Part shown: positions 1 through 64,000 of the stretch, in pieces
How positions within the stretch are numbered: the stretch's first letter is position 1
Layout of the letters: the number at the start of each line of letters is the position of its first letter
Assembly: GCA_964401675.1 (NCBI GenBank)
Contig: CAYNZD010000001.1
Location: 12,007 to 76,006 of the forward strand
DNA from: Candidatus Woesearchaeota archaeon
Lineage (GTDB): Archaea; Nanobdellota; Nanobdellia; Pacearchaeales; GW2011-AR1
DNA: 64,000 bases
Direction: 5' to 3'
Notes under the pieces: generated by a model
Database searches by the model: none
What the model saw: only the letters and a program-made list of their open reading frames with translations
What the model was told of the DNA's origin: nothing
Position numbers and translations under genes: made by a program

Positions 1-1064
1 ACAGTAATTGAAGTATTCAAGCTGAGCATTAGCATTTCGCTAAATTTTAATTTTTGGATTGGCTCGTTTTTTTCGCTTCCAAAAATTTTGTTGAATAACG
101 TATATTTTATTTTTATTTTTTCTGTAATTTCCGGCAAATTTCCTTCGCTTGAAGCTACATTGCCGGATAATGCATCGGCTTTTGTTAGAGAGGGGTCAAG
201 TTCCGTCTCGATTGCCAAACTTCCTCCGGGCGTTGCTTCAGTAATCGAGTACTCGCCTTTTTGCATTGAAACAATTTTAGATTTTACGGTTTTGTAGTGA
301 TGGTTATTTTGTTTCTTGTAGGAATAACCCGGTTTAATTTCAATCGTGTCACCTATTTTTAACACTCCTTGCTTTAGAGCTCCGCCAAGTACTCCGCCAT
401 GAAGATACTTAATCTTTATCCCGGGTTTATTGATATCAAAACTTCTGGCAACTAAGAATAGCGGCTTTTCGTTTGGACTTAGTTTTGGAATTTCTGTATT
501 GCAGAGTTCAGTCAAAATCTTGTCAATATTAATTCCTTGTGATGCGGAGATTGGAATGATTGGTGCATCTTCAGCGATTGTTCCTTTGATGAATTTTTTG
601 ATTTCTTTATAATTATTTGTCGCTTGTTCTTTCGATACGAGGTCAATTTTGTTTTGAGCGATTATTATTTTTTTAACCTTTTTTGTTTTGAGCGCGACAA
701 GATGTTCTTGGGTTTGTGGCTTGATTCCTTCATTAGCTCCAATAACTAAAATTGCTACATCCATAATTGCTGCGCCAGAAAGCATTGTTGCCATTAGCAT
801 CTCGTGACCGGGCGCATCAACAAATGTAACATATCTAATTGGTTTTCCTTTTGAATCTGCTTCCGTAGTTAAGGTTCCATTTTCATCTTTTATGATTATG
901 TCTGCATAGCCAAGCTTAATTGTAATTCCTCGCTTTAGTTCTTCGGAATGTGTATCTGTCCATTTGCCCGACAATTTTTGTAAGAGTGTCGTTTTCCCGT
1001 GGTCTATATGCCCAACTATGCCTACATTTATTGTGTCTATTTTTGAAATATCTATTTTGTCCAT
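1..1064 (-). CDS. eif2g: translation initiation factor aIF2 gamma subunit. Partial: the C-terminal part runs off the window start.
   Basis: Reverse-strand translation from the ATG (complement of 1062-1064) gives MDKIDISKIDTINVGIVGHIDHGKTTLLQKLSGKWTDTHSEELKRGITIKLGYAD. This is a GTPase P-loop plus the eIF2-gamma-specific SEELKRGITIKLGYA motif. The frame stays open to position 1. It is absent from the ORF track because it has no stop in the window. Confidence 0.8.
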   Translation of the reverse strand, partial: MDKIDISKIDTINVGIVGHIDHGKTTLLQKLSGKWTDTHSEELKRGITIKLGYADIIIKDENGTLTTEADSKGKPIRYVTFVDAPGHEMLMATMLSGAAIMDVAILVIGANEGIKPQTQEHLVALKTKKVKKIIIAQNKIDLVSKEQATNNYKEIKKFIKGTIAEDAPIIPISASQGINIDKILTELCNTEIPKLSPNEKPLFLVARSFDINKPGIKIKYLHGGVLGGALKQGVLKIGDTIEIKPGYSYKKQNNHHYKTVKSKIVSMQKGEYSITEATPGGSLAIETELDPSLTKADALSGNVASSEGNLPEITEKIKIKYTLFNKIFGSEKNEPIQKLKFSEMLMLSLNTSIT

Positions 1065-1095
1065 TATATTAATTTAAGAAAATGAGTTTAAAAGT

Positions 1096-1728
1096 TTATT
1101 CAGTCTCTGTTTTTTCTGGTGTTATCTCTTCTTCGATTGTTTCTGATGGTTGGAATATGGAATAAGTAAAATCGGCAATTCGCATGATGAATTCTATAGC
1201 TACAATAAAAATTAAATAATATGGCAAGCTGGAGACAAGGGATGGGATTTCGGAGACCCTTGAAATTAGAGTTTCGATGTCAAAAAACCCTGCGGTTGTT
1301 ATTGCGATTGCAAGAAGCGTGAATGGAAGCATTTTTGCTAAATCTTTTGACAAATTTTCGCTGATATAAGCTGTGACTCGAACTGATGCAACGAGAGCTG
1401 CCGATATTAGCAAAATTGTACTAATCTCTAATCCTTTAGCTAGTAATAAAATTAAGATTGCGAGAACGGAGAACCAAAAAAAAGTTAAGACTGGGAGCAA
1501 GATGATATATTCAATAATGTAAAAAAAGATTGCGACTATTTTTGCAACTCCAGGAGAGCTATAACGATTGTATTGATTTAAATTAAGTTTAATGATGTTT
1601 CTTTTCGCGAGAATTCGATAGAAATAAAATGCGAAAATAGAGTAGATAATAATTACTGCTGTAAAAATAATTAGAGTTAAAATTAAATTGGCTTCGTTCG
1701 CGAAGAAGTTTGTTAAATTTTCTATCAT
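1096..1728 (-). CDS. hypothetical polytopic membrane protein
   Basis: 210-aa ORF that is highly hydrophobic with multiple predicted TM helices. No recognisable motif. Confidence 0.45.
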   Translation of the reverse strand: MIENLTNFFANEANLILTLIIFTAVIIIYSIFAFYFYRILAKRNIIKLNLNQYNRYSSPGVAKIVAIFFYIIEYIILLPVLTFFWFSVLAILILLLAKGLEISTILLISAALVASVRVTAYISENLSKDLAKMLPFTLLAIAITTAGFFDIETLISRVSEIPSLVSSLPYYLIFIVAIEFIMRIADFTYSIFQPSETIEEEITPEKTETE

Positions 1729-1822
1729 TATATCACCCTATAGTATAATAACGGGAAGAGTTTATAAGAGTTTGTGAAATTAGTTCAATAAGATTTATAA
1801 GTTTGAAATTTTTTTATATTTG

Positions 1823-2590
1823 ATGGTAACATATTCTCATTCGCGACTGGCTACCTTTGAGCAATGCCCGTTTAAATTTAAGCTCAGGTATATTGACAAA
1901 GTTGTTCCAGAAATAGAAAATACAATTGAATCTTATTTGGGGAGCATAGTTCATAATACTTTAGAGTGGGTTTATATTGAAACAAAAAAAGAGAAAGTGC
2001 CGACAATAGATGACACGATTGTTTATTACGCGGAAAGTTGGGAAAAAGGATTTAGTTTGGAAATAAAAATTGTGAAAAAAAATTTGACAGCGAAAGATTA
2101 TTTTGAGAAAGGAGTCAAATTTCTTTTAGATTATTATGTGAGACACGCGCCTTTTAACGATAATACTTTGGAGATTGAAAAAAGAATAAGTATTAAATTA
2201 AATGAGGATAGCAACCTTCAAGGTTTTATTGATAGATTGACTTATAATTCTGAAGCTGGAGAATATGAAATACACGATTATAAAACTGCAGCGAATTTGC
2301 CTACAAAGGAAAAGATAGAATCAGATAGACAGTTGGCCTTGTATTCAATTGCCATTAAGGAAAAATTTGGATTTGATAAAGAAGTTGTTTTGATTTGGCA
2401 TTATTTGGCACATGATATGGACATAGTTTCTAGAAGAACAAATGAGCAACTGGAACAATTAAAGAAAGATATAATTCATCTTATTAAACAGATTGAGACA
2501 GAAACGGATTTCCCCTACAGAGAATCTGCTCTTTGTGGATGGTGTGAATATAAAAATACGTGCTTGGAATGTAGAAGGGATAGTAATTAA
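1823..2590 (+). CDS. PD-(D/E)XK nuclease of the Cas4/RecB family, a putative Fe-S exonuclease
   Basis: The track ORF starts at TTG 1820, with an ATG at 1823. The N-terminus reads YSHSRLATFEQCPFKF and includes an N-terminal Cys. Nuclease motifs GFIDRL and EIHDYKTA are present. The C-terminal Cys cluster CGWCEYKNTCLEC resembles the 4-Cys Fe-S arrangement of Cas4 (DUF83). Confidence 0.65.
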   Translation: MVTYSHSRLATFEQCPFKFKLRYIDKVVPEIENTIESYLGSIVHNTLEWVYIETKKEKVPTIDDTIVYYAESWEKGFSLEIKIVKKNLTAKDYFEKGVKFLLDYYVRHAPFNDNTLEIEKRISIKLNEDSNLQGFIDRLTYNSEAGEYEIHDYKTAANLPTKEKIESDRQLALYSIAIKEKFGFDKEVVLIWHYLAHDMDIVSRRTNEQLEQLKKDIIHLIKQIETETDFPYRESALCGWCEYKNTCLECRRDSN

Positions 2591-2593
2591 AGA

Positions 2594-3031
2594 TTATTCC
2601 TTCGCTGGAGTTTCTTCTACTGGGGCTTCTTCTGGTTTTTCGAAAAGGGTTTCGAATTTTTTAGAACCTTCTTTTAGAACTTTTGTATTAATTTGAACTG
2701 TGTCAAGAGAGATTTCTTTTCCTCGGACTGTTTTTCTCAATCGAAGTCCTTTTGGTCTTTTATTGACTTTCTTTTCTCCCTTTGGTTTTTTTCGCATACC
2801 TTTTCCGTAGCCGAGTAAAGCTTTGTGTAAATTTGGGCCATCTAGATTTGACATTCCGGTAAAACCTGATTTATCAGAAGTTCCAGTTATTTCTATTTCG
2901 TAACCTGCTAATTCTTCCGAAATTTCTTTTCCATCTATTTTGTCGCCGATTGAATGACCAGCTAAGTTTTCATTCTCGGTCTCGAGTTTGAAAGTCTTTC
3001 CATTGTGCGCTACATTTATTTTGAATGCCAT
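2594..3031 (-). CDS. rps6e: 30S ribosomal protein S6e
   Basis: MAFKINVAHNGKTFKLE... GFTGMSNLDGP... basic C-terminal tail, which matches the S6e family. The track ORF extends to 3055 (MTLGNTIK-). The internal ATG at 3031 fits S6e N-termini better. Confidence 0.8.
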   Translation of the reverse strand: MAFKINVAHNGKTFKLETENENLAGHSIGDKIDGKEISEELAGYEIEITGTSDKSGFTGMSNLDGPNLHKALLGYGKGMRKKPKGEKKVNKRPKGLRLRKTVRGKEISLDTVQINTKVLKEGSKKFETLFEKPEEAPVEETPAKE

Positions 3032-3131
3032 TTTTATAGTATTTCCGAGGGTCATTGACGTTTAGCCTTTCCTCAGCTTATAATTGTAATAGTAATTAGA
3101 AATTTGGGTTTTTAAAGTTTGGGGATGTAAA

Positions 3132-3139
3132 TTTATAAA
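3132..3139 (+). promoter_or_regulatory. TATA box (tttataaa) about 25 nt upstream of the HAD gene ATG, consistent with a leaderless transcript
   Basis: An archaeal TATA-like octamer at the typical distance from the ATG at 3161, with no Shine-Dalgarno sequence. Confidence 0.4.
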
Positions 3140-3160
3140 CTTATTATTATCTGTTATGTA

Positions 3161-3757
3161 ATGAAAGCAGTCATTTTTGATTTTGATGGAGTTATTCACA
3201 ATACATTGAATTTAGCCTATGGGATTAACAAAGAGATGTTTGGCAATAATCTTTCGCTAGAAAAATATAAGGATATTTTTAACGGAAATATCTATAAACA
3301 TGAAGCTATAACGGAGGAGGCGTCTAATAAATTTTTTGAATTACAAAAAAAAGAATTTGATAATTTAAGGATTGAAGAAAGTATAAAAAAAGAATTATTA
3401 AAATTAAAAGATAAGTATATGCTGTTTATAATTTCATCTAACAAAGAAGATACTTTGAATATTTATCTTAAAAATAATAATATTTTAAATATATTTGATA
3501 GGGTTTTGGGAGTTGAAACACATAAATCTAAGATTGAAAAATTTAAAATTCTTTTCGAAGAATATAATTTCGATAAAGGTAATTGTATATTTGTGACGGA
3601 TACATTGGGAGATATATTGGAAGCAAATAAACTCGGGGTTAATACAATAGCAGTAGATTTTGGTTTTCACGAAAGAAGTAGATTGGAAAAAGGATTTCCC
3701 AAAAAAATAATTTCAAACTTTGATGAAATTTTTTCATATGTTGAAAATTTAAATTAA
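3161..3757 (+). CDS. HAD-superfamily hydrolase (phosphatase or beta-phosphoglucomutase-like)
   Basis: N-terminal motif I VIFDFDGVI (DxDG), followed by downstream HAD motifs. Confidence 0.7.
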   Translation: MKAVIFDFDGVIHNTLNLAYGINKEMFGNNLSLEKYKDIFNGNIYKHEAITEEASNKFFELQKKEFDNLRIEESIKKELLKLKDKYMLFIISSNKEDTLNIYLKNNNILNIFDRVLGVETHKSKIEKFKILFEEYNFDKGNCIFVTDTLGDILEANKLGVNTIAVDFGFHERSRLEKGFPKKIISNFDEIFSYVENLN

Positions 3758-5490
3758 ATCCCCCAAGTTGGACTTTCTCTTCTTTTAACTTGAGCTATTT
3801 CTTGTAAGATAGATTTTTCTTCAGAAGATAGTAAATTTTTGTGTTCTTTGAATTGTCTGAATTGGGTTTCTGATAAGTTTGTGTAAAGTGATTCGCCGAT
3901 GGTGATTTGTCTTTCAAAATTGAGTCCGGGGATTGAGATTGCGACTTCTTTTCCTTTCGATGCTTCCTGAACCGTATTTTTATCTTCCTGAATTTCTTTT
4001 ATCTGTCCAATTTTCACATCATCTTTATTTATGAATCGCTCTCTTTTTCTCAGTATACCGCCATCTACGACGACTCCAAAAACTGCGGGAGAGGAATTTC
4101 GGAAAACAAAATCAAGCACGGTTATTTTTGAAATGGTCGGAAGCTCGTCTAATTTTCTTCTTTCAATATCTTTCAACTTCTGGGCTTTCCATTCTTCCAA
4201 GTCTTCAATTAATTTATAGACAACGGGGTTAGTCAGAATTTTTACATTTTTCAATTCGTCAACTTTGGCTTCGTCCACGAGTTCAACATTGAAACCCAAA
4301 ATTATTTTGTCTTCTTCGGGAAGTGTGTTTGCCAAATAAACATCTTTTTTTGAGATTGGTCCGATGCCAGCTTTGATTATTGGAATTTGTTTTTGTTTCA
4401 AGAGAACTAAAAGTGCTTCAAGTGAGCCCAGCGAGTCGGCCTTTACTACAATTCCATATTCTTCCGTTTGAATTTCTTCCGATATTTCTTCCGCAAATTC
4501 TTCCGTGATTTTTTCAAGAGTGTTTTCTTTGGTGATGACTTGAAAGGGCATGCCCGGCAAAATTTCTTCTTTGGATACTATTTGCAATTGGATTCCTGTC
4601 GCAGCTTCCACTTCTTGTTTCGTTTCGTAGCCTTTGTTTAGAGGACGGATTTCTTGAATATTTCTGATTTTTGTTTGGATTGAACCATCGAAAGATGCAA
4701 TTGCGATTTCGTCTTTGCTTGTCAGCTTGCCGTCATAAAGAATGCATTCAAGGAAATTCATTGCCTTGTCTTTTTTGACTTCAAGAATAACTCCCTTACC
4801 AAGTTCTCTAGTTTGTATTCTTTCTTTCAGAAATTTTTGAGAGAGTGCAGTTATCATCGCAAGAATTTCTGTCATTCCTTCTCCTGTTTTTGCTGAACAG
4901 GGAACTATTGCTACCGATTTTGTGAAGTCTTCAATCTTGGAATAGATTTCTGCAGTTATTCCGTGAGAATGGAGTGCTCCTATTATTGTGTAAAATTTTT
5001 CATCAAAGTTTTCTTTGACATTGGTTGCTTGATTTTCGATTGAGTCTAAAGAAAGAAAAGATTCGGAAGTTTTCCATCCAGAAATATTGTCTATTTTATT
5101 TAGTGCGATTATAAAAGGAGTTTTGTTTGCCTTAAGAATTTGTAGGACTTCGGCAGTTTGGGGCTTGATTCCATCGTTAATATCAATTACCAATATCGCA
5201 ATGTCTGCTAGTGAACCACCTCGTTTTCGAATATTTGTAAATGCCGCGTGACCGGGAGTGTCGATAAAAAGCAAACCAGGTATCTCAAGTGGGATTTTAA
5301 ATTTCTCAAGAACATGGCTAGCTCGTTTTCTAATATTTTCTTTTGGCAAAGTTGTAAATGAAATTTTTTGAGTAATTCCTCCCGCTTCTCCTTCTTGAAC
5401 AGAAGTTCCTCTAATTTCATCTAATATTGATGTCTTTCCGTGATCAACATGACCCGCTATTGTCACAATTGGTTGTCGTATTTTTGTCAT
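3754..5490 (-). CDS. infB: translation initiation factor aIF5B (IF-2)
   Basis: MTKIRQPIVTIAGHVDHGKTSILDEIRG... DTPGHAAF... NKID. These are translational GTPase G1-G4 motifs in a 578-aa protein typical of aIF5B. Confidence 0.9.
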   Translation of the reverse strand: MTKIRQPIVTIAGHVDHGKTSILDEIRGTSVQEGEAGGITQKISFTTLPKENIRKRASHVLEKFKIPLEIPGLLFIDTPGHAAFTNIRKRGGSLADIAILVIDINDGIKPQTAEVLQILKANKTPFIIALNKIDNISGWKTSESFLSLDSIENQATNVKENFDEKFYTIIGALHSHGITAEIYSKIEDFTKSVAIVPCSAKTGEGMTEILAMITALSQKFLKERIQTRELGKGVILEVKKDKAMNFLECILYDGKLTSKDEIAIASFDGSIQTKIRNIQEIRPLNKGYETKQEVEAATGIQLQIVSKEEILPGMPFQVITKENTLEKITEEFAEEISEEIQTEEYGIVVKADSLGSLEALLVLLKQKQIPIIKAGIGPISKKDVYLANTLPEEDKIILGFNVELVDEAKVDELKNVKILTNPVVYKLIEDLEEWKAQKLKDIERRKLDELPTISKITVLDFVFRNSSPAVFGVVVDGGILRKRERFINKDDVKIGQIKEIQEDKNTVQEASKGKEVAISIPGLNFERQITIGESLYTNLSETQFRQFKEHKNLLSSEEKSILQEIAQVKRRESPTWGI

Positions 5491-5563
5491 AAAGAAAAGA
5501 GTTATGGAGAATTTTTAAATGTTGGTTTGAGAGGTTTATAGTCATTTTCTAATAACAACAAAT

Positions 5564-5571
5564 TTTATAAA
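5564..5571 (+). promoter_or_regulatory. TATA box (tttataaa) about 26 nt upstream of the ATG at 5594
   Basis: Spacing is typical for a leaderless archaeal gene. Confidence 0.35.
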
Positions 5572-5593
5572 CAAGGTTTTGCAGATTGTTTCC

Positions 5594-6943
5594 ATGCCAG
5601 ACGATAGAAGAAAAAATGCATATAGAGATTTGATGCGTATTGGAGATTCCGTCTTGAAAAAATACATACCTTCTTTTGAGTCTCTTCTTCTTTCCGAGAG
5701 AGAAGAAGGATTGAGGATTCTTGTTTCAGATACTTTTGCAGAAGGCAAAGTCAAGGAAACTCTTAGCGGCAATGGAGATGGCTATGTGATTGAAGTAAGT
5801 GAAGATAAGTATGCAGAATTATATCCTCAAAAACAAGAGGAAATGTTTAAGAGAGGGAATGAAGTTGCAAAAATTAGCAAAGAAGAAGAAGGGGTTGGCT
5901 CTTTACCCTATGTTAAGGGAAAAGCCTTTATTCTTCATGATGGAAATATAGAAACTATTCGAGAAATGCAAGGGCTTCTCGAAAAGATTTCTGCAGGAAA
6001 TAAGCCAGAAAAACCTATCCTTTTTTTTGGGGCAAATGGTGCTGGAAAAACTGCTTCGATGTCTTATTTAGGATGGGAAGGATTGAGTCTCAAACAAAGA
6101 GTTTCTTATACAGATATAGATAGCTGGGCCAAATATAATTATAAACATAAAGGTGAAAAAGACGAACCTTCTCTTGAGAGTGTGAGAAGATCTAATGTTG
6201 GAATTGTAGACTCGGTACATAAGGTGTTTTATGGAGAAACTTATAGAACCAAATGTGGAGAAGATTTATGTTTGTTGCTTGATAAAAATTTGAAAGATCC
6301 TAAACAGCAGATTTTTTTATCTATTACTGAACCATCAGAGGAAGATTTAGAGAATTTTTTAAATAAATTATCTAAAAAAAATCCTGATTTGTCAAGTAGA
6401 ATTGGAGGGATAAGAAGAATAAATGTTCCTGTACTGGGAAATGATAAAGAAGAATTTTTAAGGGAGTTCGTAAAACATAAAGAAATCAGTTCTCAATATG
6501 TGAAGGAGGTTGTTGAAAGAGCTAGTGATACCTTGAGAGAAGAAGACTCTTTTAGGATAATTACAAGAAAAGTAAATGAGGCGTATAGGAAGGTAAGTAG
6601 AAACAATAGAATGGCAACCAATCAAAGAGTTTTATTCAAAGGTAGAAGTATAGATCCAATTTTAGACATTATGGAAGCAGAAGGAGAGATGAGCAAAGAA
6701 GATATTGTGGGATTTAAGCTTCTTACTATGGAAGCTCAACGATATAGAAGTTTTGCTGTTTTGTTTGCTACAGAAGAATTAGGATTACCAATTTCAGAAA
6801 TTGCTCCTCAATTTGGAGGCAGAACTCCTAAAGAAATTAAGGAATTGGCAAAATATGCTATAAAAACACTAGAAGAGAAAGATGTTAAAGGAGTTATGGA
6901 AGGGCTAAGGCAAAGATATACAGGAATTAAGACAAAGGCTTAA
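5594..6943 (+). CDS. hypothetical P-loop NTPase with a C-terminal HTH-like region
   Basis: The track ORF starts at TTG 5579, and the first ATG is at 5594 (MPDDRRK). A Walker-A-like motif ILFFGANGAGKTAS is present. The C-terminus RSFAVLFATEELGLPISEIAPQFGGRTPKEIKEL looks like a sigma-70 region 4 or HTH. No family is recognised. Confidence 0.45.
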   Translation: MPDDRRKNAYRDLMRIGDSVLKKYIPSFESLLLSEREEGLRILVSDTFAEGKVKETLSGNGDGYVIEVSEDKYAELYPQKQEEMFKRGNEVAKISKEEEGVGSLPYVKGKAFILHDGNIETIREMQGLLEKISAGNKPEKPILFFGANGAGKTASMSYLGWEGLSLKQRVSYTDIDSWAKYNYKHKGEKDEPSLESVRRSNVGIVDSVHKVFYGETYRTKCGEDLCLLLDKNLKDPKQQIFLSITEPSEEDLENFLNKLSKKNPDLSSRIGGIRRINVPVLGNDKEEFLREFVKHKEISSQYVKEVVERASDTLREEDSFRIITRKVNEAYRKVSRNNRMATNQRVLFKGRSIDPILDIMEAEGEMSKEDIVGFKLLTMEAQRYRSFAVLFATEELGLPISEIAPQFGGRTPKEIKELAKYAIKTLEEKDVKGVMEGLRQRYTGIKTKA

Positions 6944-6974
6944 TATTTAAATAATCAAACATATTTATTATTTT

Positions 6975-7244
6975 ATGAATTATACTATTGCCAATTTGGA
7001 AAAAGATTATGAATTAGAACTTGAACAGATTGTTAGCGAAATAAAAAAACAGAAAGCGAAAAAAGTTTTATTACAATTGCCTGATGGATTGAAGCCGTGG
7101 GGATTGGTAATTAGTGATTATTTGGAAGAAAAGGCAAATGCGAAAATTAGCATTTGGCTTGGAAGTTGTTTTGGAGCTTGTGATTTACCAGATACAGATG
7201 CCGATTTAATTATTCAATTTGGACACGCGCCGTGGTTAAAATGA
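6975..7244 (+). CDS. Dph2-like (diphthamide synthesis) N-terminal fragment. 89 codons, truncated relative to ~330-aa homologs.
   Basis: ...KKVLLQLPDGLKPWGLVISDYLEE...IWLGSCFGACDLPDTDADLIIQFGHAP matches the Dph2 N-terminal domain, including the Cys-containing CFGACD motif. The stop TGA at 7242-7244 overlaps the ATG of the next gene (ATGA). Confidence 0.55.
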   Translation: MNYTIANLEKDYELELEQIVSEIKKQKAKKVLLQLPDGLKPWGLVISDYLEEKANAKISIWLGSCFGACDLPDTDADLIIQFGHAPWLK

Positions 7245-8287
7245 AATACGATGTTTTATCGAGTCCTCGTAGTATCTATAAAAAAATGCTTTCAGATATC
7301 AGAAGTGCAAAAAGAGAGATACTTCTAGAGACCTATATTTATGGTAAAAACGCTGTAGGCAGGGAATTTAGAGAAGCACTTATAAAAAAAGCATTGAAGG
7401 GAGTTAAAGTCAAACTTCTGATTGATTCTTGGGGCTCTGGAGTTAAGAAAATTTTTTTCAAGAAACTAATTGATGCAGGAGGAGAAGTAAGATTTTTCAG
7501 AGAGCTTCGTTATGCCTTCCATTTTATTAATATAAATCATGAAAGAAACCATAGGAAGCTTTTGGTGATTGATGAAAATATTTCTTATATAGGTTCAATC
7601 AATATTACTAGTTTTTGTTTGGATTGGGAAGAATTAGTTTTGAGAATTGAGGGATCTTTGGCGCGAGTTCTTAAATTTTCATTTAGAAAATCTTGGAAGC
7701 GATTTAATTTGTGGGAGTCTCGAAAAATTAAAAATATTTTTCATGAAGGAGTAGAGATTATACAAGATTTTCCTTCAATGAAATATAGCTTTACTGAAAG
7801 AAGTTATAAAAAATTAATAAGGAAAGCAAAAAGGGAAATTTTTATTGAAAATCCTTTCCTTGTTCCTTCGATTGGCATTAGGAAGGCTTTCAAAAAAGCG
7901 TTAGCTCGTGGGGTCAAAATTAAAATGATTATTCCTAAGGTTTCGGATGTGAAATTGCTTGATATTTTTCGTGAGAGATATACTGGGAAACTTAATAAGA
8001 TGGGATTCGAAATTTATCATTTTCCAAGGATTTTGCATTCAAAATTACTAATTGTAGATGATGATTTCTTTTTACTGGGTTCTTCAAATTTGGATTATCG
8101 TAGTTTTAAGTATCAATATGAGATTAATTTGCTTGGAAAAAATGAAGCAATCGTTGATTCTTTGAAAAAAATTTTTTACAAAAATTTACGGAAATCTAAA
8201 ACATTTAATTATGTTCAGTGGGAAAATCGAGGAATTCCTAGAAGATTACTCGAAAGAATGATTAAGCCTTTTAAGAGATATTTATAG
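7241..8287 (+). CDS. phospholipase D / cardiolipin-synthase-like protein with two HKD motifs
   Basis: HRKLLVIDENISYIGSINI and HSKLLIVDDDFFLLGSSNLDYRS are two HxKx4D PLD catalytic motifs. The track ORF begins at GTG 7232, and the ATG is at 7241. Confidence 0.75.
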   Translation: MKYDVLSSPRSIYKKMLSDIRSAKREILLETYIYGKNAVGREFREALIKKALKGVKVKLLIDSWGSGVKKIFFKKLIDAGGEVRFFRELRYAFHFININHERNHRKLLVIDENISYIGSINITSFCLDWEELVLRIEGSLARVLKFSFRKSWKRFNLWESRKIKNIFHEGVEIIQDFPSMKYSFTERSYKKLIRKAKREIFIENPFLVPSIGIRKAFKKALARGVKIKMIIPKVSDVKLLDIFRERYTGKLNKMGFEIYHFPRILHSKLLIVDDDFFLLGSSNLDYRSFKYQYEINLLGKNEAIVDSLKKIFYKNLRKSKTFNYVQWENRGIPRRLLERMIKPFKRYL

Positions 8288-8409
8288 AATATTACTTAGT
8301 AAGAATATCAAAAGTGATTTTTTATAGTGATTCAATCTGATATGTGTCCTGAAGGTAGAAAATGTTTCAAAACATAAATATTTATAAGAGGAGATGATTT
8401 TTTTTATTT

Positions 8410-9906
8410 ATGGAAAAGGGGTTTGATACGGAAAAATATCTTGAGGTTCAATCAAAAGAAATTCTAAATAGGGTTAATAATTTTAAGAAACTTTATCTTG
8501 AATTTGGGGGGAAAATTTGTGATGATTTTCATGCGGCGAGAGTTTTGCCGGGCTATGATGCTAATGCAAAAATTAGAATGTTACAAATGATAAAGAACGA
8601 CTCTGAGATTATATTTTGCATTAGCGCGAAGGACATTGAAAAAAGCAAGATGCAGGGAAATTTTGGTCTGACTTATGAATCTATGGCTTTGAAATCTATA
8701 AATGACTTGAGAGGTTTTGGACTAGACATTTCTGCTATTGTGATAAACAGATTTTCTGGAGAGAAAAAAGCACTGAAGTTCAAAAAATATTTGGAGAATA
8801 TTGGAATCAGAGCTTATTTACAAAAAGAAATTGAAGGATATCCGGCGGATGTTGATAAAATTGTGAGCGATGAAGGGTATGGGCAGAATCCTTATGTGAA
8901 AACCGAGAAATCTATTATTGTGGTTAGTGGAGTAGGACCTGGAAGTGGAAAAATGTCGTTTTGTCTGTCTCAGATATATCATGATAATATTAGAGGGATA
9001 GAATCAGGATTTTCAAAGTTCGAAACATTTCCGGTTTGGGATTTGTCAATAGACCATCCTATCAATATTGCTTATGAAGCGGCTACGGCAGATATAGGCG
9101 ACAAGAATATGATAGATCCGTTTTATTTACAAAAATATAATTCTACCGCTGTGAATTATAATAGAGATATTGAAAATTTTCCAATTTTAAAAAGAATTTT
9201 TAAAAAGATTGGCAAGGATATTTATTCGTCTCCTACGGAGATGGGTGTGAATAAAGTTAGTCAGGGAATAATTGACGACGAGGCAGTGAGAGAGGCACCG
9301 AAGCAAGAGATTATTAGAAGGTATTTTAGACATAAAAAAGAAAATATTCTGGGCATTGTGGATAAAGAAGTTGTGGGAAAAATTGAAAAATTGATGCAAG
9401 AGTTGGAAGTAAATGAGAATTATAGAAAGACTGTAATTCCTGCGAGACGGGCGATGATAGATGCCACGAGACAAGATGATAAAGGCAAGGAGGGATTTTA
9501 TTGCGGTTCTGCTATCCAAATAGGAGATGAGATAATTACTGGAAAAAATTCGGAGTTGCTTCATTCGGAATCTGCATGCATTATAAATGCTTTAAAATAT
9601 ATATCGGGGGTTCCTGATGATATTGACCTTCTCCCAGAATCTTTGATTAATAACATAAAAGAATTAAAGGAAAAAATAGTGAAAAATTCGAAGCCAAGTT
9701 TAGATGTGGGTGAAATATTAATTGCTTTGGCGGTTTCCTCATCTTCAAATCCGACAGTTAAAAAATGTATAGATAATATTTCTCTTTTAAGAAATTGCGA
9801 AATACATACAACCCACTTGCTTTCAAAGGGAGATGAAAGAGGACTTAGAGATTTAGGAATTAATTTAACTACAGACGCAGAATTTAGCTCTAAGATTTAT
9901 TTTTAG
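8410..9906 (+). CDS. conserved hypothetical protein of ~500 aa (possibly DUF1846/UPF0371-like, uncertain)
   Basis: Long clean ORF with coding-like composition. The family assignment is from memory only. Confidence 0.4.
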   Translation: MEKGFDTEKYLEVQSKEILNRVNNFKKLYLEFGGKICDDFHAARVLPGYDANAKIRMLQMIKNDSEIIFCISAKDIEKSKMQGNFGLTYESMALKSINDLRGFGLDISAIVINRFSGEKKALKFKKYLENIGIRAYLQKEIEGYPADVDKIVSDEGYGQNPYVKTEKSIIVVSGVGPGSGKMSFCLSQIYHDNIRGIESGFSKFETFPVWDLSIDHPINIAYEAATADIGDKNMIDPFYLQKYNSTAVNYNRDIENFPILKRIFKKIGKDIYSSPTEMGVNKVSQGIIDDEAVREAPKQEIIRRYFRHKKENILGIVDKEVVGKIEKLMQELEVNENYRKTVIPARRAMIDATRQDDKGKEGFYCGSAIQIGDEIITGKNSELLHSESACIINALKYISGVPDDIDLLPESLINNIKELKEKIVKNSKPSLDVGEILIALAVSSSSNPTVKKCIDNISLLRNCEIHTTHLLSKGDERGLRDLGINLTTDAEFSSKIYF

Positions 9907-9957
9907 AATTACGTATGTTTCCCCAATATTTTTAAAGGGTATTTTGCAAGAGATTAT

Positions 9958-11034
9958 ATGAGAAAGATCGTGTTTGTGTTGACGCTTTTGTTTTTAGCTA
10001 GTGGGATTTATGCTCAGAGCGCTCCTGTTACAAATGTTTATTATTTTTATTCTACTGGATGTTCACATTGTGCCAAAGTTATGGATTCTGGAGTTTTAGA
10101 TAAAGTCGCTTTAATGGAAAATGTTAATTTAAGAAATTTAAATCTTTATGACGGCCAAGAGAATCGTGATTTATTTAATAATTTTTGTGATGAATTTAAT
10201 ATTTCTCGTAGAGGTTGGCCATTTGTAGTTATTGAGTGTGATGGAAAATATGATTATATATCAGGAGACATTAGAATAATCGAGAATTTAGAAAAAGTTG
10301 TTGTTGACTGCAATGGAATTCATCTTAATATTGTAGATTCAAAAATAGATAAACAAATTACTTTAGGTTCTATTTTGATTGCAGCTTTTATTGACTCTAT
10401 TAATCCTTGTGCTTTTGGAGTATTAATTTTTCTTATGGCCAGTTTATTAAAAATGGGTTCTTCTCGAAGAGCTTTGCGAGCAGGTCTAATTTATAGTCTT
10501 GTCGTTTTCTTGGTTTATTTTTTTATTGGTTGGGGTTTTTATAATTTAATTGATAATTTTTCTTCCTCTCCTGCTTTTTATTATTTTTATTTGTTTGTAG
10601 CAGGTTTTATTTTTCTTTTAGGATTATTACAATTAAAGGATGTTTTCTGGTATGGCAAGGGAATTACTCTTAGAATCTCTTCAAGGGCTAAGCCAATTAT
10701 CGAAAAGTTTATGAGCAAAGGAACCTTGGTATCTATTATTATTTTGGGTGTTATTGTTTCGCTTTTTGAATTGCCTTGTACTGGCGAAATATATATTGGC
10801 ATTCTTACTCTAATGTCAATTCATGAAACTTTCGGACTGACTTATTTATTTATCTATAATTTGATTTTTGTTTTACCATTGGTTGTTTTGACTTATCTTG
10901 TTTATCGTGGAACTTCGACGGAGAGGATGCAAAATTGGACAGTTTCTAACAGAAAATATATGAAACTTGTTTCTGGATTGTTACTTATTGGTCTCTCAAC
11001 CTATATTTTTATAAGGGCAATTGGTTTTGTTTAG
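9958..11034 (+). CDS. thioredoxin-like domain fused to a DsbD/CcdA-type transmembrane thiol-disulfide transporter
   Basis: Signal peptide MRKIVFVLTLLFLASGIYAQ, followed by a CxxC motif (CSHC). Then come TM helices with INPCAFGVLIFL and ELPCTGEIY, which are the DsbD/CcdA conserved Cys in TM1 and TM4. Confidence 0.7.
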   Translation: MRKIVFVLTLLFLASGIYAQSAPVTNVYYFYSTGCSHCAKVMDSGVLDKVALMENVNLRNLNLYDGQENRDLFNNFCDEFNISRRGWPFVVIECDGKYDYISGDIRIIENLEKVVVDCNGIHLNIVDSKIDKQITLGSILIAAFIDSINPCAFGVLIFLMASLLKMGSSRRALRAGLIYSLVVFLVYFFIGWGFYNLIDNFSSSPAFYYFYLFVAGFIFLLGLLQLKDVFWYGKGITLRISSRAKPIIEKFMSKGTLVSIIILGVIVSLFELPCTGEIYIGILTLMSIHETFGLTYLFIYNLIFVLPLVVLTYLVYRGTSTERMQNWTVSNRKYMKLVSGLLLIGLSTYIFIRAIGFV

Positions 11035-11036
11035 AT

Positions 11037-11780
11037 ATGGGTTTAGTTAATTGGATAAAAAGTTTCGGAGAAAAAGTTTTGTATTATCCTGGATGTTTAA
11101 CAAAGGGAGTTTTGGAAGAGCAATTTGAAAATTATAAAGATATTTTTAATAGAATTGGAATTGATTTTATTTTATTATCAGACAAAGAGGTTTGTTGCGG
11201 TTCGCCAGTTTCGAATGCTGGTTATAAAAAAGATGCACGGAAATTGGCGAAAAAAAATTTTGAGATTTTTAAGAAAAATAATATTACGAAAATTGTGACA
11301 AATTGTCCGGCATGTTATTATATGTTTAATGAAGTTTATCCTTCATTGGTTCGGGAATGGGATATTGAAGTTGAACATGCAACGATTACGATTTTGAATG
11401 CACTGAAGAGGAAAAAAATTAAGTATAAAGGATTAGATGAGGACAGGGAGATTGTTGCTTATCATGATCCTTGTCATCTTGGTAGATATAGTGAAATTTA
11501 TGAAGAGCCTCGCGAGGTGATTAAGTTATTGGGTGGGAAAATTCTTGAAGCGAAGTTTAATCGTGATAATGCTTATTGTTGTGGAGGAGGCGCGGGAGTT
11601 CGTGCTAATTTTCCTGAAGTTGCCAAGGCTGTTGCAAAAAAGAAAGTAAGTTTTGTTCCAAAATCTGCTGGAAAAATTATCTCTCCTTGTGGATTGTGTT
11701 ATTCTAATATTAAATCGGCGACTGATAAAAGTGTTGAATTTTCGAGTTTTGTGCTTGGAAAGTTGAAGGAAATGAAATGA
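11037..11780 (+). CDS. Fe-S CCG-domain protein (GlcF/LutA/HdrB-like subunit)
   Basis: Two CCG-type Cys-rich motifs, EVCCGSP and AYCCGGGAG, plus additional conserved Cys. The gene directly precedes and overlaps the FAD oxidase gene. Confidence 0.65.
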   Translation: MGLVNWIKSFGEKVLYYPGCLTKGVLEEQFENYKDIFNRIGIDFILLSDKEVCCGSPVSNAGYKKDARKLAKKNFEIFKKNNITKIVTNCPACYYMFNEVYPSLVREWDIEVEHATITILNALKRKKIKYKGLDEDREIVAYHDPCHLGRYSEIYEEPREVIKLLGGKILEAKFNRDNAYCCGGGAGVRANFPEVAKAVAKKKVSFVPKSAGKIISPCGLCYSNIKSATDKSVEFSSFVLGKLKEMK

Positions 11781-12895
11781 ATAAAGATATTATGAAAATT
11801 TATGAATGTGATGCTTCTCAATTAAAAGGAAAGGCGTTGGATGTTATTTTTCCTAAAAGTGTTGCAGAAATTAAAGGGATTATTAATAGGACAAATAGGA
11901 TTGTTATTCGGGGGGGCGGAACTGGTTTAGCTGGAGGTTGTGTTCCGCAGAATGGTTTGGATGTTGTTTTAGATATATCGAAAATGGATAAAATTTCTGG
12001 ATTTGATACTGAGCGAAAAACCATTGAAGTCGAAGCAGGAGTTATTCTTAATGAATTACAAGGTTATGTCGCAAAACATAATTTAGAATTTCCAGTAAAG
12101 CCGTCGAGTCATGCAGTTGCCACCATTGGAGGAATGATTGCTACCGATGCTGTTGGAAATCGCGCGATTAAATATGGAAAAACTTCTAATTGGGTAAGGT
12201 GGGTTGAAATTATTGATGATACAGGAAAATTACACAAGAAAGGAGTTACTGAATTAAGTGATTATTCTGGAATGGAAGGAATTACTGGGGTGATTGTTAG
12301 GGCTTGTTTGGAGCTGTCTTCATTAAAAAATAGAACCGCGACATTGGTTAAAATTAATAGTCTCGAAGAGATTGTTTCAATTGTTCGAAATTTAAAAAGG
12401 AATTCAGCGGTTTCAATGATTGAATTTATAGATAAGAAAATAAGTGAAGGATTAGAGTTAGGAGAAGGATACCATTTGATTGTTGAATATGAAAATAATA
12501 GTGGCAAATTGAAAGATAAAGAATATGAAGATTTATTGACTTTGAGGGATAGAGTTTATCCGCTTCTTGCTGGAGAAGGTTACGTTAAAATTGAAGACCC
12601 AAAAATTATGCTTGACAGATTTGTAAAATTGATGAGCTGGCTGGAAGAAAAAAAGATTCCTACTTATGGACATATTGGAGTCGGCATTTTACATCCGTGT
12701 TTTAATTCTGAGCAAGAAAAATATATTCCGGAAATGATGAAATTAGTGAAAAGACTTGGTGGACAAATTTCTGGGGAGCACGGAATTGGAATTTTAAAAA
12801 AAGAATTTGTCGAGATGAATGATAAAAGAATTTTAGTTAATGTAAAAAAGAGAACTGACCCTTTGAATAAATTTAATGTTGGAAAGGTAATATAA
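11777..12895 (+). CDS. FAD-linked oxidase (GlcD / D-lactate dehydrogenase-like)
   Basis: FAD_binding_4 motif RIVIRGGGTGLAGGCVP. Its start overlaps the previous stop by 4 nt. Confidence 0.75.
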   Translation: MNKDIMKIYECDASQLKGKALDVIFPKSVAEIKGIINRTNRIVIRGGGTGLAGGCVPQNGLDVVLDISKMDKISGFDTERKTIEVEAGVILNELQGYVAKHNLEFPVKPSSHAVATIGGMIATDAVGNRAIKYGKTSNWVRWVEIIDDTGKLHKKGVTELSDYSGMEGITGVIVRACLELSSLKNRTATLVKINSLEEIVSIVRNLKRNSAVSMIEFIDKKISEGLELGEGYHLIVEYENNSGKLKDKEYEDLLTLRDRVYPLLAGEGYVKIEDPKIMLDRFVKLMSWLEEKKIPTYGHIGVGILHPCFNSEQEKYIPEMMKLVKRLGGQISGEHGIGILKKEFVEMNDKRILVNVKKRTDPLNKFNVGKVI

Positions 12896-12983
12896 TGGAA
12901 AGATTTAAATATATTGGAGGATTGATATAAACATTACTTCCCCGGTATGACGAAAGGAATGCCGGGAGTCTTTATTTTCTAAA

Positions 12984-13541
12984 ATGGTTAAGAAGAGAGC
13001 TATTATTTTTGTTGATGGTAATAATTGGTATCATGGCGTCAAGCGGCTTGTTGGTAATCCGAAATCTGTTTGTTTCAAAAAAGTTGCTTCAATGATTGCC
13101 GAAAATTTTGATTTGGATATTATTGATATTAGATATTATAATTCTACACCGGATATTGATTTGGGCGAAGATAATTATTATAAGCATATGGTTTTTTTGG
13201 CTGGATTAAAAAAAAGTGGAATAGTTGTGAATACAAATAAATTAAAAAAAATTCGTGTGGACGGGAAAGTGTTGCGAGTTGAAAAAGGCGTTGATGTTAT
13301 GATTACAACAGATATGATGAGAAAAAGCTTGGTTGAAAATATGTGCGATTGCTGTGTTTTAATTTCTGGCGACTCCGATTTTGTTCCTGTTATGAGAGCT
13401 ATCAAAAAAGCAGAAAAGGAAGTTTTGACAGTTTCGGTTTTGAGAGGTTATGCTAGAGAATTATTGCAAGGAGAATTTAGATTTTGGATTTTGAAAAAGG
13501 CTGATCTAATTAAATGTTTTAAGGGGTATAATGGAAAATAA
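12984..13541 (+). CDS. NYN-domain (LabA-like, PIN-like) putative RNase
   Basis: IIFVDGNNWYH ... EKGVDVMITTDM ... VLISGDSDFVP are the NYN/LabA acidic motifs. The gene overlaps the downstream ferredoxin start. Confidence 0.7.
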   Translation: MVKKRAIIFVDGNNWYHGVKRLVGNPKSVCFKKVASMIAENFDLDIIDIRYYNSTPDIDLGEDNYYKHMVFLAGLKKSGIVVNTNKLKKIRVDGKVLRVEKGVDVMITTDMMRKSLVENMCDCCVLISGDSDFVPVMRAIKKAEKEVLTVSVLRGYARELLQGEFRFWILKKADLIKCFKGYNGK

Positions 13542-13938
13542 AAAACCGAGTGAAGCTGATAAAATTGAGTCGGCAAATTTAATGGAAGAAGCCAAAGATA
13601 TTTTTGATTCATGCATTCAGTGTGGAATGTGTAAGGCGATTTGTCCGGTGTTTAAAGTTTTGAAAGAGGAAAGGGTTTCGGCTAGGGGTAAGGGAATTAT
13701 TATTTCTGACAAGGTGATGGATAAAGTTGTTTTTGAGTGTACCTTGTGTGGAGGATGTGAACAAGAATGTCCGTTAAATATAAAAATTTGTGATGCGGTT
13801 AGAAAAGTTCGGGAAGCTATGGTTTTGAGAGGGAAAGGTTTGAAATCAAATGAAGAAATGATTGAAAATATTCGGAAGTATGGAAATCCTTTTGGAAAGG
13901 GGAAAATTTCCGATAAAGATAAATTGTATTGTTGTTGA
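13531..13938 (+). CDS. 4Fe-4S dicluster ferredoxin-domain protein (GlcF N-terminal-like)
   Basis: Two CxxCxxC-type motifs: CIQCGMCKAICP and CTLCGGCEQECP. Confidence 0.75.
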   Translation: MENKKPSEADKIESANLMEEAKDIFDSCIQCGMCKAICPVFKVLKEERVSARGKGIIISDKVMDKVVFECTLCGGCEQECPLNIKICDAVRKVREAMVLRGKGLKSNEEMIENIRKYGNPFGKGKISDKDKLYCC

Positions 13939-13946
13939 GAATTATT

Positions 13947-15635
13947 TTACTTATGTGCAAACCAAAATTCTAATATACCTTTTTCTTTTTTGTGTAATTT
14001 GACAAATCCAAATCTTTCAAATTGCATGATAGTTCCAACTTTTAATTTTGATAGTTCTGATTCGCCGAGCCCTTTTGTTATGGTTCCGTCTGGCATTCTA
14101 ATCTCAACATTAATATTCTTAGGTGTAGATGACAACCATTGAATAAATTTCGTTTTTAATTTGGGATCAGGTTCTTCAGAGATGAATGAAAAAGTTCGTG
14201 GCTTTGTTTTTCCCACATTGTTGGATTTAAAATTTAAGAGATGCATTAGCCGGTAGTTTTCGTTTTGCATAAGCTCAAAGTCTTGGCCTGAAATTAAAAA
14301 CTCCTGAGCTGTTTTATATTTTCGTGTTCCCAATTTTCCGTTTGGATGAAGTGGAATTTTTGCCGTTAGTTTAGGCGTGTTTTCAATTGTGATTTCTTCA
14401 GGTTGCTCTACAAAGAAATATCTAGGAACATCTTCTAGAAATTTTTTATTTAAAACGTAAAGAGATTCGACGGGAGTAGTTATATTTGTTTTTCGCATCC
14501 CAAGATTCAGAACAAATTGTCGGATTGCTTCCGGGCGAATACCTCTATCTCGAAGAGATTGTAGCGACCATGTTCGCGGGTCATTCCAACCAACATAACT
14601 GCCTGATTTTACCTCTTTGGAGCCTTTTGATTTTGATATTTTTACACCTTCTATCGCAAAGTGTCCGTTATAGATACTCTCCGGGTTTTTCCAGCCAAGA
14701 ATTTCACGAATAAAATCCTGAACTCGTGTTGACATCTGATGATCGATTCCTCTGAGCACATGAGTAACTCCAAGAAGATGGTCATCAATTCCCCACGAAA
14801 ATTCCATAGAAGGATATACTCTGAATTTTGCTTTTGTTCTCGGATGCGGTCGGTCAGAAATTTTAAACATTACTCTATCTCTAAACGCCGGGTCAGGATC
14901 TTGCATATTTGTTTTTAGCCGAACGGTCATCGCTCCTTCTTTTGCTGTAAACATTTCCCCCCATTTTTCCATCTGCTTAATTGGTCCATGTTGTCTACAT
15001 GAACATTCAATGCCTTTAACTCTCAATTCGTGCATTGTATCTTGGTCACAAGTACAAACGTAAAGATATCCCTTTTTTAGCATCTCCTTTGCATAGACAT
15101 AATATTTTTCAGTTCGATCTGATTTGTATATTATTTTTTTATCATAATTGATACCGAGCCACTTGATTCCTTCTTCGATTAATTTGTAAGCTTCTGGTTC
15201 TATGGTTTTGACTTTTGAGCCAATTGTGTCATCCATTACGATTAAAAGTTTTCCGCCATACATTTTTACATATTCGTCATTGAGAATTGTTGTTCGAGTG
15301 TTTCCAATGTGCAAGGCTCCCGACGGAAAAGGAGCCATTCGCATTATGACTTTTCCCCTTTTTGCATCTGTCAATTCTTTTAACCCTTCTCTAATTTCTC
15401 TTTTGGAAGTTTTAGTATTAAGTTTTGAAAATTTCTTCTTTTGATTTTCTAATGAAAGTGCATTTATTTCTTTGATAATTTTTTGAATTGTTGGAATAAT
15501 ATTTTTTATTTCTGATTTTTCAAGCCCCTCTGAAAATAATCCTGCTAAAATAGCTCCCTGATTCGCTTTGCCATTATGCTTAATTGCGTTTTCAAGAGCG
15601 TAAGCCATTATCACTTCTTTGGTTATTTCTGTCAT
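13947..15635 (-). CDS. gltX: glutamyl-tRNA synthetase, archaeal type
   Basis: Class I HIGH motif (PSGALHIGNTRT) and KMSKS-like KISKSKG. There is an archaeal-type N-terminal extension (ALENAIKHNGKANQGAILAGL). Confidence 0.9.
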   Translation of the reverse strand: MTEITKEVIMAYALENAIKHNGKANQGAILAGLFSEGLEKSEIKNIIPTIQKIIKEINALSLENQKKKFSKLNTKTSKREIREGLKELTDAKRGKVIMRMAPFPSGALHIGNTRTTILNDEYVKMYGGKLLIVMDDTIGSKVKTIEPEAYKLIEEGIKWLGINYDKKIIYKSDRTEKYYVYAKEMLKKGYLYVCTCDQDTMHELRVKGIECSCRQHGPIKQMEKWGEMFTAKEGAMTVRLKTNMQDPDPAFRDRVMFKISDRPHPRTKAKFRVYPSMEFSWGIDDHLLGVTHVLRGIDHQMSTRVQDFIREILGWKNPESIYNGHFAIEGVKISKSKGSKEVKSGSYVGWNDPRTWSLQSLRDRGIRPEAIRQFVLNLGMRKTNITTPVESLYVLNKKFLEDVPRYFFVEQPEEITIENTPKLTAKIPLHPNGKLGTRKYKTAQEFLISGQDFELMQNENYRLMHLLNFKSNNVGKTKPRTFSFISEEPDPKLKTKFIQWLSSTPKNINVEIRMPDGTITKGLGESELSKLKVGTIMQFERFGFVKLHKKEKGILEFWFAHK

Positions 15636-15666
15636 ATCATATAAAAGAAAGCTTGGGTTTTAAATG

Positions 15667-16059
15667 TTACCAGCCCATCACTCCGACGGATGTATCTGAT
15701 GGCTGGCTAATGTCAAGTTTTTTTTCTAAAAGTTCAATTCTGTTCTCGAGCTTGTATATTTTATTATCAAGATTCGTTATTTTTGTATCAACTTCTCTTT
15801 TGTTGTAACCTTCGGGTTCTATTGAAAATTCTGTTGAAGCGGGAGTGGATGAAGCTGATTCTGCCGAAGAGTCCATAAACCCAAAAAATTCTGTGTTTGA
15901 TGAAGGCTGTGTTTTTTGTTTCGGTTTTCCATTGCTGCCTAATTCTACAAAGCCATCCTGATTTGTCGGAATTACAACATCATTTTTTGGAATTCTCACG
16001 ATTCCTCTTTTCTGAAGCTCCCTCACATCAATCATCCTTTTTTTCTTTTTGAAAAACAT
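15667..16059 (-). CDS. hypothetical protein with a C-terminal coiled coil
   Basis: 130-aa ORF. The likely start is an internal Met (MIDVRELQKRGIVRIPK). It has a Ser/Thr-rich linker and a coiled-coil tail. Confidence 0.35.
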   Translation of the reverse strand: MFFKKKKRMIDVRELQKRGIVRIPKNDVVIPTNQDGFVELGSNGKPKQKTQPSSNTEFFGFMDSSAESASSTPASTEFSIEPEGYNKREVDTKITNLDNKIYKLENRIELLEKKLDISQPSDTSVGVMGW

Positions 16060-16140
16060 ATATAGTTAGAGATATTTGACTATATAAAATTTTGGAAGCG
16101 AAATAGTGAGATTTATATATTCTTTATTCCATGTTAAAAT

Positions 16141-17754
16141 ATGGGTGATGAAAAAGAGGAAGCGAGGAAATATTCTTTTCTTGACGATAATAATAGGGGG
16201 AAAGATATGAATTGGGCTATTGGGGAAGTTTTGACGAAAATATACAAACCCGGGGACCTAGCATCGATAGGAATGTATAATTTTAATAAGAGTAAATTTC
16301 AACCACTTTCGTCATACAAATTAAGTTATGATTCTCAGCAAAATCAGGTAGAGCCATCATACTATTGGCTGTTGGATTGGCTAGGAGAAAGAAACTGGGA
16401 TTTGAGAAAAATAGTCGATAATTTTGTGGCATCTCCCGGCTCAGGACAATTTTCTGAGATGAACATGAAAGCAACAAAAATGCAGGAAGAAGGAATGAAA
16501 ATTCTTGGAGGACTGAACCAAGTTGTTAAATCAGTTCTGAATTTAATTTATGATTTAAAAGAATTTGAATTAAGGCTGGAGCATTATGATGATGTAAATT
16601 CGGAGGACTCAAATAAAAAGAAAGAAGGGATGTTGGCGTTGAAGCAAATTTGGCTAGACAATGTTGATTTGAAACGAGGGCGTGGCTCGATTCACCAGAT
16701 GGCCGCTGAGCTTGGTTTTACAACGGTAAGAGAAGTTTTTATGATGGCGGATTCGCAGAAAGACTTAAAGAAAATGAACAGCGACGAAGAAGGAGGATTG
16801 ATTAATGATCAAGTTTTGAGAATTTTGATTCCAAGGCTGAGCGAATTTTTGAAGTGGACTGATTATTCGGAGAGAGAACTAAGAAAGAGGTTTAGTATTG
16901 AGAAAAATTATCTGAAGTCACAAGTTGAGACGATTAAGTTGTATTCTGCTTGGATGAAACCATATTTAATTGCGGCAGAAAAATTGAGACAAAAGGGTTT
17001 TGATAATCATTCTGCTTTGGTTAATGCGTTTTCTACATCAATGTTTGAGTTGCAGCTATTTGGAAAACAGGAAGTATCCGTCGATGACATTAGGTTTCCT
17101 AATTATAATCCAAAAAGAAAATATTACAAAGTAATGATTATTGCAATTGAATTTCGAGGCCATGTTTCGCAAAGGGTGACACAGAAAGGTGATTATGGAT
17201 TTGGAATGGGAGGTAAGATTAATATAGATTATGATTGCTATGCATTAAACGACGAAGAGTTGGCAACGGCGAAAAAATTAGTTGATGATGCAGATGTTGA
17301 AAAAAGTTTACAATTTTCTGGGGATATTGCTGGAGACGCACTAAAAGAATTGAAAGAAGATTTAGATTATTTTCTAATGAGTAAAGAGGACAAAGAAAAA
17401 GAAGAGGGGGAAATTCCGAAGAAGGAAAAGGCTCAGGATATTAATCCGTTTGCGGCTTTATTTGGATTGGGCAAAAAGAAAAAGAAAAAAACTGGACCTA
17501 AAGATGAAAAAATGATTTTGGAACCTGAAGACATAAAGAAAGATAACTTTGTTGAAAAGACAATGAGAGGCGAAGCAGCGGTAGGAGCTGCAGATTGGTT
17601 ATATTTAGCTTATGATATTTACAAAAAAGCTCATCTTATGGCGTCGCCACCTAGAGAAGGATTTGATAGATTTGGTACTGGCGCTATTGGAGAATTAAAA
17701 GAAGGTGGCAATGTCAAATTTGGTAAGGCATTTAAGAGTAGAGATGCTAATTAG
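16141..17754 (+). CDS. hypothetical protein (537 aa), first gene of an uncharacterised three-gene cluster
   Basis: Long ORF with ATG at 16141. It has a central Lys/Glu-rich low-complexity segment and no recognised domain. Confidence 0.5.
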   Translation: MGDEKEEARKYSFLDDNNRGKDMNWAIGEVLTKIYKPGDLASIGMYNFNKSKFQPLSSYKLSYDSQQNQVEPSYYWLLDWLGERNWDLRKIVDNFVASPGSGQFSEMNMKATKMQEEGMKILGGLNQVVKSVLNLIYDLKEFELRLEHYDDVNSEDSNKKKEGMLALKQIWLDNVDLKRGRGSIHQMAAELGFTTVREVFMMADSQKDLKKMNSDEEGGLINDQVLRILIPRLSEFLKWTDYSERELRKRFSIEKNYLKSQVETIKLYSAWMKPYLIAAEKLRQKGFDNHSALVNAFSTSMFELQLFGKQEVSVDDIRFPNYNPKRKYYKVMIIAIEFRGHVSQRVTQKGDYGFGMGGKINIDYDCYALNDEELATAKKLVDDADVEKSLQFSGDIAGDALKELKEDLDYFLMSKEDKEKEEGEIPKKEKAQDINPFAALFGLGKKKKKKTGPKDEKMILEPEDIKKDNFVEKTMRGEAAVGAADWLYLAYDIYKKAHLMASPPREGFDRFGTGAIGELKEGGNVKFGKAFKSRDAN

Positions 17755-17787
17755 CAAGGTAAATAAAGTTTGTTTCTGTGAAATTAT

Positions 17788-18366
17788 ATGGCAAAAGATG
17801 AAGAAATAATTGAAGAACTTGATGAAAATAGCGATAGCGAAATAGGAGAGGAGAAAATAGAGGAGAGTGGAATTTTTGATGAGGATACTGATGAGTCTGA
17901 GCTGAATTTTGAAGAGGCTGATGAGAGTATTAGCGATTTTTCTATTGGAGATACAATTCTATCTTCAGCTTCGACGATGCAAATAAGACAATCACATAAT
18001 TTAGAAGATCTTGCCGGCAAAGATAAAACAGAGGGTTCTGGATGGGATAGTTCTGGTGAAGTTAATGAGGAAGAAAAAAATGAAAGAGATTTTTATAATA
18101 ATTCAAGTGGGAATCTTTATGAGGGGAGTCAAGGCGAAGGAAATTCATATCAAAATGGAAACGAAAATTTATATTCGGAGAAAAGCGATGGAAAGAATGC
18201 TTATGATTTTGAAAAAGTTAGTATTAAGAGTTATGACCAACTTAAAGATGAACGAAGGGGAAGTAAGTCTATGTTGGAAATTTCCGGATTTGAAGACAAT
18301 GAAAAACAGAAACATAAAGAATTTACTCGTGATTTTGTTGCTTATGATGCAGATAAGGCGGCGTAG
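17788..18366 (+). CDS. highly acidic, low-complexity (probably disordered) protein
   Basis: 192 aa rich in D, E, S, N and G (EELDENSDSEIGEEKIEES...). It sits 33 nt after the upstream gene and 38 nt before the next. Confidence 0.4.
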   Translation: MAKDEEIIEELDENSDSEIGEEKIEESGIFDEDTDESELNFEEADESISDFSIGDTILSSASTMQIRQSHNLEDLAGKDKTEGSGWDSSGEVNEEEKNERDFYNNSSGNLYEGSQGEGNSYQNGNENLYSEKSDGKNAYDFEKVSIKSYDQLKDERRGSKSMLEISGFEDNEKQKHKEFTRDFVAYDADKAA

Positions 18367-18404
18367 TTAATTTTAAATAATAAGATAAGTTTAGTTTCTT
18401 GGTG

Positions 18405-20375
18405 ATGGCGTACAATACGACAAGTTATGAATCTATTTATGAAGGAGGTGCGAGTTCGCTTAGTCCCGATTATGGAAATTTTACTGGTTATCGGATGAGT
18501 GCAGCACAGTTGGGTTTTCCTGGGTCTCCACAAACAGCTAATCAGCTAGGAGAAACAATTAATGCATTGAAACAAGGAGTGAAGGCGTTTGAAGTTACAA
18601 TGCTTACGCCTGATACAGCTGAAACAATTCCGACACAACATTTTAAGGAAATGAGAGCGCTAATGAAGCTCAGTGGAGTTAAGCCTTCGGTGCATGGCCC
18701 AATGATTGACGCGGCTGGTTTTGATGAGAAAGGTAATTGGGGTAATGGATTTGGGAGAGAAGATGCGGAAAGAAGAATGTTTGACACGATAGAGAAAGCT
18801 GCGATATTAGATTCAAAGGGAAATGTTCCCGTTGTTTTTCATTCTTCGGCGGGAGCACCGGGTGCGGAATTTAGACCGGGGAAAAAGGAATGGGGAGAGA
18901 AGGGAGACATTATGCAAAGGGGTGCAATGATTAATAGGGAAACTGGAGCGGCTCAGGGTATTAAAAGAGAATATAAACTTAGACCAGAAGCTCCTGGACT
19001 TTTAGATAAGGGCGGAGAGATTACTGGACGCGACGAGAAGGGAAGGTTGACTTATGAACATATAAAAGACCGTCCTGCGGGAGTTTTGTTTAGTGCAGAA
19101 GGTACTATTAATGCTGCAAATTTGGGTGATTGGGAAGGAAAATTAATGGAAGTTGCTCAGATGAATAAACACGCAGAAGAGATTATGGGATTGGCACATT
19201 TAAAATTAAGGGACTATGGTAATGCTTTTATTGACAAAGACGGAAGAATTGTTGATTTTAAGGAGGGCGAAAAGACGAGGAGAGATTTAAAACCTTTTAA
19301 TGAAGATGCTGAGCAGGTTGATTCTTATAACAAGCTAAAGAGAGCAGATTTGTTTCTTGAAAATGCTGATTTGTCCTTTAAATCGGCTTTTCATCAAGCA
19401 TATAAATATTCAGATAGTAATCAAAAAAAGAAATTAAAGAAATTGTCTGAGAAGTATGCTGACGATATAGATGCTGCCTCAAGAGCCATAAGAATGGGAG
19501 ATAATATTGGAGTAGGCATATGGAATCCCGTCAAAAAGCATGAGGTCCTTACTGAATCTCTTAATAAGCTGAAAGAGCTTACCGACCCTAATTTAGGGGG
19601 AAAGCTTCCAAAAATTTACCAAGAGGCGAATGCTTTTGCGATGGATAAGGCGTCAGAAACTTTTGGGAATTTGGCAATGAAATCTTATAATAAGCTTGGT
19701 GAGAAGAAATCACCTGTTTTAGCTATTGAGCCGTTTCATCCTGGGGCGGGGCTGTCTAGTACTGATGATATGATTAAGCTAGTTAAAGAATCTAGGAAAA
19801 AATTCGCGAAACAATTAGTTGAAGATAAAAATTTCAACGAGGAGAGGGCGAAAAAAATTGCAGAAAGTAAAATTGGTGTGACATGGGATGTTGGCCATAT
19901 TAACATGATTAAAAAATATGGATTTACAGATAAAGATATTGTGGAACAAACTAAGAAAATCGCACCCATGGTTAAACATATCCACCTGACTGATAATTTT
20001 GGTCATGCGGATACACATTTAGCTCCCGGGATGGGGAATGTTCCCATTAAGGATATTTTGGAGGAGTTGGAAAAGACGGGAAGACTTGATGAGATGAGAA
20101 AAATTACAGAGGCAGGGGCATTTGTTCAGCATTTTAAAAAATCGCCGCATCCTTTGACAATGGCTGCATTTGGTTCGCCGATATATGGGATGAAGTCTGC
20201 ACCATATTGGAACCAGGTGATGGATATTCAGGGCTCATACTTCGGTGGATATGGAACCGTTAATCCTTCTCAGCATCATTCAATATATGGATCGGGATTT
20301 ACTACAATGCCAGTTGAACTAGGTGGACAAATGCCTGGTGGACAATCTAGACTCAGTGGAACTCCGATGGCTTAG
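18405..20375 (+). CDS. endonuclease IV / xylose-isomerase-like TIM-barrel protein with a ~270-aa insertion and Gly/Tyr/Ser-rich termini
   Basis: Segments align to Nfo/AP_endonuc_2 motifs. SVHGPMIDAAG matches AHVSAAGG, VVFHSSAGAPG matches NFHPGSH, LAIEPFHPGAG matches VIENTAGQG, IGVTWDVGHINM matches VCIDTCHAFAAG, and HIHLTDNFGHADTHLAPGMGNVP matches MHLNDAKS..DRHHSLGEGNIG. The first and second halves of the barrel are about 270 aa apart. The track start is TTG 18399, with an ATG at 18405. Confidence 0.5.
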   Translation: MAYNTTSYESIYEGGASSLSPDYGNFTGYRMSAAQLGFPGSPQTANQLGETINALKQGVKAFEVTMLTPDTAETIPTQHFKEMRALMKLSGVKPSVHGPMIDAAGFDEKGNWGNGFGREDAERRMFDTIEKAAILDSKGNVPVVFHSSAGAPGAEFRPGKKEWGEKGDIMQRGAMINRETGAAQGIKREYKLRPEAPGLLDKGGEITGRDEKGRLTYEHIKDRPAGVLFSAEGTINAANLGDWEGKLMEVAQMNKHAEEIMGLAHLKLRDYGNAFIDKDGRIVDFKEGEKTRRDLKPFNEDAEQVDSYNKLKRADLFLENADLSFKSAFHQAYKYSDSNQKKKLKKLSEKYADDIDAASRAIRMGDNIGVGIWNPVKKHEVLTESLNKLKELTDPNLGGKLPKIYQEANAFAMDKASETFGNLAMKSYNKLGEKKSPVLAIEPFHPGAGLSSTDDMIKLVKESRKKFAKQLVEDKNFNEERAKKIAESKIGVTWDVGHINMIKKYGFTDKDIVEQTKKIAPMVKHIHLTDNFGHADTHLAPGMGNVPIKDILEELEKTGRLDEMRKITEAGAFVQHFKKSPHPLTMAAFGSPIYGMKSAPYWNQVMDIQGSYFGGYGTVNPSQHHSIYGSGFTTMPVELGGQMPGGQSRLSGTPMA

Positions 20376-20454
20376 GAAATTTTTTATTTTCAATTAACTT
20401 TAAAAGTTATTAATTTTTTAGATGATAAGGTGACAATTTTTATTGTTGAATATT

Positions 20455-22236
20455 AAAATGGAAAATAAAAAAATAGGAAATCCAATATGGAATGTTATTA
20501 AAACAGAATGGAAATACTTGGGAGATCGGAAAAAGATTTTTGTTTTGTATATGTCTCTATTTGTTATAGCAGGAATAATAAATTTACTTAATCCGTTGGT
20601 AATTGGACTTATTTTTAATTCAATTCAGCAAACTATTGGTTCTGACGCAGAATTGAAAAAATTGATTTCTATGATTTTTTTACTTTTAGCACTTACAATT
20701 GGATTTTGGATTTTTCATGGAGCAGGAAGGATTCTCGAGGAGTTGACAGGTTTTCAGGTTCAAAGAAATTATACTAATTCGAAAATTAAAAGGATTTTAG
20801 AATTGCCGGTGAGATGGCATAAAGACCATCATTCAGGAGACACAATCGACAAAGTTAATAGAGGGAGAAATGCTATTGGTTCTTTTTCAGAGTCTGCTAC
20901 TTTCTCAATAGTTTATGCAATTCTGAATATTTTTGGAGCTTTAATAATTTTGTTTTTTATAGATAAAAAAATAGCTATTTTTGCCATGGTATTTTCTTTT
21001 TCAGTTTTGTTTGCAATAATGAAAATTGATAAAAGATTATCTAGATATTATCAAAAATTGAATAAATACAGCAATAAGCTTTCTTCTGCAATTTTTGATT
21101 ATTTAAGCAATATTATGACGGTTATTACTTTACGTTTGAAAAAAACGGTATCGCAAGAAATCGATGATAAATTTATGGCAGCATATAAAATTAATAAAAA
21201 GAGTTTATTTTTGAATGAATTTAAATGGGGGTTCGCAAGTATCTCTATCTCTCTCATGACCGTGTTGGCTTTAAGCTATAGGGCATATTCTGATTATTAT
21301 AGTGGTGGAATAATTTTAATTGGAACTCTTTATATGTTATATGGCTATCTGAAAACAGTCGGAAATACTTTTTATGAATTTGCTCATTTGTATGGAACTA
21401 TTATAAAATATGATGCAAGAATTCGGGGCGCATATCCAATTGACGAGGCGTTTGAAAAAATTGGAGAGGAATCCAATGGAAGATTGCCTTATGGGTGGAA
21501 AGAAATTGAATTGAAAAATTTAAATTTCAAATACGATCATTCTATTGAAAAGAGCAACCTTAAGGATGTTAACGTTAAATTTAAAAATGGGCAAAAGATT
21601 GCTTTAGTCGGCGAAAGTGGTTCGGGTAAAAGTACAATTTTGTCTATTATTAGGGGACTTTATCCCACTGACAAGGGAAGTGTTTATTTTGATGGCATGA
21701 AATTGAAGAAAGGTATCAATGAGCTTAAGCAAAGCGTTAGCTTGATTCCACAGGACCCTGAAATTTTTAATAATACAATTAAATATAATATGACAATGGA
21801 TTTGAAAACCAGCAAGGAAGATTTGATGAAAGCTGTTAAAATGGCGAGATTTGGCGACGTGGTTAAGAGATTGGAAAATGGATTAGATACTAACGTTTTA
21901 GAAAAAGGAGTTTCGTTGAGTGGCGGAGAAAAGCAAAGACTTGCATTAGTTCGAGGATTACTTGCTGCAAGAAAAAGTGATATTGTTTTATTGGACGAGC
22001 CAACGAGCAGTGTAGATAGCTTGAATGAGATGAAAATTCATGATAACATATTTAAGGAATTTGAAGATAAAACAATTATATCCTCGATACATAGGCTTCA
22101 TCTTCTTGATAAGTTTGATTATATTTATATGTTTGAGCAAGGAAAAATAATAGCAGAAGGAAATTTGGAAGAGATTAAGAAAAATATAAAGTTCATGTAT
22201 ATATGGAGAAAATATGGGGCAGGAAGAAAAAAATAG
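20455..22236 (+). CDS. ABC transporter, fused permease and ATP-binding protein (MsbA-like exporter)
   Basis: N-terminal TM helices are followed by Walker A (GESGSGKST), the ABC signature (LSGGEKQRLALVRGL) and Walker B (IVLLDEPTSSVD). Confidence 0.8.
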   Translation, partial: KMENKKIGNPIWNVIKTEWKYLGDRKKIFVLYMSLFVIAGIINLLNPLVIGLIFNSIQQTIGSDAELKKLISMIFLLLALTIGFWIFHGAGRILEELTGFQVQRNYTNSKIKRILELPVRWHKDHHSGDTIDKVNRGRNAIGSFSESATFSIVYAILNIFGALIILFFIDKKIAIFAMVFSFSVLFAIMKIDKRLSRYYQKLNKYSNKLSSAIFDYLSNIMTVITLRLKKTVSQEIDDKFMAAYKINKKSLFLNEFKWGFASISISLMTVLALSYRAYSDYYSGGIILIGTLYMLYGYLKTVGNTFYEFAHLYGTIIKYDARIRGAYPIDEAFEKIGEESNGRLPYGWKEIELKNLNFKYDHSIEKSNLKDVNVKFKNGQKIALVGESGSGKSTILSIIRGLYPTDKGSVYFDGMKLKKGINELKQSVSLIPQDPEIFNNTIKYNMTMDLKTSKEDLMKAVKMARFGDVVKRLENGLDTNVLEKGVSLSGGEKQRLALVRGLLAARKSDIVLLDEPTSSVDSLNEMKIHDNIFKEFEDKTIISSIHRLHLLDKFDYIYMFEQGKIIAEGNLEEIKKNIKFMYIWRKYGAGRKK

Positions 22237-22256
22237 GGCAAAAATTTATAACAACC

Positions 22257-22265
22257 TTTATAAAA
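22257..22265 (+). promoter_or_regulatory. TATA box (tttataaaa) about 30 nt upstream of ATG 22294
   Basis: AT-rich TATA-like element at leaderless spacing. Confidence 0.3.
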
Positions 22266-22293
22266 TATAATTGCTACTAATTATTAGTAAAAG

Positions 22294-23220
22294 ATGGTGA
22301 AGAAAATAGCTAAGAAAGCAAATAAAAGCGTTGGAAATTTTGCGCATCCTAAATCGAAGAAGCCTAAAGTGAATTCTGGAAAAAAAGTGGAGTCAAAATA
22401 TATAACGAAAACTATGAAAAAAGAAGTGCCGACTTTGGCAATTGCGGGCGAGCGTGAAATTGCTTCGGATTTTGCAATAAAAGTTTATGATAAATTTGAT
22501 CAGATGATTAAATCAATTATTTTGTTTGGGTCTTCGGCAAAGAAAGTTGCGACTGCGGGTTCCGATATTGATATTATTATTATTATTGACGATGTTTCGG
22601 TGAGATGGGATCAAAGTTTAATTGCTTGGTATCGCGAAGAACTTGGGAAAATAGTTAAAGCAAATCCCTATGCTAAAACATTGCATATTAATACAGTTAA
22701 GTTGTCTACGTGGTGGGACGATATGATGAGGGGAGATCCGGTTGTAATTAATATTTTAAGATATGGAGATGCACTAGTTGACATTGGAGGATTTTTTAAT
22801 CCGTTGCGAATTTTATTAAAAGAAGGCAGAATTCGTTCTACCCCTGAATCAATTTATACATTGTTACAGAGAGCGCCAGGACATCTTACTAGAGCAAAGC
22901 AATCAATGCTTGCAGTTGTTGATGGGCTTTATTGGACGATGGTTGATTCGGCACATGCGGCTTTAATTGCTGCAGATGTTATGCCATCTTCTCCCGAGGC
23001 AATTCCAGAAGTTTTAACTGAAAAATTTGTTAAGGAGAAAAAGCTTGATAAGAAATATGTTGATTATTATTCTGAGATTCACATAGTTGCCAAAGAAATT
23101 ATTCACGGCAAAATGACCTCTGTTAAAGGTAGCGATTTAGATAATTGGTTTGAGAAAACGGATGATTTCTTGGGAGAAATGGCAAAATTAGTTGATTCTT
23201 TAATTGATAGCAAGGAATAG
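22294..23220 (+). CDS. Pol-beta-superfamily nucleotidyltransferase with a C-terminal helical domain (KNTase-like architecture)
   Basis: Basic N-terminal tail, followed by the NTase motif ILFGSSAKKVATAGSDIDIIIIID (GS ... DxD). It is a paralog of the 23661 gene across the C-terminal region (SPEAIPEVL is similar to SPEAIDMFM). Confidence 0.65.
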   Translation: MVKKIAKKANKSVGNFAHPKSKKPKVNSGKKVESKYITKTMKKEVPTLAIAGEREIASDFAIKVYDKFDQMIKSIILFGSSAKKVATAGSDIDIIIIIDDVSVRWDQSLIAWYREELGKIVKANPYAKTLHINTVKLSTWWDDMMRGDPVVINILRYGDALVDIGGFFNPLRILLKEGRIRSTPESIYTLLQRAPGHLTRAKQSMLAVVDGLYWTMVDSAHAALIAADVMPSSPEAIPEVLTEKFVKEKKLDKKYVDYYSEIHIVAKEIIHGKMTSVKGSDLDNWFEKTDDFLGEMAKLVDSLIDSKE

Positions 23221-23271
23221 TAGAGTAGACGCCTCAAGAAAATTTTTATATTTTATTTAACAAATATTAAT

Positions 23272-23616
23272 ATGAGAAATAAAAAAATTGTGATATTACT
23301 GGAAATTTTGTTTCATGATAGCTAGTTCGTCAGCCTCATCCTTAAATGCTGTGGGAAATATTACGCAACTGGAAATATAACTTTAAGTCAGAAAATAGTT
23401 TTTAGCCCTGGAGAAATAATCGATAATGTCCTTAATGGTTTAGTTAGAGTTATGGGAGGATTGAATGTTATAAATAGTTCTGGAAATAGTAAATTTTTTG
23501 GAAATGTTACTTCTGGAAATGTGGGGATAGAAACTTCGGAGCCGAATGAAACTTTGCATGTGCAAGGTACAGACCCTGTTTTTGTAACTGGTGGAAAAAT
23601 AACCTATTCTTATTAA
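23272..23616 (+). pseudogene. gene remnant: a short frame interrupted by an in-frame TAG, encoding a beta-helix or tail-fibre-like repeat fragment
   Basis: ATG 23272, then MRNKKIVILLEILFHDS, then TAG at 23323-23325. The frame continues FVSLILKCCGKYYATGNITLSQ...GNVTSGNVGIETSEPNETLHVQGTDPVFVTGGKITYSY to TAA 23614-23616. TAG is used as a stop elsewhere (for example at 9906). Nothing is intact. Confidence 0.35.
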
Positions 23617-23660
23617 TCAAAAGTAACAACATTTAAAAACAAAAAACACAATATCTAGTT

Positions 23661-25505
23661 ATGACAGAACACAAAAGTAATTCTGAAGAAAAATCGGTAG
23701 AACAAAATTTAGAGAAAGATTATAAATCAAAAACTGAAAGCTTGCCAGTATCAAATCAAATCGATGATGCATTAAAGAAAAAAATGAATATAACGCAAAA
23801 AGATATTGAAAAGTTCAAAACAGAATTTCTGAAAAAATACAAATCGGCCGAAGCTATGGGCATAGTTCCTGCGCAAGCCGCAGAAAAAATAGAAGAAGAA
23901 TATGAAATTTCTGAAGAAGATGCAAAAAGAAAGCTAATACATCTCGTAGTATTTATTCCAGAAAAACAATTCAAAAATATAGCGCAGATTCGATTAGACG
24001 CGATATCAACAGCAAAAAAAATCAACGACAAATTTTGGATACATGTAATGACACCGGTTGACTATTGGAACTTGGGTCTTGATTCAAAATTCGAAGTAAT
24101 GGAAGCAATAGCAATGTCCTATCCAATTATGGATAAGGGCATCTTGAGCCATATACGGGTTGCCCAAATTCACAAATCTCTTGTTTTAAAAAAATTCGAA
24201 AAATATGTAACATCTTATGTAATTGGTGGTTCATTAACGACGGGTACAACAAAAAAAGATTCAGATGTAGACGTTTTCATAGTTATCGACGACACAGACG
24301 TAAAACGAATGCCAAGATTAGAACTTAAAGAAAAACTTCGAGGTATAATTTATTCTTATATTCAAGAAGCAGAAGCAATTGCGGGTGTGAACAAAAACAC
24401 GTTGAATGTTCAGGTTTATTTAATAACAGAATTTTGGGAAGCAGTAAAAGATGCTCATCCCGTAATGTTCACATTTATTCGAGACGGCATCCCATTATAT
24501 GACAGAGGTACGTTTCTTCCATGGAAATCTTTATTACGAATGGGGAAAATCAAACCAAGCCCAGAAGCAATTGATATGTTTATGTCTTCAGGAAATAAAC
24601 TCAAGGAAACAATAGAAAAACGAATCTTTGACGTTGCAACGCTGGATTTATTTTGGGGAATTTCAACACCAACTCAGGGATTATTAATGCTTTACGGACT
24701 CGCTCCACCAAACGTTTACGAAACTGTAAAGCAATTCAGAGAAGTTTTTGTAAAAAAAGAAAAATTAGTTGAACAAAAATATGCAGATATTCTCGAAGAA
24801 ATTGTTATTAAAGTTTGGAAAGCATACGAACATGGAAAAATTAAGCCAGGAGACATAGATGGCAAAAAGCTCGACCAATTATCCAAAGACGCCTTAGATT
24901 ATATTAAAAGATTAAAAGAATTAAGAGAACAAATTGAGAAACGAATTCAGGAAAAATCAATAGAGCAAATTTATAATGATGTTTTTGGAATGTTGGGATC
25001 GTTACTAAAGAAAAAGTCCGAAGTGGAAATATTGAAAAAATTCAACGAAAAACTAATTCAAGAAGGACGTTTTCCTCCAAGATTTTTGGATAATTTAAAA
25101 TTAATTTCTAAAACAAAGAAGAATATTTCAAAAATCAAGAAAGGTATGAAAAAAGATAATCTAACATTAAAACAAAGTCAGGATGTTGATAATGCGAGAA
25201 AACTAGCAATGGAAATTACGACAGCGCTAGTGGAATACAGCCAGCGATGCGAATTGGCAGTATTAAAAAAATCACGATTCTTGATTGAAGGCAAAGATAC
25301 AAGTGCGGAAATTTTCTTTCTTTCAAGCACTTTTATAGTTCAAGGTTCAAAAATTCAAAAAATATTCGGTGAAAAATTGATAAAATCAAATTCAAAAGAA
25401 TTACAAGAACAACTTGAAAAACAAAAAAACAAAAAAACAAAAATTGATTTTGAATCTCTTGAAATTCTCAAAAAAATATTCGGCAAATTTGATTTAGTTT
25501 ATTAA
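23661..25505 (+). CDS. large Pol-beta-superfamily nucleotidyltransferase paralog (614 aa) with N- and C-terminal extensions
   Basis: NTase motif VIGGSLTTGTTKKDSDVDVFIVIDD. The downstream helical region is homologous to the 22294 protein. It has an extra ~180-aa N-terminal region and a ~200-aa Lys-rich C-terminal region. Confidence 0.6.
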   Translation: MTEHKSNSEEKSVEQNLEKDYKSKTESLPVSNQIDDALKKKMNITQKDIEKFKTEFLKKYKSAEAMGIVPAQAAEKIEEEYEISEEDAKRKLIHLVVFIPEKQFKNIAQIRLDAISTAKKINDKFWIHVMTPVDYWNLGLDSKFEVMEAIAMSYPIMDKGILSHIRVAQIHKSLVLKKFEKYVTSYVIGGSLTTGTTKKDSDVDVFIVIDDTDVKRMPRLELKEKLRGIIYSYIQEAEAIAGVNKNTLNVQVYLITEFWEAVKDAHPVMFTFIRDGIPLYDRGTFLPWKSLLRMGKIKPSPEAIDMFMSSGNKLKETIEKRIFDVATLDLFWGISTPTQGLLMLYGLAPPNVYETVKQFREVFVKKEKLVEQKYADILEEIVIKVWKAYEHGKIKPGDIDGKKLDQLSKDALDYIKRLKELREQIEKRIQEKSIEQIYNDVFGMLGSLLKKKSEVEILKKFNEKLIQEGRFPPRFLDNLKLISKTKKNISKIKKGMKKDNLTLKQSQDVDNARKLAMEITTALVEYSQRCELAVLKKSRFLIEGKDTSAEIFFLSSTFIVQGSKIQKIFGEKLIKSNSKELQEQLEKQKNKKTKIDFESLEILKKIFGKFDLVY

Positions 25506-25543
25506 AAGATTAAATTTATAAAGCAATTTTTCGGACAACTAAT

Positions 25544-25810
25544 ATGGTTACTGCAAAGGTTATCCAATTTCGCAGAGGGCGAAAAAATTATACTCCTAGA
25601 CACTTCCTTCTCGAAATTCCAGGGATTGATTCTCGAGAAAAAGCAAAAGAATTCGTTGGCAAAACAGCTAATTGGAAATCCCCAGGCAAAGAACCAAAAA
25701 TAATCACAGGTAAAATTTCTTCAGCGCATGGTGGAAATGGCGTTGTCCGAGCAATCTTCGAGAGAGGTTTGCCAGGTCAAGCAATCGGCACTGATGTTGA
25801 GGTAAACTAA
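25544..25810 (+). CDS. rpl35ae: 50S ribosomal protein L35Ae
   Basis: 88 aa reading MVTAKVIQFRRGRKNYTPRHFLLEIPGIDSREKAKEFVGK..., an L35Ae-family pattern. Confidence 0.8.
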   Translation: MVTAKVIQFRRGRKNYTPRHFLLEIPGIDSREKAKEFVGKTANWKSPGKEPKIITGKISSAHGGNGVVRAIFERGLPGQAIGTDVEVN

Positions 25811-25811
25811 A

Positions 25812-26345
25812 ATGGCATTAAGAAAGGCATCGGCATACAGCAAGCGTTACGCAAGACCCTACACGCGTAAGTCCAAAAAACGAACTAAGTCTTATATTAA
25901 AACGGTTCCAAATTCCAAAATCGTAAAATTCAAAATGGGTGACCTCAAAGGTTTTACAGAGGAAAAATATCCTATTCAACTTCATGTAATCTCAAAAGAA
26001 AATTGTCAAATTCGGGACAATTCAATTGAAGCAGTCCGGCAGTTTTTAAATCGTTTTCTTCAAATTAAAGTTGGAAAAGAGTTTTATTTAGAGGTGAAAA
26101 TTTATCCACACCATATACTAAGGGAAAATAAAATGCTTACTGGAGCAGGAGCTGACCGTATGCAAACGGGTATGAGTCGGTCTTTTGGCAAAACAATTGG
26201 TCGAGCAGCGTTAGTAAAATCAGACCAAGTACTTTACATTGTAGGAGTTAAAAATACAAAAGCAGAAACAGAAGCAAGAAAATTAATCAGATCTATAAAG
26301 GCGAGATTAGCATGCAAGGTCACAACAAAAACTATTAAAGCTTAA
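25812..26345 (+). CDS. rpl10e: 50S ribosomal protein L10e (uL16)
   Basis: MALRKASAYSKRYARPYTRKSK... is a conserved L10e N-terminus. The gene is 177 aa. Confidence 0.85.
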   Translation: MALRKASAYSKRYARPYTRKSKKRTKSYIKTVPNSKIVKFKMGDLKGFTEEKYPIQLHVISKENCQIRDNSIEAVRQFLNRFLQIKVGKEFYLEVKIYPHHILRENKMLTGAGADRMQTGMSRSFGKTIGRAALVKSDQVLYIVGVKNTKAETEARKLIRSIKARLACKVTTKTIKA

Positions 26346-26348
26346 CTT

Positions 26349-27425
26349 ATGGAAAGCACATTTTTTATTCTAGGCAGAAACCCTAAGCTATCGAGAGCAG
26401 AAGTCCTCGAATTTCTGAAGTCCAGAAACATAAAACATAAAGAAATTCTATTCGAAAAAAACCTTCTAATTATAGATACCGAAGAAAAATTTAATATCCA
26501 AGAATTTGGCGGAATAATATGGCTCGGACAAATAAATTTTGAAGGAGAATCTCAAGAATTCGAAAAATATATTGGACTAAATGAAATCATCCCAAGCGAC
26601 AAATTCTCGTATGCCATATTTGGCAATCAAGATACACAAATTCTAAAAGACAAGTTCAAAAAAGAAAAGAAAAAAGCAACAATAAAACATGGACGGAAAC
26701 AAATTAAATTTCAGGATGGTGAAAAACACGAACTTCCATCAGCAGATTTTTATATTTTTTATCACGAATATAAGGATACAATTTATTTCGGTATAGTAAC
26801 GCAATCTTATGACAATACAGAAATAAAAAACCGTGACATGAATAAACCTGTCAGAAGAGAATCCCTCGCGATTTCACCTAGACTTGCAAAAATATTAATT
26901 AATTTATCGGGAGCAAAACAAAACGATTTATTTTTAGATCCTTTCTGTGGTGTAGGCGGTATACTTCAAGAAGCACTCTTGAAAAAAATAAACGTTCATG
27001 GAATAGACAAGGATAAATCTGCCACAGAGGATGCCAAAATAAATATAAAATGGCTCAGCTCTCAATATAACATAAAAAATGCCCATAAAATTGAAAATAA
27101 TAATTCCAAAGATGCTCCAAACTTACAATTTGATGCAATCGCAACCGAAACGCCACTTGGGGAAGTTCTTAGAAAAAAGCCAAATGACAATCAAGCAAAA
27201 AAAATCATCTTAGATTTTGAGAGCCACATTATTCCAATTTTAAGACGATTAAAAATAATAAAAAAACCACTTGCAAAAATTGCCATAACACTTCCGACAA
27301 TCAGAACATTTCACGCAGATGCTGAAAAAATTGCTGAAAAAACTGGATTAAAAATTTATACAAATCCAATATTAGAATCTCGTCCTGACCAATACATCTC
27401 CAGAGACATCATGGTTTTTCAATAA
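26349..27425 (+). CDS. class I SAM-dependent RNA methyltransferase (Trm11/Trm-G10 or RlmL-like)
   Basis: Motif I LDPFCGVGGILQEA (DPFCGxG is typical of N2-G/N6-A RNA MTases). A ~190-aa N-terminal domain is possibly THUMP-like. The candidate motif IV TETPLG is divergent. Confidence 0.5.
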   Translation: MESTFFILGRNPKLSRAEVLEFLKSRNIKHKEILFEKNLLIIDTEEKFNIQEFGGIIWLGQINFEGESQEFEKYIGLNEIIPSDKFSYAIFGNQDTQILKDKFKKEKKKATIKHGRKQIKFQDGEKHELPSADFYIFYHEYKDTIYFGIVTQSYDNTEIKNRDMNKPVRRESLAISPRLAKILINLSGAKQNDLFLDPFCGVGGILQEALLKKINVHGIDKDKSATEDAKINIKWLSSQYNIKNAHKIENNNSKDAPNLQFDAIATETPLGEVLRKKPNDNQAKKIILDFESHIIPILRRLKIIKKPLAKIAITLPTIRTFHADAEKIAEKTGLKIYTNPILESRPDQYISRDIMVFQ

Positions 27426-27491
27426 TTTAGTTACTCCTTTAAAGACACAACAAAACAAAACCTTTATATACCCAATTTAACGTATTTTCAT

Positions 27492-27911
27492 ATGGAAAAC
27501 CCTAATGAAAGTGGAACACCTTTAAGCACATGGAATACCTCTAATGAACTTGGTTCTCTAGGCAAAGCAAAAATAGATTCCCTCAAGGACATTGTTTCAG
27601 AAATTGAAAATATGATTGGAGAAAGAACTATCCTTAGTTCAAAATTTGTCAAAGAAGGCGAAAACATGAAAGTAAAAATTCACAATTTTCTTTTAGAGAA
27701 CGAGCCAAAAGGCGAAAACGATTCTGAGTTTACACGAGAAAGAGCTGAATTACGAAAAAAGCAAATTGAAATCTCAGAACTTCAACTTAACGAAAAAATA
27801 GGATGCTGGAGAGATATTTCATTATTGAAAAAAGAGCTTCGAGAAAATAATAAAGAATTAAATGAAAAAGAAAGCCGAATAAAAATGTTCGGAGAAATTT
27901 TGAAAGAATAA
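27492..27911 (+). CDS. hypothetical coiled-coil protein
   Basis: 139 aa with Glu/Lys-rich heptad-like repeats. The ATG sits 16 nt upstream of the HerA-like ATPase gene. Confidence 0.35.
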   Translation: MENPNESGTPLSTWNTSNELGSLGKAKIDSLKDIVSEIENMIGERTILSSKFVKEGENMKVKIHNFLLENEPKGENDSEFTRERAELRKKQIEISELQLNEKIGCWRDISLLKKELRENNKELNEKESRIKMFGEILKE

Positions 27912-27927
27912 TAAATAAAATTTCACG

Positions 27928-29823
27928 ATGAGACAACAAACATTAACCATAGAAGAAATTTGCAACAAGCTTAGACCTTTCTTTGAGAAAAAAATTGACG
28001 AGATGTATTTTCAGTATGCCATGGCAGATAGCCGAGAAGAAAAAGAAGAAATCGCGCATATTTTGAATATGCTTTATCAAAAATACTTAAATCAACTATT
28101 GGATAAAAGTGTCTTACTAGAACCCCCGAGGAAAGAATTGATTGATGGAACATATAACCTTGCAACAATTAGTTATGCGGGAAGAAAGCTTTTTGATTTT
28201 TCATTAAGAGAGCAGGATTGGCCGCGACACATTTGCGTTACAGGCATGTCTGGTTCCGGAAAAACAACTTTCGCATTCAAAATAATTGAAGCTCTGAATA
28301 AGCACAATAAACCCTATTTAGTTTTTGATTGGAAAAAATCCTTTCGGCCACTTTCGGCAGAGAATAATTCAATTATGACTTTTACCGTCGGCAATGAAAA
28401 AGTAACCAACCTATTCAAGACAAATATAAATCAGCCACCTAAAGGGGTAACTCCAAAAGAATGGATTAATGTTTTATCCGGCCTTTTAACTGAAAGTTTC
28501 TCCGCATCGTTTGGCGTCCATAAAATAATTTTAGAAACGTTAGATCAAGCATTCAAAGAATGGGGAATTTATAGTGGATCAGAAAATTATCCAACATGGA
28601 ATCACATTAAATGGAAAATGGAAGAAAAATTAGATAAAGCTAAAGGCAGAGAGGCAGGATGGATGGAATCCGCATTAAGAATTGCGACCGTAATGACTTT
28701 CGGAGAATTCGGAAAAACAATGAACTATAAAGGAAACAATAGTTTCACAGTTGAAGAACTACTAGACAAAAAAGTAATTATGGAATTAAATTCTCTGGGT
28801 GGTGTAGAAAAAACTTTTTTTTGTGAATTTATCTTAACTTACATCTACAAATTAAAAAAAGCAATGCCCAATGAAATGAATCATGGATTCGACCACGCGA
28901 TTATCGTCGACGAAGCACATAATATTTTCTTAAAAAAACCAACGAGTTTTTCCAACGAATCTACAACTGATATGATATATCGAGAAATGAGAGAATATGG
29001 AACAAGTCTTATTTGTCTCGACCAACATATTTCAAAAATCTCTGATACAGTCAAAGGCAATAGTGCATGCCATATTGCATTTCAGCAACAGCTGCCTCAA
29101 GATATTCGAGATATAAGCGACATTATGAATCTTGGAGAAAACCGGCAATATTTTTCTCAACTTCCCGTAGGAAATGCAATTGTGAAACTCGCAGAAAGAC
29201 ACACCTCGCCTTTCTTAATAGAAGTTCCATATGTCGAAATGCGAAACAAAAATATAACGGATGAATATATCAAATCCAAAATGCAAATGACGACACTTGG
29301 TAACGATTATAAAAAAAAAGTAGACCCGAAATTCAACAAAGCGATAGAAGAACCCATATTAATTGAGCCAGTATCAACCGATGCTGGACCAATCGGCACT
29401 TCGAATAATCTAACAGAAATACAGCAAATATTATATGATTTTATTACAGCCCATTTAGAAGCTGGTATGGAATTAGAAGAAATTGAAAAAACTTTAGAAA
29501 AAAGTAAAGAACAAGGAAACTACACAACTTCGGACATAATATACACTATTAACTTGATTTTTGAAAATCAATTAACTCTATCGCCTCAAAATTTAAAAAT
29601 AAATGAAAATAGTAATTTAAGTTTAGATGAAAAAAATTTTACGGAATTTCTTCAGAAAAATCCAAAACATATTCTAAGCACAACTGAGCTATATTTACAA
29701 TTGGGACTTTCAGCAAGGAAGGGAACAATGGTAAAAAAAGGATTAGAAGAAAAGGAATTGATTAAAATCGAAGAAATAAAATATAACAAAGGTTGGAAAA
29801 AAATAATTAGACCATCCAATTAA
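27928..29823 (+). CDS. FtsK/HerA-superfamily ATPase (DUF87/HerA-like) with a C-terminal winged-helix-like domain
   Basis: Walker A HICVTGMSGSGKTT and Walker B AIIVDEAHNIF. The size and motif spacing are typical of HerA/VirB4-like DNA-translocating ATPases. The C-terminus LSTTELYLQLGLSARKGTMVKKGLEEKELIKIEEI is HTH-like. Confidence 0.65.
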   Translation: MRQQTLTIEEICNKLRPFFEKKIDEMYFQYAMADSREEKEEIAHILNMLYQKYLNQLLDKSVLLEPPRKELIDGTYNLATISYAGRKLFDFSLREQDWPRHICVTGMSGSGKTTFAFKIIEALNKHNKPYLVFDWKKSFRPLSAENNSIMTFTVGNEKVTNLFKTNINQPPKGVTPKEWINVLSGLLTESFSASFGVHKIILETLDQAFKEWGIYSGSENYPTWNHIKWKMEEKLDKAKGREAGWMESALRIATVMTFGEFGKTMNYKGNNSFTVEELLDKKVIMELNSLGGVEKTFFCEFILTYIYKLKKAMPNEMNHGFDHAIIVDEAHNIFLKKPTSFSNESTTDMIYREMREYGTSLICLDQHISKISDTVKGNSACHIAFQQQLPQDIRDISDIMNLGENRQYFSQLPVGNAIVKLAERHTSPFLIEVPYVEMRNKNITDEYIKSKMQMTTLGNDYKKKVDPKFNKAIEEPILIEPVSTDAGPIGTSNNLTEIQQILYDFITAHLEAGMELEEIEKTLEKSKEQGNYTTSDIIYTINLIFENQLTLSPQNLKINENSNLSLDEKNFTEFLQKNPKHILSTTELYLQLGLSARKGTMVKKGLEEKELIKIEEIKYNKGWKKIIRPSN

Positions 29824-29890
29824 TTCACATTCACACAAACAAAACAAAAATCCACACAACAAATACAACAAACAACAAACAACAACAATT
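29824..29890. repeat. CA-rich low-complexity tract (ACAAA / CAACAA microsatellite-like)
   Basis: cacattcacacaaacaaaacaaaaatccacacaacaaatacaacaaacaacaaacaacaacaa. It lies immediately after the ATPase stop. Confidence 0.5.
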
Positions 29891-30119
29891 CAATACATAA
29901 ATATTGAATTCAGCAACTCGCCAAAAATAAGTGGATAAAAACAAAAGAACGAAATACCTTCGCAGAAAATCAAAAAATCTGTGGAATAAGTTAATTCGAA
30001 AGAAGGAAATATTAGACTTGTCTTTAAGAAAGTTTCAGATATATGGTGGAATATCTTGATTATGAGGTATTTCAAACTAATTATTAGAAATAATTAACTA
30101 ACAAAGGGGGAACTAAGAG

Positions 30120-30545
30120 ATGAAGAAAATATTTGTCATTACAATTATTATGTTAACTATAGCATTTTCTTTCAGCAACCCGGCATTGGCAGAAGATTTA
30201 AGCGGGTATATCGGAACTTCAATATTCCCGGTAAACGACGAACACGATACCAATGGGACGGTTGAAGGATACGCGGAATATGCGCGCAAAAACTTTTTTG
30301 TTTCCGCAGAAGGAGAATTTTGGATTACAAACAACGTGCCAGAAAAGACAAGAACGGACAACTCCTACATTACAGGAACAAGTTTCGGCACATTCGGTTA
30401 TTTGTCCGATGTTCAACTTGGTATAGGATATAAACTGCCAAAAGGTTTTGATATAAGGTTAATTTATCGAAACCAGAGGTGGTATACCGGCTATGAAGGA
30501 GATTCGACGGGGATACAAGTCCGATGGAATTTTGGGAAAAATTAA
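30120..30545 (+). CDS. secreted beta-rich protein with a signal peptide
   Basis: Signal peptide MKKIFVITIIMLTIAFSFSNPALA. The mature part has alternating hydrophobic and polar stretches and ends RWNFGKN. A Shine-Dalgarno aagggggaac sits upstream. Confidence 0.45.
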   Translation: MKKIFVITIIMLTIAFSFSNPALAEDLSGYIGTSIFPVNDEHDTNGTVEGYAEYARKNFFVSAEGEFWITNNVPEKTRTDNSYITGTSFGTFGYLSDVQLGIGYKLPKGFDIRLIYRNQRWYTGYEGDSTGIQVRWNFGKN

Positions 30546-30669
30546 ACTTTAAAATAAGAGAGAGGAGGGCAAAAACACAACTCTATCAATTAGGGGAGGG
30601 AAAGAAATCTTTACATTAATTCTTTCCTTCCATGGACTTAACAATAAACTAACAGGAAGGAGTTTATTT

Positions 30670-30783
30670 ATGGCGAGAAAAAGGAAGCCGTCAGGAAAAG
30701 GAGGAAATAACATTTGTCCTAGATGTGGAAAATACAAAGCCTCTAGGCAAGACATATGTACGAAATGTCAACGAAATAAATAA
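30670..30783 (+). CDS. small basic zinc-ribbon protein (37 aa)
   Basis: MARKRKPSGKGGNNICPRCGKYKASRQDICTKCQRNK has CPRC...CTKC, a 4-Cys zinc ribbon. A GGAGG-like site (ggaaggag) sits 8 nt upstream. The gene is below the ORF-track size cutoff. It weakly resembles L37e-type ribosomal Zn ribbons, which is uncertain. Confidence 0.4.
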   Translation: MARKRKPSGKGGNNICPRCGKYKASRQDICTKCQRNK

Positions 30784-30799
30784 CAGAAAGGAAGAAATT

Positions 30800-30946
30800 A
30801 TGGCAAACGGGAAAGGAAGAACGTCCCCAAGAAACAACAAAAAGAATCGGCATTTCTGTGACTATTGTGGAAGGCCCAAATCTCCAGAAAATGAGATGTG
30901 TAAAAGATGTGTAAAAGAAAGAAAGAAAGAAATGGAAAATTATTAA
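30800..30946 (+). CDS. small basic zinc-ribbon protein (48 aa), tandem paralog of the previous gene
   Basis: MANGKGRTSPRNNKKNRHFCDYCGRPKSPENEMCKRCVKERKKEMENY has CDYC...CKRC. A Shine-Dalgarno aaaggaag sits upstream. It is in the same frame as track ORF 30725. Confidence 0.4.
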   Translation: MANGKGRTSPRNNKKNRHFCDYCGRPKSPENEMCKRCVKERKKEMENY

Positions 30947-30989
30947 GCTATCACCAATTTCACTTACTCAAAGAATAAGGAGCTTAGAA

Positions 30990-31154
30990 ATGCCTGTAGA
31001 TGCTAAAAATATTTCACTGGGAGTTAAAAAAATGGAAGATAGTCTTGTTGGAAAAATTGACGAGAATAGAAGAGGGGAGGGGAAGGAAGATAAAAAGGTG
31101 AAAAAAATAAAGAAAAGAAAAGAAGATGGAAAAACCAATCACAGAAGAACGTAA
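30990..31154 (+). CDS. possible small Lys-rich protein (54 aa)
   Basis: The ATG is preceded by aaggag. The protein is very basic and low-complexity, and could be a non-coding spacer. Confidence 0.25.
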   Translation: MPVDAKNISLGVKKMEDSLVGKIDENRRGEGKEDKKVKKIKKRKEDGKTNHRRT

Positions 31155-31266
31155 TAAAGTTTTAACGCAATAATGCAAAGAGACAGAAAGGTTCTGTTAT
31201 TTCACCTTTCTCTAAACAGAATCTTTCTGTCCCACCGAAAAGAAGAAGAATGAGAGGAGGAAATTT

Positions 31267-31422
31267 ATGTCGTCGAAAAAGAACAGAATAGTTATAATAA
31301 CAATAACAGCTATTGCGATTATACTTGCCTTCGCATTTACAATCATGTGCATTGGCATGATCCCAGAATTAAATTCACTTTTTGATTTAGAACAAATCGA
31401 AAAGAATCTAAAAACATTTTAG
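31267..31422 (+). CDS. small single-pass membrane protein (51 aa)
   Basis: A strong Shine-Dalgarno gaggagg sits 7 nt upstream. The central TM helix is IVIITITAIAIILAFAFTIMCIGMI. Confidence 0.4.
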   Translation: MSSKKNRIVIITITAIAIILAFAFTIMCIGMIPELNSLFDLEQIEKNLKTF

Positions 31423-31434
31423 GAGGATAAACTC

Positions 31435-31686
31435 ATGACGAGAAATAAAGCACTGCTTGGCTGGATCGCTTTTGTAGTCCCAACAACAATAGGGTGGCTA
31501 GTTCTTGAAACTGATTCAATACTGTATTTTCATTTTAACCACATATGGGAGATGATTGAAAGATACAGAACACCAGGACCATACCAATGCATTTTCGATC
31601 AAGAATTGATAATATCAACAGGAATCTTTCTGATGATATTATTTTCCGTAGTTACCTCCATGATAATGTGTATTAGGAAAGAATAA
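31435..31686 (+). CDS. small membrane protein (83 aa)
   Basis: A Shine-Dalgarno aggagg sits 8 nt upstream. It has two hydrophobic helices. Confidence 0.45.
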   Translation: MTRNKALLGWIAFVVPTTIGWLVLETDSILYFHFNHIWEMIERYRTPGPYQCIFDQELIISTGIFLMILFSVVTSMIMCIRKE

Positions 31687-31714
31687 AAGCCAGGAGGGGA
31701 TTAGTCATCAATTC

Positions 31715-31760
31715 AAAAAAGAGTTCGCTTTAGACAGGAGCTCTTTCAATTCTAAACCAA
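31715..31760 (+). repeat. hairpin repeat, copy A (terminator-like, AAAGAGTTC...GAGCTCTTT stem, then caattctaaac)
   Basis: aaaaaagagttcgctttagacaggagctctttcaattctaaacc. The stem is 9 bp with one G-U pair and is followed by TTT. It shares the 3-prime ggagctctttcaattctaaac with copy B. Confidence 0.6.
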
Positions 31761-31783
31761 TTTAATTTTAAGAGGAGGATATT

Positions 31784-32149
31784 ATGGAAAAAAAAGGGGT
31801 TCACATAGACATAGAGGAATACGAAGACAAAGAAAGACTATCGTTGACCTTAATGGCCATCGGAATGATTATGGGCGCAATGATAGTAATAATATCAGCA
31901 ATTCTGGCGTTTGGTGCATTTGTGGCGGAAGGAGATTATGGCTATGCAATAAAGTCTGTGAGTTTTCTCCCTATACCTATTTGTATTTTTTTAATCGGAT
32001 ATTTTCGAATAAAAAGAATGGGGAGGGAACTATCTGCGAGTGCTTTCGAAAAGAAAAATGAAAAAGAGTGGAAGGAATTTGAAAAGACTGTCTCCGAAGA
32101 TTGCAAAAAAGAAGGGAGTGAGCACGTCGGAGGTGGATGCAAATGCTAA
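31784..32149 (+). CDS. small membrane protein (121 aa)
   Basis: A Shine-Dalgarno agaggagg sits upstream. It has two TM helices and a Cys-containing C-terminal tail (GGGCKC). Confidence 0.45.
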   Translation: MEKKGVHIDIEEYEDKERLSLTLMAIGMIMGAMIVIISAILAFGAFVAEGDYGYAIKSVSFLPIPICIFLIGYFRIKRMGRELSASAFEKKNEKEWKEFEKTVSEDCKKEGSEHVGGGCKC

Positions 32150-32157
32150 CAAAACTA

Positions 32158-32210
32158 GCCTAACCCAAAAAAAGGGCTCGCTTCCGATTGGAGCTCTTTC
32201 AATTCTAAAC
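32158..32210 (+). repeat. hairpin repeat, copy B
   Basis: ctaacccaaaaaaagggctcgcttccgattggagctctttcaattctaaac. The stem is AAAGGGCTC / GAGCTCTTT. It starts 9 nt after the stop of the 31784 gene. Confidence 0.6.
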
Positions 32211-32237
32211 ATTTTTTTCTTCAAAGGAGAAAAAATA

Positions 32238-34061
32238 ATGAAAAAGTTATCTTTAGTTTTAAGTATAGTAATTGTTGCTGTTTTTGGATTGAATCAAGAA
32301 GCTTCTGCCAGAGAAGATCAAGAAGCATTTTGGATCTATTTTACACAAGATAAAAATATAAGTAATTTAAACACACAAACATCGGCACAAAAAGGATTAC
32401 TGGAAAAAGCAGAAAGGGGTATTAATTCCATTGGAAAACACCAAAAAATAGCTCACGCTCCCAATGCATATAAAAAAATTGGTATTGAAATGTATCAAAA
32501 ACATGACACCTTGTCTATAGACTATGTCATACTGCCTCCTCGAGAATTTAACAACAGAATCTCCATTCATGAACAGATATTTAGAGAGAGTATCGCAGAA
32601 ACACATGTGTACATTGTGCTTCCAAAATATATTTTTCCAATTCTCAGAAAACAACGAAGTATTATAACAAGCAACAACCGTCAAATTGAATTTTTAGATA
32701 TGGTATCTCCTGAAACAACCAACCTATCTAAAATATTAGAAAAATATAATTCAATAACAGGAAACACTCAGAAATCTCAAGAAAATTATTCTTCTAGTAT
32801 GGAAAGGGCATTTGATGGAACTCTTGATTTAATGGGAAAATCTGGAAAAATTGCAAAGTTTGTAAAAAAATTCATCAAATTGGGACTTGAAAAAGGGGAG
32901 AAAGAAAGAGTTCAATATCTTAGAGAAAAATATGGTTCTAATTACCAGGTCTATCGGATACCATTTCATGCATTCAAGAAAGTAAACCTCAAGCAGATTA
33001 ATATAGGAAGAGCCAATTCTATCTCCCTGTATTCTTCCAAGAAACCAGTGAAAGAAAAAATGTTTATAGAAATCCCTCGCATGACTTTTGAAATTGATGT
33101 TAAGGGTGCTGCAAGAAAAGCGAGTATCGAAGGATTAGCTTATGAAATGATGATTAAACCTGAATTTGTCAAAATAACCAATATTCCAACTGTAGTAACA
33201 AAAAAGAAATCTAAAAAATTCCTCCATCGAGATACACTTATGAATCGTAATAAATTTAATGAAGAAGTTAAAAAATATGTAGAATCAGGAGAATTATTCA
33301 AATCAGTATATAATAATGTTGGCAGGATTCTCTGGTTTGAAAAAATAAACGATGGCAAATTTCTTGTAGCTGTAGAATATAAAAGAGGTGGCGGAATACA
33401 ATATTGCGAAGTACGCTCATTTTATTTCCCTCTTCCTAATGATCTGGAATTTATTTCTGAACTCAAAAAAATACGTGGCATATCCTACTTGTCTCCAAAA
33501 GCAATCGAGGAGGAGCGACTCAAAGCTTTTGGGTGGATAGTTTTTGAACAGCTTCGAAAACATGGCAATAAGGGATATATATGGGGCAAAGGATGCGCCT
33601 TTAAAAAAAATTACAATACGGGCAAATATGAATGGAGTTTTCCACATAGTCCTAGGTCTTCTCTGAATGCCATAGCCAAAGAAGGAATAGAATCCTATAG
33701 GCGCATGTCTGATAAATATCGTAAAAGCCTCCTTGGAGAAGCAGAAAAAATTTGCTTAACAAGCCCGCTTAAAGAACTTTCACGAGACTATCGGATATCA
33801 ATGTATAAGCGCATTGATAATGCCATAGGAAATACTGTTGGTATTGTAGCAACATATATCCTAAAAGGTCGTAATGGCACACATATGGAATTGAGGGGAG
33901 ATGATACATTTTTAATAAAGAACAGAAAAACTATCAATGGAAAGTACAGAATAGAAGCAAGTGGTATTGTATTCATGGTAAACAATAGAACCATAAGAAG
34001 AAATTATGGCGTTGAATTTGTTATAGGTCCTGAGGACAACCGTTGGACAAGAACAGATTAA
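32238..34061 (+). CDS. secreted hypothetical protein (608 aa) with an N-terminal signal peptide
   Basis: The track ORF starts upstream at 32040. ATG 32238 is preceded by aaaggaga and gives MKKLSLVLSIVIVAVFGLNQEASA, a signal peptide. No known domain was recognised. The gene is flanked by hairpin repeat copies B and C. Confidence 0.5.
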   Translation: MKKLSLVLSIVIVAVFGLNQEASAREDQEAFWIYFTQDKNISNLNTQTSAQKGLLEKAERGINSIGKHQKIAHAPNAYKKIGIEMYQKHDTLSIDYVILPPREFNNRISIHEQIFRESIAETHVYIVLPKYIFPILRKQRSIITSNNRQIEFLDMVSPETTNLSKILEKYNSITGNTQKSQENYSSSMERAFDGTLDLMGKSGKIAKFVKKFIKLGLEKGEKERVQYLREKYGSNYQVYRIPFHAFKKVNLKQINIGRANSISLYSSKKPVKEKMFIEIPRMTFEIDVKGAARKASIEGLAYEMMIKPEFVKITNIPTVVTKKKSKKFLHRDTLMNRNKFNEEVKKYVESGELFKSVYNNVGRILWFEKINDGKFLVAVEYKRGGGIQYCEVRSFYFPLPNDLEFISELKKIRGISYLSPKAIEEERLKAFGWIVFEQLRKHGNKGYIWGKGCAFKKNYNTGKYEWSFPHSPRSSLNAIAKEGIESYRRMSDKYRKSLLGEAEKICLTSPLKELSRDYRISMYKRIDNAIGNTVGIVATYILKGRNGTHMELRGDDTFLIKNRKTINGKYRIEASGIVFMVNNRTIRRNYGVEFVIGPEDNRWTRTD

Positions 34062-34102
34062 CTAACCCAAAAAAGAGCTCGCTCCCACAGGAGCTCTTTT
34101 CC
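34062..34102 (+). repeat. hairpin repeat, copy C (perfect 10-bp stem AAAAGAGCTC / GAGCTCTTTT)
   Basis: ctaacccaaaaaagagctcgctcccacaggagctcttttcc. It begins at the stop codon of the 32238 gene and shares the 5-prime ctaacccaaaaaa with copy B. Confidence 0.6.
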
Positions 34103-34276
34103 AACCTTTTTTATTTGTCCCAACCTATATACTCTAACATACTATATTCAAACATATATATTAAACATCATACTAAATTCCTATACCAATTCAAAATACA
34201 ACAACAGCATGCCCAACCAATAATAGAAATAATCTGGGAGGGTTACATTTATATATTCTCTCCTCTAAAAAAATAT

Positions 34277-36811
34277 ATGGGTGATGAATATATTGCATGG
34301 CTTTCAAATATTTCTAAAAACGATTTAAATCTTATGGGAGGAAAGGGATCAAACCTAGGAGAAATGTTTAACGCAAAATTTCCAGTTCCCCAAGCATTCG
34401 TAATAACAACTAAGGCATTTTTTTATTTTCTTAAACAAGCAAAAATAGAAGACGAAATAAAATTAATCCTAAACAAAATAGATGTTGATAATACAAATGA
34501 TCTCGCCAAAAAAGCAGAAGAAGTTCGAAATATAATAATCAGCGCAGAAATACCAAAAGATTTAGAGGACGAAATTCTCGAAGCATACGACCATTTTAAT
34601 GTTGACCTTGCGGGGCTCGAAGGTTCGCCCGGAGCATTAGCAATTTTAAAATCTGCACGAGAACCTCTTTTCGTTTCGGTTCGTTCATCCGCGACAGCAG
34701 AAGATCAAGCCGATGCATCTTTCGCAGGACAACAAGATTCTTTTATTAATGTAAAAGGCAACACTGAATTAATCGAAAAAGTAAAACGATGTTTCGCCTC
34801 AATTTTCACTGCACGTTCAATTTTCTACCGAAAGAAAAAAGGATTTAACAAGCTAGTAGGTATTGCGGCAATCGTTCAAAAAATGGTAAATTCTGATAAA
34901 TCGGGGGTAATCTTTTCGCGGAATCCTGTCAAAAATAACGATGAAATTTTGATTGAAGCTGTTTTTGGACAAGGCGAAGGGATTGTATCCGGAAAAATAA
35001 AGCCAGACCAATATATTTTGACAAGGGAGCTAGAAATCACAGACAAAAAAATACCAAACAAAAAAATTGCAATCGTTAGAACCGCAGGAGGAGAAACGAA
35101 AACAATTCAATTGACACCTGAAAAATCAAATAGCCAAGTTTTGAAAACATACGAACAAAAACAATTAGCAGAATATGCAATCAAACTCGAAGAGCACTAC
35201 GATAAACCGCAAGACATAGAATTTTCAATTGAGAATGAAAATATTTACATCTTACAGACTCGACCGATTACAACTCTAAAGGAACCAACGGGTGAAGAAG
35301 AAGCGGACCTAGACGGACAAGTATTAACTGAGGGAATGGCAGCATCGCCTGGAATTGCATCAGGAATTGTAAAAATTATACATTCTATGGATGATTTAGG
35401 AAAAATAAAACAAGGAGATATTTTAGTTACGACGATGACAAACCCTGATATGGTTGTAACAATGCAAAAAGCGACGGCAATCGTGACATCAGAGGGAGGG
35501 GTAACGGCACACGCGGCAATTGTATCCAGAGAAATGGGAATACCTGCAATCGTCGGAGCACAAGATGCACTTGAGGTTTTAAAGGATGGCGATGAGGTTA
35601 CAGTCGACGGATTTCATGGAAAAGTATTTGCGGGGAAAGCCGAAAATAAATCAGTAGAAATATTACCGATTGTTGACACAAAGACAAAAATTAAAGTTAT
35701 GGTCGACCTTCCTCAATTTGCCGAGAGAGCCGCAAAAACACAAGCTGATGGGATAGGATTGATTAGATTAGAGGGATTGATCGCAACTGCAGGCAAGCAT
35801 CCAATCGCATATGAAAAAGAAAAAAAATTAGATGAATATCAAGCAATGCTAAAAGAAGGTTTGGGTAAAATAGCAGAGACTTTCATTGGCAAACCAATTT
35901 GGGTTAGAACTTCAGATATTCGAAGCGATGAATATGCAAATCTTAAAGGAGCACCAGAAGAAATCGAAAAAAATCCAATGCTTGGCGACCATGGAATCAG
36001 ATTCTCATTAAAACATCCAGACATCTTAAAAGCGGAATTATTAGCAATTAAAGAGCTTGCGGACAAAGGACATAAGTTTGGAGCAATGTTTCCACAAATT
36101 ATCTCGGTTGATGAAGTTAAACAGACAAAAAAAATCTTCAACGAATTGAAAATTGAAAACGTCCAATTCGGAGTTATGATAGAAACACCTGCCGCAACAA
36201 TTTTAATTAAAGATATCTGCGAAGAGGGAATTGATTTCATTTCTTTCGGAACAAATGATCTAACACAATATACACTGGCAATCGATAGAGGTAACGAAGA
36301 TGTTCAGAATATTTACGACGAAATGAATTGGGCGATTTTAAAACAAATCTCGCGAGTAATTAGGGAATGTAAAAAGCAAGGCGTGGAAACCTCAATCTGT
36401 GGGCAAGCGGGTTCCAAAAAAGAAATGGTGAAATTCCTAGTAAATTGTGGGATAGACTCGATATCTGTAAATGCCGACGCCGCAAAAGAAATTTCTGAAC
36501 TAGTACAACAATTAGAAAATCCAAATTCTCAACCTCCCGAAATAACAAAACCAGCCATTGAGCCACAAGTAGCAAAGTCAGTCCCAGAGACTCAAAATAA
36601 ACCTATCTCCGAAAATCCATCTCCGAAAATCCAAATTGAACCAATTGATAACAAAGAAGAAATTGAGAAAGAAATTGAAGAAAGAAAACAAGATGACAAT
36701 GAAGCCATGAAAGAATTAGAAAATCCAGAGCCAACCGAAGAAATTTTAACAGGACCAGAAGAAAAAACTGAAGCTACAGAAGAACCAAAAAAAGAAGATA
36801 TTTTTGATTAA
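34277..36811 (+). CDS. ppsA: phosphoenolpyruvate synthase (pyruvate, water dikinase) with a ~110-aa acidic/Pro-rich C-terminal tail
   Basis: MGDEYIAWLSNISKNDLNLMGGKGSNLGEMFNAKFPVPQAFVITTKAF is the PEP-utilising enzyme N-terminus. The mobile His domain reads TSEGGVTAHAAIVSREMGIPAIVG. The C-terminal TIM barrel reads GTNDLTQYTLAIDRGNEDV. The track start at 34043 is an upstream TTG. Confidence 0.9.
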   Translation: MGDEYIAWLSNISKNDLNLMGGKGSNLGEMFNAKFPVPQAFVITTKAFFYFLKQAKIEDEIKLILNKIDVDNTNDLAKKAEEVRNIIISAEIPKDLEDEILEAYDHFNVDLAGLEGSPGALAILKSAREPLFVSVRSSATAEDQADASFAGQQDSFINVKGNTELIEKVKRCFASIFTARSIFYRKKKGFNKLVGIAAIVQKMVNSDKSGVIFSRNPVKNNDEILIEAVFGQGEGIVSGKIKPDQYILTRELEITDKKIPNKKIAIVRTAGGETKTIQLTPEKSNSQVLKTYEQKQLAEYAIKLEEHYDKPQDIEFSIENENIYILQTRPITTLKEPTGEEEADLDGQVLTEGMAASPGIASGIVKIIHSMDDLGKIKQGDILVTTMTNPDMVVTMQKATAIVTSEGGVTAHAAIVSREMGIPAIVGAQDALEVLKDGDEVTVDGFHGKVFAGKAENKSVEILPIVDTKTKIKVMVDLPQFAERAAKTQADGIGLIRLEGLIATAGKHPIAYEKEKKLDEYQAMLKEGLGKIAETFIGKPIWVRTSDIRSDEYANLKGAPEEIEKNPMLGDHGIRFSLKHPDILKAELLAIKELADKGHKFGAMFPQIISVDEVKQTKKIFNELKIENVQFGVMIETPAATILIKDICEEGIDFISFGTNDLTQYTLAIDRGNEDVQNIYDEMNWAILKQISRVIRECKKQGVETSICGQAGSKKEMVKFLVNCGIDSISVNADAAKEISELVQQLENPNSQPPEITKPAIEPQVAKSVPETQNKPISENPSPKIQIEPIDNKEEIEKEIEERKQDDNEAMKELENPEPTEEILTGPEEKTEATEEPKKEDIFD

Positions 36812-36886
36812 TTATGCTCTTTGCGTTACTCCTTGAAAGATACAACAAGTAGAAAGATTTATAAACTCTAACTGCCTAAAGAAAAC

Positions 36887-37744
36887 ATGGCATTAGAAAA
36901 TATTGTAAACGGATTAAGAACTGGTGGAGAAAATTCCAAAGTTAATTCTAAATATAATTCTGGAACACTTGTTTCTACAGACAAATATCTTATTGATTTG
37001 GAGGGAATAAATATAAGAACAGACGAGGGAGTTTATAATTATGGGAAATTGATGGGGAAGCCAACAGGCAAAGTTTTCCGTGAAGAAATGGCTTCTGAAT
37101 TAGAGCGAACAAAAGAATATGTAGTCGAAATATTTGGAAGCTATGTTTCAAAACATCTTAAATCAGCAATAAATGAATTAAGCGAAAAAGGAAAAACAGA
37201 GATGGGATATAAATTCTGTTCAGGAATTGAATCGGGAGATAAAAAATATGACAGTGTAAGAAGTATAGTTTCCGATGCAAAAAAAACAATTGAAGAAATT
37301 CAACGATATCCGGAAGCTTATGTAAAGCAAGAAAAAGAAAAGGCTTCACATTTTATGGAAGGAATTATTGCAAAACATACTAATGAAACACTTCAAATAG
37401 ATATGCTATGTGCACAAAAAAGAGCTATGAGAGCAATTGGAGAATATGGTTCTACAAAATTCGCAATTGATACACACGATCACTTGAAAACATTAGAAAC
37501 TGAATATACCGCAGAAACTAAAAGACTCGATAGAGTAGAAAAAGAAATGACAGAAGCTAAACCATATCTCTATGCAGACGAGTCCGCAAAATATTTCGCA
37601 AAAATAGAAAAAGAAAGAACGGAACTCAAAAAAAGAGCAGAGCAGTTTAAGACACTTCCAGAATTAACAGGAACAATTGTTCAAGAAGCTATTGAGACAA
37701 TTATGAAAAAGAAAGAAGAAAAATCCGAGAAGGCTTCTAATTAA
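36887..37744 (+). CDS. hypothetical protein (285 aa)
   Basis: Clean ORF that is Lys/Glu-rich with no recognised motif. Confidence 0.4.
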   Translation: MALENIVNGLRTGGENSKVNSKYNSGTLVSTDKYLIDLEGINIRTDEGVYNYGKLMGKPTGKVFREEMASELERTKEYVVEIFGSYVSKHLKSAINELSEKGKTEMGYKFCSGIESGDKKYDSVRSIVSDAKKTIEEIQRYPEAYVKQEKEKASHFMEGIIAKHTNETLQIDMLCAQKRAMRAIGEYGSTKFAIDTHDHLKTLETEYTAETKRLDRVEKEMTEAKPYLYADESAKYFAKIEKERTELKKRAEQFKTLPELTGTIVQEAIETIMKKKEEKSEKASN

Positions 37745-38018
37745 TTTTTATTTTATTGAAATTGTATATATCATTGCTTTTGTTCTAATAGTGCTAATCT
37801 GTTTAATATTTTTTGATTTTTGAGTTCTTTATTCTCTGCCCTTAACTCAAATATATTTACCTAATTTTTTCTGCCAATTGTAATATCTTACATTTAATTT
37901 CTATTCCTTATCAACCTATCTTGAATAAAAAACATCCGTTTTGCAATATTCGCGGCATTACCGGCGCCACTTTCCTCAAGCGCTCTGAATATCTCTCTCG
38001 CTTTTTCTATCTTATCCA

Positions 38019-38210
38019 TCACAAATTCTCCTCATTTAATTCCACTCCTTTCTCCTCCAGAAAAGCCATCACGGCACTATCAACAAAATTCCTCTTCGAC
38101 GGAAACTCTATTTTAATTTTCCTATCAGAAATAAAATTCTCAACCTCCTCATCCAACCACCGACTAACCCTAACCGCCGTGTCATTTCTTTCAACAGAGG
38201 AGATTACCAT
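38019..38210 (-). CDS. small protein with a ribbon-helix-helix-like N-terminus (possible CopG/antitoxin-like)
   Basis: TAVRVSRWLDEEVENFI shows a beta-strand then helix pattern typical of RHH. A second 41-aa ORF (MDKIEKAREIFRALEESGAGNAANIAKR...) follows immediately downstream on the same strand at about 37880-38002, preceded by a gaggag Shine-Dalgarno. Confidence 0.3.
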   Translation of the reverse strand: MVISSVERNDTAVRVSRWLDEEVENFISDRKIKIEFPSKRNFVDSAVMAFLEEKGVELNEENL

Positions 38211-38277
38211 AAATGTACTAATGGTTACCTTGCCTATATAAATGTTCTGATTTTAAAATTTAATTTTAATCTTTGCC

Positions 38278-38823
38278 TTAAATGAAAGAATCCAAAGAAC
38301 CTAGTTTCAAAGAGCCTGCCTTCTTAGCTAATTTTTTTCTAGTCTTAGAATGAATACATCTCCTATCAGATTCATCTTGAAAAATACTAATTTCTAACTT
38401 TTTATATTTATCATGTTTAAAAGGATTCTCTTTAAAAAATAGAATAGCCCTCCCAGGAACAGGATAAAGATTAGAAGAAGGACAAATAACCGCGGGATCA
38501 TCAGAATTACTAATAAATCCAGGAAAGTCTCTCTTAAAAGAATAAGAAACCTTTTCTTCCCGAAGAGGAAAAATCATTAAATTAGAGCCATAAGACCTAC
38601 TATAAAAACGATTCAAATTAGTAAAACATCCGCCAAGCGTAACTAGCCTTTCACTTTCAGAATCGACTCTTAAAATATACTTATATATTTTATCTTTAAT
38701 TTCTTCATTATCATAACTACGTTTCGATTTGACCCAATGATCAAGCACATTACTTCCTATTAACCACAATTGATTCAACTCTTCTAAATATTTAACTCTG
38801 AAAACATTCTCCATAAAAAACAA
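38278..38823 (-). CDS. hypothetical protein (181 aa)
   Basis: ORF only, with no recognised motif. Confidence 0.4.
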   Translation of the reverse strand: MFFMENVFRVKYLEELNQLWLIGSNVLDHWVKSKRSYDNEEIKDKIYKYILRVDSESERLVTLGGCFTNLNRFYSRSYGSNLMIFPLREEKVSYSFKRDFPGFISNSDDPAVICPSSNLYPVPGRAILFFKENPFKHDKYKKLEISIFQDESDRRCIHSKTRKKLAKKAGSLKLGSLDSFI

Positions 38824-38896
38824 AACAAAAAATTAGTTAAAAATAGTTATATTCTATAAACTATATATCAGAGTTAAAAAAAATAAAAATAACTAA

Positions 38897-39172
38897 TTAC
38901 CACGCAACATCTTTCGGCTCACGTATCACATACTGAATCTCGCCCTGCAATTCATAAATCTCAATCGACGATTCAATCTGGTCATCAAAATACCGAACCT
39001 GATATTCCCTATCATTTTCAGGATTAAAAATTTCAACAACCATCTCCTTCATGTCTCCATGGTCTTGAAGTAAAAATTGCTTATCTACTTTCATCTCTTT
39101 GCCATTAATAAAAAAACTGTCTCCTTCTTTCAACCCCCCAATCGGCTTGCTCTTTTTTTTAATTTCTATCAT
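38897..39172 (-). CDS. hypothetical protein (91 aa)
   Basis: ORF only. It is acidic with beta-rich character. Confidence 0.35.
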   Translation of the reverse strand: MIEIKKKSKPIGGLKEGDSFFINGKEMKVDKQFLLQDHGDMKEMVVEIFNPENDREYQVRYFDDQIESSIEIYELQGEIQYVIREPKDVAW

Positions 39173-39204
39173 AATAACAAAGCTATTTCAGAATTTATAA
39201 AGAT

Positions 39205-40647
39205 TTAGTAGCTCTTCCCCGCATAAGCAACAACACTCGCCTTCTTCCCGCAAATAACACATTTTCCTTTTGCCTTTTCAGTTATATCCGCACGAGAACC
39301 TCTAACTTCTGCCATTAAATCCTTTTCAATAAATCCTGCACAATCTTCGCCTTCTTTATCTACTGAACAGAAATTAAACCTTGCAATCTTTCCAGATTTT
39401 AAAACTTTTTTAAGTTCTTCTTTGTTCTTACAATCCACAATTCTATCAGAAAAAAAATCATCTGCACGAGATAATAATCTTTCATCATATTCTGCCCCAA
39501 GATTTTTAATCGACTCAGCCAAATCACTAATCTCCACACTAACTTTTTCCTTAACGTCTCTAATAAAAATACTTGCCTTCCCTGATTTCAACTCTTTTTC
39601 GCCGAGCTCAATTCTAAACGGAACACCCTTCATTTCCCAAAAGAAAAACTTCTCACCAGGACGCTTATCTGAATCATCAATTCTGACATCAATATTTTCA
39701 TTCAATAATTCCGCTTTAATTTTTTTAACAGCTTCGCTAACACCTTCCCCGTCGAAAGGAACTATAACAACTTGAACCGGGGCTAGCACATATGGTAAAA
39801 TCAAGCCGTTATCATCTCCATGCAAAGAAATAATTGAAGCCAACATTCTAGACATGCACGGACCATAACAAGTTAACCAAGGCGTCTTTTCTTTTTCCTT
39901 CTCATCAACAAATTTCAAATCAAATGCCTTAATAAAATGCTGACCAATTAAATGGGTAGAAGGTTGTTGAATTAATTTTCCGTCAGGCATAATACAATCA
40001 CTTCCCACAGTATATTCTGCTCCAGGAAATTTATCCCATTCGGGTCTTTTCATCGGCAAAAATGGCACTCCAAAAATTTTATGCATAACTTCCTCTGTCA
40101 TCACAATATCATCTTGAACCTGCGCCTCAGCATCTTTTTTTGTCGCAAACGCATTATGTGATTCAATCCAATGAAACTCTCTCGAACGAATCAGCGGCCT
40201 TGTAGCCTTCGTCTCATCTCGAAAAACATTTGCTCTTTGATAAAGCTTCATGGGCAAATCGCGATAACTCCGAATCCATAAATTATACATTTCATAAAAC
40301 GCCGTCTCGCTTGTAGGCCTCAATGCTAATTTGTCCTCGCCCTGTTTTTTATCCAACCAAAAAACATCAGGCGCAAATCCTTCAATATGACTTGATTCTT
40401 TTTTAAAATTTTTCTCAGGAATCACCGCAGGAAAAACCACAGCATCGTGCCCCGTGCATCTAAGTGCCGACTCGTAAATCCTATACATCTTATCAATAAT
40501 TCTCGCACCCCACGGACGAATCACAACAAAACCTTTTACCCCATATCTTAAATCTGTAATCTCTGCCTTGTTCAAAATCTCACTATACCATTCACTAAAA
40601 TTCTCCGTCTTCGAAATATTAAAAGTAGTCTTCTTAGCCATAAACAA
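39205..40647 (-). CDS. proS: prolyl-tRNA synthetase, archaeal/eukaryal type
   Basis: Class II aaRS motifs (FRDE, GxGxGxxR-like) are present. The N-terminus WYSEILNKAEITDLRYGVKGFVVIRPWG is characteristic of ProRS. The C-terminal zinc-binding Cys pairs are CAG...CVICGKKA. Confidence 0.85.
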   Translation of the reverse strand: MFMAKKTTFNISKTENFSEWYSEILNKAEITDLRYGVKGFVVIRPWGARIIDKMYRIYESALRCTGHDAVVFPAVIPEKNFKKESSHIEGFAPDVFWLDKKQGEDKLALRPTSETAFYEMYNLWIRSYRDLPMKLYQRANVFRDETKATRPLIRSREFHWIESHNAFATKKDAEAQVQDDIVMTEEVMHKIFGVPFLPMKRPEWDKFPGAEYTVGSDCIMPDGKLIQQPSTHLIGQHFIKAFDLKFVDEKEKEKTPWLTCYGPCMSRMLASIISLHGDDNGLILPYVLAPVQVVIVPFDGEGVSEAVKKIKAELLNENIDVRIDDSDKRPGEKFFFWEMKGVPFRIELGEKELKSGKASIFIRDVKEKVSVEISDLAESIKNLGAEYDERLLSRADDFFSDRIVDCKNKEELKKVLKSGKIARFNFCSVDKEGEDCAGFIEKDLMAEVRGSRADITEKAKGKCVICGKKASVVAYAGKSY

Positions 40648-40721
40648 TTTTATACAAAGGACTATTTAAAATTAATTAATTAGATAATTTTATAAGCCAT
40701 CTTCAATTTACCCAATTACCA

Positions 40722-40793
40722 GAGCTCGTAGTTTAATGGATAGAATATCAGGTTTCGGCCCTGACGATGGGGGTTCGATTCCCTCCGAGCTCG
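40722..40793 (+). tRNA. tRNA-Arg (anticodon TCG)
   Basis: 72-nt cloverleaf. The acceptor stem is GAGCTCG/CGAGCTC with discriminator G. The anticodon stem is TCAGG/CCTGA with loop TTTCGGC (anticodon TCG). The T-arm is GGGGG-TTCGATT-CCCTC. No CCA is encoded. Confidence 0.8.
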
Positions 40794-40801
40794 TAATCAT
40801 T

Positions 40802-41377
40802 TTATTTTTGCCCAACCCACAAAAAATAATTATCCATAAAAACATTTGCTTCAATACTCTTGAAGCCCAAAGCTTCACCATCTTTCACGCAATCTTCTAA
40901 ATTTCGAGCCGAATGTAAAGCCCATGTATAATCTAATCCATATTCTTCAATTTCTGCTTTTTCACAATCAGATATAAACGCATCAAAAAAATTATCTCTT
41001 TTTATGTTTCCAAAATTATAATCTACGATGCAAACTTTCCCATTAGATTTGACAACATTATAAATCTCTCTCAGTATCTCTGAGCCAGACTCATGGAGAA
41101 CAAAACTAGAAACAACACTATCATATCTATTTGAAGTCAATACTTCTTTTGAATTAGAAAAAATAACTCCCTCGTTCCCTTTCCTGTCAAAAATAGATTT
41201 AAATTCTTTAACATATGGATCATAACCAACCACAGAAGAGACAGGAAAAATTCTATTTACATAACAGGAAAAATTGCCTTTCCCACATCCAAAATCCAAA
41301 AAATCTCCATAAATATGATGTTTAACTCGTCCAATAGCTTCACGCAAAAATTTAGTTCTAAACCCATTATTTGTCAT
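40802..41377 (-). CDS. class I SAM-dependent methyltransferase
   Basis: Motif I FLDFGCGKGNFS, followed by acidic motif II. Confidence 0.65.
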   Translation of the reverse strand: MTNNGFRTKFLREAIGRVKHHIYGDFLDFGCGKGNFSCYVNRIFPVSSVVGYDPYVKEFKSIFDRKGNEGVIFSNSKEVLTSNRYDSVVSSFVLHESGSEILREIYNVVKSNGKVCIVDYNFGNIKRDNFFDAFISDCEKAEIEEYGLDYTWALHSARNLEDCVKDGEALGFKSIEANVFMDNYFLWVGQK

Positions 41378-41488
41378 AAAATTTAATTTTTAAATAATAT
41401 ATAAATCTTTCTAAATGTAACTCCTAAATAATAATAACCATATTTTTTTCCAAAACAATTAAAAATCTATTTGTCTTAAATATCATAG

Positions 41489-42616
41489 GTGATAAAATCT
41501 ATGAATAAAAAATTTTGGGCAACAGCTTTCACGCTTACTGGATCCATTGTAGGAGCAGGCCTTCTCGGCTTACCATATGTTTTCGCAAAGTCAGGTTTTC
41601 TTGCGGGCCTATTCTGGCTAATAATCCTTGGCGCACTAATGACTTTCATAAATTTAACACTCGGAGAGGTCGCATTGAGAACAAAAGGAAAGCACCAACT
41701 TCCGGGCTACGCTGAAAAATATTTGGGCAAGTGGGGGAAACGGGCAATGCTCTTCGCAATGCTCTTTGGCGTTTATTCTGCTCTTTTAGCTTACCTAGTT
41801 GGCGAAGGCAAATCCTTATCCCAAATTTTGCCCGGCAACATCCCACCAATTGTTCTCGGAATAATGTTTTGGCTTATCATGACTTTACTATTAAGAGAGG
41901 GATTAAAAGGATTGAAAAAAATTGAAACATGGGGTGTCCTTGCTGTTATCACAATCGTTTTTGGCATTTTTATTAAATTTGTTCCTTTGGTAAAACCTGA
42001 AAATTTAATTACATGGAATTCTGCAAATTTCCTGACCCCGATTGGAGTAATTATGTTTGCCTTACTTGGATTCACATCAATTCCAGAACTCCGCAAAGAA
42101 ATCAAAGGTCAAGAAAAACTCCTTAAGCAAGCAATTATTATCGGCAGTCTGGTTCCAATTTTTCTCTATATTCTTTTTAGTACAATCTTTGTCGGCATCC
42201 TAGGCACAAACATCACCCAAATCGCGACTTTGTCATTCGGTCCCATTATAACCCTACTTGGAATTTTTACTATGCTAACATCCTACTTTGTCCTCTCATT
42301 TTCCGTTCAGTCCATTTTCAAATATGATGTTAAAATATCCAAAAAAGCAAATTTCTTTTTTACATCACTAATTCCACTTGTCCTTTATGCTTTAGTAACA
42401 CAATATAATCTTATTGGATTTGCCTTAATTCTCGGAATTGGCGGAGTAATCTCGGGCGGATTAACCGGGATATTAATTCTCTTAATGGCAAAAAAAGCAA
42501 AATCAAACACGCGAAACAAAAAAAATCCAGAAATTGAAATCCCATTAAACTGGACATTAATAATTATTTTATCACTAATTTTTATTGCAGGAATTATCTT
42601 ACAATTTACACATTAA
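41489..42616 (+). CDS. amino acid permease/transporter with about 10-11 TM helices
   Basis: FWATAFTLTGSIVGAGLLGLPYVFAKSGF is a motif of amino-acid/auxin permease-type transporters. The gene is noticeably GC-richer than its neighbours, so many overlapping spurious ORFs appear in the track. Confidence 0.65.
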   Translation: MIKSMNKKFWATAFTLTGSIVGAGLLGLPYVFAKSGFLAGLFWLIILGALMTFINLTLGEVALRTKGKHQLPGYAEKYLGKWGKRAMLFAMLFGVYSALLAYLVGEGKSLSQILPGNIPPIVLGIMFWLIMTLLLREGLKGLKKIETWGVLAVITIVFGIFIKFVPLVKPENLITWNSANFLTPIGVIMFALLGFTSIPELRKEIKGQEKLLKQAIIIGSLVPIFLYILFSTIFVGILGTNITQIATLSFGPIITLLGIFTMLTSYFVLSFSVQSIFKYDVKISKKANFFFTSLIPLVLYALVTQYNLIGFALILGIGGVISGGLTGILILLMAKKAKSNTRNKKNPEIEIPLNWTLIIILSLIFIAGIILQFTH

Positions 42617-42706
42617 CTTTAAAAACCCTCTTTCTATAAAATTATGTAATGAGCAGAACCCAAATGAGAATTCTATTAAAATTATTAAATAACACAGGAG
42701 GAAAAT

Positions 42707-43153
42707 ATGAAATTATACGTAGGTAATTTGCCTTGGTCAGTTGATGATAAAGCGCTAAAAGAACTTTTCGCATCTTATGATGTAGAAGAAGCAGTCTTAA
42801 TCAAAGATAAATACTCAGGCAGATCTAAAGGATTCGGATTTGTAACTATCGCAGATGATAATGCAGCTCAAAAAGCAATCTCTGAAATGCACGAAAAAGA
42901 TATTGAAGGCCGAGCACTAACAGTTAGCGAAGCTAAGCCAATGGTTCCAAGAGACAACGCACCAAGATATGACAATTCAAATCGGTCAGAAGAACCAGCA
43001 GAAGCTCCAATGGCAGACTCATCCGCTATCAATCAAAGCACTGAAGATGAAATTGAGAGCGAAGCTCCAGAAATTGTCGATAACAATTCTGACGCCGAAA
43101 AAGGTGAAGAAGACATCGAAACAGTTGAAGAAGCTAAAGAAGACGCTGAATAA
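42707..43153 (+). CDS. RRM-domain RNA-binding protein with an acidic C-terminal tail
   Basis: RNP2 KLYVGNL and RNP1 KGFGFVTI are present in a glycine-poor RRM fold. A strong Shine-Dalgarno aggagg sits 7 nt upstream. Confidence 0.8.
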   Translation: MKLYVGNLPWSVDDKALKELFASYDVEEAVLIKDKYSGRSKGFGFVTIADDNAAQKAISEMHEKDIEGRALTVSEAKPMVPRDNAPRYDNSNRSEEPAEAPMADSSAINQSTEDEIESEAPEIVDNNSDAEKGEEDIETVEEAKEDAE

Positions 43154-43224
43154 TTAGGTCAAATAATTTTTATTTTTTTATTTTAAATTTTTGAAAGAGA
43201 AAGCTTTTTATACCAAACTTCATT

Positions 43225-43506
43225 ATGCTTATTATGAGTGAAAGAGTTGATGCACTAATGAGAATTGTAGTTGCAATTGTTACAGGAATTATTTTAGCTG
43301 CTTGGAAAGCATTAATAGATTTATTTTTTATAATTAATTTTATTTGGATATTAATTTCCAAGAAAAAAATTAAAGATCTGGCAACAATGTCTGAAGTATG
43401 GAACACTCAAAATTATATATTTAGACGATATATTATTTTCTTAACAGACGAAAAGCCATTTCCTTTTAGTCCTTTAACTAAAAATATTAGCAAGTTTAAA
43501 AAATAA
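43225..43506 (+). CDS. small membrane protein
   Basis: 93 aa with two hydrophobic helices. Confidence 0.3.
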   Translation: MLIMSERVDALMRIVVAIVTGIILAAWKALIDLFFIINFIWILISKKKIKDLATMSEVWNTQNYIFRRYIIFLTDEKPFPFSPLTKNISKFKK

Positions 43507-43508
43507 AA

Positions 43509-43742
43509 ATGGCACGAAAGAAAACTCCAGATATTGATATCAAAGTTAGAAACATCGACAAACTAGTCAAAGCAGATAAAATGAAATACCATCACAGCGG
43601 ACACTTCTGGATGTTCGGCTCAGCCCTTGCGATGATTCTATCCTATGAACGCTCCGCATCAATTCTCTGGGCAATCCTGCACGGAGTTTTCAGCTGGTTC
43701 TACATCCTATTTAGAGCAATGCAAATTTGGGGATGGATTTAA
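43509..43742 (+). CDS. small membrane protein
   Basis: 77 aa with a basic N-terminus and two TM helices. It lies adjacent to the previous ORF. Confidence 0.3.
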   Translation: MARKKTPDIDIKVRNIDKLVKADKMKYHHSGHFWMFGSALAMILSYERSASILWAILHGVFSWFYILFRAMQIWGWI

Positions 43743-43760
43743 TTAATCCTTTTCCAAAAA

Positions 43761-43967
43761 TCAAAACATCTTCTTCATCACTGGAATAGCAATGACAACA
43801 GTCAGAATCAAATACCAGTACCAATCAAATTGCATCACGAAATCGTGAAATGCTGGCCAAACCGTGATAAGAAACAAAGTCGCGAAAAAAGTCGCAGCTT
43901 TAGCAAGTGATATATCGTACCACTTCATTTTTTTCATCAATCCTTTAGCCCATTTTGTATAAAACAT
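43761..43967 (-). CDS. small membrane protein
   Basis: 68 aa with two TM helices. Confidence 0.3.
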   Translation of the reverse strand: MFYTKWAKGLMKKMKWYDISLAKAATFFATLFLITVWPAFHDFVMQFDWYWYLILTVVIAIPVMKKMF

Positions 43968-43979
43968 TTTTACCTCCTT

Positions 43980-44162
43980 TTATTTTTTTAAATAAATCAT
44001 ATATTCAACAATCAAGGTGAATATAGGAAATATGCAACTCAGAACAATCCGAGTATCAAGTCCAACTGTATTCAAAGAAGCAAGAACGAAATATGTAATA
44101 AGTCCCAGGCTGGCCGCCTGAATCAGCCCGAACACTAAAAACAAATTCTTATCCTTTTTCAT
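43980..44162 (-). CDS. small membrane protein
   Basis: 60 aa and hydrophobic. Confidence 0.25.
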   Translation of the reverse strand: MKKDKNLFLVFGLIQAASLGLITYFVLASLNTVGLDTRIVLSCIFPIFTLIVEYMIYLKK

Positions 44163-44182
44163 AAATAACTAATGTATTAAGA

Positions 44183-44425
44183 TTATTTAAACTTCTCCTT
44201 TAAAACAATATCAACAATCGCTATAGCTATTCCAATCCCCATCAAACTATAACTTATCCACTTGTTCCCACTAAAGAAAATTCCCACCAAGATAAATCCA
44301 AGAGCGACCCCTGCCAACGGACTAAGCCTTTCCTCTTTCTTATCTTTCCTCTTAAAAAACACAACCGCCCCAATCACCAACAAAACCGCAACGGCAATTA
44401 TAATATAAATTTGCGACACATCCAT
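44183..44425 (-). CDS. small membrane protein
   Basis: 80 aa with two TM helices. Confidence 0.3.
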   Translation of the reverse strand: MDVSQIYIIIAVAVLLVIGAVVFFKRKDKKEERLSPLAGVALGFILVGIFFSGNKWISYSLMGIGIAIAIVDIVLKEKFK

Positions 44426-44579
44426 AAATTAAATAGAAATTAGAAGTTTAAAGGTGTTTGGGATTAGATATATTATCTACATAAATTAAAAATAGAAAGA
44501 TTTATAAGGGTATATCATTTGATATAACCATGAGAGAGATGATGAAAGGTCGTGCCCTGGGAGATTGTCGGGATGAAGA

Positions 44580-44879
44580 GTGAAGTTAATAACAATGAAA
44601 AACAAAACTCTCGCAAGATCACCCAGATTAGATACCGTTCTAATGGTAGAAAAATTCATACAAGAAAACGATGGAGAATACAAAAAAAAACAATTATGGG
44701 AGAACTTACCTAAGAAAATGATGTATCAAACATACAGCACAATAATAGATTATTTACTAATCTCAGGAAAAATATCCGTAGACAGTGAAGGAAAAATAGG
44801 ATGGATATTCTATCCAGAAGAAGCAAAGAAAAGACTTGAGATGGCACACTTGACATGGACAGGAGGAAAAAGAAAGTGA
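44580..44879 (+). CDS. putative antitoxin or small DNA-binding protein, partner of a RelE-like toxin
   Basis: 99-aa ORF that overlaps the downstream RelE-like gene by 25 nt. It has a possible winged-helix character. Confidence 0.35.
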   Translation: MKLITMKNKTLARSPRLDTVLMVEKFIQENDGEYKKKQLWENLPKKMMYQTYSTIIDYLLISGKISVDSEGKIGWIFYPEEAKKRLEMAHLTWTGGKRK

Positions 44880-45196
44880 AGAAACCTTGTGAAGTACAAT
44901 TCGTAAACGAGAAGATACAAAAAACATTTGAAGAATTAGAAGAAAAACCATTGAAAGAACAACTTGAAAGAGCACTATGCGACATAGAAGAAAATCCTTT
45001 CTGTGGAATTCAAATTCCAAAAAAATTAATCCCTAAAGAATACATCCAAAAATATAATATCGCCAACGTTTGGAAATACAATCTCCCAGGAGCATGGAGA
45101 CTAATTTACTCAATTCGTGGAGGAGAAGCAGTCATCATAACAATAATTCTGGAATGGATGGACCACAAAGAATATGAAAGAAGATTCAAATATTAA
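44855..45196 (+). CDS. RelE/ParE-superfamily toxin-like protein
   Basis: The pattern ...NVWKYNLPGAWRLIYSIRGGEAVIITIILEWMDHKEYERRF matches the RelE/YoeB-type C-terminal fold (WK.. R.IY.I....V.I..i..H..Y). Confidence 0.45.
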   Translation: MDRRKKKVKKPCEVQFVNEKIQKTFEELEEKPLKEQLERALCDIEENPFCGIQIPKKLIPKEYIQKYNIANVWKYNLPGAWRLIYSIRGGEAVIITIILEWMDHKEYERRFKY

Positions 45197-45251
45197 TCAC
45201 TCATAAGCCTCTTCAAAATCTCTCTCGCTTTAGCAAAATCCGCCCACCTCA

Positions 45252-45731
45252 TCAAATCCCTCTTTCCAAAACTAAAGTATAATCCTCAAACCCCTTCTTC
45301 CTATAAAACCCAATAGCTTGTTTATTTTCAGCTGAAGCCGCAACTCTTAGCATCTTAACCTTTTTTCCCTTACACCATTTAACAAAAGCGCTATACAGCA
45401 TTCCCCCAGTGCCTTTCCCTCTATATTCCTCCAAAACAAACATATTGTCCAACTCCGCACTCTTTGGAACATTTCTATAACTTTCAACCTTACAAATTCC
45501 TCCAGCCAAATATCCAACAATCTCATCATCATCCTCGACAACAAAAGCACAAAAACTTTTTTTGATTAAGCATTTTTTAAAATACTCCTCTCCCTTTTCC
45601 CCAAAAGTCCAACTAAGATTTAATAGCTTATCATACTCTTTCTTCTCTTTTTTAAAAAGCAAAAGATTTAATTCCTGAATCCTTTTCAAGTCACCCATAA
45701 CCGCTTTTCTAATTTCCATTATATCCTTCAA
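45252..45731 (-). CDS. GNAT-family N-acetyltransferase
   Basis: Acetyl-CoA-binding motif RGKGTGGMLYSAF (R/Q-x-x-G-x-G/A). Confidence 0.7.
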   Translation of the reverse strand: MKDIMEIRKAVMGDLKRIQELNLLLFKKEKKEYDKLLNLSWTFGEKGEEYFKKCLIKKSFCAFVVEDDDEIVGYLAGGICKVESYRNVPKSAELDNMFVLEEYRGKGTGGMLYSAFVKWCKGKKVKMLRVAASAENKQAIGFYRKKGFEDYTLVLERGI

Positions 45732-45844
45732 CCAAAATATCTACTTGCGCCATATAATTTAATAGAATAGATTTATTTAAATCTTTCAAAAATCGCCATA
45801 GTCACATTTCCAAATAATAATCAATCCCATTTTCCCGAATGTAT

Positions 45845-46057
45845 TTATGCAATCATCCAAATTAATAATATTACTGCCACTATCACAGCAACCCCCGCGA
45901 CCCAATAAATCCATTTCTTGCTTGTTGGTTCTCCAACGACTGGGACACTTTCCACAACGGGAGTATTTGTCTCAGTAGGAGTATTTGTCGTAGCAGATGT
46001 ATTTGTTGCAACGGGAGCACTTGTTGCGGCAGGATTTTCGACGATTTTATCACCCAT
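45845..46057 (-). CDS. small C-terminally anchored Thr/Pro/Asn-rich protein
   Basis: The repetitive TNT/TPT low-complexity region is followed by a C-terminal TM helix. Confidence 0.3.
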   Translation of the reverse strand: MGDKIVENPAATSAPVATNTSATTNTPTETNTPVVESVPVVGEPTSKKWIYWVAGVAVIVAVILLIWMIA

Positions 46058-46125
46058 AAGTCAACTAACAATTTAGACTTTATAAAATTATCCCATGGCT
46101 CTTCATAACTTCTACCATAATTCAA

Positions 46126-46905
46126 TTATCCAAACAACCCTTTAAAAAAATTCCCTATACTTTCAACAACTTTCCCAACAACACCCGGCCCCTCGTGTCC
46201 TTTCTCAAAACTCGCATCGCCAGTTCCAGCATCATCCCCAAATTCACCAGAAGCATCTGCACATTCAATATCAATAATACAATCCCATCCCTGCCCCGAC
46301 GGACCCTCGACAGGCTCGCCATAACAATTTTCACAAGTCTCACAATCTTTTTCTTTCTCGTTCAATTGCTCATCATTCAAACACGGCCCAGAATATAAAT
46401 ACTCACAAGATTTCGCACATTTTTGACACAACGCATTACCAGTCTCACCCTCTTTGCTATTCCCACAAATAACACTCGAATCTTCTAACTCTACACATTC
46501 AGAAATACATAATTGCGCTTCAGCCATCTCGCTTTCATCTGGAGCATCGCCCTTCATCCCACACTCATCTTCACAAAAAGCTACATTCGCCAACTGACAA
46601 CTAAAATCACGTTCTTCACAACCCCGAACAATACATTCCTGCATACATCCCTCTTCGTCACTAGCAGATTCCGGCTCGGGCTCAACATCACACTCAACCA
46701 TACACTCTGCTTCTGGACGACCCTCTCCAACAACACAATTATACAAACATTCACTATCTTCTGCAGTCGGACCACCATATCCGCCATCCGTACTCTCTGA
46801 CGGACCACCGACGACACTCCCAGTAATAAAATAATTAACACTGAAACAAGCAACAAAAACTGCAACAACAATTAAAACAATCACATCTTTTCTCATAAAA
46901 TACAT
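46126..46905 (-). CDS. cysteine-rich, highly acidic secreted or anchored protein
   Basis: N-terminal signal anchor, then about 22 Cys in about 200 aa arranged in EC / CxxC / CxxxC repeats (ECLYNC, ECMVEC, QECIVRGCEE, CETCENC). The local GC content is higher than the surroundings. Confidence 0.5.
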   Translation of the reverse strand: MYFMRKDVIVLIVVAVFVACFSVNYFITGSVVGGPSESTDGGYGGPTAEDSECLYNCVVGEGRPEAECMVECDVEPEPESASDEEGCMQECIVRGCEERDFSCQLANVAFCEDECGMKGDAPDESEMAEAQLCISECVELEDSSVICGNSKEGETGNALCQKCAKSCEYLYSGPCLNDEQLNEKEKDCETCENCYGEPVEGPSGQGWDCIIDIECADASGEFGDDAGTGDASFEKGHEGPGVVGKVVESIGNFFKGLFG

Positions 46906-47272
46906 AACAATTGAAACTTTATAAAATTATCCAACATAAGACATATATAATACAAAAACATTTTAATATAATGAAACAAAAAGAAAACATCGCAATAACA
47001 ATCGGAATCATCGGACTAATCGCCATGTTCTTTTTCCCAAGCCCCGAAGAAAATTTTATCTACTACCTCGGACTGATTGTTCTAATAATCGGCTTGATTG
47101 TTTATGTTTTGAAAAAATAACTATTTCTTTCCCTAAATCCAAGACCAAGGAAAAGCCCAGTAAGAATAAACAAGCTAGAATTATCCTCTTTTTTATTTTT
47201 TGTCATGATGTTATTTTTTTTGTTTAAATAATTGATGAGCAATACAAATCTAATACTGACCCTAAAAACTAT

Positions 47273-47980
47273 TTAATATTTCTCAAAAAACTCTTCAATT
47301 AAATAAAAAGTCATTTGAGGCTCTTTTCCTTTAAGCTCAGTTTTATTACTTAAATGATAAAGGGAATGAGTTTTATCATTAGCATCATCCTTAAATTCGG
47401 ATGCTTTCTGCAAAATCCTCTGAATTAATTTCTTTTCATCTGCATCAAATTGTTTTGAAGCTTTTTTTAAATTATCAATAACTACCGACAAATCCAACGT
47501 CCTTCCTCTAGACAAATCAAGATAGAGCTCTTTATTTTTCTTAGATCTGCCAGGAAATTTTTTCTTCACAATTTCAACTATTAGATTTTCCAAAACTTTT
47601 CTAATTAAAATAAATACAGAGGTATAACATTCAGCATTGTAAGCCCTATTTATTTCATCTATGTGAAGCTTCAGAAACTTATTTTCTGTTTTAAAATTAA
47701 TAAAAATTAGTGCTCTAACTTTAGATTTCTTCTTAAATGATGACTTTAATTTTATAACTTTAATTTCTTTATCTCCAAAATGACCTCTATCCTTTTCATC
47801 CAAAATCCCCCATACACTAAAACCATCTTTACGTCCCCATAATTCTGCTGCAGCATTCAAACTAACACCCTCTTTCCTAGAAAGTTTAGATATCTTTACT
47901 CTAATAGCATTATCAGTTTTTGTAGAAAATCTTTTTTTCAATTTAGAAAAAATTTTGGAATCAAGCTTTTGTCTTCCCAT
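47273..47980 (-). CDS. hypothetical protein with an N-terminal HTH-like segment and an uncharacterised C-terminal domain
   Basis: 235 aa. The N-terminus (IRVKISKLSRKEGVSLNAAAELWG) resembles the upstream small HTH paralogs. The C-terminal ~150 aa is unknown. It is the last gene of a minus-strand cassette. Confidence 0.4.
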   Translation of the reverse strand: MGRQKLDSKIFSKLKKRFSTKTDNAIRVKISKLSRKEGVSLNAAAELWGRKDGFSVWGILDEKDRGHFGDKEIKVIKLKSSFKKKSKVRALIFINFKTENKFLKLHIDEINRAYNAECYTSVFILIRKVLENLIVEIVKKKFPGRSKKNKELYLDLSRGRTLDLSVVIDNLKKASKQFDADEKKLIQRILQKASEFKDDANDKTHSLYHLSNKTELKGKEPQMTFYLIEEFFEKY

Positions 47981-47989
47981 ATTATCCCT

Positions 47990-48175
47990 TTATTTCCCCT
48001 CTCTTTCATTAAAAGTAACTTTTTTTCGAAGTGTACTTTCACCACACTTTAACAATCTTGCAACCTCTTTATTGGTAGCGCCAGATTTAACGGCTACCAA
48101 AATTAACAAATCTCTTATTTCCGCAAGTACCTTATTCTCATCTTTTTTACTTTTTACCATTTTACTTTTTACCAT
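47990..48175 (-). CDS. small HTH protein (paralog 1 of 5)
   Basis: 61 aa. ...LILVAVKSGATNKEVARLLKCGESTLRKKV is an HTH. Confidence 0.45.
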   Translation of the reverse strand: MVKSKMVKSKKDENKVLAEIRDLLILVAVKSGATNKEVARLLKCGESTLRKKVTFNEREGK

Positions 48176-48356
48176 CTTTTTTTAATTTTGTATGTAAATT
48201 GCCATGATTTTTTCCTAAAAGCCTCGCAGTTTTTCTTAAACCCAAACAATTGACCGCAATTCTTAATTTGTCTTCTTCAGAAGAATCGCTCATACAATTA
48301 AGTAAAATTAAACACTCCAATCTTTTCTCAAGTTCTTCAGTCATTTTTTCATCCAC
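48162..48356 (-). CDS. small HTH protein (paralog 2 of 5)
   Basis: 64 aa. ...LRKTARLLGKNHGNLHTKLKK. It overlaps its neighbours. Confidence 0.45.
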   Translation of the reverse strand: MDEKMTEELEKRLECLILLNCMSDSSEEDKLRIAVNCLGLRKTARLLGKNHGNLHTKLKKDGKK

Positions 48357-48538
48357 CCCTTAGAATCCCTAACGCTACTCTCAGTAATCCCAACCAGTGG
48401 AGCAACTTCCATAGAAGTCAGGCCAGCCCTTCTCAGCATGGAAATTTTATCCTCCTTACTTTCAAAACTCTGCATTGCAATAGCAAGTGATATTCTATCT
48501 AACTTCTTGCAAATTGTTTTAAATTGTTCATCATTCAT
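48341..48538 (-). CDS. small HTH protein (paralog 3 of 5)
   Basis: 65 aa. ...LTSMEVAPLVGITESSVRDSK. Confidence 0.45.
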   Translation of the reverse strand: MNDEQFKTICKKLDRISLAIAMQSFESKEDKISMLRRAGLTSMEVAPLVGITESSVRDSKGWMKK

Positions 48539-48750
48539 TTTTTCACTCTCCTATTTTTAGATAAAATCATACTGACATAATTAAGAGTTGTACCCAATGT
48601 ATCCGCAATCTGTCTCGAACCCAGCCCCATCTTACTCAATCGGATTATAGACTCAGTCTGAGTGGCATTAGGATTAAGATTAGAGTGAACACTAAGTTTA
48701 ATCAACAAATCCATCCTTTTCAAAATTTCTTTTTCAAATTTCTCACTCAT
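48535..48750 (-). CDS. small HTH protein (paralog 4 of 5)
   Basis: 71 aa. ...LGSRQIADTLGTTLNYVSMILSKNRRVKK. It has a 4-nt ATGA overlap with its neighbours. Confidence 0.45.
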   Translation of the reverse strand: MSEKFEKEILKRMDLLIKLSVHSNLNPNATQTESIIRLSKMGLGSRQIADTLGTTLNYVSMILSKNRRVKK

Positions 48751-48980
48751 TTTCTAGGGTACTTATTTTTATTTACAAGCTGACTCACTCTGCCGGGCGA
48801 CATTCCAATTGCATCAGCAATCTTAGCATTCTCAACCTTCTCGTTTTGAAGAAGAAGAATCAGCAACGCCTTAATATCTTCAACCTCTTGTCTCAACGTC
48901 TTCAAGTCCTCTGTATCTTTCATGTTAAAATTAAAAACAATATAATATATAAACCTTTCGTTTACCCTGGATAAAAACAA
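48747..48980 (-). CDS. small HTH protein (paralog 5 of 5)
   Basis: 77 aa. ...VENAKIADAIGMSPGRVSQLVNKNK. Confidence 0.45.
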   Translation of the reverse strand: MFLSRVNERFIYYIVFNFNMKDTEDLKTLRQEVEDIKALLILLLQNEKVENAKIADAIGMSPGRVSQLVNKNKYPRK

Positions 48981-49014
48981 AATTACAAAAAAAATGTTAT
49001 ATTCTATTTAATAT

Positions 49015-49647
49015 TCAAACCTTATCAAAAAACTTAACCGCAAAATCACAAAAATCAATAATAACTTTCTTATCCAAATCAAACTCCTTTCTATTCCCTA
49101 AATAATTCTGACTCTTAGGACTAACCTCCTTCCTCGCCACAAGCTCCTCATAAGTTATACATTTAATATGCTTCTTGGAAACAACAATAAAATAAGCATT
49201 AGTAAAAGGATAATCCTTCGGCAAATCTTTCAAAGAAAAACTCTCACTCGCCCGAAACTTAACCTCAACAAAATAAACATCCTTCCTCTCCGGATGCTGA
49301 ACAACAAAATCCGGCATCCTCCGAATATTATCCGCAACATCACTTCGAACATTCTTCAATAATTTCATAACCCCGGGAACAGTATTCTCCATCCCATACC
49401 TAAATACATTATAATCTAAAGACAAAAACAATTCCTCAATAAGCGTCTCAGCAATCCGCCCTTTTATCATACTCTCCCTATATTTACTTTGCCTATCGCT
49501 CAAACCATTACCTTCTATATTCTCTTTTACTTCGGATTTTTTATTTGGCTGACAATTCTTACAAAAAATACCACCGTAATGCTCTTTAGAATAATCATAA
49601 ACTTTTTTTTCTATATCTTTATCACATTTAGAACAATAATATCTCAT
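49015..49647 (-). CDS. zinc-ribbon plus PD-(D/E)XK nuclease-fold protein
   Basis: N-terminal CSKC...CKNC zinc ribbon. The core RMPDFVVQHPERKDVYFVEVKFRAS matches the PD...(D/E)xK restriction-endonuclease-like motif. Confidence 0.5.
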   Translation of the reverse strand: MRYYCSKCDKDIEKKVYDYSKEHYGGIFCKNCQPNKKSEVKENIEGNGLSDRQSKYRESMIKGRIAETLIEELFLSLDYNVFRYGMENTVPGVMKLLKNVRSDVADNIRRMPDFVVQHPERKDVYFVEVKFRASESFSLKDLPKDYPFTNAYFIVVSKKHIKCITYEELVARKEVSPKSQNYLGNRKEFDLDKKVIIDFCDFAVKFFDKV

Positions 49648-49958
49648 CTATTCTTTCCTTTCACTTTATCTTTCAAAATTCTCCTAATAATAAAATAACT
49701 CAATGGAGCCATTCCAACAATCAAAAACAATATAGCATTTACATAATCTTTAACCCAAACAGAATACATCGACAACACAAACGCAACAATCATCACAAAA
49801 TCAAGCGCAGTAAACAATTTTCTTCTTCTCTCTTTGTCTCTCGCTCTCTCTCTAGATTTCTGCTGAGCATTCATAACCATAATCTCCGCTTTGGCTTGGT
49901 CCTTAGGTCTGCCCCGAAGATTAACACGCCCTTTTATTTTAGTGTTACGAATTCCCAT
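49644..49958 (-). CDS. small basic membrane protein
   Basis: 104 aa with an Arg/Lys-rich N-terminus and two TM helices. It has a 4-nt overlap with the downstream nuclease gene. Confidence 0.35.
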   Translation of the reverse strand: MGIRNTKIKGRVNLRGRPKDQAKAEIMVMNAQQKSRERARDKERRRKLFTALDFVMIVAFVLSMYSVWVKDYVNAILFLIVGMAPLSYFIIRRILKDKVKGKNR

Positions 49959-49994
49959 ATAAACAACACTATTAACAACTATAAAAAACTTTAC

Positions 49995-51491
49995 TTATCC
50001 TATCAACCTCTTCAAAATCTCCCCAGCAACTTTAAAATCCGCCCGCCGTTCCGACAATCTCATAACCTGCCCAATCAAATAATTCAGCGACGCATCCTTC
50101 CCATTTTTATATTCATCAACAACATGTATATTTTCCGAAATAACCTGCTTGCACAAATTCTCAATCGCCGCATCATCAATACTAGAAATTTCTCCTTTAT
50201 GTTCCGATAACGAAAAACTTTTCGGCACAAAATCATTCATAATCTGCTTCCCTTTCAAAACCGTAATCTTCCCCGACTCAACCGCCTTAATCAACTCCGC
50301 CAAATGCTCCGGCAAAATCTCAACGTCCTCATCTTCAAGCGTCTTCTTATTATAATTCAAAACCCTCAATAACTCAACCGTTACCCAAGATAAATTCTTA
50401 GACATATTAATATTCTCCTTAGCCAACTCTTCAAAAAATTGGACCAACTCCAAATTACTTGTCAAAATTTTAGCATCTTTTTCAACAACCTTATACTTTT
50501 TCAACAACCGCGCCAACTTAACCTCGGGCATTTCGGGCATCTTCGCCTTAATTTCATTAACCATTTTCTTATCAATCCTAATCTCCAGCAAATCTGGGTC
50601 AGGAATAAATCTGTAATCCGCCGCCCCTTCTTTCGACCTCATCTTAATCGTCTTACCCAATTTTTCATCAAACGCCAAAGTATCCCGCTTCTGCTCAATC
50701 CCCTTATCATAATTCTCAACCTGCCGCGCAATCTCGTAATCAATCGCCTTCCTAATCTTCTCCAACGAATTCAAATTCTTCATCTCAACCCGCTCCCCAT
50801 AAGTCGAAACATTCACATCAACCTTAATCCCCGCATTCTTCCGAACCGCCTTAATATACGACAAAGAAAGCAAAAGATTTTTCAGCCACTCGACAACCTG
50901 TTCCGAATCCGAAAACTCTGGCTCGGTCACAATCTCAATCAACGGCAACCCCGAACGATTATAATTAATTTTCCCAGAATCAGGATTCCACTGCGCTGGG
51001 TCCTCTTCAAGATGCAACTCAGTCAAATTAATTCCTCTAAATTTCCCGCCAATAGCATTCGATGTCGCATGCGCCCCAGAAATCGTCGTCTGATACCCCT
51101 TCGGCAAATCCGCCCAATTATAATGCTTCCTCTGCCAAACAATATTGGAATAATTAATCTTCGACTTAAACACCAGCGCAATCTGAATCATTTTTTTAAT
51201 CGCTTCAACATTCGGAGCCATCGGTTTCGAGCCCGGTGTTCCCGTACAAATTGGACAAATTCTTGAGTTGGGTTTATCGCTACCGACCTTGTCTGCGTCA
51301 GCAGATGCCATCTGGATAGGAGATACACCCTTGGGTGTCCCATTAATTTTACACATACAAAATAGCTTCTCCCGAGTATCCAAATATCCATGAACCTCAA
51401 GACCTATCTTTATGGGAAATGTTTTGCCCGTTTTAATATTGAGATTGGAAGAATCTCCTAAAGAGGGTACACCTTGTGCGTGTGTTGCCAT
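49995..51491 (-). CDS. gatB: aspartyl/glutamyl-tRNA amidotransferase subunit B
   Basis: IGLEVHGYLDTREKLFCMC, plus a GatB-specific Cys/Pro loop (ICPICTGTPGSKP). The C-terminal helical/YqeY-like region is present. Confidence 0.8.
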   Translation of the reverse strand: MATHAQGVPSLGDSSNLNIKTGKTFPIKIGLEVHGYLDTREKLFCMCKINGTPKGVSPIQMASADADKVGSDKPNSRICPICTGTPGSKPMAPNVEAIKKMIQIALVFKSKINYSNIVWQRKHYNWADLPKGYQTTISGAHATSNAIGGKFRGINLTELHLEEDPAQWNPDSGKINYNRSGLPLIEIVTEPEFSDSEQVVEWLKNLLLSLSYIKAVRKNAGIKVDVNVSTYGERVEMKNLNSLEKIRKAIDYEIARQVENYDKGIEQKRDTLAFDEKLGKTIKMRSKEGAADYRFIPDPDLLEIRIDKKMVNEIKAKMPEMPEVKLARLLKKYKVVEKDAKILTSNLELVQFFEELAKENINMSKNLSWVTVELLRVLNYNKKTLEDEDVEILPEHLAELIKAVESGKITVLKGKQIMNDFVPKSFSLSEHKGEISSIDDAAIENLCKQVISENIHVVDEYKNGKDASLNYLIGQVMRLSERRADFKVAGEILKRLIG

Positions 51492-51541
51492 AATTAACTA
51501 GATCTCCAAACCTTTTTATATCTTCTTAAACTACTTATCTT

Positions 51542-52780
51542 ATGGAAACAAAAACCTTCGCTCCAGGCGATAAAATAAAACTTCAGACCAAAAATCGAAA
51601 ATGGGAAGGCTATATTTTAGAATCTCACGACCCAGAAATAATTCTCTTAAAATTACCAAGCGGCTACAACATAGGAATCCGCGAAAACGAAATAATCAAC
51701 GCAACAATTTTAGAAAAACGCAAGCCAATCCAAAAAGACAAAACAAAAATCCAACAAGATGAAAACTTGCCTAACGTCGCAATTATAATTACAGGAGGAA
51801 CAATCTCCTCCAGGCTCGACCCAAAATCGGGCGGAGTAATCTCAACCGACAAAGAGGCGATTTTGGATATTGCACCCAAATTAAAGAATATTTGTAATCC
51901 AATTTTGGTTAGTCCTTTTATGAAATTCTCCGAAGATATGACTTCAAAGGATTGGAAGAAACTTGCTGAAATCTGTGAGCGATATCTGAATGACGAATCA
52001 ATTAAGGGGATAATTATTACACACGGAACCGACACTCTGCATTACACTTCCGCCGTACTATCTTTTTTTATTCAAAATCTTAACAAACCAATTGCCCTAA
52101 CATATTCTCAGCGCTCAATAGACCGAGCCTCAACCGATGCCGCCTTCAACTTAATTTGTTCAGCAAAATATGCAATCTCAGACATTGCCGAAATCGCACT
52201 AGTAGGACATAAAGATACAAGTGACAATATATGTCTCGCAATGCCCGCGGCAAAAGTCAGAAAAATGCACACCTCAAAACGAGATGCTTTCAAAACAATT
52301 AATGACACTCCAATTGCCGAAATCACTCCCGAAAAAATAAATATATTAAAAACATTCAATGCAAGAAATAACAAAAAACCAAAACTAGATACAAAATTTT
52401 CAGACAAAGTTACACTAATAAAAATCCATCCGGGACAAGATCCAGCAATTTTAGAATATTATGAGCAGCAAGGGTATAAAGGAATTATTTTAGAAATAAC
52501 TGGGCTAGGACAGGTTCCCGGAAAAAAATCTTTAATGAATTGGATTCCAAAAATTAAAAAAGCAATTCAAAATGGAATAATAATTTGCGCAACGCCTCAA
52601 ACCATTTACGGACGGCTAAATCCAAATGTATATTCTGCAGGGAGAGAACTAAGAAAAACCGGAATCATTTTTCTCGAAGGCATGCTTTCAGAAACCGCTC
52701 TGGTTAAATTAGGATGGGTCTTAGGACATAAAAACTGGAACAAAAAAGAAAAGATGTTGGAGAAAATCTCCAACGAGTAA
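51542..52780 (+). CDS. gatD: glutamyl-tRNA(Gln) amidotransferase subunit D
   Basis: N-terminal beta-domain, then an asparaginase-like domain (IIITGGTISS, HGTDT). Confidence 0.8.
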   Translation: METKTFAPGDKIKLQTKNRKWEGYILESHDPEIILLKLPSGYNIGIRENEIINATILEKRKPIQKDKTKIQQDENLPNVAIIITGGTISSRLDPKSGGVISTDKEAILDIAPKLKNICNPILVSPFMKFSEDMTSKDWKKLAEICERYLNDESIKGIIITHGTDTLHYTSAVLSFFIQNLNKPIALTYSQRSIDRASTDAAFNLICSAKYAISDIAEIALVGHKDTSDNICLAMPAAKVRKMHTSKRDAFKTINDTPIAEITPEKINILKTFNARNNKKPKLDTKFSDKVTLIKIHPGQDPAILEYYEQQGYKGIILEITGLGQVPGKKSLMNWIPKIKKAIQNGIIICATPQTIYGRLNPNVYSAGRELRKTGIIFLEGMLSETALVKLGWVLGHKNWNKKEKMLEKISNE

Positions 52781-52789
52781 AATGAAAAA

Positions 52790-53056
52790 TTACTTTTTGA
52801 CTTCCCAAGAAACTGGATATTTCTTAGCTATTAAATTATAAATTGCAATTGCAATTAACATTGTCAAATATCCTATAATCCCCCAAGAAATTGGAGTAAG
52901 GACAAAAACCTGAGTCGCCGTCAAAGAAATTCCTTGAGCCAATAAAACCTCTCGCGAAGTCCACATAAATAAACCAAGTGGCAAATACATCACCAGAGAA
53001 ATCACTCCAAAGAACACAGCCGACATATAATTAATTTTCGATAATTTCATTTTCAC
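52790..53056 (-). CDS. small membrane protein
   Basis: 88 aa with two or three TM helices. Confidence 0.35.
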   Translation of the reverse strand: MKMKLSKINYMSAVFFGVISLVMYLPLGLFMWTSREVLLAQGISLTATQVFVLTPISWGIIGYLTMLIAIAIYNLIAKKYPVSWEVKK

Positions 53057-53115
53057 CTCCTTGCTAAAAAAAACAAGAAACCAACTTATTTAAACCTTCA
53101 CTTACTATCCAACAT

Positions 53116-54540
53116 ATGGAACACAACTACAAAAAAATTGGGTTAAAATCAGGGCTAGAAATTCATCAGCAATTAGACACGCACAAACTTTTTTGTGAAT
53201 GCCCAAGTATTCTAAGAAACGACGAGCCACAATATGAAATTCAAAGAACACTAAATCCTGTTGTAGGTGAAACGGGAAAAATTGATGTAGCAGTAGCCCA
53301 CGAAAAATTACAAAATAAAAAATTTGCATATCAGGTTTATGATACAAATTGCCTTGTTGAAATAGACGAAGAACCACCACATGAAATTAATCAGGAAGCC
53401 TTAAAAATAGCATTGCAAATTTCACATCTTTTAAGTTGTAAAATATTTCCCGTTGCACAGGTCATGCGTAAAACCGTAATTGACGGCTCGAACACAACAG
53501 GATTCCAACGAACAGCACTCATTGCCCACGACGGCTATATTGAAATTTCTTCAGGAAAAATCTCAATCGACGCTATAATGCTAGAAGAAGATTCAGCAAG
53601 AGCGGTATCAGAAAAAGATGGGGTAAAAACTTACAAATTAGACAGATTGGGAATTCCATTGGTTGAAATTGCAACAGGTCCGCATATGCATACCCCAGAA
53701 GAAATCAAAGAAGCCGCCTTAAAAATCGGAGAAATTTTACGAGCCTGTAAAATTAAAAGAGGAATAGGAACAATCAGACAAGATGTAAATATTTCAATAA
53801 AAGGAAGTAAGCGAGTTGAGATAAAAGGTTTTCAAGATACAAAAATGATGATAAAAACAATCGACATTGAAATCACAAGACAAGAAAAATGTGTTAAAGA
53901 AAAATCCTGCAAGAACGAAGTTCGGAACGCACTCCCCGACGGAACAACAGAATTTCTCAGACCAATGCCAGGAGCTGCGCGAATGTATCCCGAAACAGAT
54001 GTTCCACTTTTAAAAATATCTAGAGAGTTAATGTATGAGACGAAAAAGAACTTGCCAAAACTCACATCCGAACACAAATCTTATCTTTCTGAATTTGGCC
54101 TCAACGATGAATTAATGAAACTTATTCTAAAACAAAACAAGGTAGAAGATTTTAAAATTCTCACAAAAACAATTTCCAATTACGAATTAATCGCAAAATC
54201 ACTTACACTATTCCAAGTCGAAATTGGGAAAAAAGAAAACAAATCTAAAGAAAAGATTAAAGAACTTTTTAATACACACACTCTTGAAGCTATTCTAGAA
54301 GAAGTGGGAAAAAATATTTCAGAAAATGATGTAAAAATAGTAATGCAAAAAATCGCACAAGGAAAATCGTTAAACGAGGCGATGAAAAAATCTGACATCA
54401 ACCTGAAAAGTGAAATTGAAAAATTAATAAAAGAAAAACCTGAACTATCACAAGGCGCTTACATGGGATTAGTTATGGGAAAATTCAAAGGCCAAGTTTC
54501 GGGAAAAGAAGTTAGTGATATCTTAAAAAAATTATTTTAA
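53116..54540 (+). CDS. gatE: glutamyl-tRNA(Gln) amidotransferase subunit E
   Basis: GLEIHQQLDTHKLFCECP ... VMRKTVIDGSNTTGFQRT is the GatE hallmark. The C-terminus AYMGLVMGKFKGQVSGKEV is YqeY-like. At 474 aa it is shorter than typical GatE. Confidence 0.75.
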   Translation: MEHNYKKIGLKSGLEIHQQLDTHKLFCECPSILRNDEPQYEIQRTLNPVVGETGKIDVAVAHEKLQNKKFAYQVYDTNCLVEIDEEPPHEINQEALKIALQISHLLSCKIFPVAQVMRKTVIDGSNTTGFQRTALIAHDGYIEISSGKISIDAIMLEEDSARAVSEKDGVKTYKLDRLGIPLVEIATGPHMHTPEEIKEAALKIGEILRACKIKRGIGTIRQDVNISIKGSKRVEIKGFQDTKMMIKTIDIEITRQEKCVKEKSCKNEVRNALPDGTTEFLRPMPGAARMYPETDVPLLKISRELMYETKKNLPKLTSEHKSYLSEFGLNDELMKLILKQNKVEDFKILTKTISNYELIAKSLTLFQVEIGKKENKSKEKIKELFNTHTLEAILEEVGKNISENDVKIVMQKIAQGKSLNEAMKKSDINLKSEIEKLIKEKPELSQGAYMGLVMGKFKGQVSGKEVSDILKKLF

Positions 54541-54761
54541 AAATCCGCTAATTCCCCACGCTACCAACAGAGCCATAACAGCACCAACAGAAAAAACAAT
54601 AATCATATTATTTGAACCTGAAGTTGAGCCAAAACCAGCACCAACAGCACCAGAAATCGCAGCAACCCAAAACATATTTTTTTTATTCATCACATCTAAA
54701 AAACTTTTCAATTTAAAAACTTAACCCCAATTTTTATAAACTCAAATCAATGTAGATTAAG

Positions 54762-56048
54762 ATGGAAAGAACAATGATTAATGACTCCTTCGAAAAAACT
54801 GGAAAGATTTTAGTTAAAGGATGGGTTCACGAAACAAGAGATTTGAAAAAAGTAAGATTCCTTATACTTAAAGATAGCTCTGGAAGAATTCAGATAACAG
54901 GTGTTGAAGGAAAAACAAATCCCGAAACATTTGAGCTACTAGATAATCTAAATAGAGAATCCGTCGTAGAAGTCGTCGGAGAATTAAAAGAATGCAAGCA
55001 AGCGCCGGGAGGAAAAGAGCTTCTGCCAGACTCAATAACCATAATCGCAGAAGCTGAAAATCCACTGCCAATTGATGCATCGGACTATTCAAAAACAGAA
55101 CTCCCCTTAAGGTTAGACAACAGATTTTTAGATTTACACTCCCAAAGAACTCAAGCAATATTTAAAATTCAGTCAACGATAGGCTCTTCTTTCTTGAACT
55201 ATTTCATAAACAAGGGATTCGTGTACGCGCACCCTCCATCAATTATATCAGCAAGCTCAGAAGGTGGAACGGAATTATTCAAAGCAAAATATTTTGAAAA
55301 AGAAGTTTTCCTAGCACAATCCCCTCAGTTATACAAGCAAATGATTGCATGTTCAATGGAAAACATGGTAACAATAACTCCTGTCTGGAGAGCAGAAAAA
55401 CACAATACCGTCCGCCATCTAAACGAATGCAGACAAATGGATATTGAAATGGCGTTTTCAGACACGAAAATCGTAATGAAAGAAATGGAGGGCGCCGTTA
55501 AATATATTGTCGAACAAGTAATCGCAAAAAACAAAAAAGATTTAGACATACTTAATCTTAAATTGGAAATCCCAAAAGTCAAATATCTAACCTTTGCAGA
55601 AACAAAAATACTAATGGAAAAAAATAAAGTAAAAATTGAAAAAAACGATTTAACTGGAGAAGCAGAAAAAAAACTTAACGAATTATTCCCAAATACTCTG
55701 ACTTTCGTATACGATTGGCCAATGAAAGGAAAACCATTTTATATCATGCCAAAAGATGAAAAAGCTGACGCAGAAATGAGCGAAGGTTTCGACGCAATCT
55801 ACAAAGGAATGGAAATCAGTTCCGGCGGACAAAGAGTTCATATTCCAAAATTATTAGAAAAAAGACTAAAAGCGAATAAATTAAACCCAAAAGATTTCAA
55901 GTCTTATATCGATAGTTTCAGATTCGGAGCCCCGCCTCACGCAGGATGGTCAATCGGAATTGAAAGATTCACACAAGTTTTATTAGAAATGGCAAATATC
56001 AGAGAAGTCTGCATGTTCCCACGAGACCGAGATAGATTGACACCTTAG
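54762..56048 (+). CDS. aspS: aspartyl-tRNA synthetase, archaeal type (likely non-discriminating given Gat systems nearby)
   Basis: N-terminal OB-fold (VKGWVHETRDLKKVRFLILKD), class II motifs (FRAE, GxGxGxER-like GWSIGIERF) and QSPQLYKQ. Confidence 0.85.
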   Translation: MERTMINDSFEKTGKILVKGWVHETRDLKKVRFLILKDSSGRIQITGVEGKTNPETFELLDNLNRESVVEVVGELKECKQAPGGKELLPDSITIIAEAENPLPIDASDYSKTELPLRLDNRFLDLHSQRTQAIFKIQSTIGSSFLNYFINKGFVYAHPPSIISASSEGGTELFKAKYFEKEVFLAQSPQLYKQMIACSMENMVTITPVWRAEKHNTVRHLNECRQMDIEMAFSDTKIVMKEMEGAVKYIVEQVIAKNKKDLDILNLKLEIPKVKYLTFAETKILMEKNKVKIEKNDLTGEAEKKLNELFPNTLTFVYDWPMKGKPFYIMPKDEKADAEMSEGFDAIYKGMEISSGGQRVHIPKLLEKRLKANKLNPKDFKSYIDSFRFGAPPHAGWSIGIERFTQVLLEMANIREVCMFPRDRDRLTP

Positions 56049-56180
56049 GATAATTACAAAAAATTTTGTAAATATTCTATTATGGGATATAAATAGCAAA
56101 CTTCTTTAAACTTCATGTTAAATAGCATTTAAATTTAACACTCCAAAAGATATTTATAGTAGAATATTATATTATATTAT

Positions 56181-56963
56181 ATGGGGTGGAAAAATTGGTC
56201 TGCTTGGTTGAAGGGTACAATAATTGGACTTATTATTCCATGTATATACCTATTTTTAACAACTTTATTTTTTTATTTAGTTCCCTCAGGACCCTATGCT
56301 GCAGAAAAAAACTTTCTTCTTTTCTTTAAAATCTTTATCTCATCGTTCACTGACCTCACTTATGTTATAGTTTTTTTTGTTATTTATTGTTTTTTAATAG
56401 GACTAATAATAGATAAAAAAAGAGGTCCTATCACACAGCATAGTATAGCCACCATCAGTTTTTTGATTCCTTGGGCGTTTTTTATAGTAGCCGCAATAAT
56501 TATTATTTTAACTATGATGTTTTCAGGAGAGGCCATGGTTGGGATATTTATTTTCCCTTTAGCAGGTTTTACTTTTATTATATCCTTCATTTGTATGTTA
56601 GTTGGTTTAAAATTAAATTATAAGAAGCCAGAAAAAACTACTATTATAAAAATGGCTGAGGAAAAAGCAAAGCCAAGCATGGCAAAAGCAATAGTTGCTC
56701 TGATTTTAAACATTCCGCTTCCAGGCCTTGGTAGTATTATAGGCGGGAGAACTCAAACAGGAATCTTACAACTAATACTTTTCATTGTTATTTATTTTGT
56801 TCCTTGGCTGATAATTTCCTTTTTTTATATTGCGCAGAGTTTTCTTTTTTTATTAGGAACTATATATAAAATTTTAATAGCAGCGATATGGATATGGGGA
56901 ATTATAACAGGAATACAGATTATTAAAGAAGCAGTATTAAAAAATAAAAAAAATAAAATTTAA
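56181..56963 (+). CDS. polytopic membrane protein, hypothetical
   Basis: 260 aa with about 7 TM helices. Confidence 0.4.
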   Translation: MGWKNWSAWLKGTIIGLIIPCIYLFLTTLFFYLVPSGPYAAEKNFLLFFKIFISSFTDLTYVIVFFVIYCFLIGLIIDKKRGPITQHSIATISFLIPWAFFIVAAIIIILTMMFSGEAMVGIFIFPLAGFTFIISFICMLVGLKLNYKKPEKTTIIKMAEEKAKPSMAKAIVALILNIPLPGLGSIIGGRTQTGILQLILFIVIYFVPWLIISFFYIAQSFLFLLGTIYKILIAAIWIWGIITGIQIIKEAVLKNKKNKI

Positions 56964-57108
56964 AAAACAATTTATTCTTTTTCTGTACCAAATTTACTTT
57001 TCCTTTGTTTTTCAGTTGGCCCACCATTCTCCCCTTAATTTGAAAAAAAATCATAACTCTGCGAAATTCTTTTAGGACTTCTTGTCATATCTTACAGAAT
57101 TTCATTTT

Positions 57109-57456
57109 CTAAACCCCAACCCTAAACCCATCATCTTTTTTTCTAGGCAAAATATGCCAATGCACATGCGGAATCACCTGCCCTGCAACCTTACCATTAT
57201 TCATAATCAAATTAAATCCTTCTGCCCCAACTTCTTCAACAATTTTCAAGCTAGCCTCCTTGCTAACTCTCAATAATTCTTCATACAATTCCTGAGGCAT
57301 CTCCAAAAAATCCCCATAATGCTTCTTCGAAATAACCAAAGAGTGCCCTTTAACTTTTGGAAAAGCATCCCTAATCACAACAAAATTTTCACTCTCCAAA
57401 ACTTTCTCACTCGGAATCGTCCCGGCAATTATCTTACAAAACAAACAATCGTCCAT
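57109..57456 (-). CDS. HIT-family (histidine triad) hydrolase
   Basis: The HIT motif HVHWHILPR and the N-terminal CLFCKII are present. The track ORF begins 22 codons upstream at 57522. The internal Met (MDDCLFCKII) matches HIT N-termini. Confidence 0.7.
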   Translation of the reverse strand: MDDCLFCKIIAGTIPSEKVLESENFVVIRDAFPKVKGHSLVISKKHYGDFLEMPQELYEELLRVSKEASLKIVEEVGAEGFNLIMNNGKVAGQVIPHVHWHILPRKKDDGFRVGV

Positions 57457-57506
57457 AGCAAACACAATAACCCCAAATTTATAAACCATTCTATCTATCA
57501 ACTTAC

Positions 57507-57779
57507 ATGACAAACAATTCACTTTGGCACGAGGTCACCGAGAAGGAAAAAGAAGAAATAAGAAAAGACTCCAAAAAACTCTTAAATGAATTTGCATCCA
57601 AATTATCGAAAATCAAAGCTCCAAAAAAAGATTCTACCCTATCCGAAGAAAATATATCTGGAACACGAGATGAGGGCAACGGCTGGAACACCGACCCAGA
57701 TTTTAGAGACTTAACTCTTTTGAATGCTCCCTTCGTTGAAGATGATTCAATTGTGGCAGAAAAAGGAGGATGGAAATAA
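57507..57779 (+). CDS. gatC: putative GatC (amidotransferase subunit C)
   Basis: 90 aa. The C-terminal region TRDEGNGWNTDPDFRDLTLLNAPFVEDDSIVAEKG resembles the GatC C-terminal consensus (LReDe...r.e.L.nAP..edg.f.vP). It lies in an overlapping gene string ending in gatA. Confidence 0.45.
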   Translation: MTNNSLWHEVTEKEKEEIRKDSKKLLNEFASKLSKIKAPKKDSTLSEENISGTRDEGNGWNTDPDFRDLTLLNAPFVEDDSIVAEKGGWK

Positions 57780-58384
57780 TGAATCAAGAAGCTAAAATAA
57801 AAAAATTAGATATCCAATTAGCAAATATTCTAGAAGAAAGATTAAACATAGTAAAACAAATGGAGAAAAATGGATTAATTACAGAAGAAGAATTTCAAAC
57901 AAAATTAAAAGGAAAGGCAACAACTTTAATTCTAAACAGTATTTTCAAAGAATTTGAAAAAAGGATAGCAAAACTAAATATTAAATCAATTGTAGCATCG
58001 GGACCCGTAATAATTCAAGATGGAAAACTCCTAGTCGACAAAGATTTGAAAGACGACTTTTATAAAATTCCTGGAGGAACTATTGAACCTGACACAGAGG
58101 ATCTAGAGGAAGCTTGTCATAGAAAGGTTGGAGAAGAAATTGGAGCAAGAATAGAAATTCTCAAGCCACTCCATCCAATGATAATTTGGAAAAACCCTCA
58201 AACAAAAGAAAAAATGGCCATTCTTTTAATTCATTATTTAGCCAAATTAAAAAATCCCGAAGAAATAAAAGCAATTGCTCCAATACAGGGAATAAGATGG
58301 TTGGATATAGAAGAAATAAAACAAGGAAATCATAATGTGGCGCCAAATATAAAATTCTTAATTGATAAAGGAGATATCAAATGA
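57770..58384 (+). CDS. NUDIX hydrolase with an N-terminal coiled-coil extension
   Basis: The Nudix box GGTIEPDTEDLEEACHRKVGEEIG is present. The gene overlaps gatC-like upstream by 10 nt and gatA downstream by 4 nt. Confidence 0.65.
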   Translation: MEIMNQEAKIKKLDIQLANILEERLNIVKQMEKNGLITEEEFQTKLKGKATTLILNSIFKEFEKRIAKLNIKSIVASGPVIIQDGKLLVDKDLKDDFYKIPGGTIEPDTEDLEEACHRKVGEEIGARIEILKPLHPMIIWKNPQTKEKMAILLIHYLAKLKNPEEIKAIAPIQGIRWLDIEEIKQGNHNVAPNIKFLIDKGDIK

Positions 58385-59712
58385 CACTCAAACATAAACT
58401 TAAACAAATCAAATCGGGGAAATTAACTGCAGTTGAAAACTTAATGAATTTTTCAAAAAAAATCGCAACACCAAAAACAAAAGACCTAAATATTTTTTTA
58501 TCTTTAAATGAAAATGCAATTGAACAAGCAAAAGAAATTGATAAGCGAATAAAAAAAGGAACGACAGGCAAATTGGCAGGATTATGTTTTGCAGTAAAAT
58601 CAAATATTTCAGTAAAAGGAATGGAAACAAATTGTGGCTCAAAAGTTTTGGAAGGATATGTCTCGCCATATAATGCAACAGTTATAAATAAACTTTTAGC
58701 TGAAGACGCGATATTATTAGGAATGGCAAATATGGATGAATTTGCATTAGGTTCTTCTGGTGAAACTTCGGCCTTCGGACCGACAAAAAATCCAACTGAT
58801 ACCACACTGATACCAGGAGGAACTTCATCGGGACCAGCAGCAGCTGTAGCAGCAGACTTATGTGATTTTGCATTAGGTTCAGATACTGGAGGATCCATAA
58901 GAAACCCCGCATCTCATTGTGGAATTACAGGATTAAAACCAACGCATGGAGCCGTTTCAAGATATGGACTATTAGATGCGGCAATGACTTTCGACACAAT
59001 AGGACCCCTTACAAGAACAGCTTCAGACGCTAAACTAATTTTCAATATAATCAAAGGACAAGATAATTTTGATCAAACAACAAAAAATACGCCAAAAGAA
59101 AAACCAAAAGTAAAAAAAATAATTGGCTTAGTAAACATGAAAAAATTTGCAGATGAAAAAATTGCAAATCTTATAGAAAAACAAACTGAAAAAATATCGA
59201 AAAAATATAATTGGAAAATCGAAAAAATAGATCTCCCTTTAGATATAACTCTAGAAGCATATTATATAATAAATTACACAGAATTTTTTTCAGCAACAAG
59301 AAAATATGACGGAAGAAGATTCGGTAAAAAAATTGAGAATTTTGCAGGCCCAGAAGTAATCAGAAGAATTTTAGGAGGATCAGAAATAACTAAGGCTGAA
59401 CACGAAGGAAAATTCTACAGAGAAGCATTAAAAGCAAGAAATTATATAAAACAGGAATTCAAAAAAATTTTTGAAAAAGTTGATGCAATAATTCTACCAA
59501 CTTCTCCAAAACTACCACACAAAATAGGAGAAAAAATATCTGTCCAAGAAATGTATAATTACGACGTCACAACAACTCCTGCATCAATCGCAGGACTTCC
59601 AGCGATATCAATTCCCATAGGAAAAATAGAAAATAAACACGTTGGGCTTCAAATTATAACACCACCTTTTCAAGAAGAATTAATTTTTAAATTAGCAAAA
59701 GATTTTGAATAA
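58381..59712 (+). CDS. gatA: Glu-tRNA(Gln)/Asp-tRNA(Asn) amidotransferase subunit A
   Basis: Amidase signature region GGSSGG-like (GGTSSGPAAAVAADLCDFALGSDTGGSIR) with a Ser-cisSer-Lys triad context. Confidence 0.85.
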   Translation: MTLKHKLKQIKSGKLTAVENLMNFSKKIATPKTKDLNIFLSLNENAIEQAKEIDKRIKKGTTGKLAGLCFAVKSNISVKGMETNCGSKVLEGYVSPYNATVINKLLAEDAILLGMANMDEFALGSSGETSAFGPTKNPTDTTLIPGGTSSGPAAAVAADLCDFALGSDTGGSIRNPASHCGITGLKPTHGAVSRYGLLDAAMTFDTIGPLTRTASDAKLIFNIIKGQDNFDQTTKNTPKEKPKVKKIIGLVNMKKFADEKIANLIEKQTEKISKKYNWKIEKIDLPLDITLEAYYIINYTEFFSATRKYDGRRFGKKIENFAGPEVIRRILGGSEITKAEHEGKFYREALKARNYIKQEFKKIFEKVDAIILPTSPKLPHKIGEKISVQEMYNYDVTTTPASIAGLPAISIPIGKIENKHVGLQIITPPFQEELIFKLAKDFE

Positions 59713-60724
59713 AATGCCAGAAATAACATTTCAACAAGCAAAAGAATTTCTAAATAATATAACCAGAAAAGACAAAGTCGCAGTCATCCATCATGATGAT
59801 GGCGACGGCTTCTGCGCTGGAATTTTATATTATGACTGGTGTAAATTAAAAAAAGCCAAAGTTGAACATTTCACTTATGCAATTCACAAATCAAAGTTAA
59901 AAGAATTTAATCTAAAAGAATTTAATAAAATAATTGTCTGCGACCTTGCGCCAGGTTTTATGGCAGAGGAACTTGAGTTAATAAAAGATAAACAAGTTTT
60001 ATATACGGACCATCACCCAAGGGAGGTTCCACTTCCAAAAGAAATTCTAGAATTAATCACCATAAATCAAGGATACATTCCATCCTCAAGAACCACAGGA
60101 GAATTAACCGAGTTAAAACCATGGCTATCCTTAATCGGAACAATCACCGACTCTGGAAATCTCTATCCAGAAAACCAAAATTTTATAGACGAACAACTAA
60201 AAAAAATCAACATGAATTTAGAAGAATTTCAACAAAACATAACAAGCGTAGTTACAAATTTTTTAACTTATTTCGACAAAGATTTAGACAAAGCATTCAA
60301 GATTTTACAAAAAATAAATTCTATAGAAGAAATAAAAAACTTAAAAAAATATTCAGAACCTATTGAAGAAGAAGTTCAGAAGTTCGTAGAAGAATATGGA
60401 AATAAAAAAGAACGATTAGGAAATATAAACTTTTATTATTTCGAACCAAATTTTCCAATAAAAGCTTCTGTTTGCGGAATAATCAGTCATCAAAGTCGAG
60501 ACCAAATATATATTTTTGCAACACCAAAAAGCGACAGCAAACATATTGTATTATCCGCAAGAAATACCTCTCAAAAAATAAATATGACAGAACTCCTTCG
60601 TGCTGGAATGATAAATTTAAAGGATGGTTCAGCAGGCGGGCATCCAGCGGCAGCAGGTGGGATGATTTCTACAAAAGATTTAGAAAAATTCAAACAAAAT
60701 ATAAGAAATTTCATATCAAAATAA
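59705..60724 (+). CDS. DHH/DHHA1-family phosphoesterase (NrnA/RecJ-like)
   Basis: DHH motif region VIHHDDGDGFCAG and DHHA1 motif GGHPAAAGG. It overlaps gatA by 8 nt. Confidence 0.65.
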   Translation: MNKMPEITFQQAKEFLNNITRKDKVAVIHHDDGDGFCAGILYYDWCKLKKAKVEHFTYAIHKSKLKEFNLKEFNKIIVCDLAPGFMAEELELIKDKQVLYTDHHPREVPLPKEILELITINQGYIPSSRTTGELTELKPWLSLIGTITDSGNLYPENQNFIDEQLKKINMNLEEFQQNITSVVTNFLTYFDKDLDKAFKILQKINSIEEIKNLKKYSEPIEEEVQKFVEEYGNKKERLGNINFYYFEPNFPIKASVCGIISHQSRDQIYIFATPKSDSKHIVLSARNTSQKINMTELLRAGMINLKDGSAGGHPAAAGGMISTKDLEKFKQNIRNFISK

Positions 60725-60836
60725 TCTCTCAGAAATAAAAACAGCACTTCCCAACCACATATATCTTTTTAAACAAAAACGCCCCTCTATTATTATACAT
60801 TTCATTTATTGAAAGGAGGTTATTAAAAAAGAGAAA

Positions 60837-61916
60837 ATGCCATTAGATTTTGCAAAAGAAGCGATTCAAAATGCAGAAACCAATTCTATAAGTTTTGATG
60901 ATTTAAAAGCTGGAAAAGCTAACATCAAAGTTTTCGGATGTGGTGGATGTGGATGTAACATGGCGACCTGGCTTTTTAACAAGGGAATAAACGGTGCAAC
61001 AATTTACGGAGTTAATACCGATGCACTTCACTTGTCCATCACAAAAACAGACGAAAAAATTCTTATTGGTAAAGAATTAACACGTGGTTTGGGATGTGGA
61101 GGATACCCTAAAAGAGGAAGAGAAGCTGCTAAAGAATCTCTTACTGACCTGAAAAAAGCTGTTTCGAATTCGGATATGGTTTTTGTTCTGGCTGGTATGG
61201 GAGGAGGATCCGGAACGGGTTCAATTCCAGTAGTTGCTCAATTAGCTAAAGAAGCAGGCGCAGTAGTTATCGCAGTAGTCACAATGCCTTTTGAAGCAGA
61301 AAAAGCAAGAATCGATAAAGCAGAGTTCGGTCTTCAAGAATTAAGAGAAGTTGTTGATACAGTAATTGTATTAGACAACAACAGATTAGTTGACATAGCT
61401 GGTCAATTGCCAATGGAACAAGCTTTCGCAGTTGCGAATGAATTAGTTTCCACAATGATTAAAGGTATTGTAGAAACAATTACACTACCTTCGTTAATCA
61501 ATTTAGACTATGCAGACGTTTCTTCAATTATGAAAAACGGCGACGTAGCAGTAATTGGTATCGGAGAAGATAATTCAAATGCACGAGTAGATGCAGCAGT
61601 TCAGCAAGCTCTAACACATCCATTACTAGATGTAGATTATAGAGGAGCAACTGGCGCATTGGTTCACATTACATGCGGTCCAGATTTAAAACTTGAAGAG
61701 TTCGATACTATCGGAAGACTCGTTACAGAAAATCTTTCGCCAGAAGCACAGGTTATCATAGGAGCAAGAGTCAACAAAGAATTCCAAGGAAGAGTAAGGG
61801 TCATTACAATTATGACAGGAGTAAAATCTCCATACATCTTAGGAAAAAGTTCTAGCACTTTTGATAGAGAAAACCAAATCAGCACAAACGATCTCGGCTT
61901 AGACGATTTAAGTTAA
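60837..61916 (+). CDS. ftsZ: FtsZ/tubulin-family cell-division GTPase
   Basis: GGGTGSG-type tubulin signature (AGMGGGSGTGS), an N-terminal Gly-rich loop and T7-loop region (VLDNNRL). Confidence 0.85.
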   Translation: MPLDFAKEAIQNAETNSISFDDLKAGKANIKVFGCGGCGCNMATWLFNKGINGATIYGVNTDALHLSITKTDEKILIGKELTRGLGCGGYPKRGREAAKESLTDLKKAVSNSDMVFVLAGMGGGSGTGSIPVVAQLAKEAGAVVIAVVTMPFEAEKARIDKAEFGLQELREVVDTVIVLDNNRLVDIAGQLPMEQAFAVANELVSTMIKGIVETITLPSLINLDYADVSSIMKNGDVAVIGIGEDNSNARVDAAVQQALTHPLLDVDYRGATGALVHITCGPDLKLEEFDTIGRLVTENLSPEAQVIIGARVNKEFQGRVRVITIMTGVKSPYILGKSSSTFDRENQISTNDLGLDDLS

Positions 61917-61926
61917 ATACAGAATA

Positions 61927-61966
61927 TTTTTATTTTTATTTTTATTTTTTCTCACCTTCGGGTGAG
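61927..61966. terminator. hairpin (CTCACC-ttcg-GGTGAG) flanked by T-tracts between convergent ftsZ and nitroreductase genes
   Basis: tttttatttttattttttctcaccttcgggtgag lies immediately after the ftsZ stop. The oligo-T tracts fit archaeal termination. Confidence 0.5.
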
Positions 61967-61979
61967 AATTAAATTATTT

Positions 61980-62546
61980 TTAGACAACTTCTCTACTCAT
62001 TTTAACTCTTGGAATCATTTTATTATTTTTCCATTTATCAAAATAAAGAACATCTTCTAATTTCTCTTTTTTCTCCGACTTAGACTTAATTTTTGTTTCT
62101 ATCCCAATCGGGAAAAGTGCCTCAATATGTAATCCTTCAGGAATCTCTAAAGTCCTCCTAACCTGTTCTTTATAAAAATATCCTACCCATGTTGTCACCA
62201 ATTTTTGTCCCACCAAAGCTAATAAAAAATTCTCAATTGCTGCCCCCGCTTGTTGTGAACAAAAACGATTTCCTCGTTTGCCATAATCTCTGACTAAAGC
62301 TGATTCATCTGATACAACGACTACAATATATTTAGCAGTTCCAACAAATTCTTGTTGAGATGCAGCCCCTAACTCTTTGATTTTTTTCTCATCTGAAACT
62401 AAAATAAATTTTGCTACAAACTGCCCCCCTGCGCTCGGTGCGAACCTTGCCATATCAATAGCTCGAATAATCTTTCGCCAATCCGGCTCCTTCAAATCAA
62501 ATCGCCTCACGCTCTTTCTTTCTTTAATAGCATCTTCTAATTGCAT
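61980..62546 (-). CDS. nitroreductase-family protein
   Basis: N-terminus IKERKSVRRF and the conserved FAPSAGGQ motif region. Confidence 0.7.
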   Translation of the reverse strand: MQLEDAIKERKSVRRFDLKEPDWRKIIRAIDMARFAPSAGGQFVAKFILVSDEKKIKELGAASQQEFVGTAKYIVVVVSDESALVRDYGKRGNRFCSQQAGAAIENFLLALVGQKLVTTWVGYFYKEQVRRTLEIPEGLHIEALFPIGIETKIKSKSEKKEKLEDVLYFDKWKNNKMIPRVKMSREVV

Positions 62547-62689
62547 AGAATAAAATAGAATAAGAAGTTTATAAAATTTCCTAAAAGCACGATTTTATCC
62601 ATGAAACATCTCCAGTATTACTTTATGAATTATTGGAAAAAATGATAAAATTTTTAAACATTGCATCAGTTATAAGATAAACAAAAACT

Positions 62690-63508
62690 ATGGAATTAAC
62701 AAATTATCATCTCCACACGAATAAAGGATCCCACGGTCACCTATCATCAAAAGAAGTTATAAAAAAATCAATAGAAGATGGTATTAAATATATTTGCTTC
62801 ACAGACCATTATCCGCTACCGAATCACATAAAAAAAGAAGATGACAGTAACTTTTGTTCTGACGAATATTATGAAGAACTCAAGAAATTAAAAAAAGAAT
62901 ACAAAAACAAAATTAATATTTCCATAGGAGTAGAAATAGACTGGATAGAAGAACTAGAGGATTACTTAAGAAACGAAATTAATAAAAGAAACTATGATTT
63001 TGTAATAGGTGCCATACATTTAATGAAAGATAAAGGAGGAACTCAATATTTACAACCCCATGCAAAAAACAAGCTTATAGAAAATTATAATGGAATTAAA
63101 AATTTCATAACAGAATACTATCGCCAAATTAGACTAATGATAAAATCTGGAATGTTTGATAGCATAGGACACCTCGACAGAATAAAATGGAACAACCAAG
63201 CATACTTCTCTGAAGAAGATGATTGGTACAAAGATGAAATAATAAAATGTCTTGATATAGCAAAAAAACAAGACAACTGCATTGAGGTAAACACATGCGG
63301 ACTCTTTCATTTCGGAATAGAAGAACAATATCCAAACCGCTGGATTTTAGAAGAAATCAAAAAAAGAAACATTCCAATCACTATTGGAACAGATGGACAT
63401 GATTTCGTTAATGATGGATTAAAAGAAGGATATAAAACATTAAAAGAAATTGGATTTACTCATGTATGTATTTATCAAAATCGTGTAAGAAAAAAAATTC
63501 CTCTTTAA
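62690..63508 (+). CDS. PHP-domain phosphoesterase (HisJ-type histidinol phosphatase-like)
   Basis: N-terminal NYHLHTNKGSHGHLS and ICFTDHYP, which are PHP metal-binding His motifs. Confidence 0.65.
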   Translation: MELTNYHLHTNKGSHGHLSSKEVIKKSIEDGIKYICFTDHYPLPNHIKKEDDSNFCSDEYYEELKKLKKEYKNKINISIGVEIDWIEELEDYLRNEINKRNYDFVIGAIHLMKDKGGTQYLQPHAKNKLIENYNGIKNFITEYYRQIRLMIKSGMFDSIGHLDRIKWNNQAYFSEEDDWYKDEIIKCLDIAKKQDNCIEVNTCGLFHFGIEEQYPNRWILEEIKKRNIPITIGTDGHDFVNDGLKEGYKTLKEIGFTHVCIYQNRVRKKIPL

Positions 63509-64000
63509 CTCTTTTTCAGCAATGCCCTCATTCTTTTATCCAAATTATCTGTATAAGCTTCCTGATCACTTTCAGGCACATATAATTTATAACAGGCCAT
63601 CATATCAACTACGGCCAACATTGAATAAACACCCTCTCTTTCCTCTGCGCCATCTAATCGTGGATGGTTAGAATAATAAATCTCATCAAACAGCCCCGCG
63701 AGTTCATCTTTTCTTTTGAAGTTACCTTCAGGGCCAAAAAAATTAAGCCCAGTTCTAATGCCTTCCTCTTCCGAATTTCCTGCAGTCGCCCATTCGAAAT
63801 CAATAGCACCGGAAACACTCCCTTTGTTTATCATTATATTAGAAGGCTTAAAATCACCATGAATAAGTCTCGGTCTTATTAAATCAAAGGACGCATTATC
63901 TGCCTTTTTAGAAACCGCCTCAGCATAAGCTTCAAATTCCGTACCCCTAAGTCGTCCTAGTTCATAATTCAAGACAGTTTCAAATAAAGAATCATAATTT
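63505..64000 (-). CDS. aminoglycoside/choline-kinase-like phosphotransferase (APH fold). Partial: the N-terminus lies beyond the window end.
   Basis: The catalytic loop LIHGDFKPSNIMIN (HGD...N) and a DFE-like IDFEWA are present. The frame remains open to position 64000. The track start at 63972 is a TTG and is probably not the true start. Confidence 0.55.
   Translation of the reverse strand, partial: NYDSLFETVLNYELGRLRGTEFEAYAEAVSKKADNASFDLIRPRLIHGDFKPSNIMINKGSVSGAIDFEWATAGNSEEEGIRTGLNFFGPEGNFKRKDELAGLFDEIYYSNHPRLDGAEEREGVYSMLAVVDMMACYKLYVPESDQEAYTDNLDKRMRALLKKS

What the first reader, a model, noticed from the sequence alone, without database searches (positions are those of the whole stretch)
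31715..34102. Three copies of a conserved ~40-nt hairpin element placed just after stop codons
Copies at 31715-31760, 32158-32210 and 34062-34102 share a 9-10-bp stem (AAAGAGCTC / GAGCTCTTT) built on the GAGCTC palindrome, each with a 9-11-nt loop.
- Copies B and C share the 5-prime ctaacccaaaaaa.
- Copies A and B share the 3-prime ggagctctttcaattctaaac.
- Each begins within 0-10 nt after a stop codon.
- Copies B and C bracket the 608-aa secreted-protein gene as direct repeats.
- Sequence-conserved terminator hairpins are unusual where termination normally relies on oligo-T tracts alone.
- They could be terminators, RNA processing or stability elements, a small repeat family like REP or MITE, or recombination sites that make the secreted-protein gene a cassette.
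Basis: seen in the sequence. Interest (0 to 1): 0.55.

Follow-up and report, generated by a model that had tools for sequence, protein, structure and literature searches.

The report
Conserved 3'-end hairpins in archaeal cassettes
Three near-identical RNA hairpins follow three consecutive genes for small membrane or secreted proteins in a tiny symbiotic-type archaeon (Pacearchaeota); they look like terminator or mRNA-end modules shared by a fast-changing gene cluster, not a genome-wide repeat.

Summary
Three co-oriented copies of an A-run, 9-bp stem (AAAGAGCUC/GAGCUCUUU) and 10-11-nt apical part lie 10-31 nt after the stop codons of an 83-aa, a 121-aa and a 607-aa gene. Shuffles predict 0 copies, and no other copy occurs in the 64-kb window.

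It is not a genome-wide repeat family. Pattern scans of genome, metagenome and viral collections, plus loci reached through protein homologs, gave 11 more copies. All lie in five related Pacearchaeota-type contigs, in the same kind of variable small-gene cluster, beside PEP synthase wherever enough flank is held. All are just after stop codons where the upstream ORF is visible.

All 10 non-Watson-Crick stem cells are G.U on the sense strand and would be A.C on the other strand. Four stem pairs show compensatory changes. The apical part (bulged G, C-G, U-A, YCCAY loop) is conserved.

Genes upstream of the hairpins are often non-homologous between relatives, so the region behaves like a cassette array. 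The attC boxes, an integrase and a RAYT gene are all absent.

Best reading: a sense-strand RNA 3'-end module. Copy C, followed by U4 and U6, would be a strong terminator. A and B would be leaky terminators or stabilisers. There are no transcript data. Moderately interesting.

The parts
31706..31758 (+). Hairpin copy A. A-run, stem 31718-31726/31738-31746 (one U.G pair), apical part GCUUUAGACAG, 3' flank CAATTCTAAAC. Follows the 83-aa gene. SD and ATG of the next gene lie 38 nt downstream. No U4+ tract abuts the stem.
32159..32211 (+). Hairpin copy B. 5' flank CTAACCC, A-run, stem 32171-32179/32191-32199 (one G.U pair), 3' flank CAATTCTAAAC. Follows the 121-aa gene. Orthologous copy in L018.
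32212..32218 (+). T7 tract 12 nt after hairpin B. The only U4+ tract between B and the 607-aa gene.
   Evidence: rule on U-tracts from PMC8716108
34060..34111 (+). Hairpin copy C. 5' flank CTAACCC, A-run, perfect stem 34072-34080/34091-34099, apical GCUCCCACAG. Starts right after the stop codon of the 607-aa gene. Closest to the terminal copies of L012, L022, L031 and L033.
34097..34116 (+). U-tracts after C: T4 (34097-34100), T6 (34107-34112), T3 (34114-34116). Two U4+ tracts form the archaeal strong-terminator signature.
   Evidence: PMC8716108
31435..31686 (+). 83-aa membrane-protein gene that precedes copy A. No Pfam family.
31784..32149 (+). 121-aa membrane-protein gene that precedes copy B. 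Weak sub-threshold PrgI hit. An A8 run sits just after the ATG.
32238..34061 (+). 607-aa secreted-protein gene bracketed by B and C. Homologs in L012 (630 aa) and L031 (614 aa) are also followed by a hairpin copy.
31182..31231 (+). Unrelated 15-bp intergenic hairpin X after the 54-aa ORF. Conserved in L018, with an A-U to G.U change in the stem.
30595..30631 (+). Unrelated 12-bp intergenic hairpin Y after the 141-aa gene. Conserved in L018.
29824..34116 (+). The variable cluster as a whole. About 300 nt of conserved leader, then eight co-oriented ORFs with Shine-Dalgarno sites (141, 37, 48, 54, 51, 83, 121 and 607 aa). It lies between a HerA/DUF87-type ATPase gene and PEP synthase.

Best explanation
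The three elements are copies of a lineage-specific, sense-strand RNA hairpin module. It marks the 3' ends of genes in a fast-evolving cluster of small secreted and membrane proteins next to PEP synthase in a Pacearchaeota lineage.

**Module anatomy**
- A C-rich or TAACC-type flank that often supplies stop codons in more than one frame.
- An A5-7 run.
- A 9-bp stem, a bulged G, then C-G and U-A pairs.
- A YCCAY-type loop in the terminal-type copies.
- The 3' arm, ending in U3-6.

**Inferred mechanism**
- The nascent mRNA folds the hairpin just behind the terminating ribosome.
- Where U4+ tracts follow (copy C, with U4 and U6, and most copies in relatives), hairpin and U-tracts together end transcription.
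- The hairpin then protects the 3' end from 3'-to-5' decay.
- Copies A and B have only U3 at the stem and one U4+ tract nearby. They would be leaky, so the 83-aa, 121-aa and 607-aa genes could still be co-transcribed.
- A and B would give partial termination, or a processing and stabilising barrier, that grades expression along the cluster.
- The A-run reads as a U5-7 tract on the opposite strand, so the module should also stop antisense transcription.

**Role in cassette turnover (inferred)**
- The 30-60-nt module is far better conserved than its surroundings.
- It probably also serves as a homology patch for gene replacement upstream of it.
- That would explain how it came to follow at least seven unrelated genes.

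**Shown:** the copies, their positions, sense-strand pairing constraint, covariation, loop conservation, restricted distribution and variable gene content.

**Inferred:** termination, stabilisation, and a role in recombination.
For: **Copies and distribution**
- Three exact pattern matches against 0 expected.
- No further copy in the window.
- 14 copies in six related populations:
  - window: A, B, C;
  - L018: 1 copy;
  - L022: 1 copy;
  - L012: 3 copies;
  - L031: 3 copies;
  - L033: 2 copies;
  - L039: 1 copy.
- All 14 are in the sense orientation.
- All 13 with a visible upstream ORF lie 4-38 nt after its stop codon.

**Structure under selection on the sense strand**
- In the 9-bp stem, 107 cells are Watson-Crick and 10 are G.U on the + strand.
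- The same 10 cells would be A.C mismatches on the - strand.
- These represent at least 7 independent changes, all in the same direction.
- 97.2% of cells are paired, and 4 pairs have changes on both sides. None of 500 shuffles reached these values or the covariation score.
- L012 copy 2 keeps a 10-bp stem with three compensated pairs.

**Conservation well above the surroundings**
- The C-type hairpin stem is identical between the window and L012, while the adjacent protein is 38% identical.
- The hairpin plus flank is 94% identical between L031 and L033, against 76% for the PEP synthase region.

**Terminator context**
- U-tracts follow 13 of the 14 copies within about 45 nt. A tract of U4 or more abuts the stem in 9 of them.
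- Two U4 tracts give the highest termination efficacy in archaea (PMC8716108).
- Cluster hairpins X, C, B and A are 4 of the 9 most stable 3'-flank hairpins among 59 genes.
- Terminator-like hairpins are not enriched in the surrounding 20 kb (22-42 kb): 8 found against 12.9 expected.
Against: - There are no transcript data, so no 3' end has been observed.
- Archaeal termination needs only U-tracts plus aCPSF1 (PMC8716108). Most other genes in this window do without hairpins.
- A and B lack an abutting U4+ tract.
- A plain terminator would not need conservation of the stem sequence and the apical loop across species. That conservation points to an additional, sequence-specific partner.
- The covariation rests on few sequences. 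L039_1 was first picked up by a model with this structure, and L012 copy 2 was aligned by hand.
- Only 64 kb of the host genome was searched. The collection scans used strict patterns that miss variants such as GGGGCTC.
Confidence: 0.55

Rival explanations
1. The hairpin is mainly a binding or cleavage site for a sequence-specific RNA-binding protein or ribonuclease that recognises the apical part (bulged G, two pairs, YCCAY loop). It would co-ordinate processing, stability or translation of the cluster's mRNAs. Termination would be secondary.
For: - The apical 16-mer CUCGCUYCCAYAGGAG is nearly invariant in the terminal-type copies.
- It is 15/16 identical in L039, although three outer stem pairs have covaried there.
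- The stem sequence, not just the pairing, is conserved between species whose neighbouring protein is 38% identical.
- Copies within one genome share derived changes: GGGGCUC occurs in 2 of 3 L031 copies and in both L033 copies. That fits co-evolution with a trans-acting factor, or gene conversion.
- A and B lack strong U-tracts.
Against: - No candidate partner is linked to the cluster. NYN and RRM proteins occur in the window, but 10-19 kb away and with no association.
- The loops of A, B and L018 (UUAGAC, UCCGAU, UCUGAU) and of L012 copy 2 depart from YCCAY.
- No Rfam family matches.
- This reading is compatible with the best explanation rather than exclusive of it.
Confidence: 0.2
2. The hairpins are recombination sites of a cassette system. 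They would fold in single-stranded DNA like integron attC sites, here as an integrase-less array (CALIN) or a new system. Each gene plus hairpin would be a mobile cassette.
For: - Co-oriented small ORFs are each followed by an imperfect palindrome.
- At least seven non-homologous genes precede the hairpin.
- Gene content differs between near relatives, with homology resuming 3-4 nt before the stem.
- Integrons and CALINs are reported in Nanoarchaeota (PMC9668308).
- G.T pairs and a bulged base are also tolerated in folded single-stranded DNA.
Against: - The core is 28-29 nt, well below attC length (my knowledge: about 55-140 nt).
- No GTTRRRY box occurs on the 3' side of any copy.
- An RYYYAAC-like 5' box occurs only in some copies and has no complementary partner.
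- The loop is conserved and the outer stem varies, the reverse of attC.
- No tyrosine recombinase or any other recombinase was found in the window or in the annotated flanks of relatives.
- Other genes of the cluster carry unrelated hairpins (X, Y) or none.
- Homology must start at the hairpin whenever the upstream gene differs, so the breakpoints are not independent evidence.
Confidence: 0.08
3. The copies are members of a dispersed, mobile small-repeat family (REP/BIME-like or MITE-like) that happens to have three insertions here.
For: - Size and shape resemble REP elements: an imperfect palindrome of about 30 nt in intergenic DNA at gene 3' ends.
- The mosaic of shared flanks suggests a portable unit of about 50 nt.
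Against: - No other copy exists in 64 kb.
- All copies in all genomes sit in one kind of locus and in one orientation.
- Scans of 596 Gb of genomes, of metagenomes and of viral contigs gave only three further true copies, each in a homologous locus.
- There are no terminal inverted repeats and no target-site duplications.
- No RAYT or transposase gene was found.
Confidence: 0.05
4. The inverted repeat AAAGAGCTC-N10/11-GAGCTCTTT is a double-stranded DNA operator for a dimeric transcription factor that controls the downstream genes.
For: - It is a palindrome with conserved half-sites.
- A and B lie at the same distance (38-39 nt) from the next ATG.
- The stem sequence is conserved across species.
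Against: - All 10 departures from Watson-Crick symmetry are G.U on the sense strand only. A DNA site has no reason for this.
- Compensatory changes keep pairing rather than half-site sequence.
- C-type copies have no gene at the corresponding distance. The next ATG is 178 nt away in the window, with its own proximal TATA box.
- The element tracks stop codons, not starts.
Confidence: 0.04

Closest known systems
Bacterial intrinsic (Rho-independent) terminators, including bidirectional ones with an A-tract
   Same: - An A-run, a G+C-containing stem-loop and a U-run just downstream of a stop codon.
- It acts as sense-strand RNA.
- The A-run mirrors the U-run, so the reverse strand also reads as hairpin plus U-tract.
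   Different: - The host is an archaeon, where U-tracts plus aCPSF1 are sufficient (PMC8716108).
- Stem sequence and apical loop are conserved between copies and species, whereas ordinary terminators are idiosyncratic.
- Copies A and B have only U3 at the stem.
Archaeal U-tract terminators (aCPSF1/FttA-assisted)
   Same: - Copy C is followed by U4 and U6.
- Terminal copies in relatives are followed by U4-U9 tracts. Two U4+ tracts is the signature of high termination efficacy.
   Different: - A conserved, structured hairpin precedes the U-tracts.
- Most other genes in this window do not have one.
REP/BIME elements of Gammaproteobacteria and other intercistronic stabiliser hairpins
   Same: - Sequence-conserved imperfect palindromes of about 30 nt between genes of one transcription unit.
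- They are known, from my own knowledge, to block 3'-to-5' decay and attenuate read-through. This is the inferred role of A and B.
   Different: - It is not dispersed: three copies in one 2.4-kb stretch and none elsewhere in 64 kb.
- All copies share one orientation, and no RAYT gene is present.
- The host is an archaeon.
Integron attC sites and CALIN arrays (reported in Archaea, PMC9668308)
   Same: - An array of co-oriented, poorly conserved small ORFs, each followed by an imperfect palindrome.
[quoted passage not shown]
- Gene content turns over between relatives.
   Different: - The core is only 28-29 nt.
- There are no R''/R' (RYYYAAC/GTTRRRY) boxes and no integrase.
- The loop is conserved rather than variable.
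- The evidence favours an RNA role.

Membership tests
Intrinsic-terminator-like 3' hairpin (hairpin plus U-tract) | Stable stem-loop on the sense strand, within a few tens of nt after a stop codon | tested here: met
   - Minimum-energy hairpins of -10.4 to -13.4 kcal/mol.
- Stems start 10-31 nt after the stops in the window, and 4-38 nt after in all 13 copies with a visible upstream ORF.
Intrinsic-terminator-like 3' hairpin (hairpin plus U-tract) | A U-tract of at least 4-5 nt directly after the stem | tested here: inconclusive
   - Met for C (U4, then U6) and for 9 of the 14 copies overall.
- Not met for A, B, L018, L012 copy 1 (U3 only) or L039.
Intrinsic-terminator-like 3' hairpin (hairpin plus U-tract) | Transcript 3' ends map at the U-tract | not testable with these tools
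   No RNA data are available.
Structured cis-acting RNA under selection | Pairing maintained through one-sided G.U changes and compensatory changes, specific to one strand | tested here: met
   - 117 of 117 stem cells pair on the + strand (10 of them G.U), against 10 mismatches on the - strand.
- 4 pairs show changes on both sides, and 0 of 500 shuffles reach the observed values.
- Caveat: few sequences, and one of them was found with a structure-aware model.
Any Rfam family | A match to a curated covariance model | tested here: not met
   - At gathering threshold, the only match in the window is a tRNA.
- At E-value up to 1, there is no match in 29800-34300.
REP/BIME or MITE-type dispersed repeat | Many copies dispersed over the genome, in both orientations | tested here: not met
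   - Three copies within 2.4 kb and none elsewhere in 64 kb with filters off.
- All copies are on the + strand.
- Collection scans found only homologous loci.
- Only 64 kb of this genome was available.
REP/BIME or MITE-type dispersed repeat | An associated RAYT or transposase, or terminal inverted repeats with target-site duplication | tested here: not met
   - No such Pfam domain occurs in the ORFs scanned with Pfam or annotated in the contig look-up (most ORFs of at least 110 aa plus the cluster's small ORFs).
- The flanks show no terminal inverted repeats or target-site duplication.
Integron attC / CALIN | R'' (RYYYAAC) and complementary R' (GTTRRRY) boxes that flank the L boxes | tested here: not met
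   - No GTT-containing R' box lies 3' of any of the 14 copies.
- GCCTAAC fits R'' only in copy B, and partly in a few other copies.
- No complementary partner is present.
Integron attC / CALIN | Length of about 55-140 nt with a variable terminal structure | tested here: not met
   - The core is 28-29 nt and the conserved module at most about 50 nt.
- The apical loop is the most conserved part.
Integron attC / CALIN | An IntI tyrosine recombinase nearby (not required for a CALIN) | tested here: not met
   No recombinase domain was found in the window or in the annotated flanks of L001, L031, L033, L035, L036 or L039.
Integron attC / CALIN | A score from the attC covariance model (IntegronFinder) | not testable with these tools
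Archaeal SECIS or readthrough element | A 3'-UTR hairpin with a GAA/A internal loop and in-frame UGA codons in the gene | tested here: not met
   - No GAA/A internal loop is present.
- No Rfam SECIS match was found.
- The ORFs as defined contain no in-frame UGA.

The most novel reading that the evidence does not exclude
The hairpin could be the signature of a previously undescribed cassette system in DPANN archaea.
- Unrelated small surface-protein genes would be swapped in and out next to PEP synthase, using a portable stop-codon, hairpin and U-tract module as the recombination handle.
- This could work as a single-stranded DNA hairpin, or through short-homology recombination.
- A loop-specific factor would read the same module in RNA, to co-regulate whichever cassettes are present.
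- That would be an integron-like diversification platform without attC boxes or IntI.
Probability: 0.08. Interest if true: 0.75.

Novelty: new variant of a known kind. Interest (0 to 1): 0.4.

Why it matters
- Archaeal transcription is thought to end at U-tracts, with hairpins largely dispensable. Almost nothing is known about gene-expression signals in DPANN archaea, which are uncultivated and known from metagenomes.
- Here a structured, sequence-conserved RNA hairpin is under clear sense-strand selection. It is confined to one hypervariable cluster of secreted and membrane proteins.
- These are the kind of genes expected to mediate contact with a host.
- If the hairpin does terminate or stabilise transcripts, it shows that some archaeal gene sets use bacterial-style 3' modules. 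It would also give a handle (covariance model R2) for finding such clusters in metagenomes.
- If the module also guides gene replacement, it bears on how tiny symbiont genomes diversify their surface repertoire.
- The practical value is modest until transcript ends are measured.

Tried and rejected
1. **Genome-wide repeat.**
   - Two covariance models, run with filters off, found nothing in the window beyond A, B and C.
   - The viral scan gave only chance hits in unrelated G+C contexts.
   - The genome and metagenome scans each gave mostly chance hits in bacteria.
2. **Known RNA family.** Rfam gave nothing at gathering threshold or at E-value up to 1.
3. **Viral origin of the 607-aa gene.** It has no relatives in IMG/VR.
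4. **Distant homologs of the 607-aa protein (P0002-P0004; loci L024, L028, L030).** They carry no hairpin copy. The hairpin therefore does not travel with that protein family outside the clade.
5. **Relatives with PEP synthase at 77-80% identity (L035, L036, L039).**
   - They have no close copy.
   - L039 has one diverged member, and other repeated post-stop hairpins of its own.
6. **attC boxes.** Inspected by eye in all copies and not found.
7. **N-terminal extension or frameshift fusion into PEP synthase.**
   - The PEP synthase frame is open for 81 codons upstream, through hairpin C.
   - It is open for only 18-32 codons in five relatives, so this is a compositional accident.
8. **Loop-motif scan of all loci for more diverged members.** Too noisy. 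It recovered only known copies, L039_1 and the two L039 D1 hairpins.
9. **Alignment of L012 copy 2.** MAFFT mis-registered its right arm by one column. I analysed it by hand and left it out of model R2.
10. **Look-up of P0013.** It returned no DNA.
Full report
**1. The observation**

Reading 31500-34400 shows the three elements as described.
- The pattern AAAGRGYTCGCT-N(6-14)-GGAGCTCTTT matches at 31718-31746 (A), 32171-32199 (B) and 34072-34099 (C), all on the + strand. It matches nowhere else in the window, and 100 shuffles gave 0 matches.
- Each folds as + strand RNA into a 9-10-bp stem, a bulged G, two further pairs and a 5-7-nt loop. Energies are -10.4, -11.7 and -13.4 kcal/mol, with z-scores of -2.5, -1.6 and -3.0.
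- B and C share the 5' flank CTAACCCAAAAAA. A and B share the 3' flank CAATTCTAAAC.
- One detail is wrong. A lies 28-31 nt after its stop codon (31684-31686), not 0-10 nt.
- The bracketed gene, 32238-34061, encodes 607 aa.

**2. Context**

The window is chromosomal DNA of a DPANN archaeon with 33% G+C.
- It carries archaeal ribosomal proteins L35Ae and L10e, aIF5B, GatD/E, FtsZ and several aminoacyl-tRNA synthetases.
- The best relatives are labelled Pacearchaeota, Nanoarchaeota or simply archaeon.
- Identical contigs come from ENA, JGI and SRA metagenome assemblies.

The hairpins sit in a 4.3-kb cluster, 29824-34116, between a HerA/DUF87-type ATPase gene and PEP synthase.
- The cluster opens with about 300 nt of noncoding leader.
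- Eight co-oriented ORFs follow, of 141, 37, 48, 54, 51, 83, 121 and 607 aa. All have GGAGG-type Shine-Dalgarno sites.
- Neighbouring housekeeping genes look leaderless, with a proximal TATA box.
- No integrase, transposase or RAYT domain is present in the ORFs scanned or annotated.

**3. Not a general feature of this genome, and not a dispersed repeat**

- A terminator-like scan of 22-42 kb found 8 sites against 12.9 +/- 3.5 expected. Three of the eight are the hairpins themselves.
- I ranked the most stable local hairpin in the 80 nt after each of 59 genes. The cluster's hairpins X, C, B and A took 4 of the top 9 places. Most other genes simply have T5+ runs.
- Model R1, built from six copies, scored A, B and C at 62-64 bits with filters off. 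Everything else in 64 kb scored 15 bits or less.
- Model R2, built from 13 copies, scored them at 44.5-55.8 bits, against 15.6 bits or less.
- A, B and C are training sequences of both models, so only the low background is informative.
- Rfam has no match.

**4. Distribution elsewhere**

Exact-pattern scans gave few true hits.
- Among 185,579 species-representative genomes, one true hit: L012, a Pacearchaeota MAG. The other five hits were chance hits in bacteria.
- In JGI metagenomes, two true hits: L018 and L022.
- In IMG/VR, none.

Loci reached through PEP synthase homologs added more.
- L031 (85% identity) has three copies. L033 (82%) has two.
- L035 and L036 (80%) have none.
- L039 (77%) has one diverged member.
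- L012 has two further diverged copies.

This gives 14 copies in six populations. All are in the sense orientation. All 13 with a visible upstream ORF lie 4-38 nt after a stop codon. All lie in the same kind of cluster, beside PEP synthase where the contig is long enough to show it. The cluster is upstream of PEP synthase in the window, L031, L033 and L039, and downstream of it in L012.

The scans used strict patterns, so variants such as GGGGCTC were only reachable through homologous loci.

**5. Evidence that the RNA structure is selected**

- In the 9-bp stem of 13 copies, 107 cells are Watson-Crick and 10 are G.U on the + strand.
- The same 10 cells are A.C mismatches on the - strand.
- They trace to at least seven separate changes, all in the sense-strand-compatible direction. 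By my arithmetic the chance of that is about 0.5^7, or 0.008.
- L012 copy 1 has C-G replaced by U-A.
- L012 copy 2 (AAAAGGAGUC/GGCUCCUUUU) and L039_1 (AACUCUC/GAGAGUU) each carry three compensated pairs.
- On alignment A6, 97.2% of cells pair and four pairs change on both sides. None of 500 shuffles reaches these values, and slid registers pair at only 31-73%.
- Caveats: few sequences, relatedness between them, and L039_1 was first noticed through a structure-aware model (14.6 bits).
- L039_1's apical 16-mer is 15/16 identical to that of L031 copy 1, and it lies 7 nt after a TAA.
- Hairpin X shows the same kind of A-U to G.U change between the window and L018.

**6. Conservation beyond what a terminator needs**

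- The C-type stem is identical in the window and L012, whose adjacent proteins share 38% identity.
- The 64-nt hairpin region of L031 and L033 is 94% identical, against 76% for the PEP synthase region.
- The apical part, G-CU-YCCAY-AG, is conserved in the terminal-type copies.
- Derived changes are shared among copies of one genome: GGGGCUC in L031 and L033. This suggests gene conversion or co-evolution with a factor.
- This keeps a loop-reading protein as a serious rival or addition to the best explanation.

**7. Terminator context**

- C is followed by U4, six bases, then U6 and U3.
- Terminal copies in L012, L022, L031 and L033 are followed by U4-U9 tracts.
- In Methanococcus, two U4 tracts give the highest termination efficacy together with aCPSF1, and hairpins are not strictly required (PMC8716108).
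- A and B have U3 at the stem. B has a T7 tract 12 nt further on, and A has only a T4 tract. Each is then followed by the Shine-Dalgarno site of the next gene.
- A and B should therefore be leaky, which is consistent with an operon graded by partial termination or 3'-end protection.
- The conserved A5-7 run gives a U5-7 tract on the antisense strand.

**8. Cassette-like turnover**

- At least seven non-homologous genes precede the hairpin:
  - the 83-aa, 121-aa and 607-aa families;
  - the L012_133 / L031_124 / L018_71 family;
  - L012_226;
  - L031_401;
  - the w141 / L033_144 family;
  - the L022 gene.
- L018 is about 94% identical to the window on both sides. It carries unrelated genes between window 31281 and 32166, and homology resumes at 32167, four bases before stem B.
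- L033 goes from the 141-aa homolog straight to the terminal hairpin. It lacks the window's 3.5 kb from 30546 to 34068, and homology resumes at 34069.
- L031 and L033 share hairpin 1 and the terminal hairpin but nothing between them.
- Homology must restart at the first conserved element, so these breakpoints do not prove recombination at the hairpin.
- The attC features fail (R''/R' boxes, length, variable loop, integrase). Integrons and CALINs are nevertheless known in Nanoarchaeota (PMC9668308).

**9. Verdict**

The finding is real. It is a lineage-restricted, sense-strand RNA hairpin module at gene 3' ends in a variable surface-protein cluster. It works most likely as a terminator/attenuator and 3' stabiliser. 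Its conservation makes it a likely anchor for gene replacement. It is not a REP- or MITE-like family and not an attC site.

It resembles bacterial intrinsic terminators and REP-type stabilisers. It differs from both in host, in distribution and in its conserved loop. Function remains inferred, because no transcript data could be examined.

Noticed in passing
window 31787-31794: An A8 run lies directly after the ATG of the 121-aa membrane-protein gene. Contigs L001-L003 of the same population have A7, which shifts the frame, and gene callers there start the ORF later. This is a candidate slipped-strand on/off switch, or an assembly error.
   Followed up: partly
window 34107-34175; also L012 3195-3250, 5244-5300 and 5310-5370; L022 262-324 and 1165-1191; L035 about 2020-2100; L037 1-60; L038 1-130; L039 9807-9914: A conserved noncoding block: a T-run plus (A)AACCTATATACTC..ATATAC.ATAT..ACATATATATTA. 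It occurs once in the window but recurs next to PEP synthase or after terminal hairpins in relatives. It is often tandemly duplicated, and it flanks the cassette on both sides in L022. PEP synthase has its own proximal TATA box (34246-34254), so the block's role is unknown. It could be an attachment site or a small-RNA promoter.
   Followed up: partly
window 29824-30119: A noncoding leader of about 300 nt lies upstream of the cluster. It is conserved with L012 1082-1440 and L022 330-630, with repeated TCCACA/TGTGGA motifs. It has no Rfam match.
   Followed up: partly
window 31182-31231 and 30595-30631: Two further stable intergenic hairpins, unrelated in sequence: X with 15 bp and Y with 12 bp. 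They follow the 54-aa and 141-aa ORFs and both are conserved in L018. X differs from its L018 copy by an A-U to G.U change.
   Followed up: partly
L039 1-10000 and L036 1-10000: In two relatives, the 10 kb upstream of PEP synthase is a G+C-rich island (0.50 against 0.40, and 0.56 against 0.45). It holds small ORFs with Shine-Dalgarno sites and its own repeated post-stop hairpins. L039 has a tRNA with anticodon UCA at 497-571, and L036 has an aberrant tRNA at 1492-1564. This looks like a mobile or viral insertion hotspot.
   Followed up: partly
window 61917-61979: Between the convergent FtsZ and nitroreductase genes lies a CUCACC-UUCG-GGUGAG hairpin flanked by long T and A runs. It is the only other clear terminator-like hairpin in the window.
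   Followed up: no
window 27928-29823 and 31784-32149: The 631-aa ATPase next to the cluster hits HerA/DUF87, with weak Zot and TrwB-type coupling-protein hits. The 121-aa membrane protein has a weak PrgI (VirB3-like) hit. This hints at a secretion- or transfer-related module, but no hit other than DUF87 reaches its Pfam threshold.
   Followed up: no
L024 2536-5120, compared with window 32238-34061: The N- and C-terminal halves of the 607-aa protein match two separate adjacent genes on an unrelated contig with 39% G+C. The N-terminal domain of L031's 614-aa homolog is 74% identical to one of them. This suggests recent domain exchange between organisms.
   Followed up: no
window 13947-23220 compared with L036 and L039 13-22 kb: The block from GluRS through the AP-endonuclease-like gene and ABC transporter to the nucleotidyltransferase lies upstream of PEP synthase in the window. 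It lies downstream, and inverted, in L036 and L039. Cumulative GC skew peaks at about 36-38 kb, where gene orientation switches.
   Followed up: no
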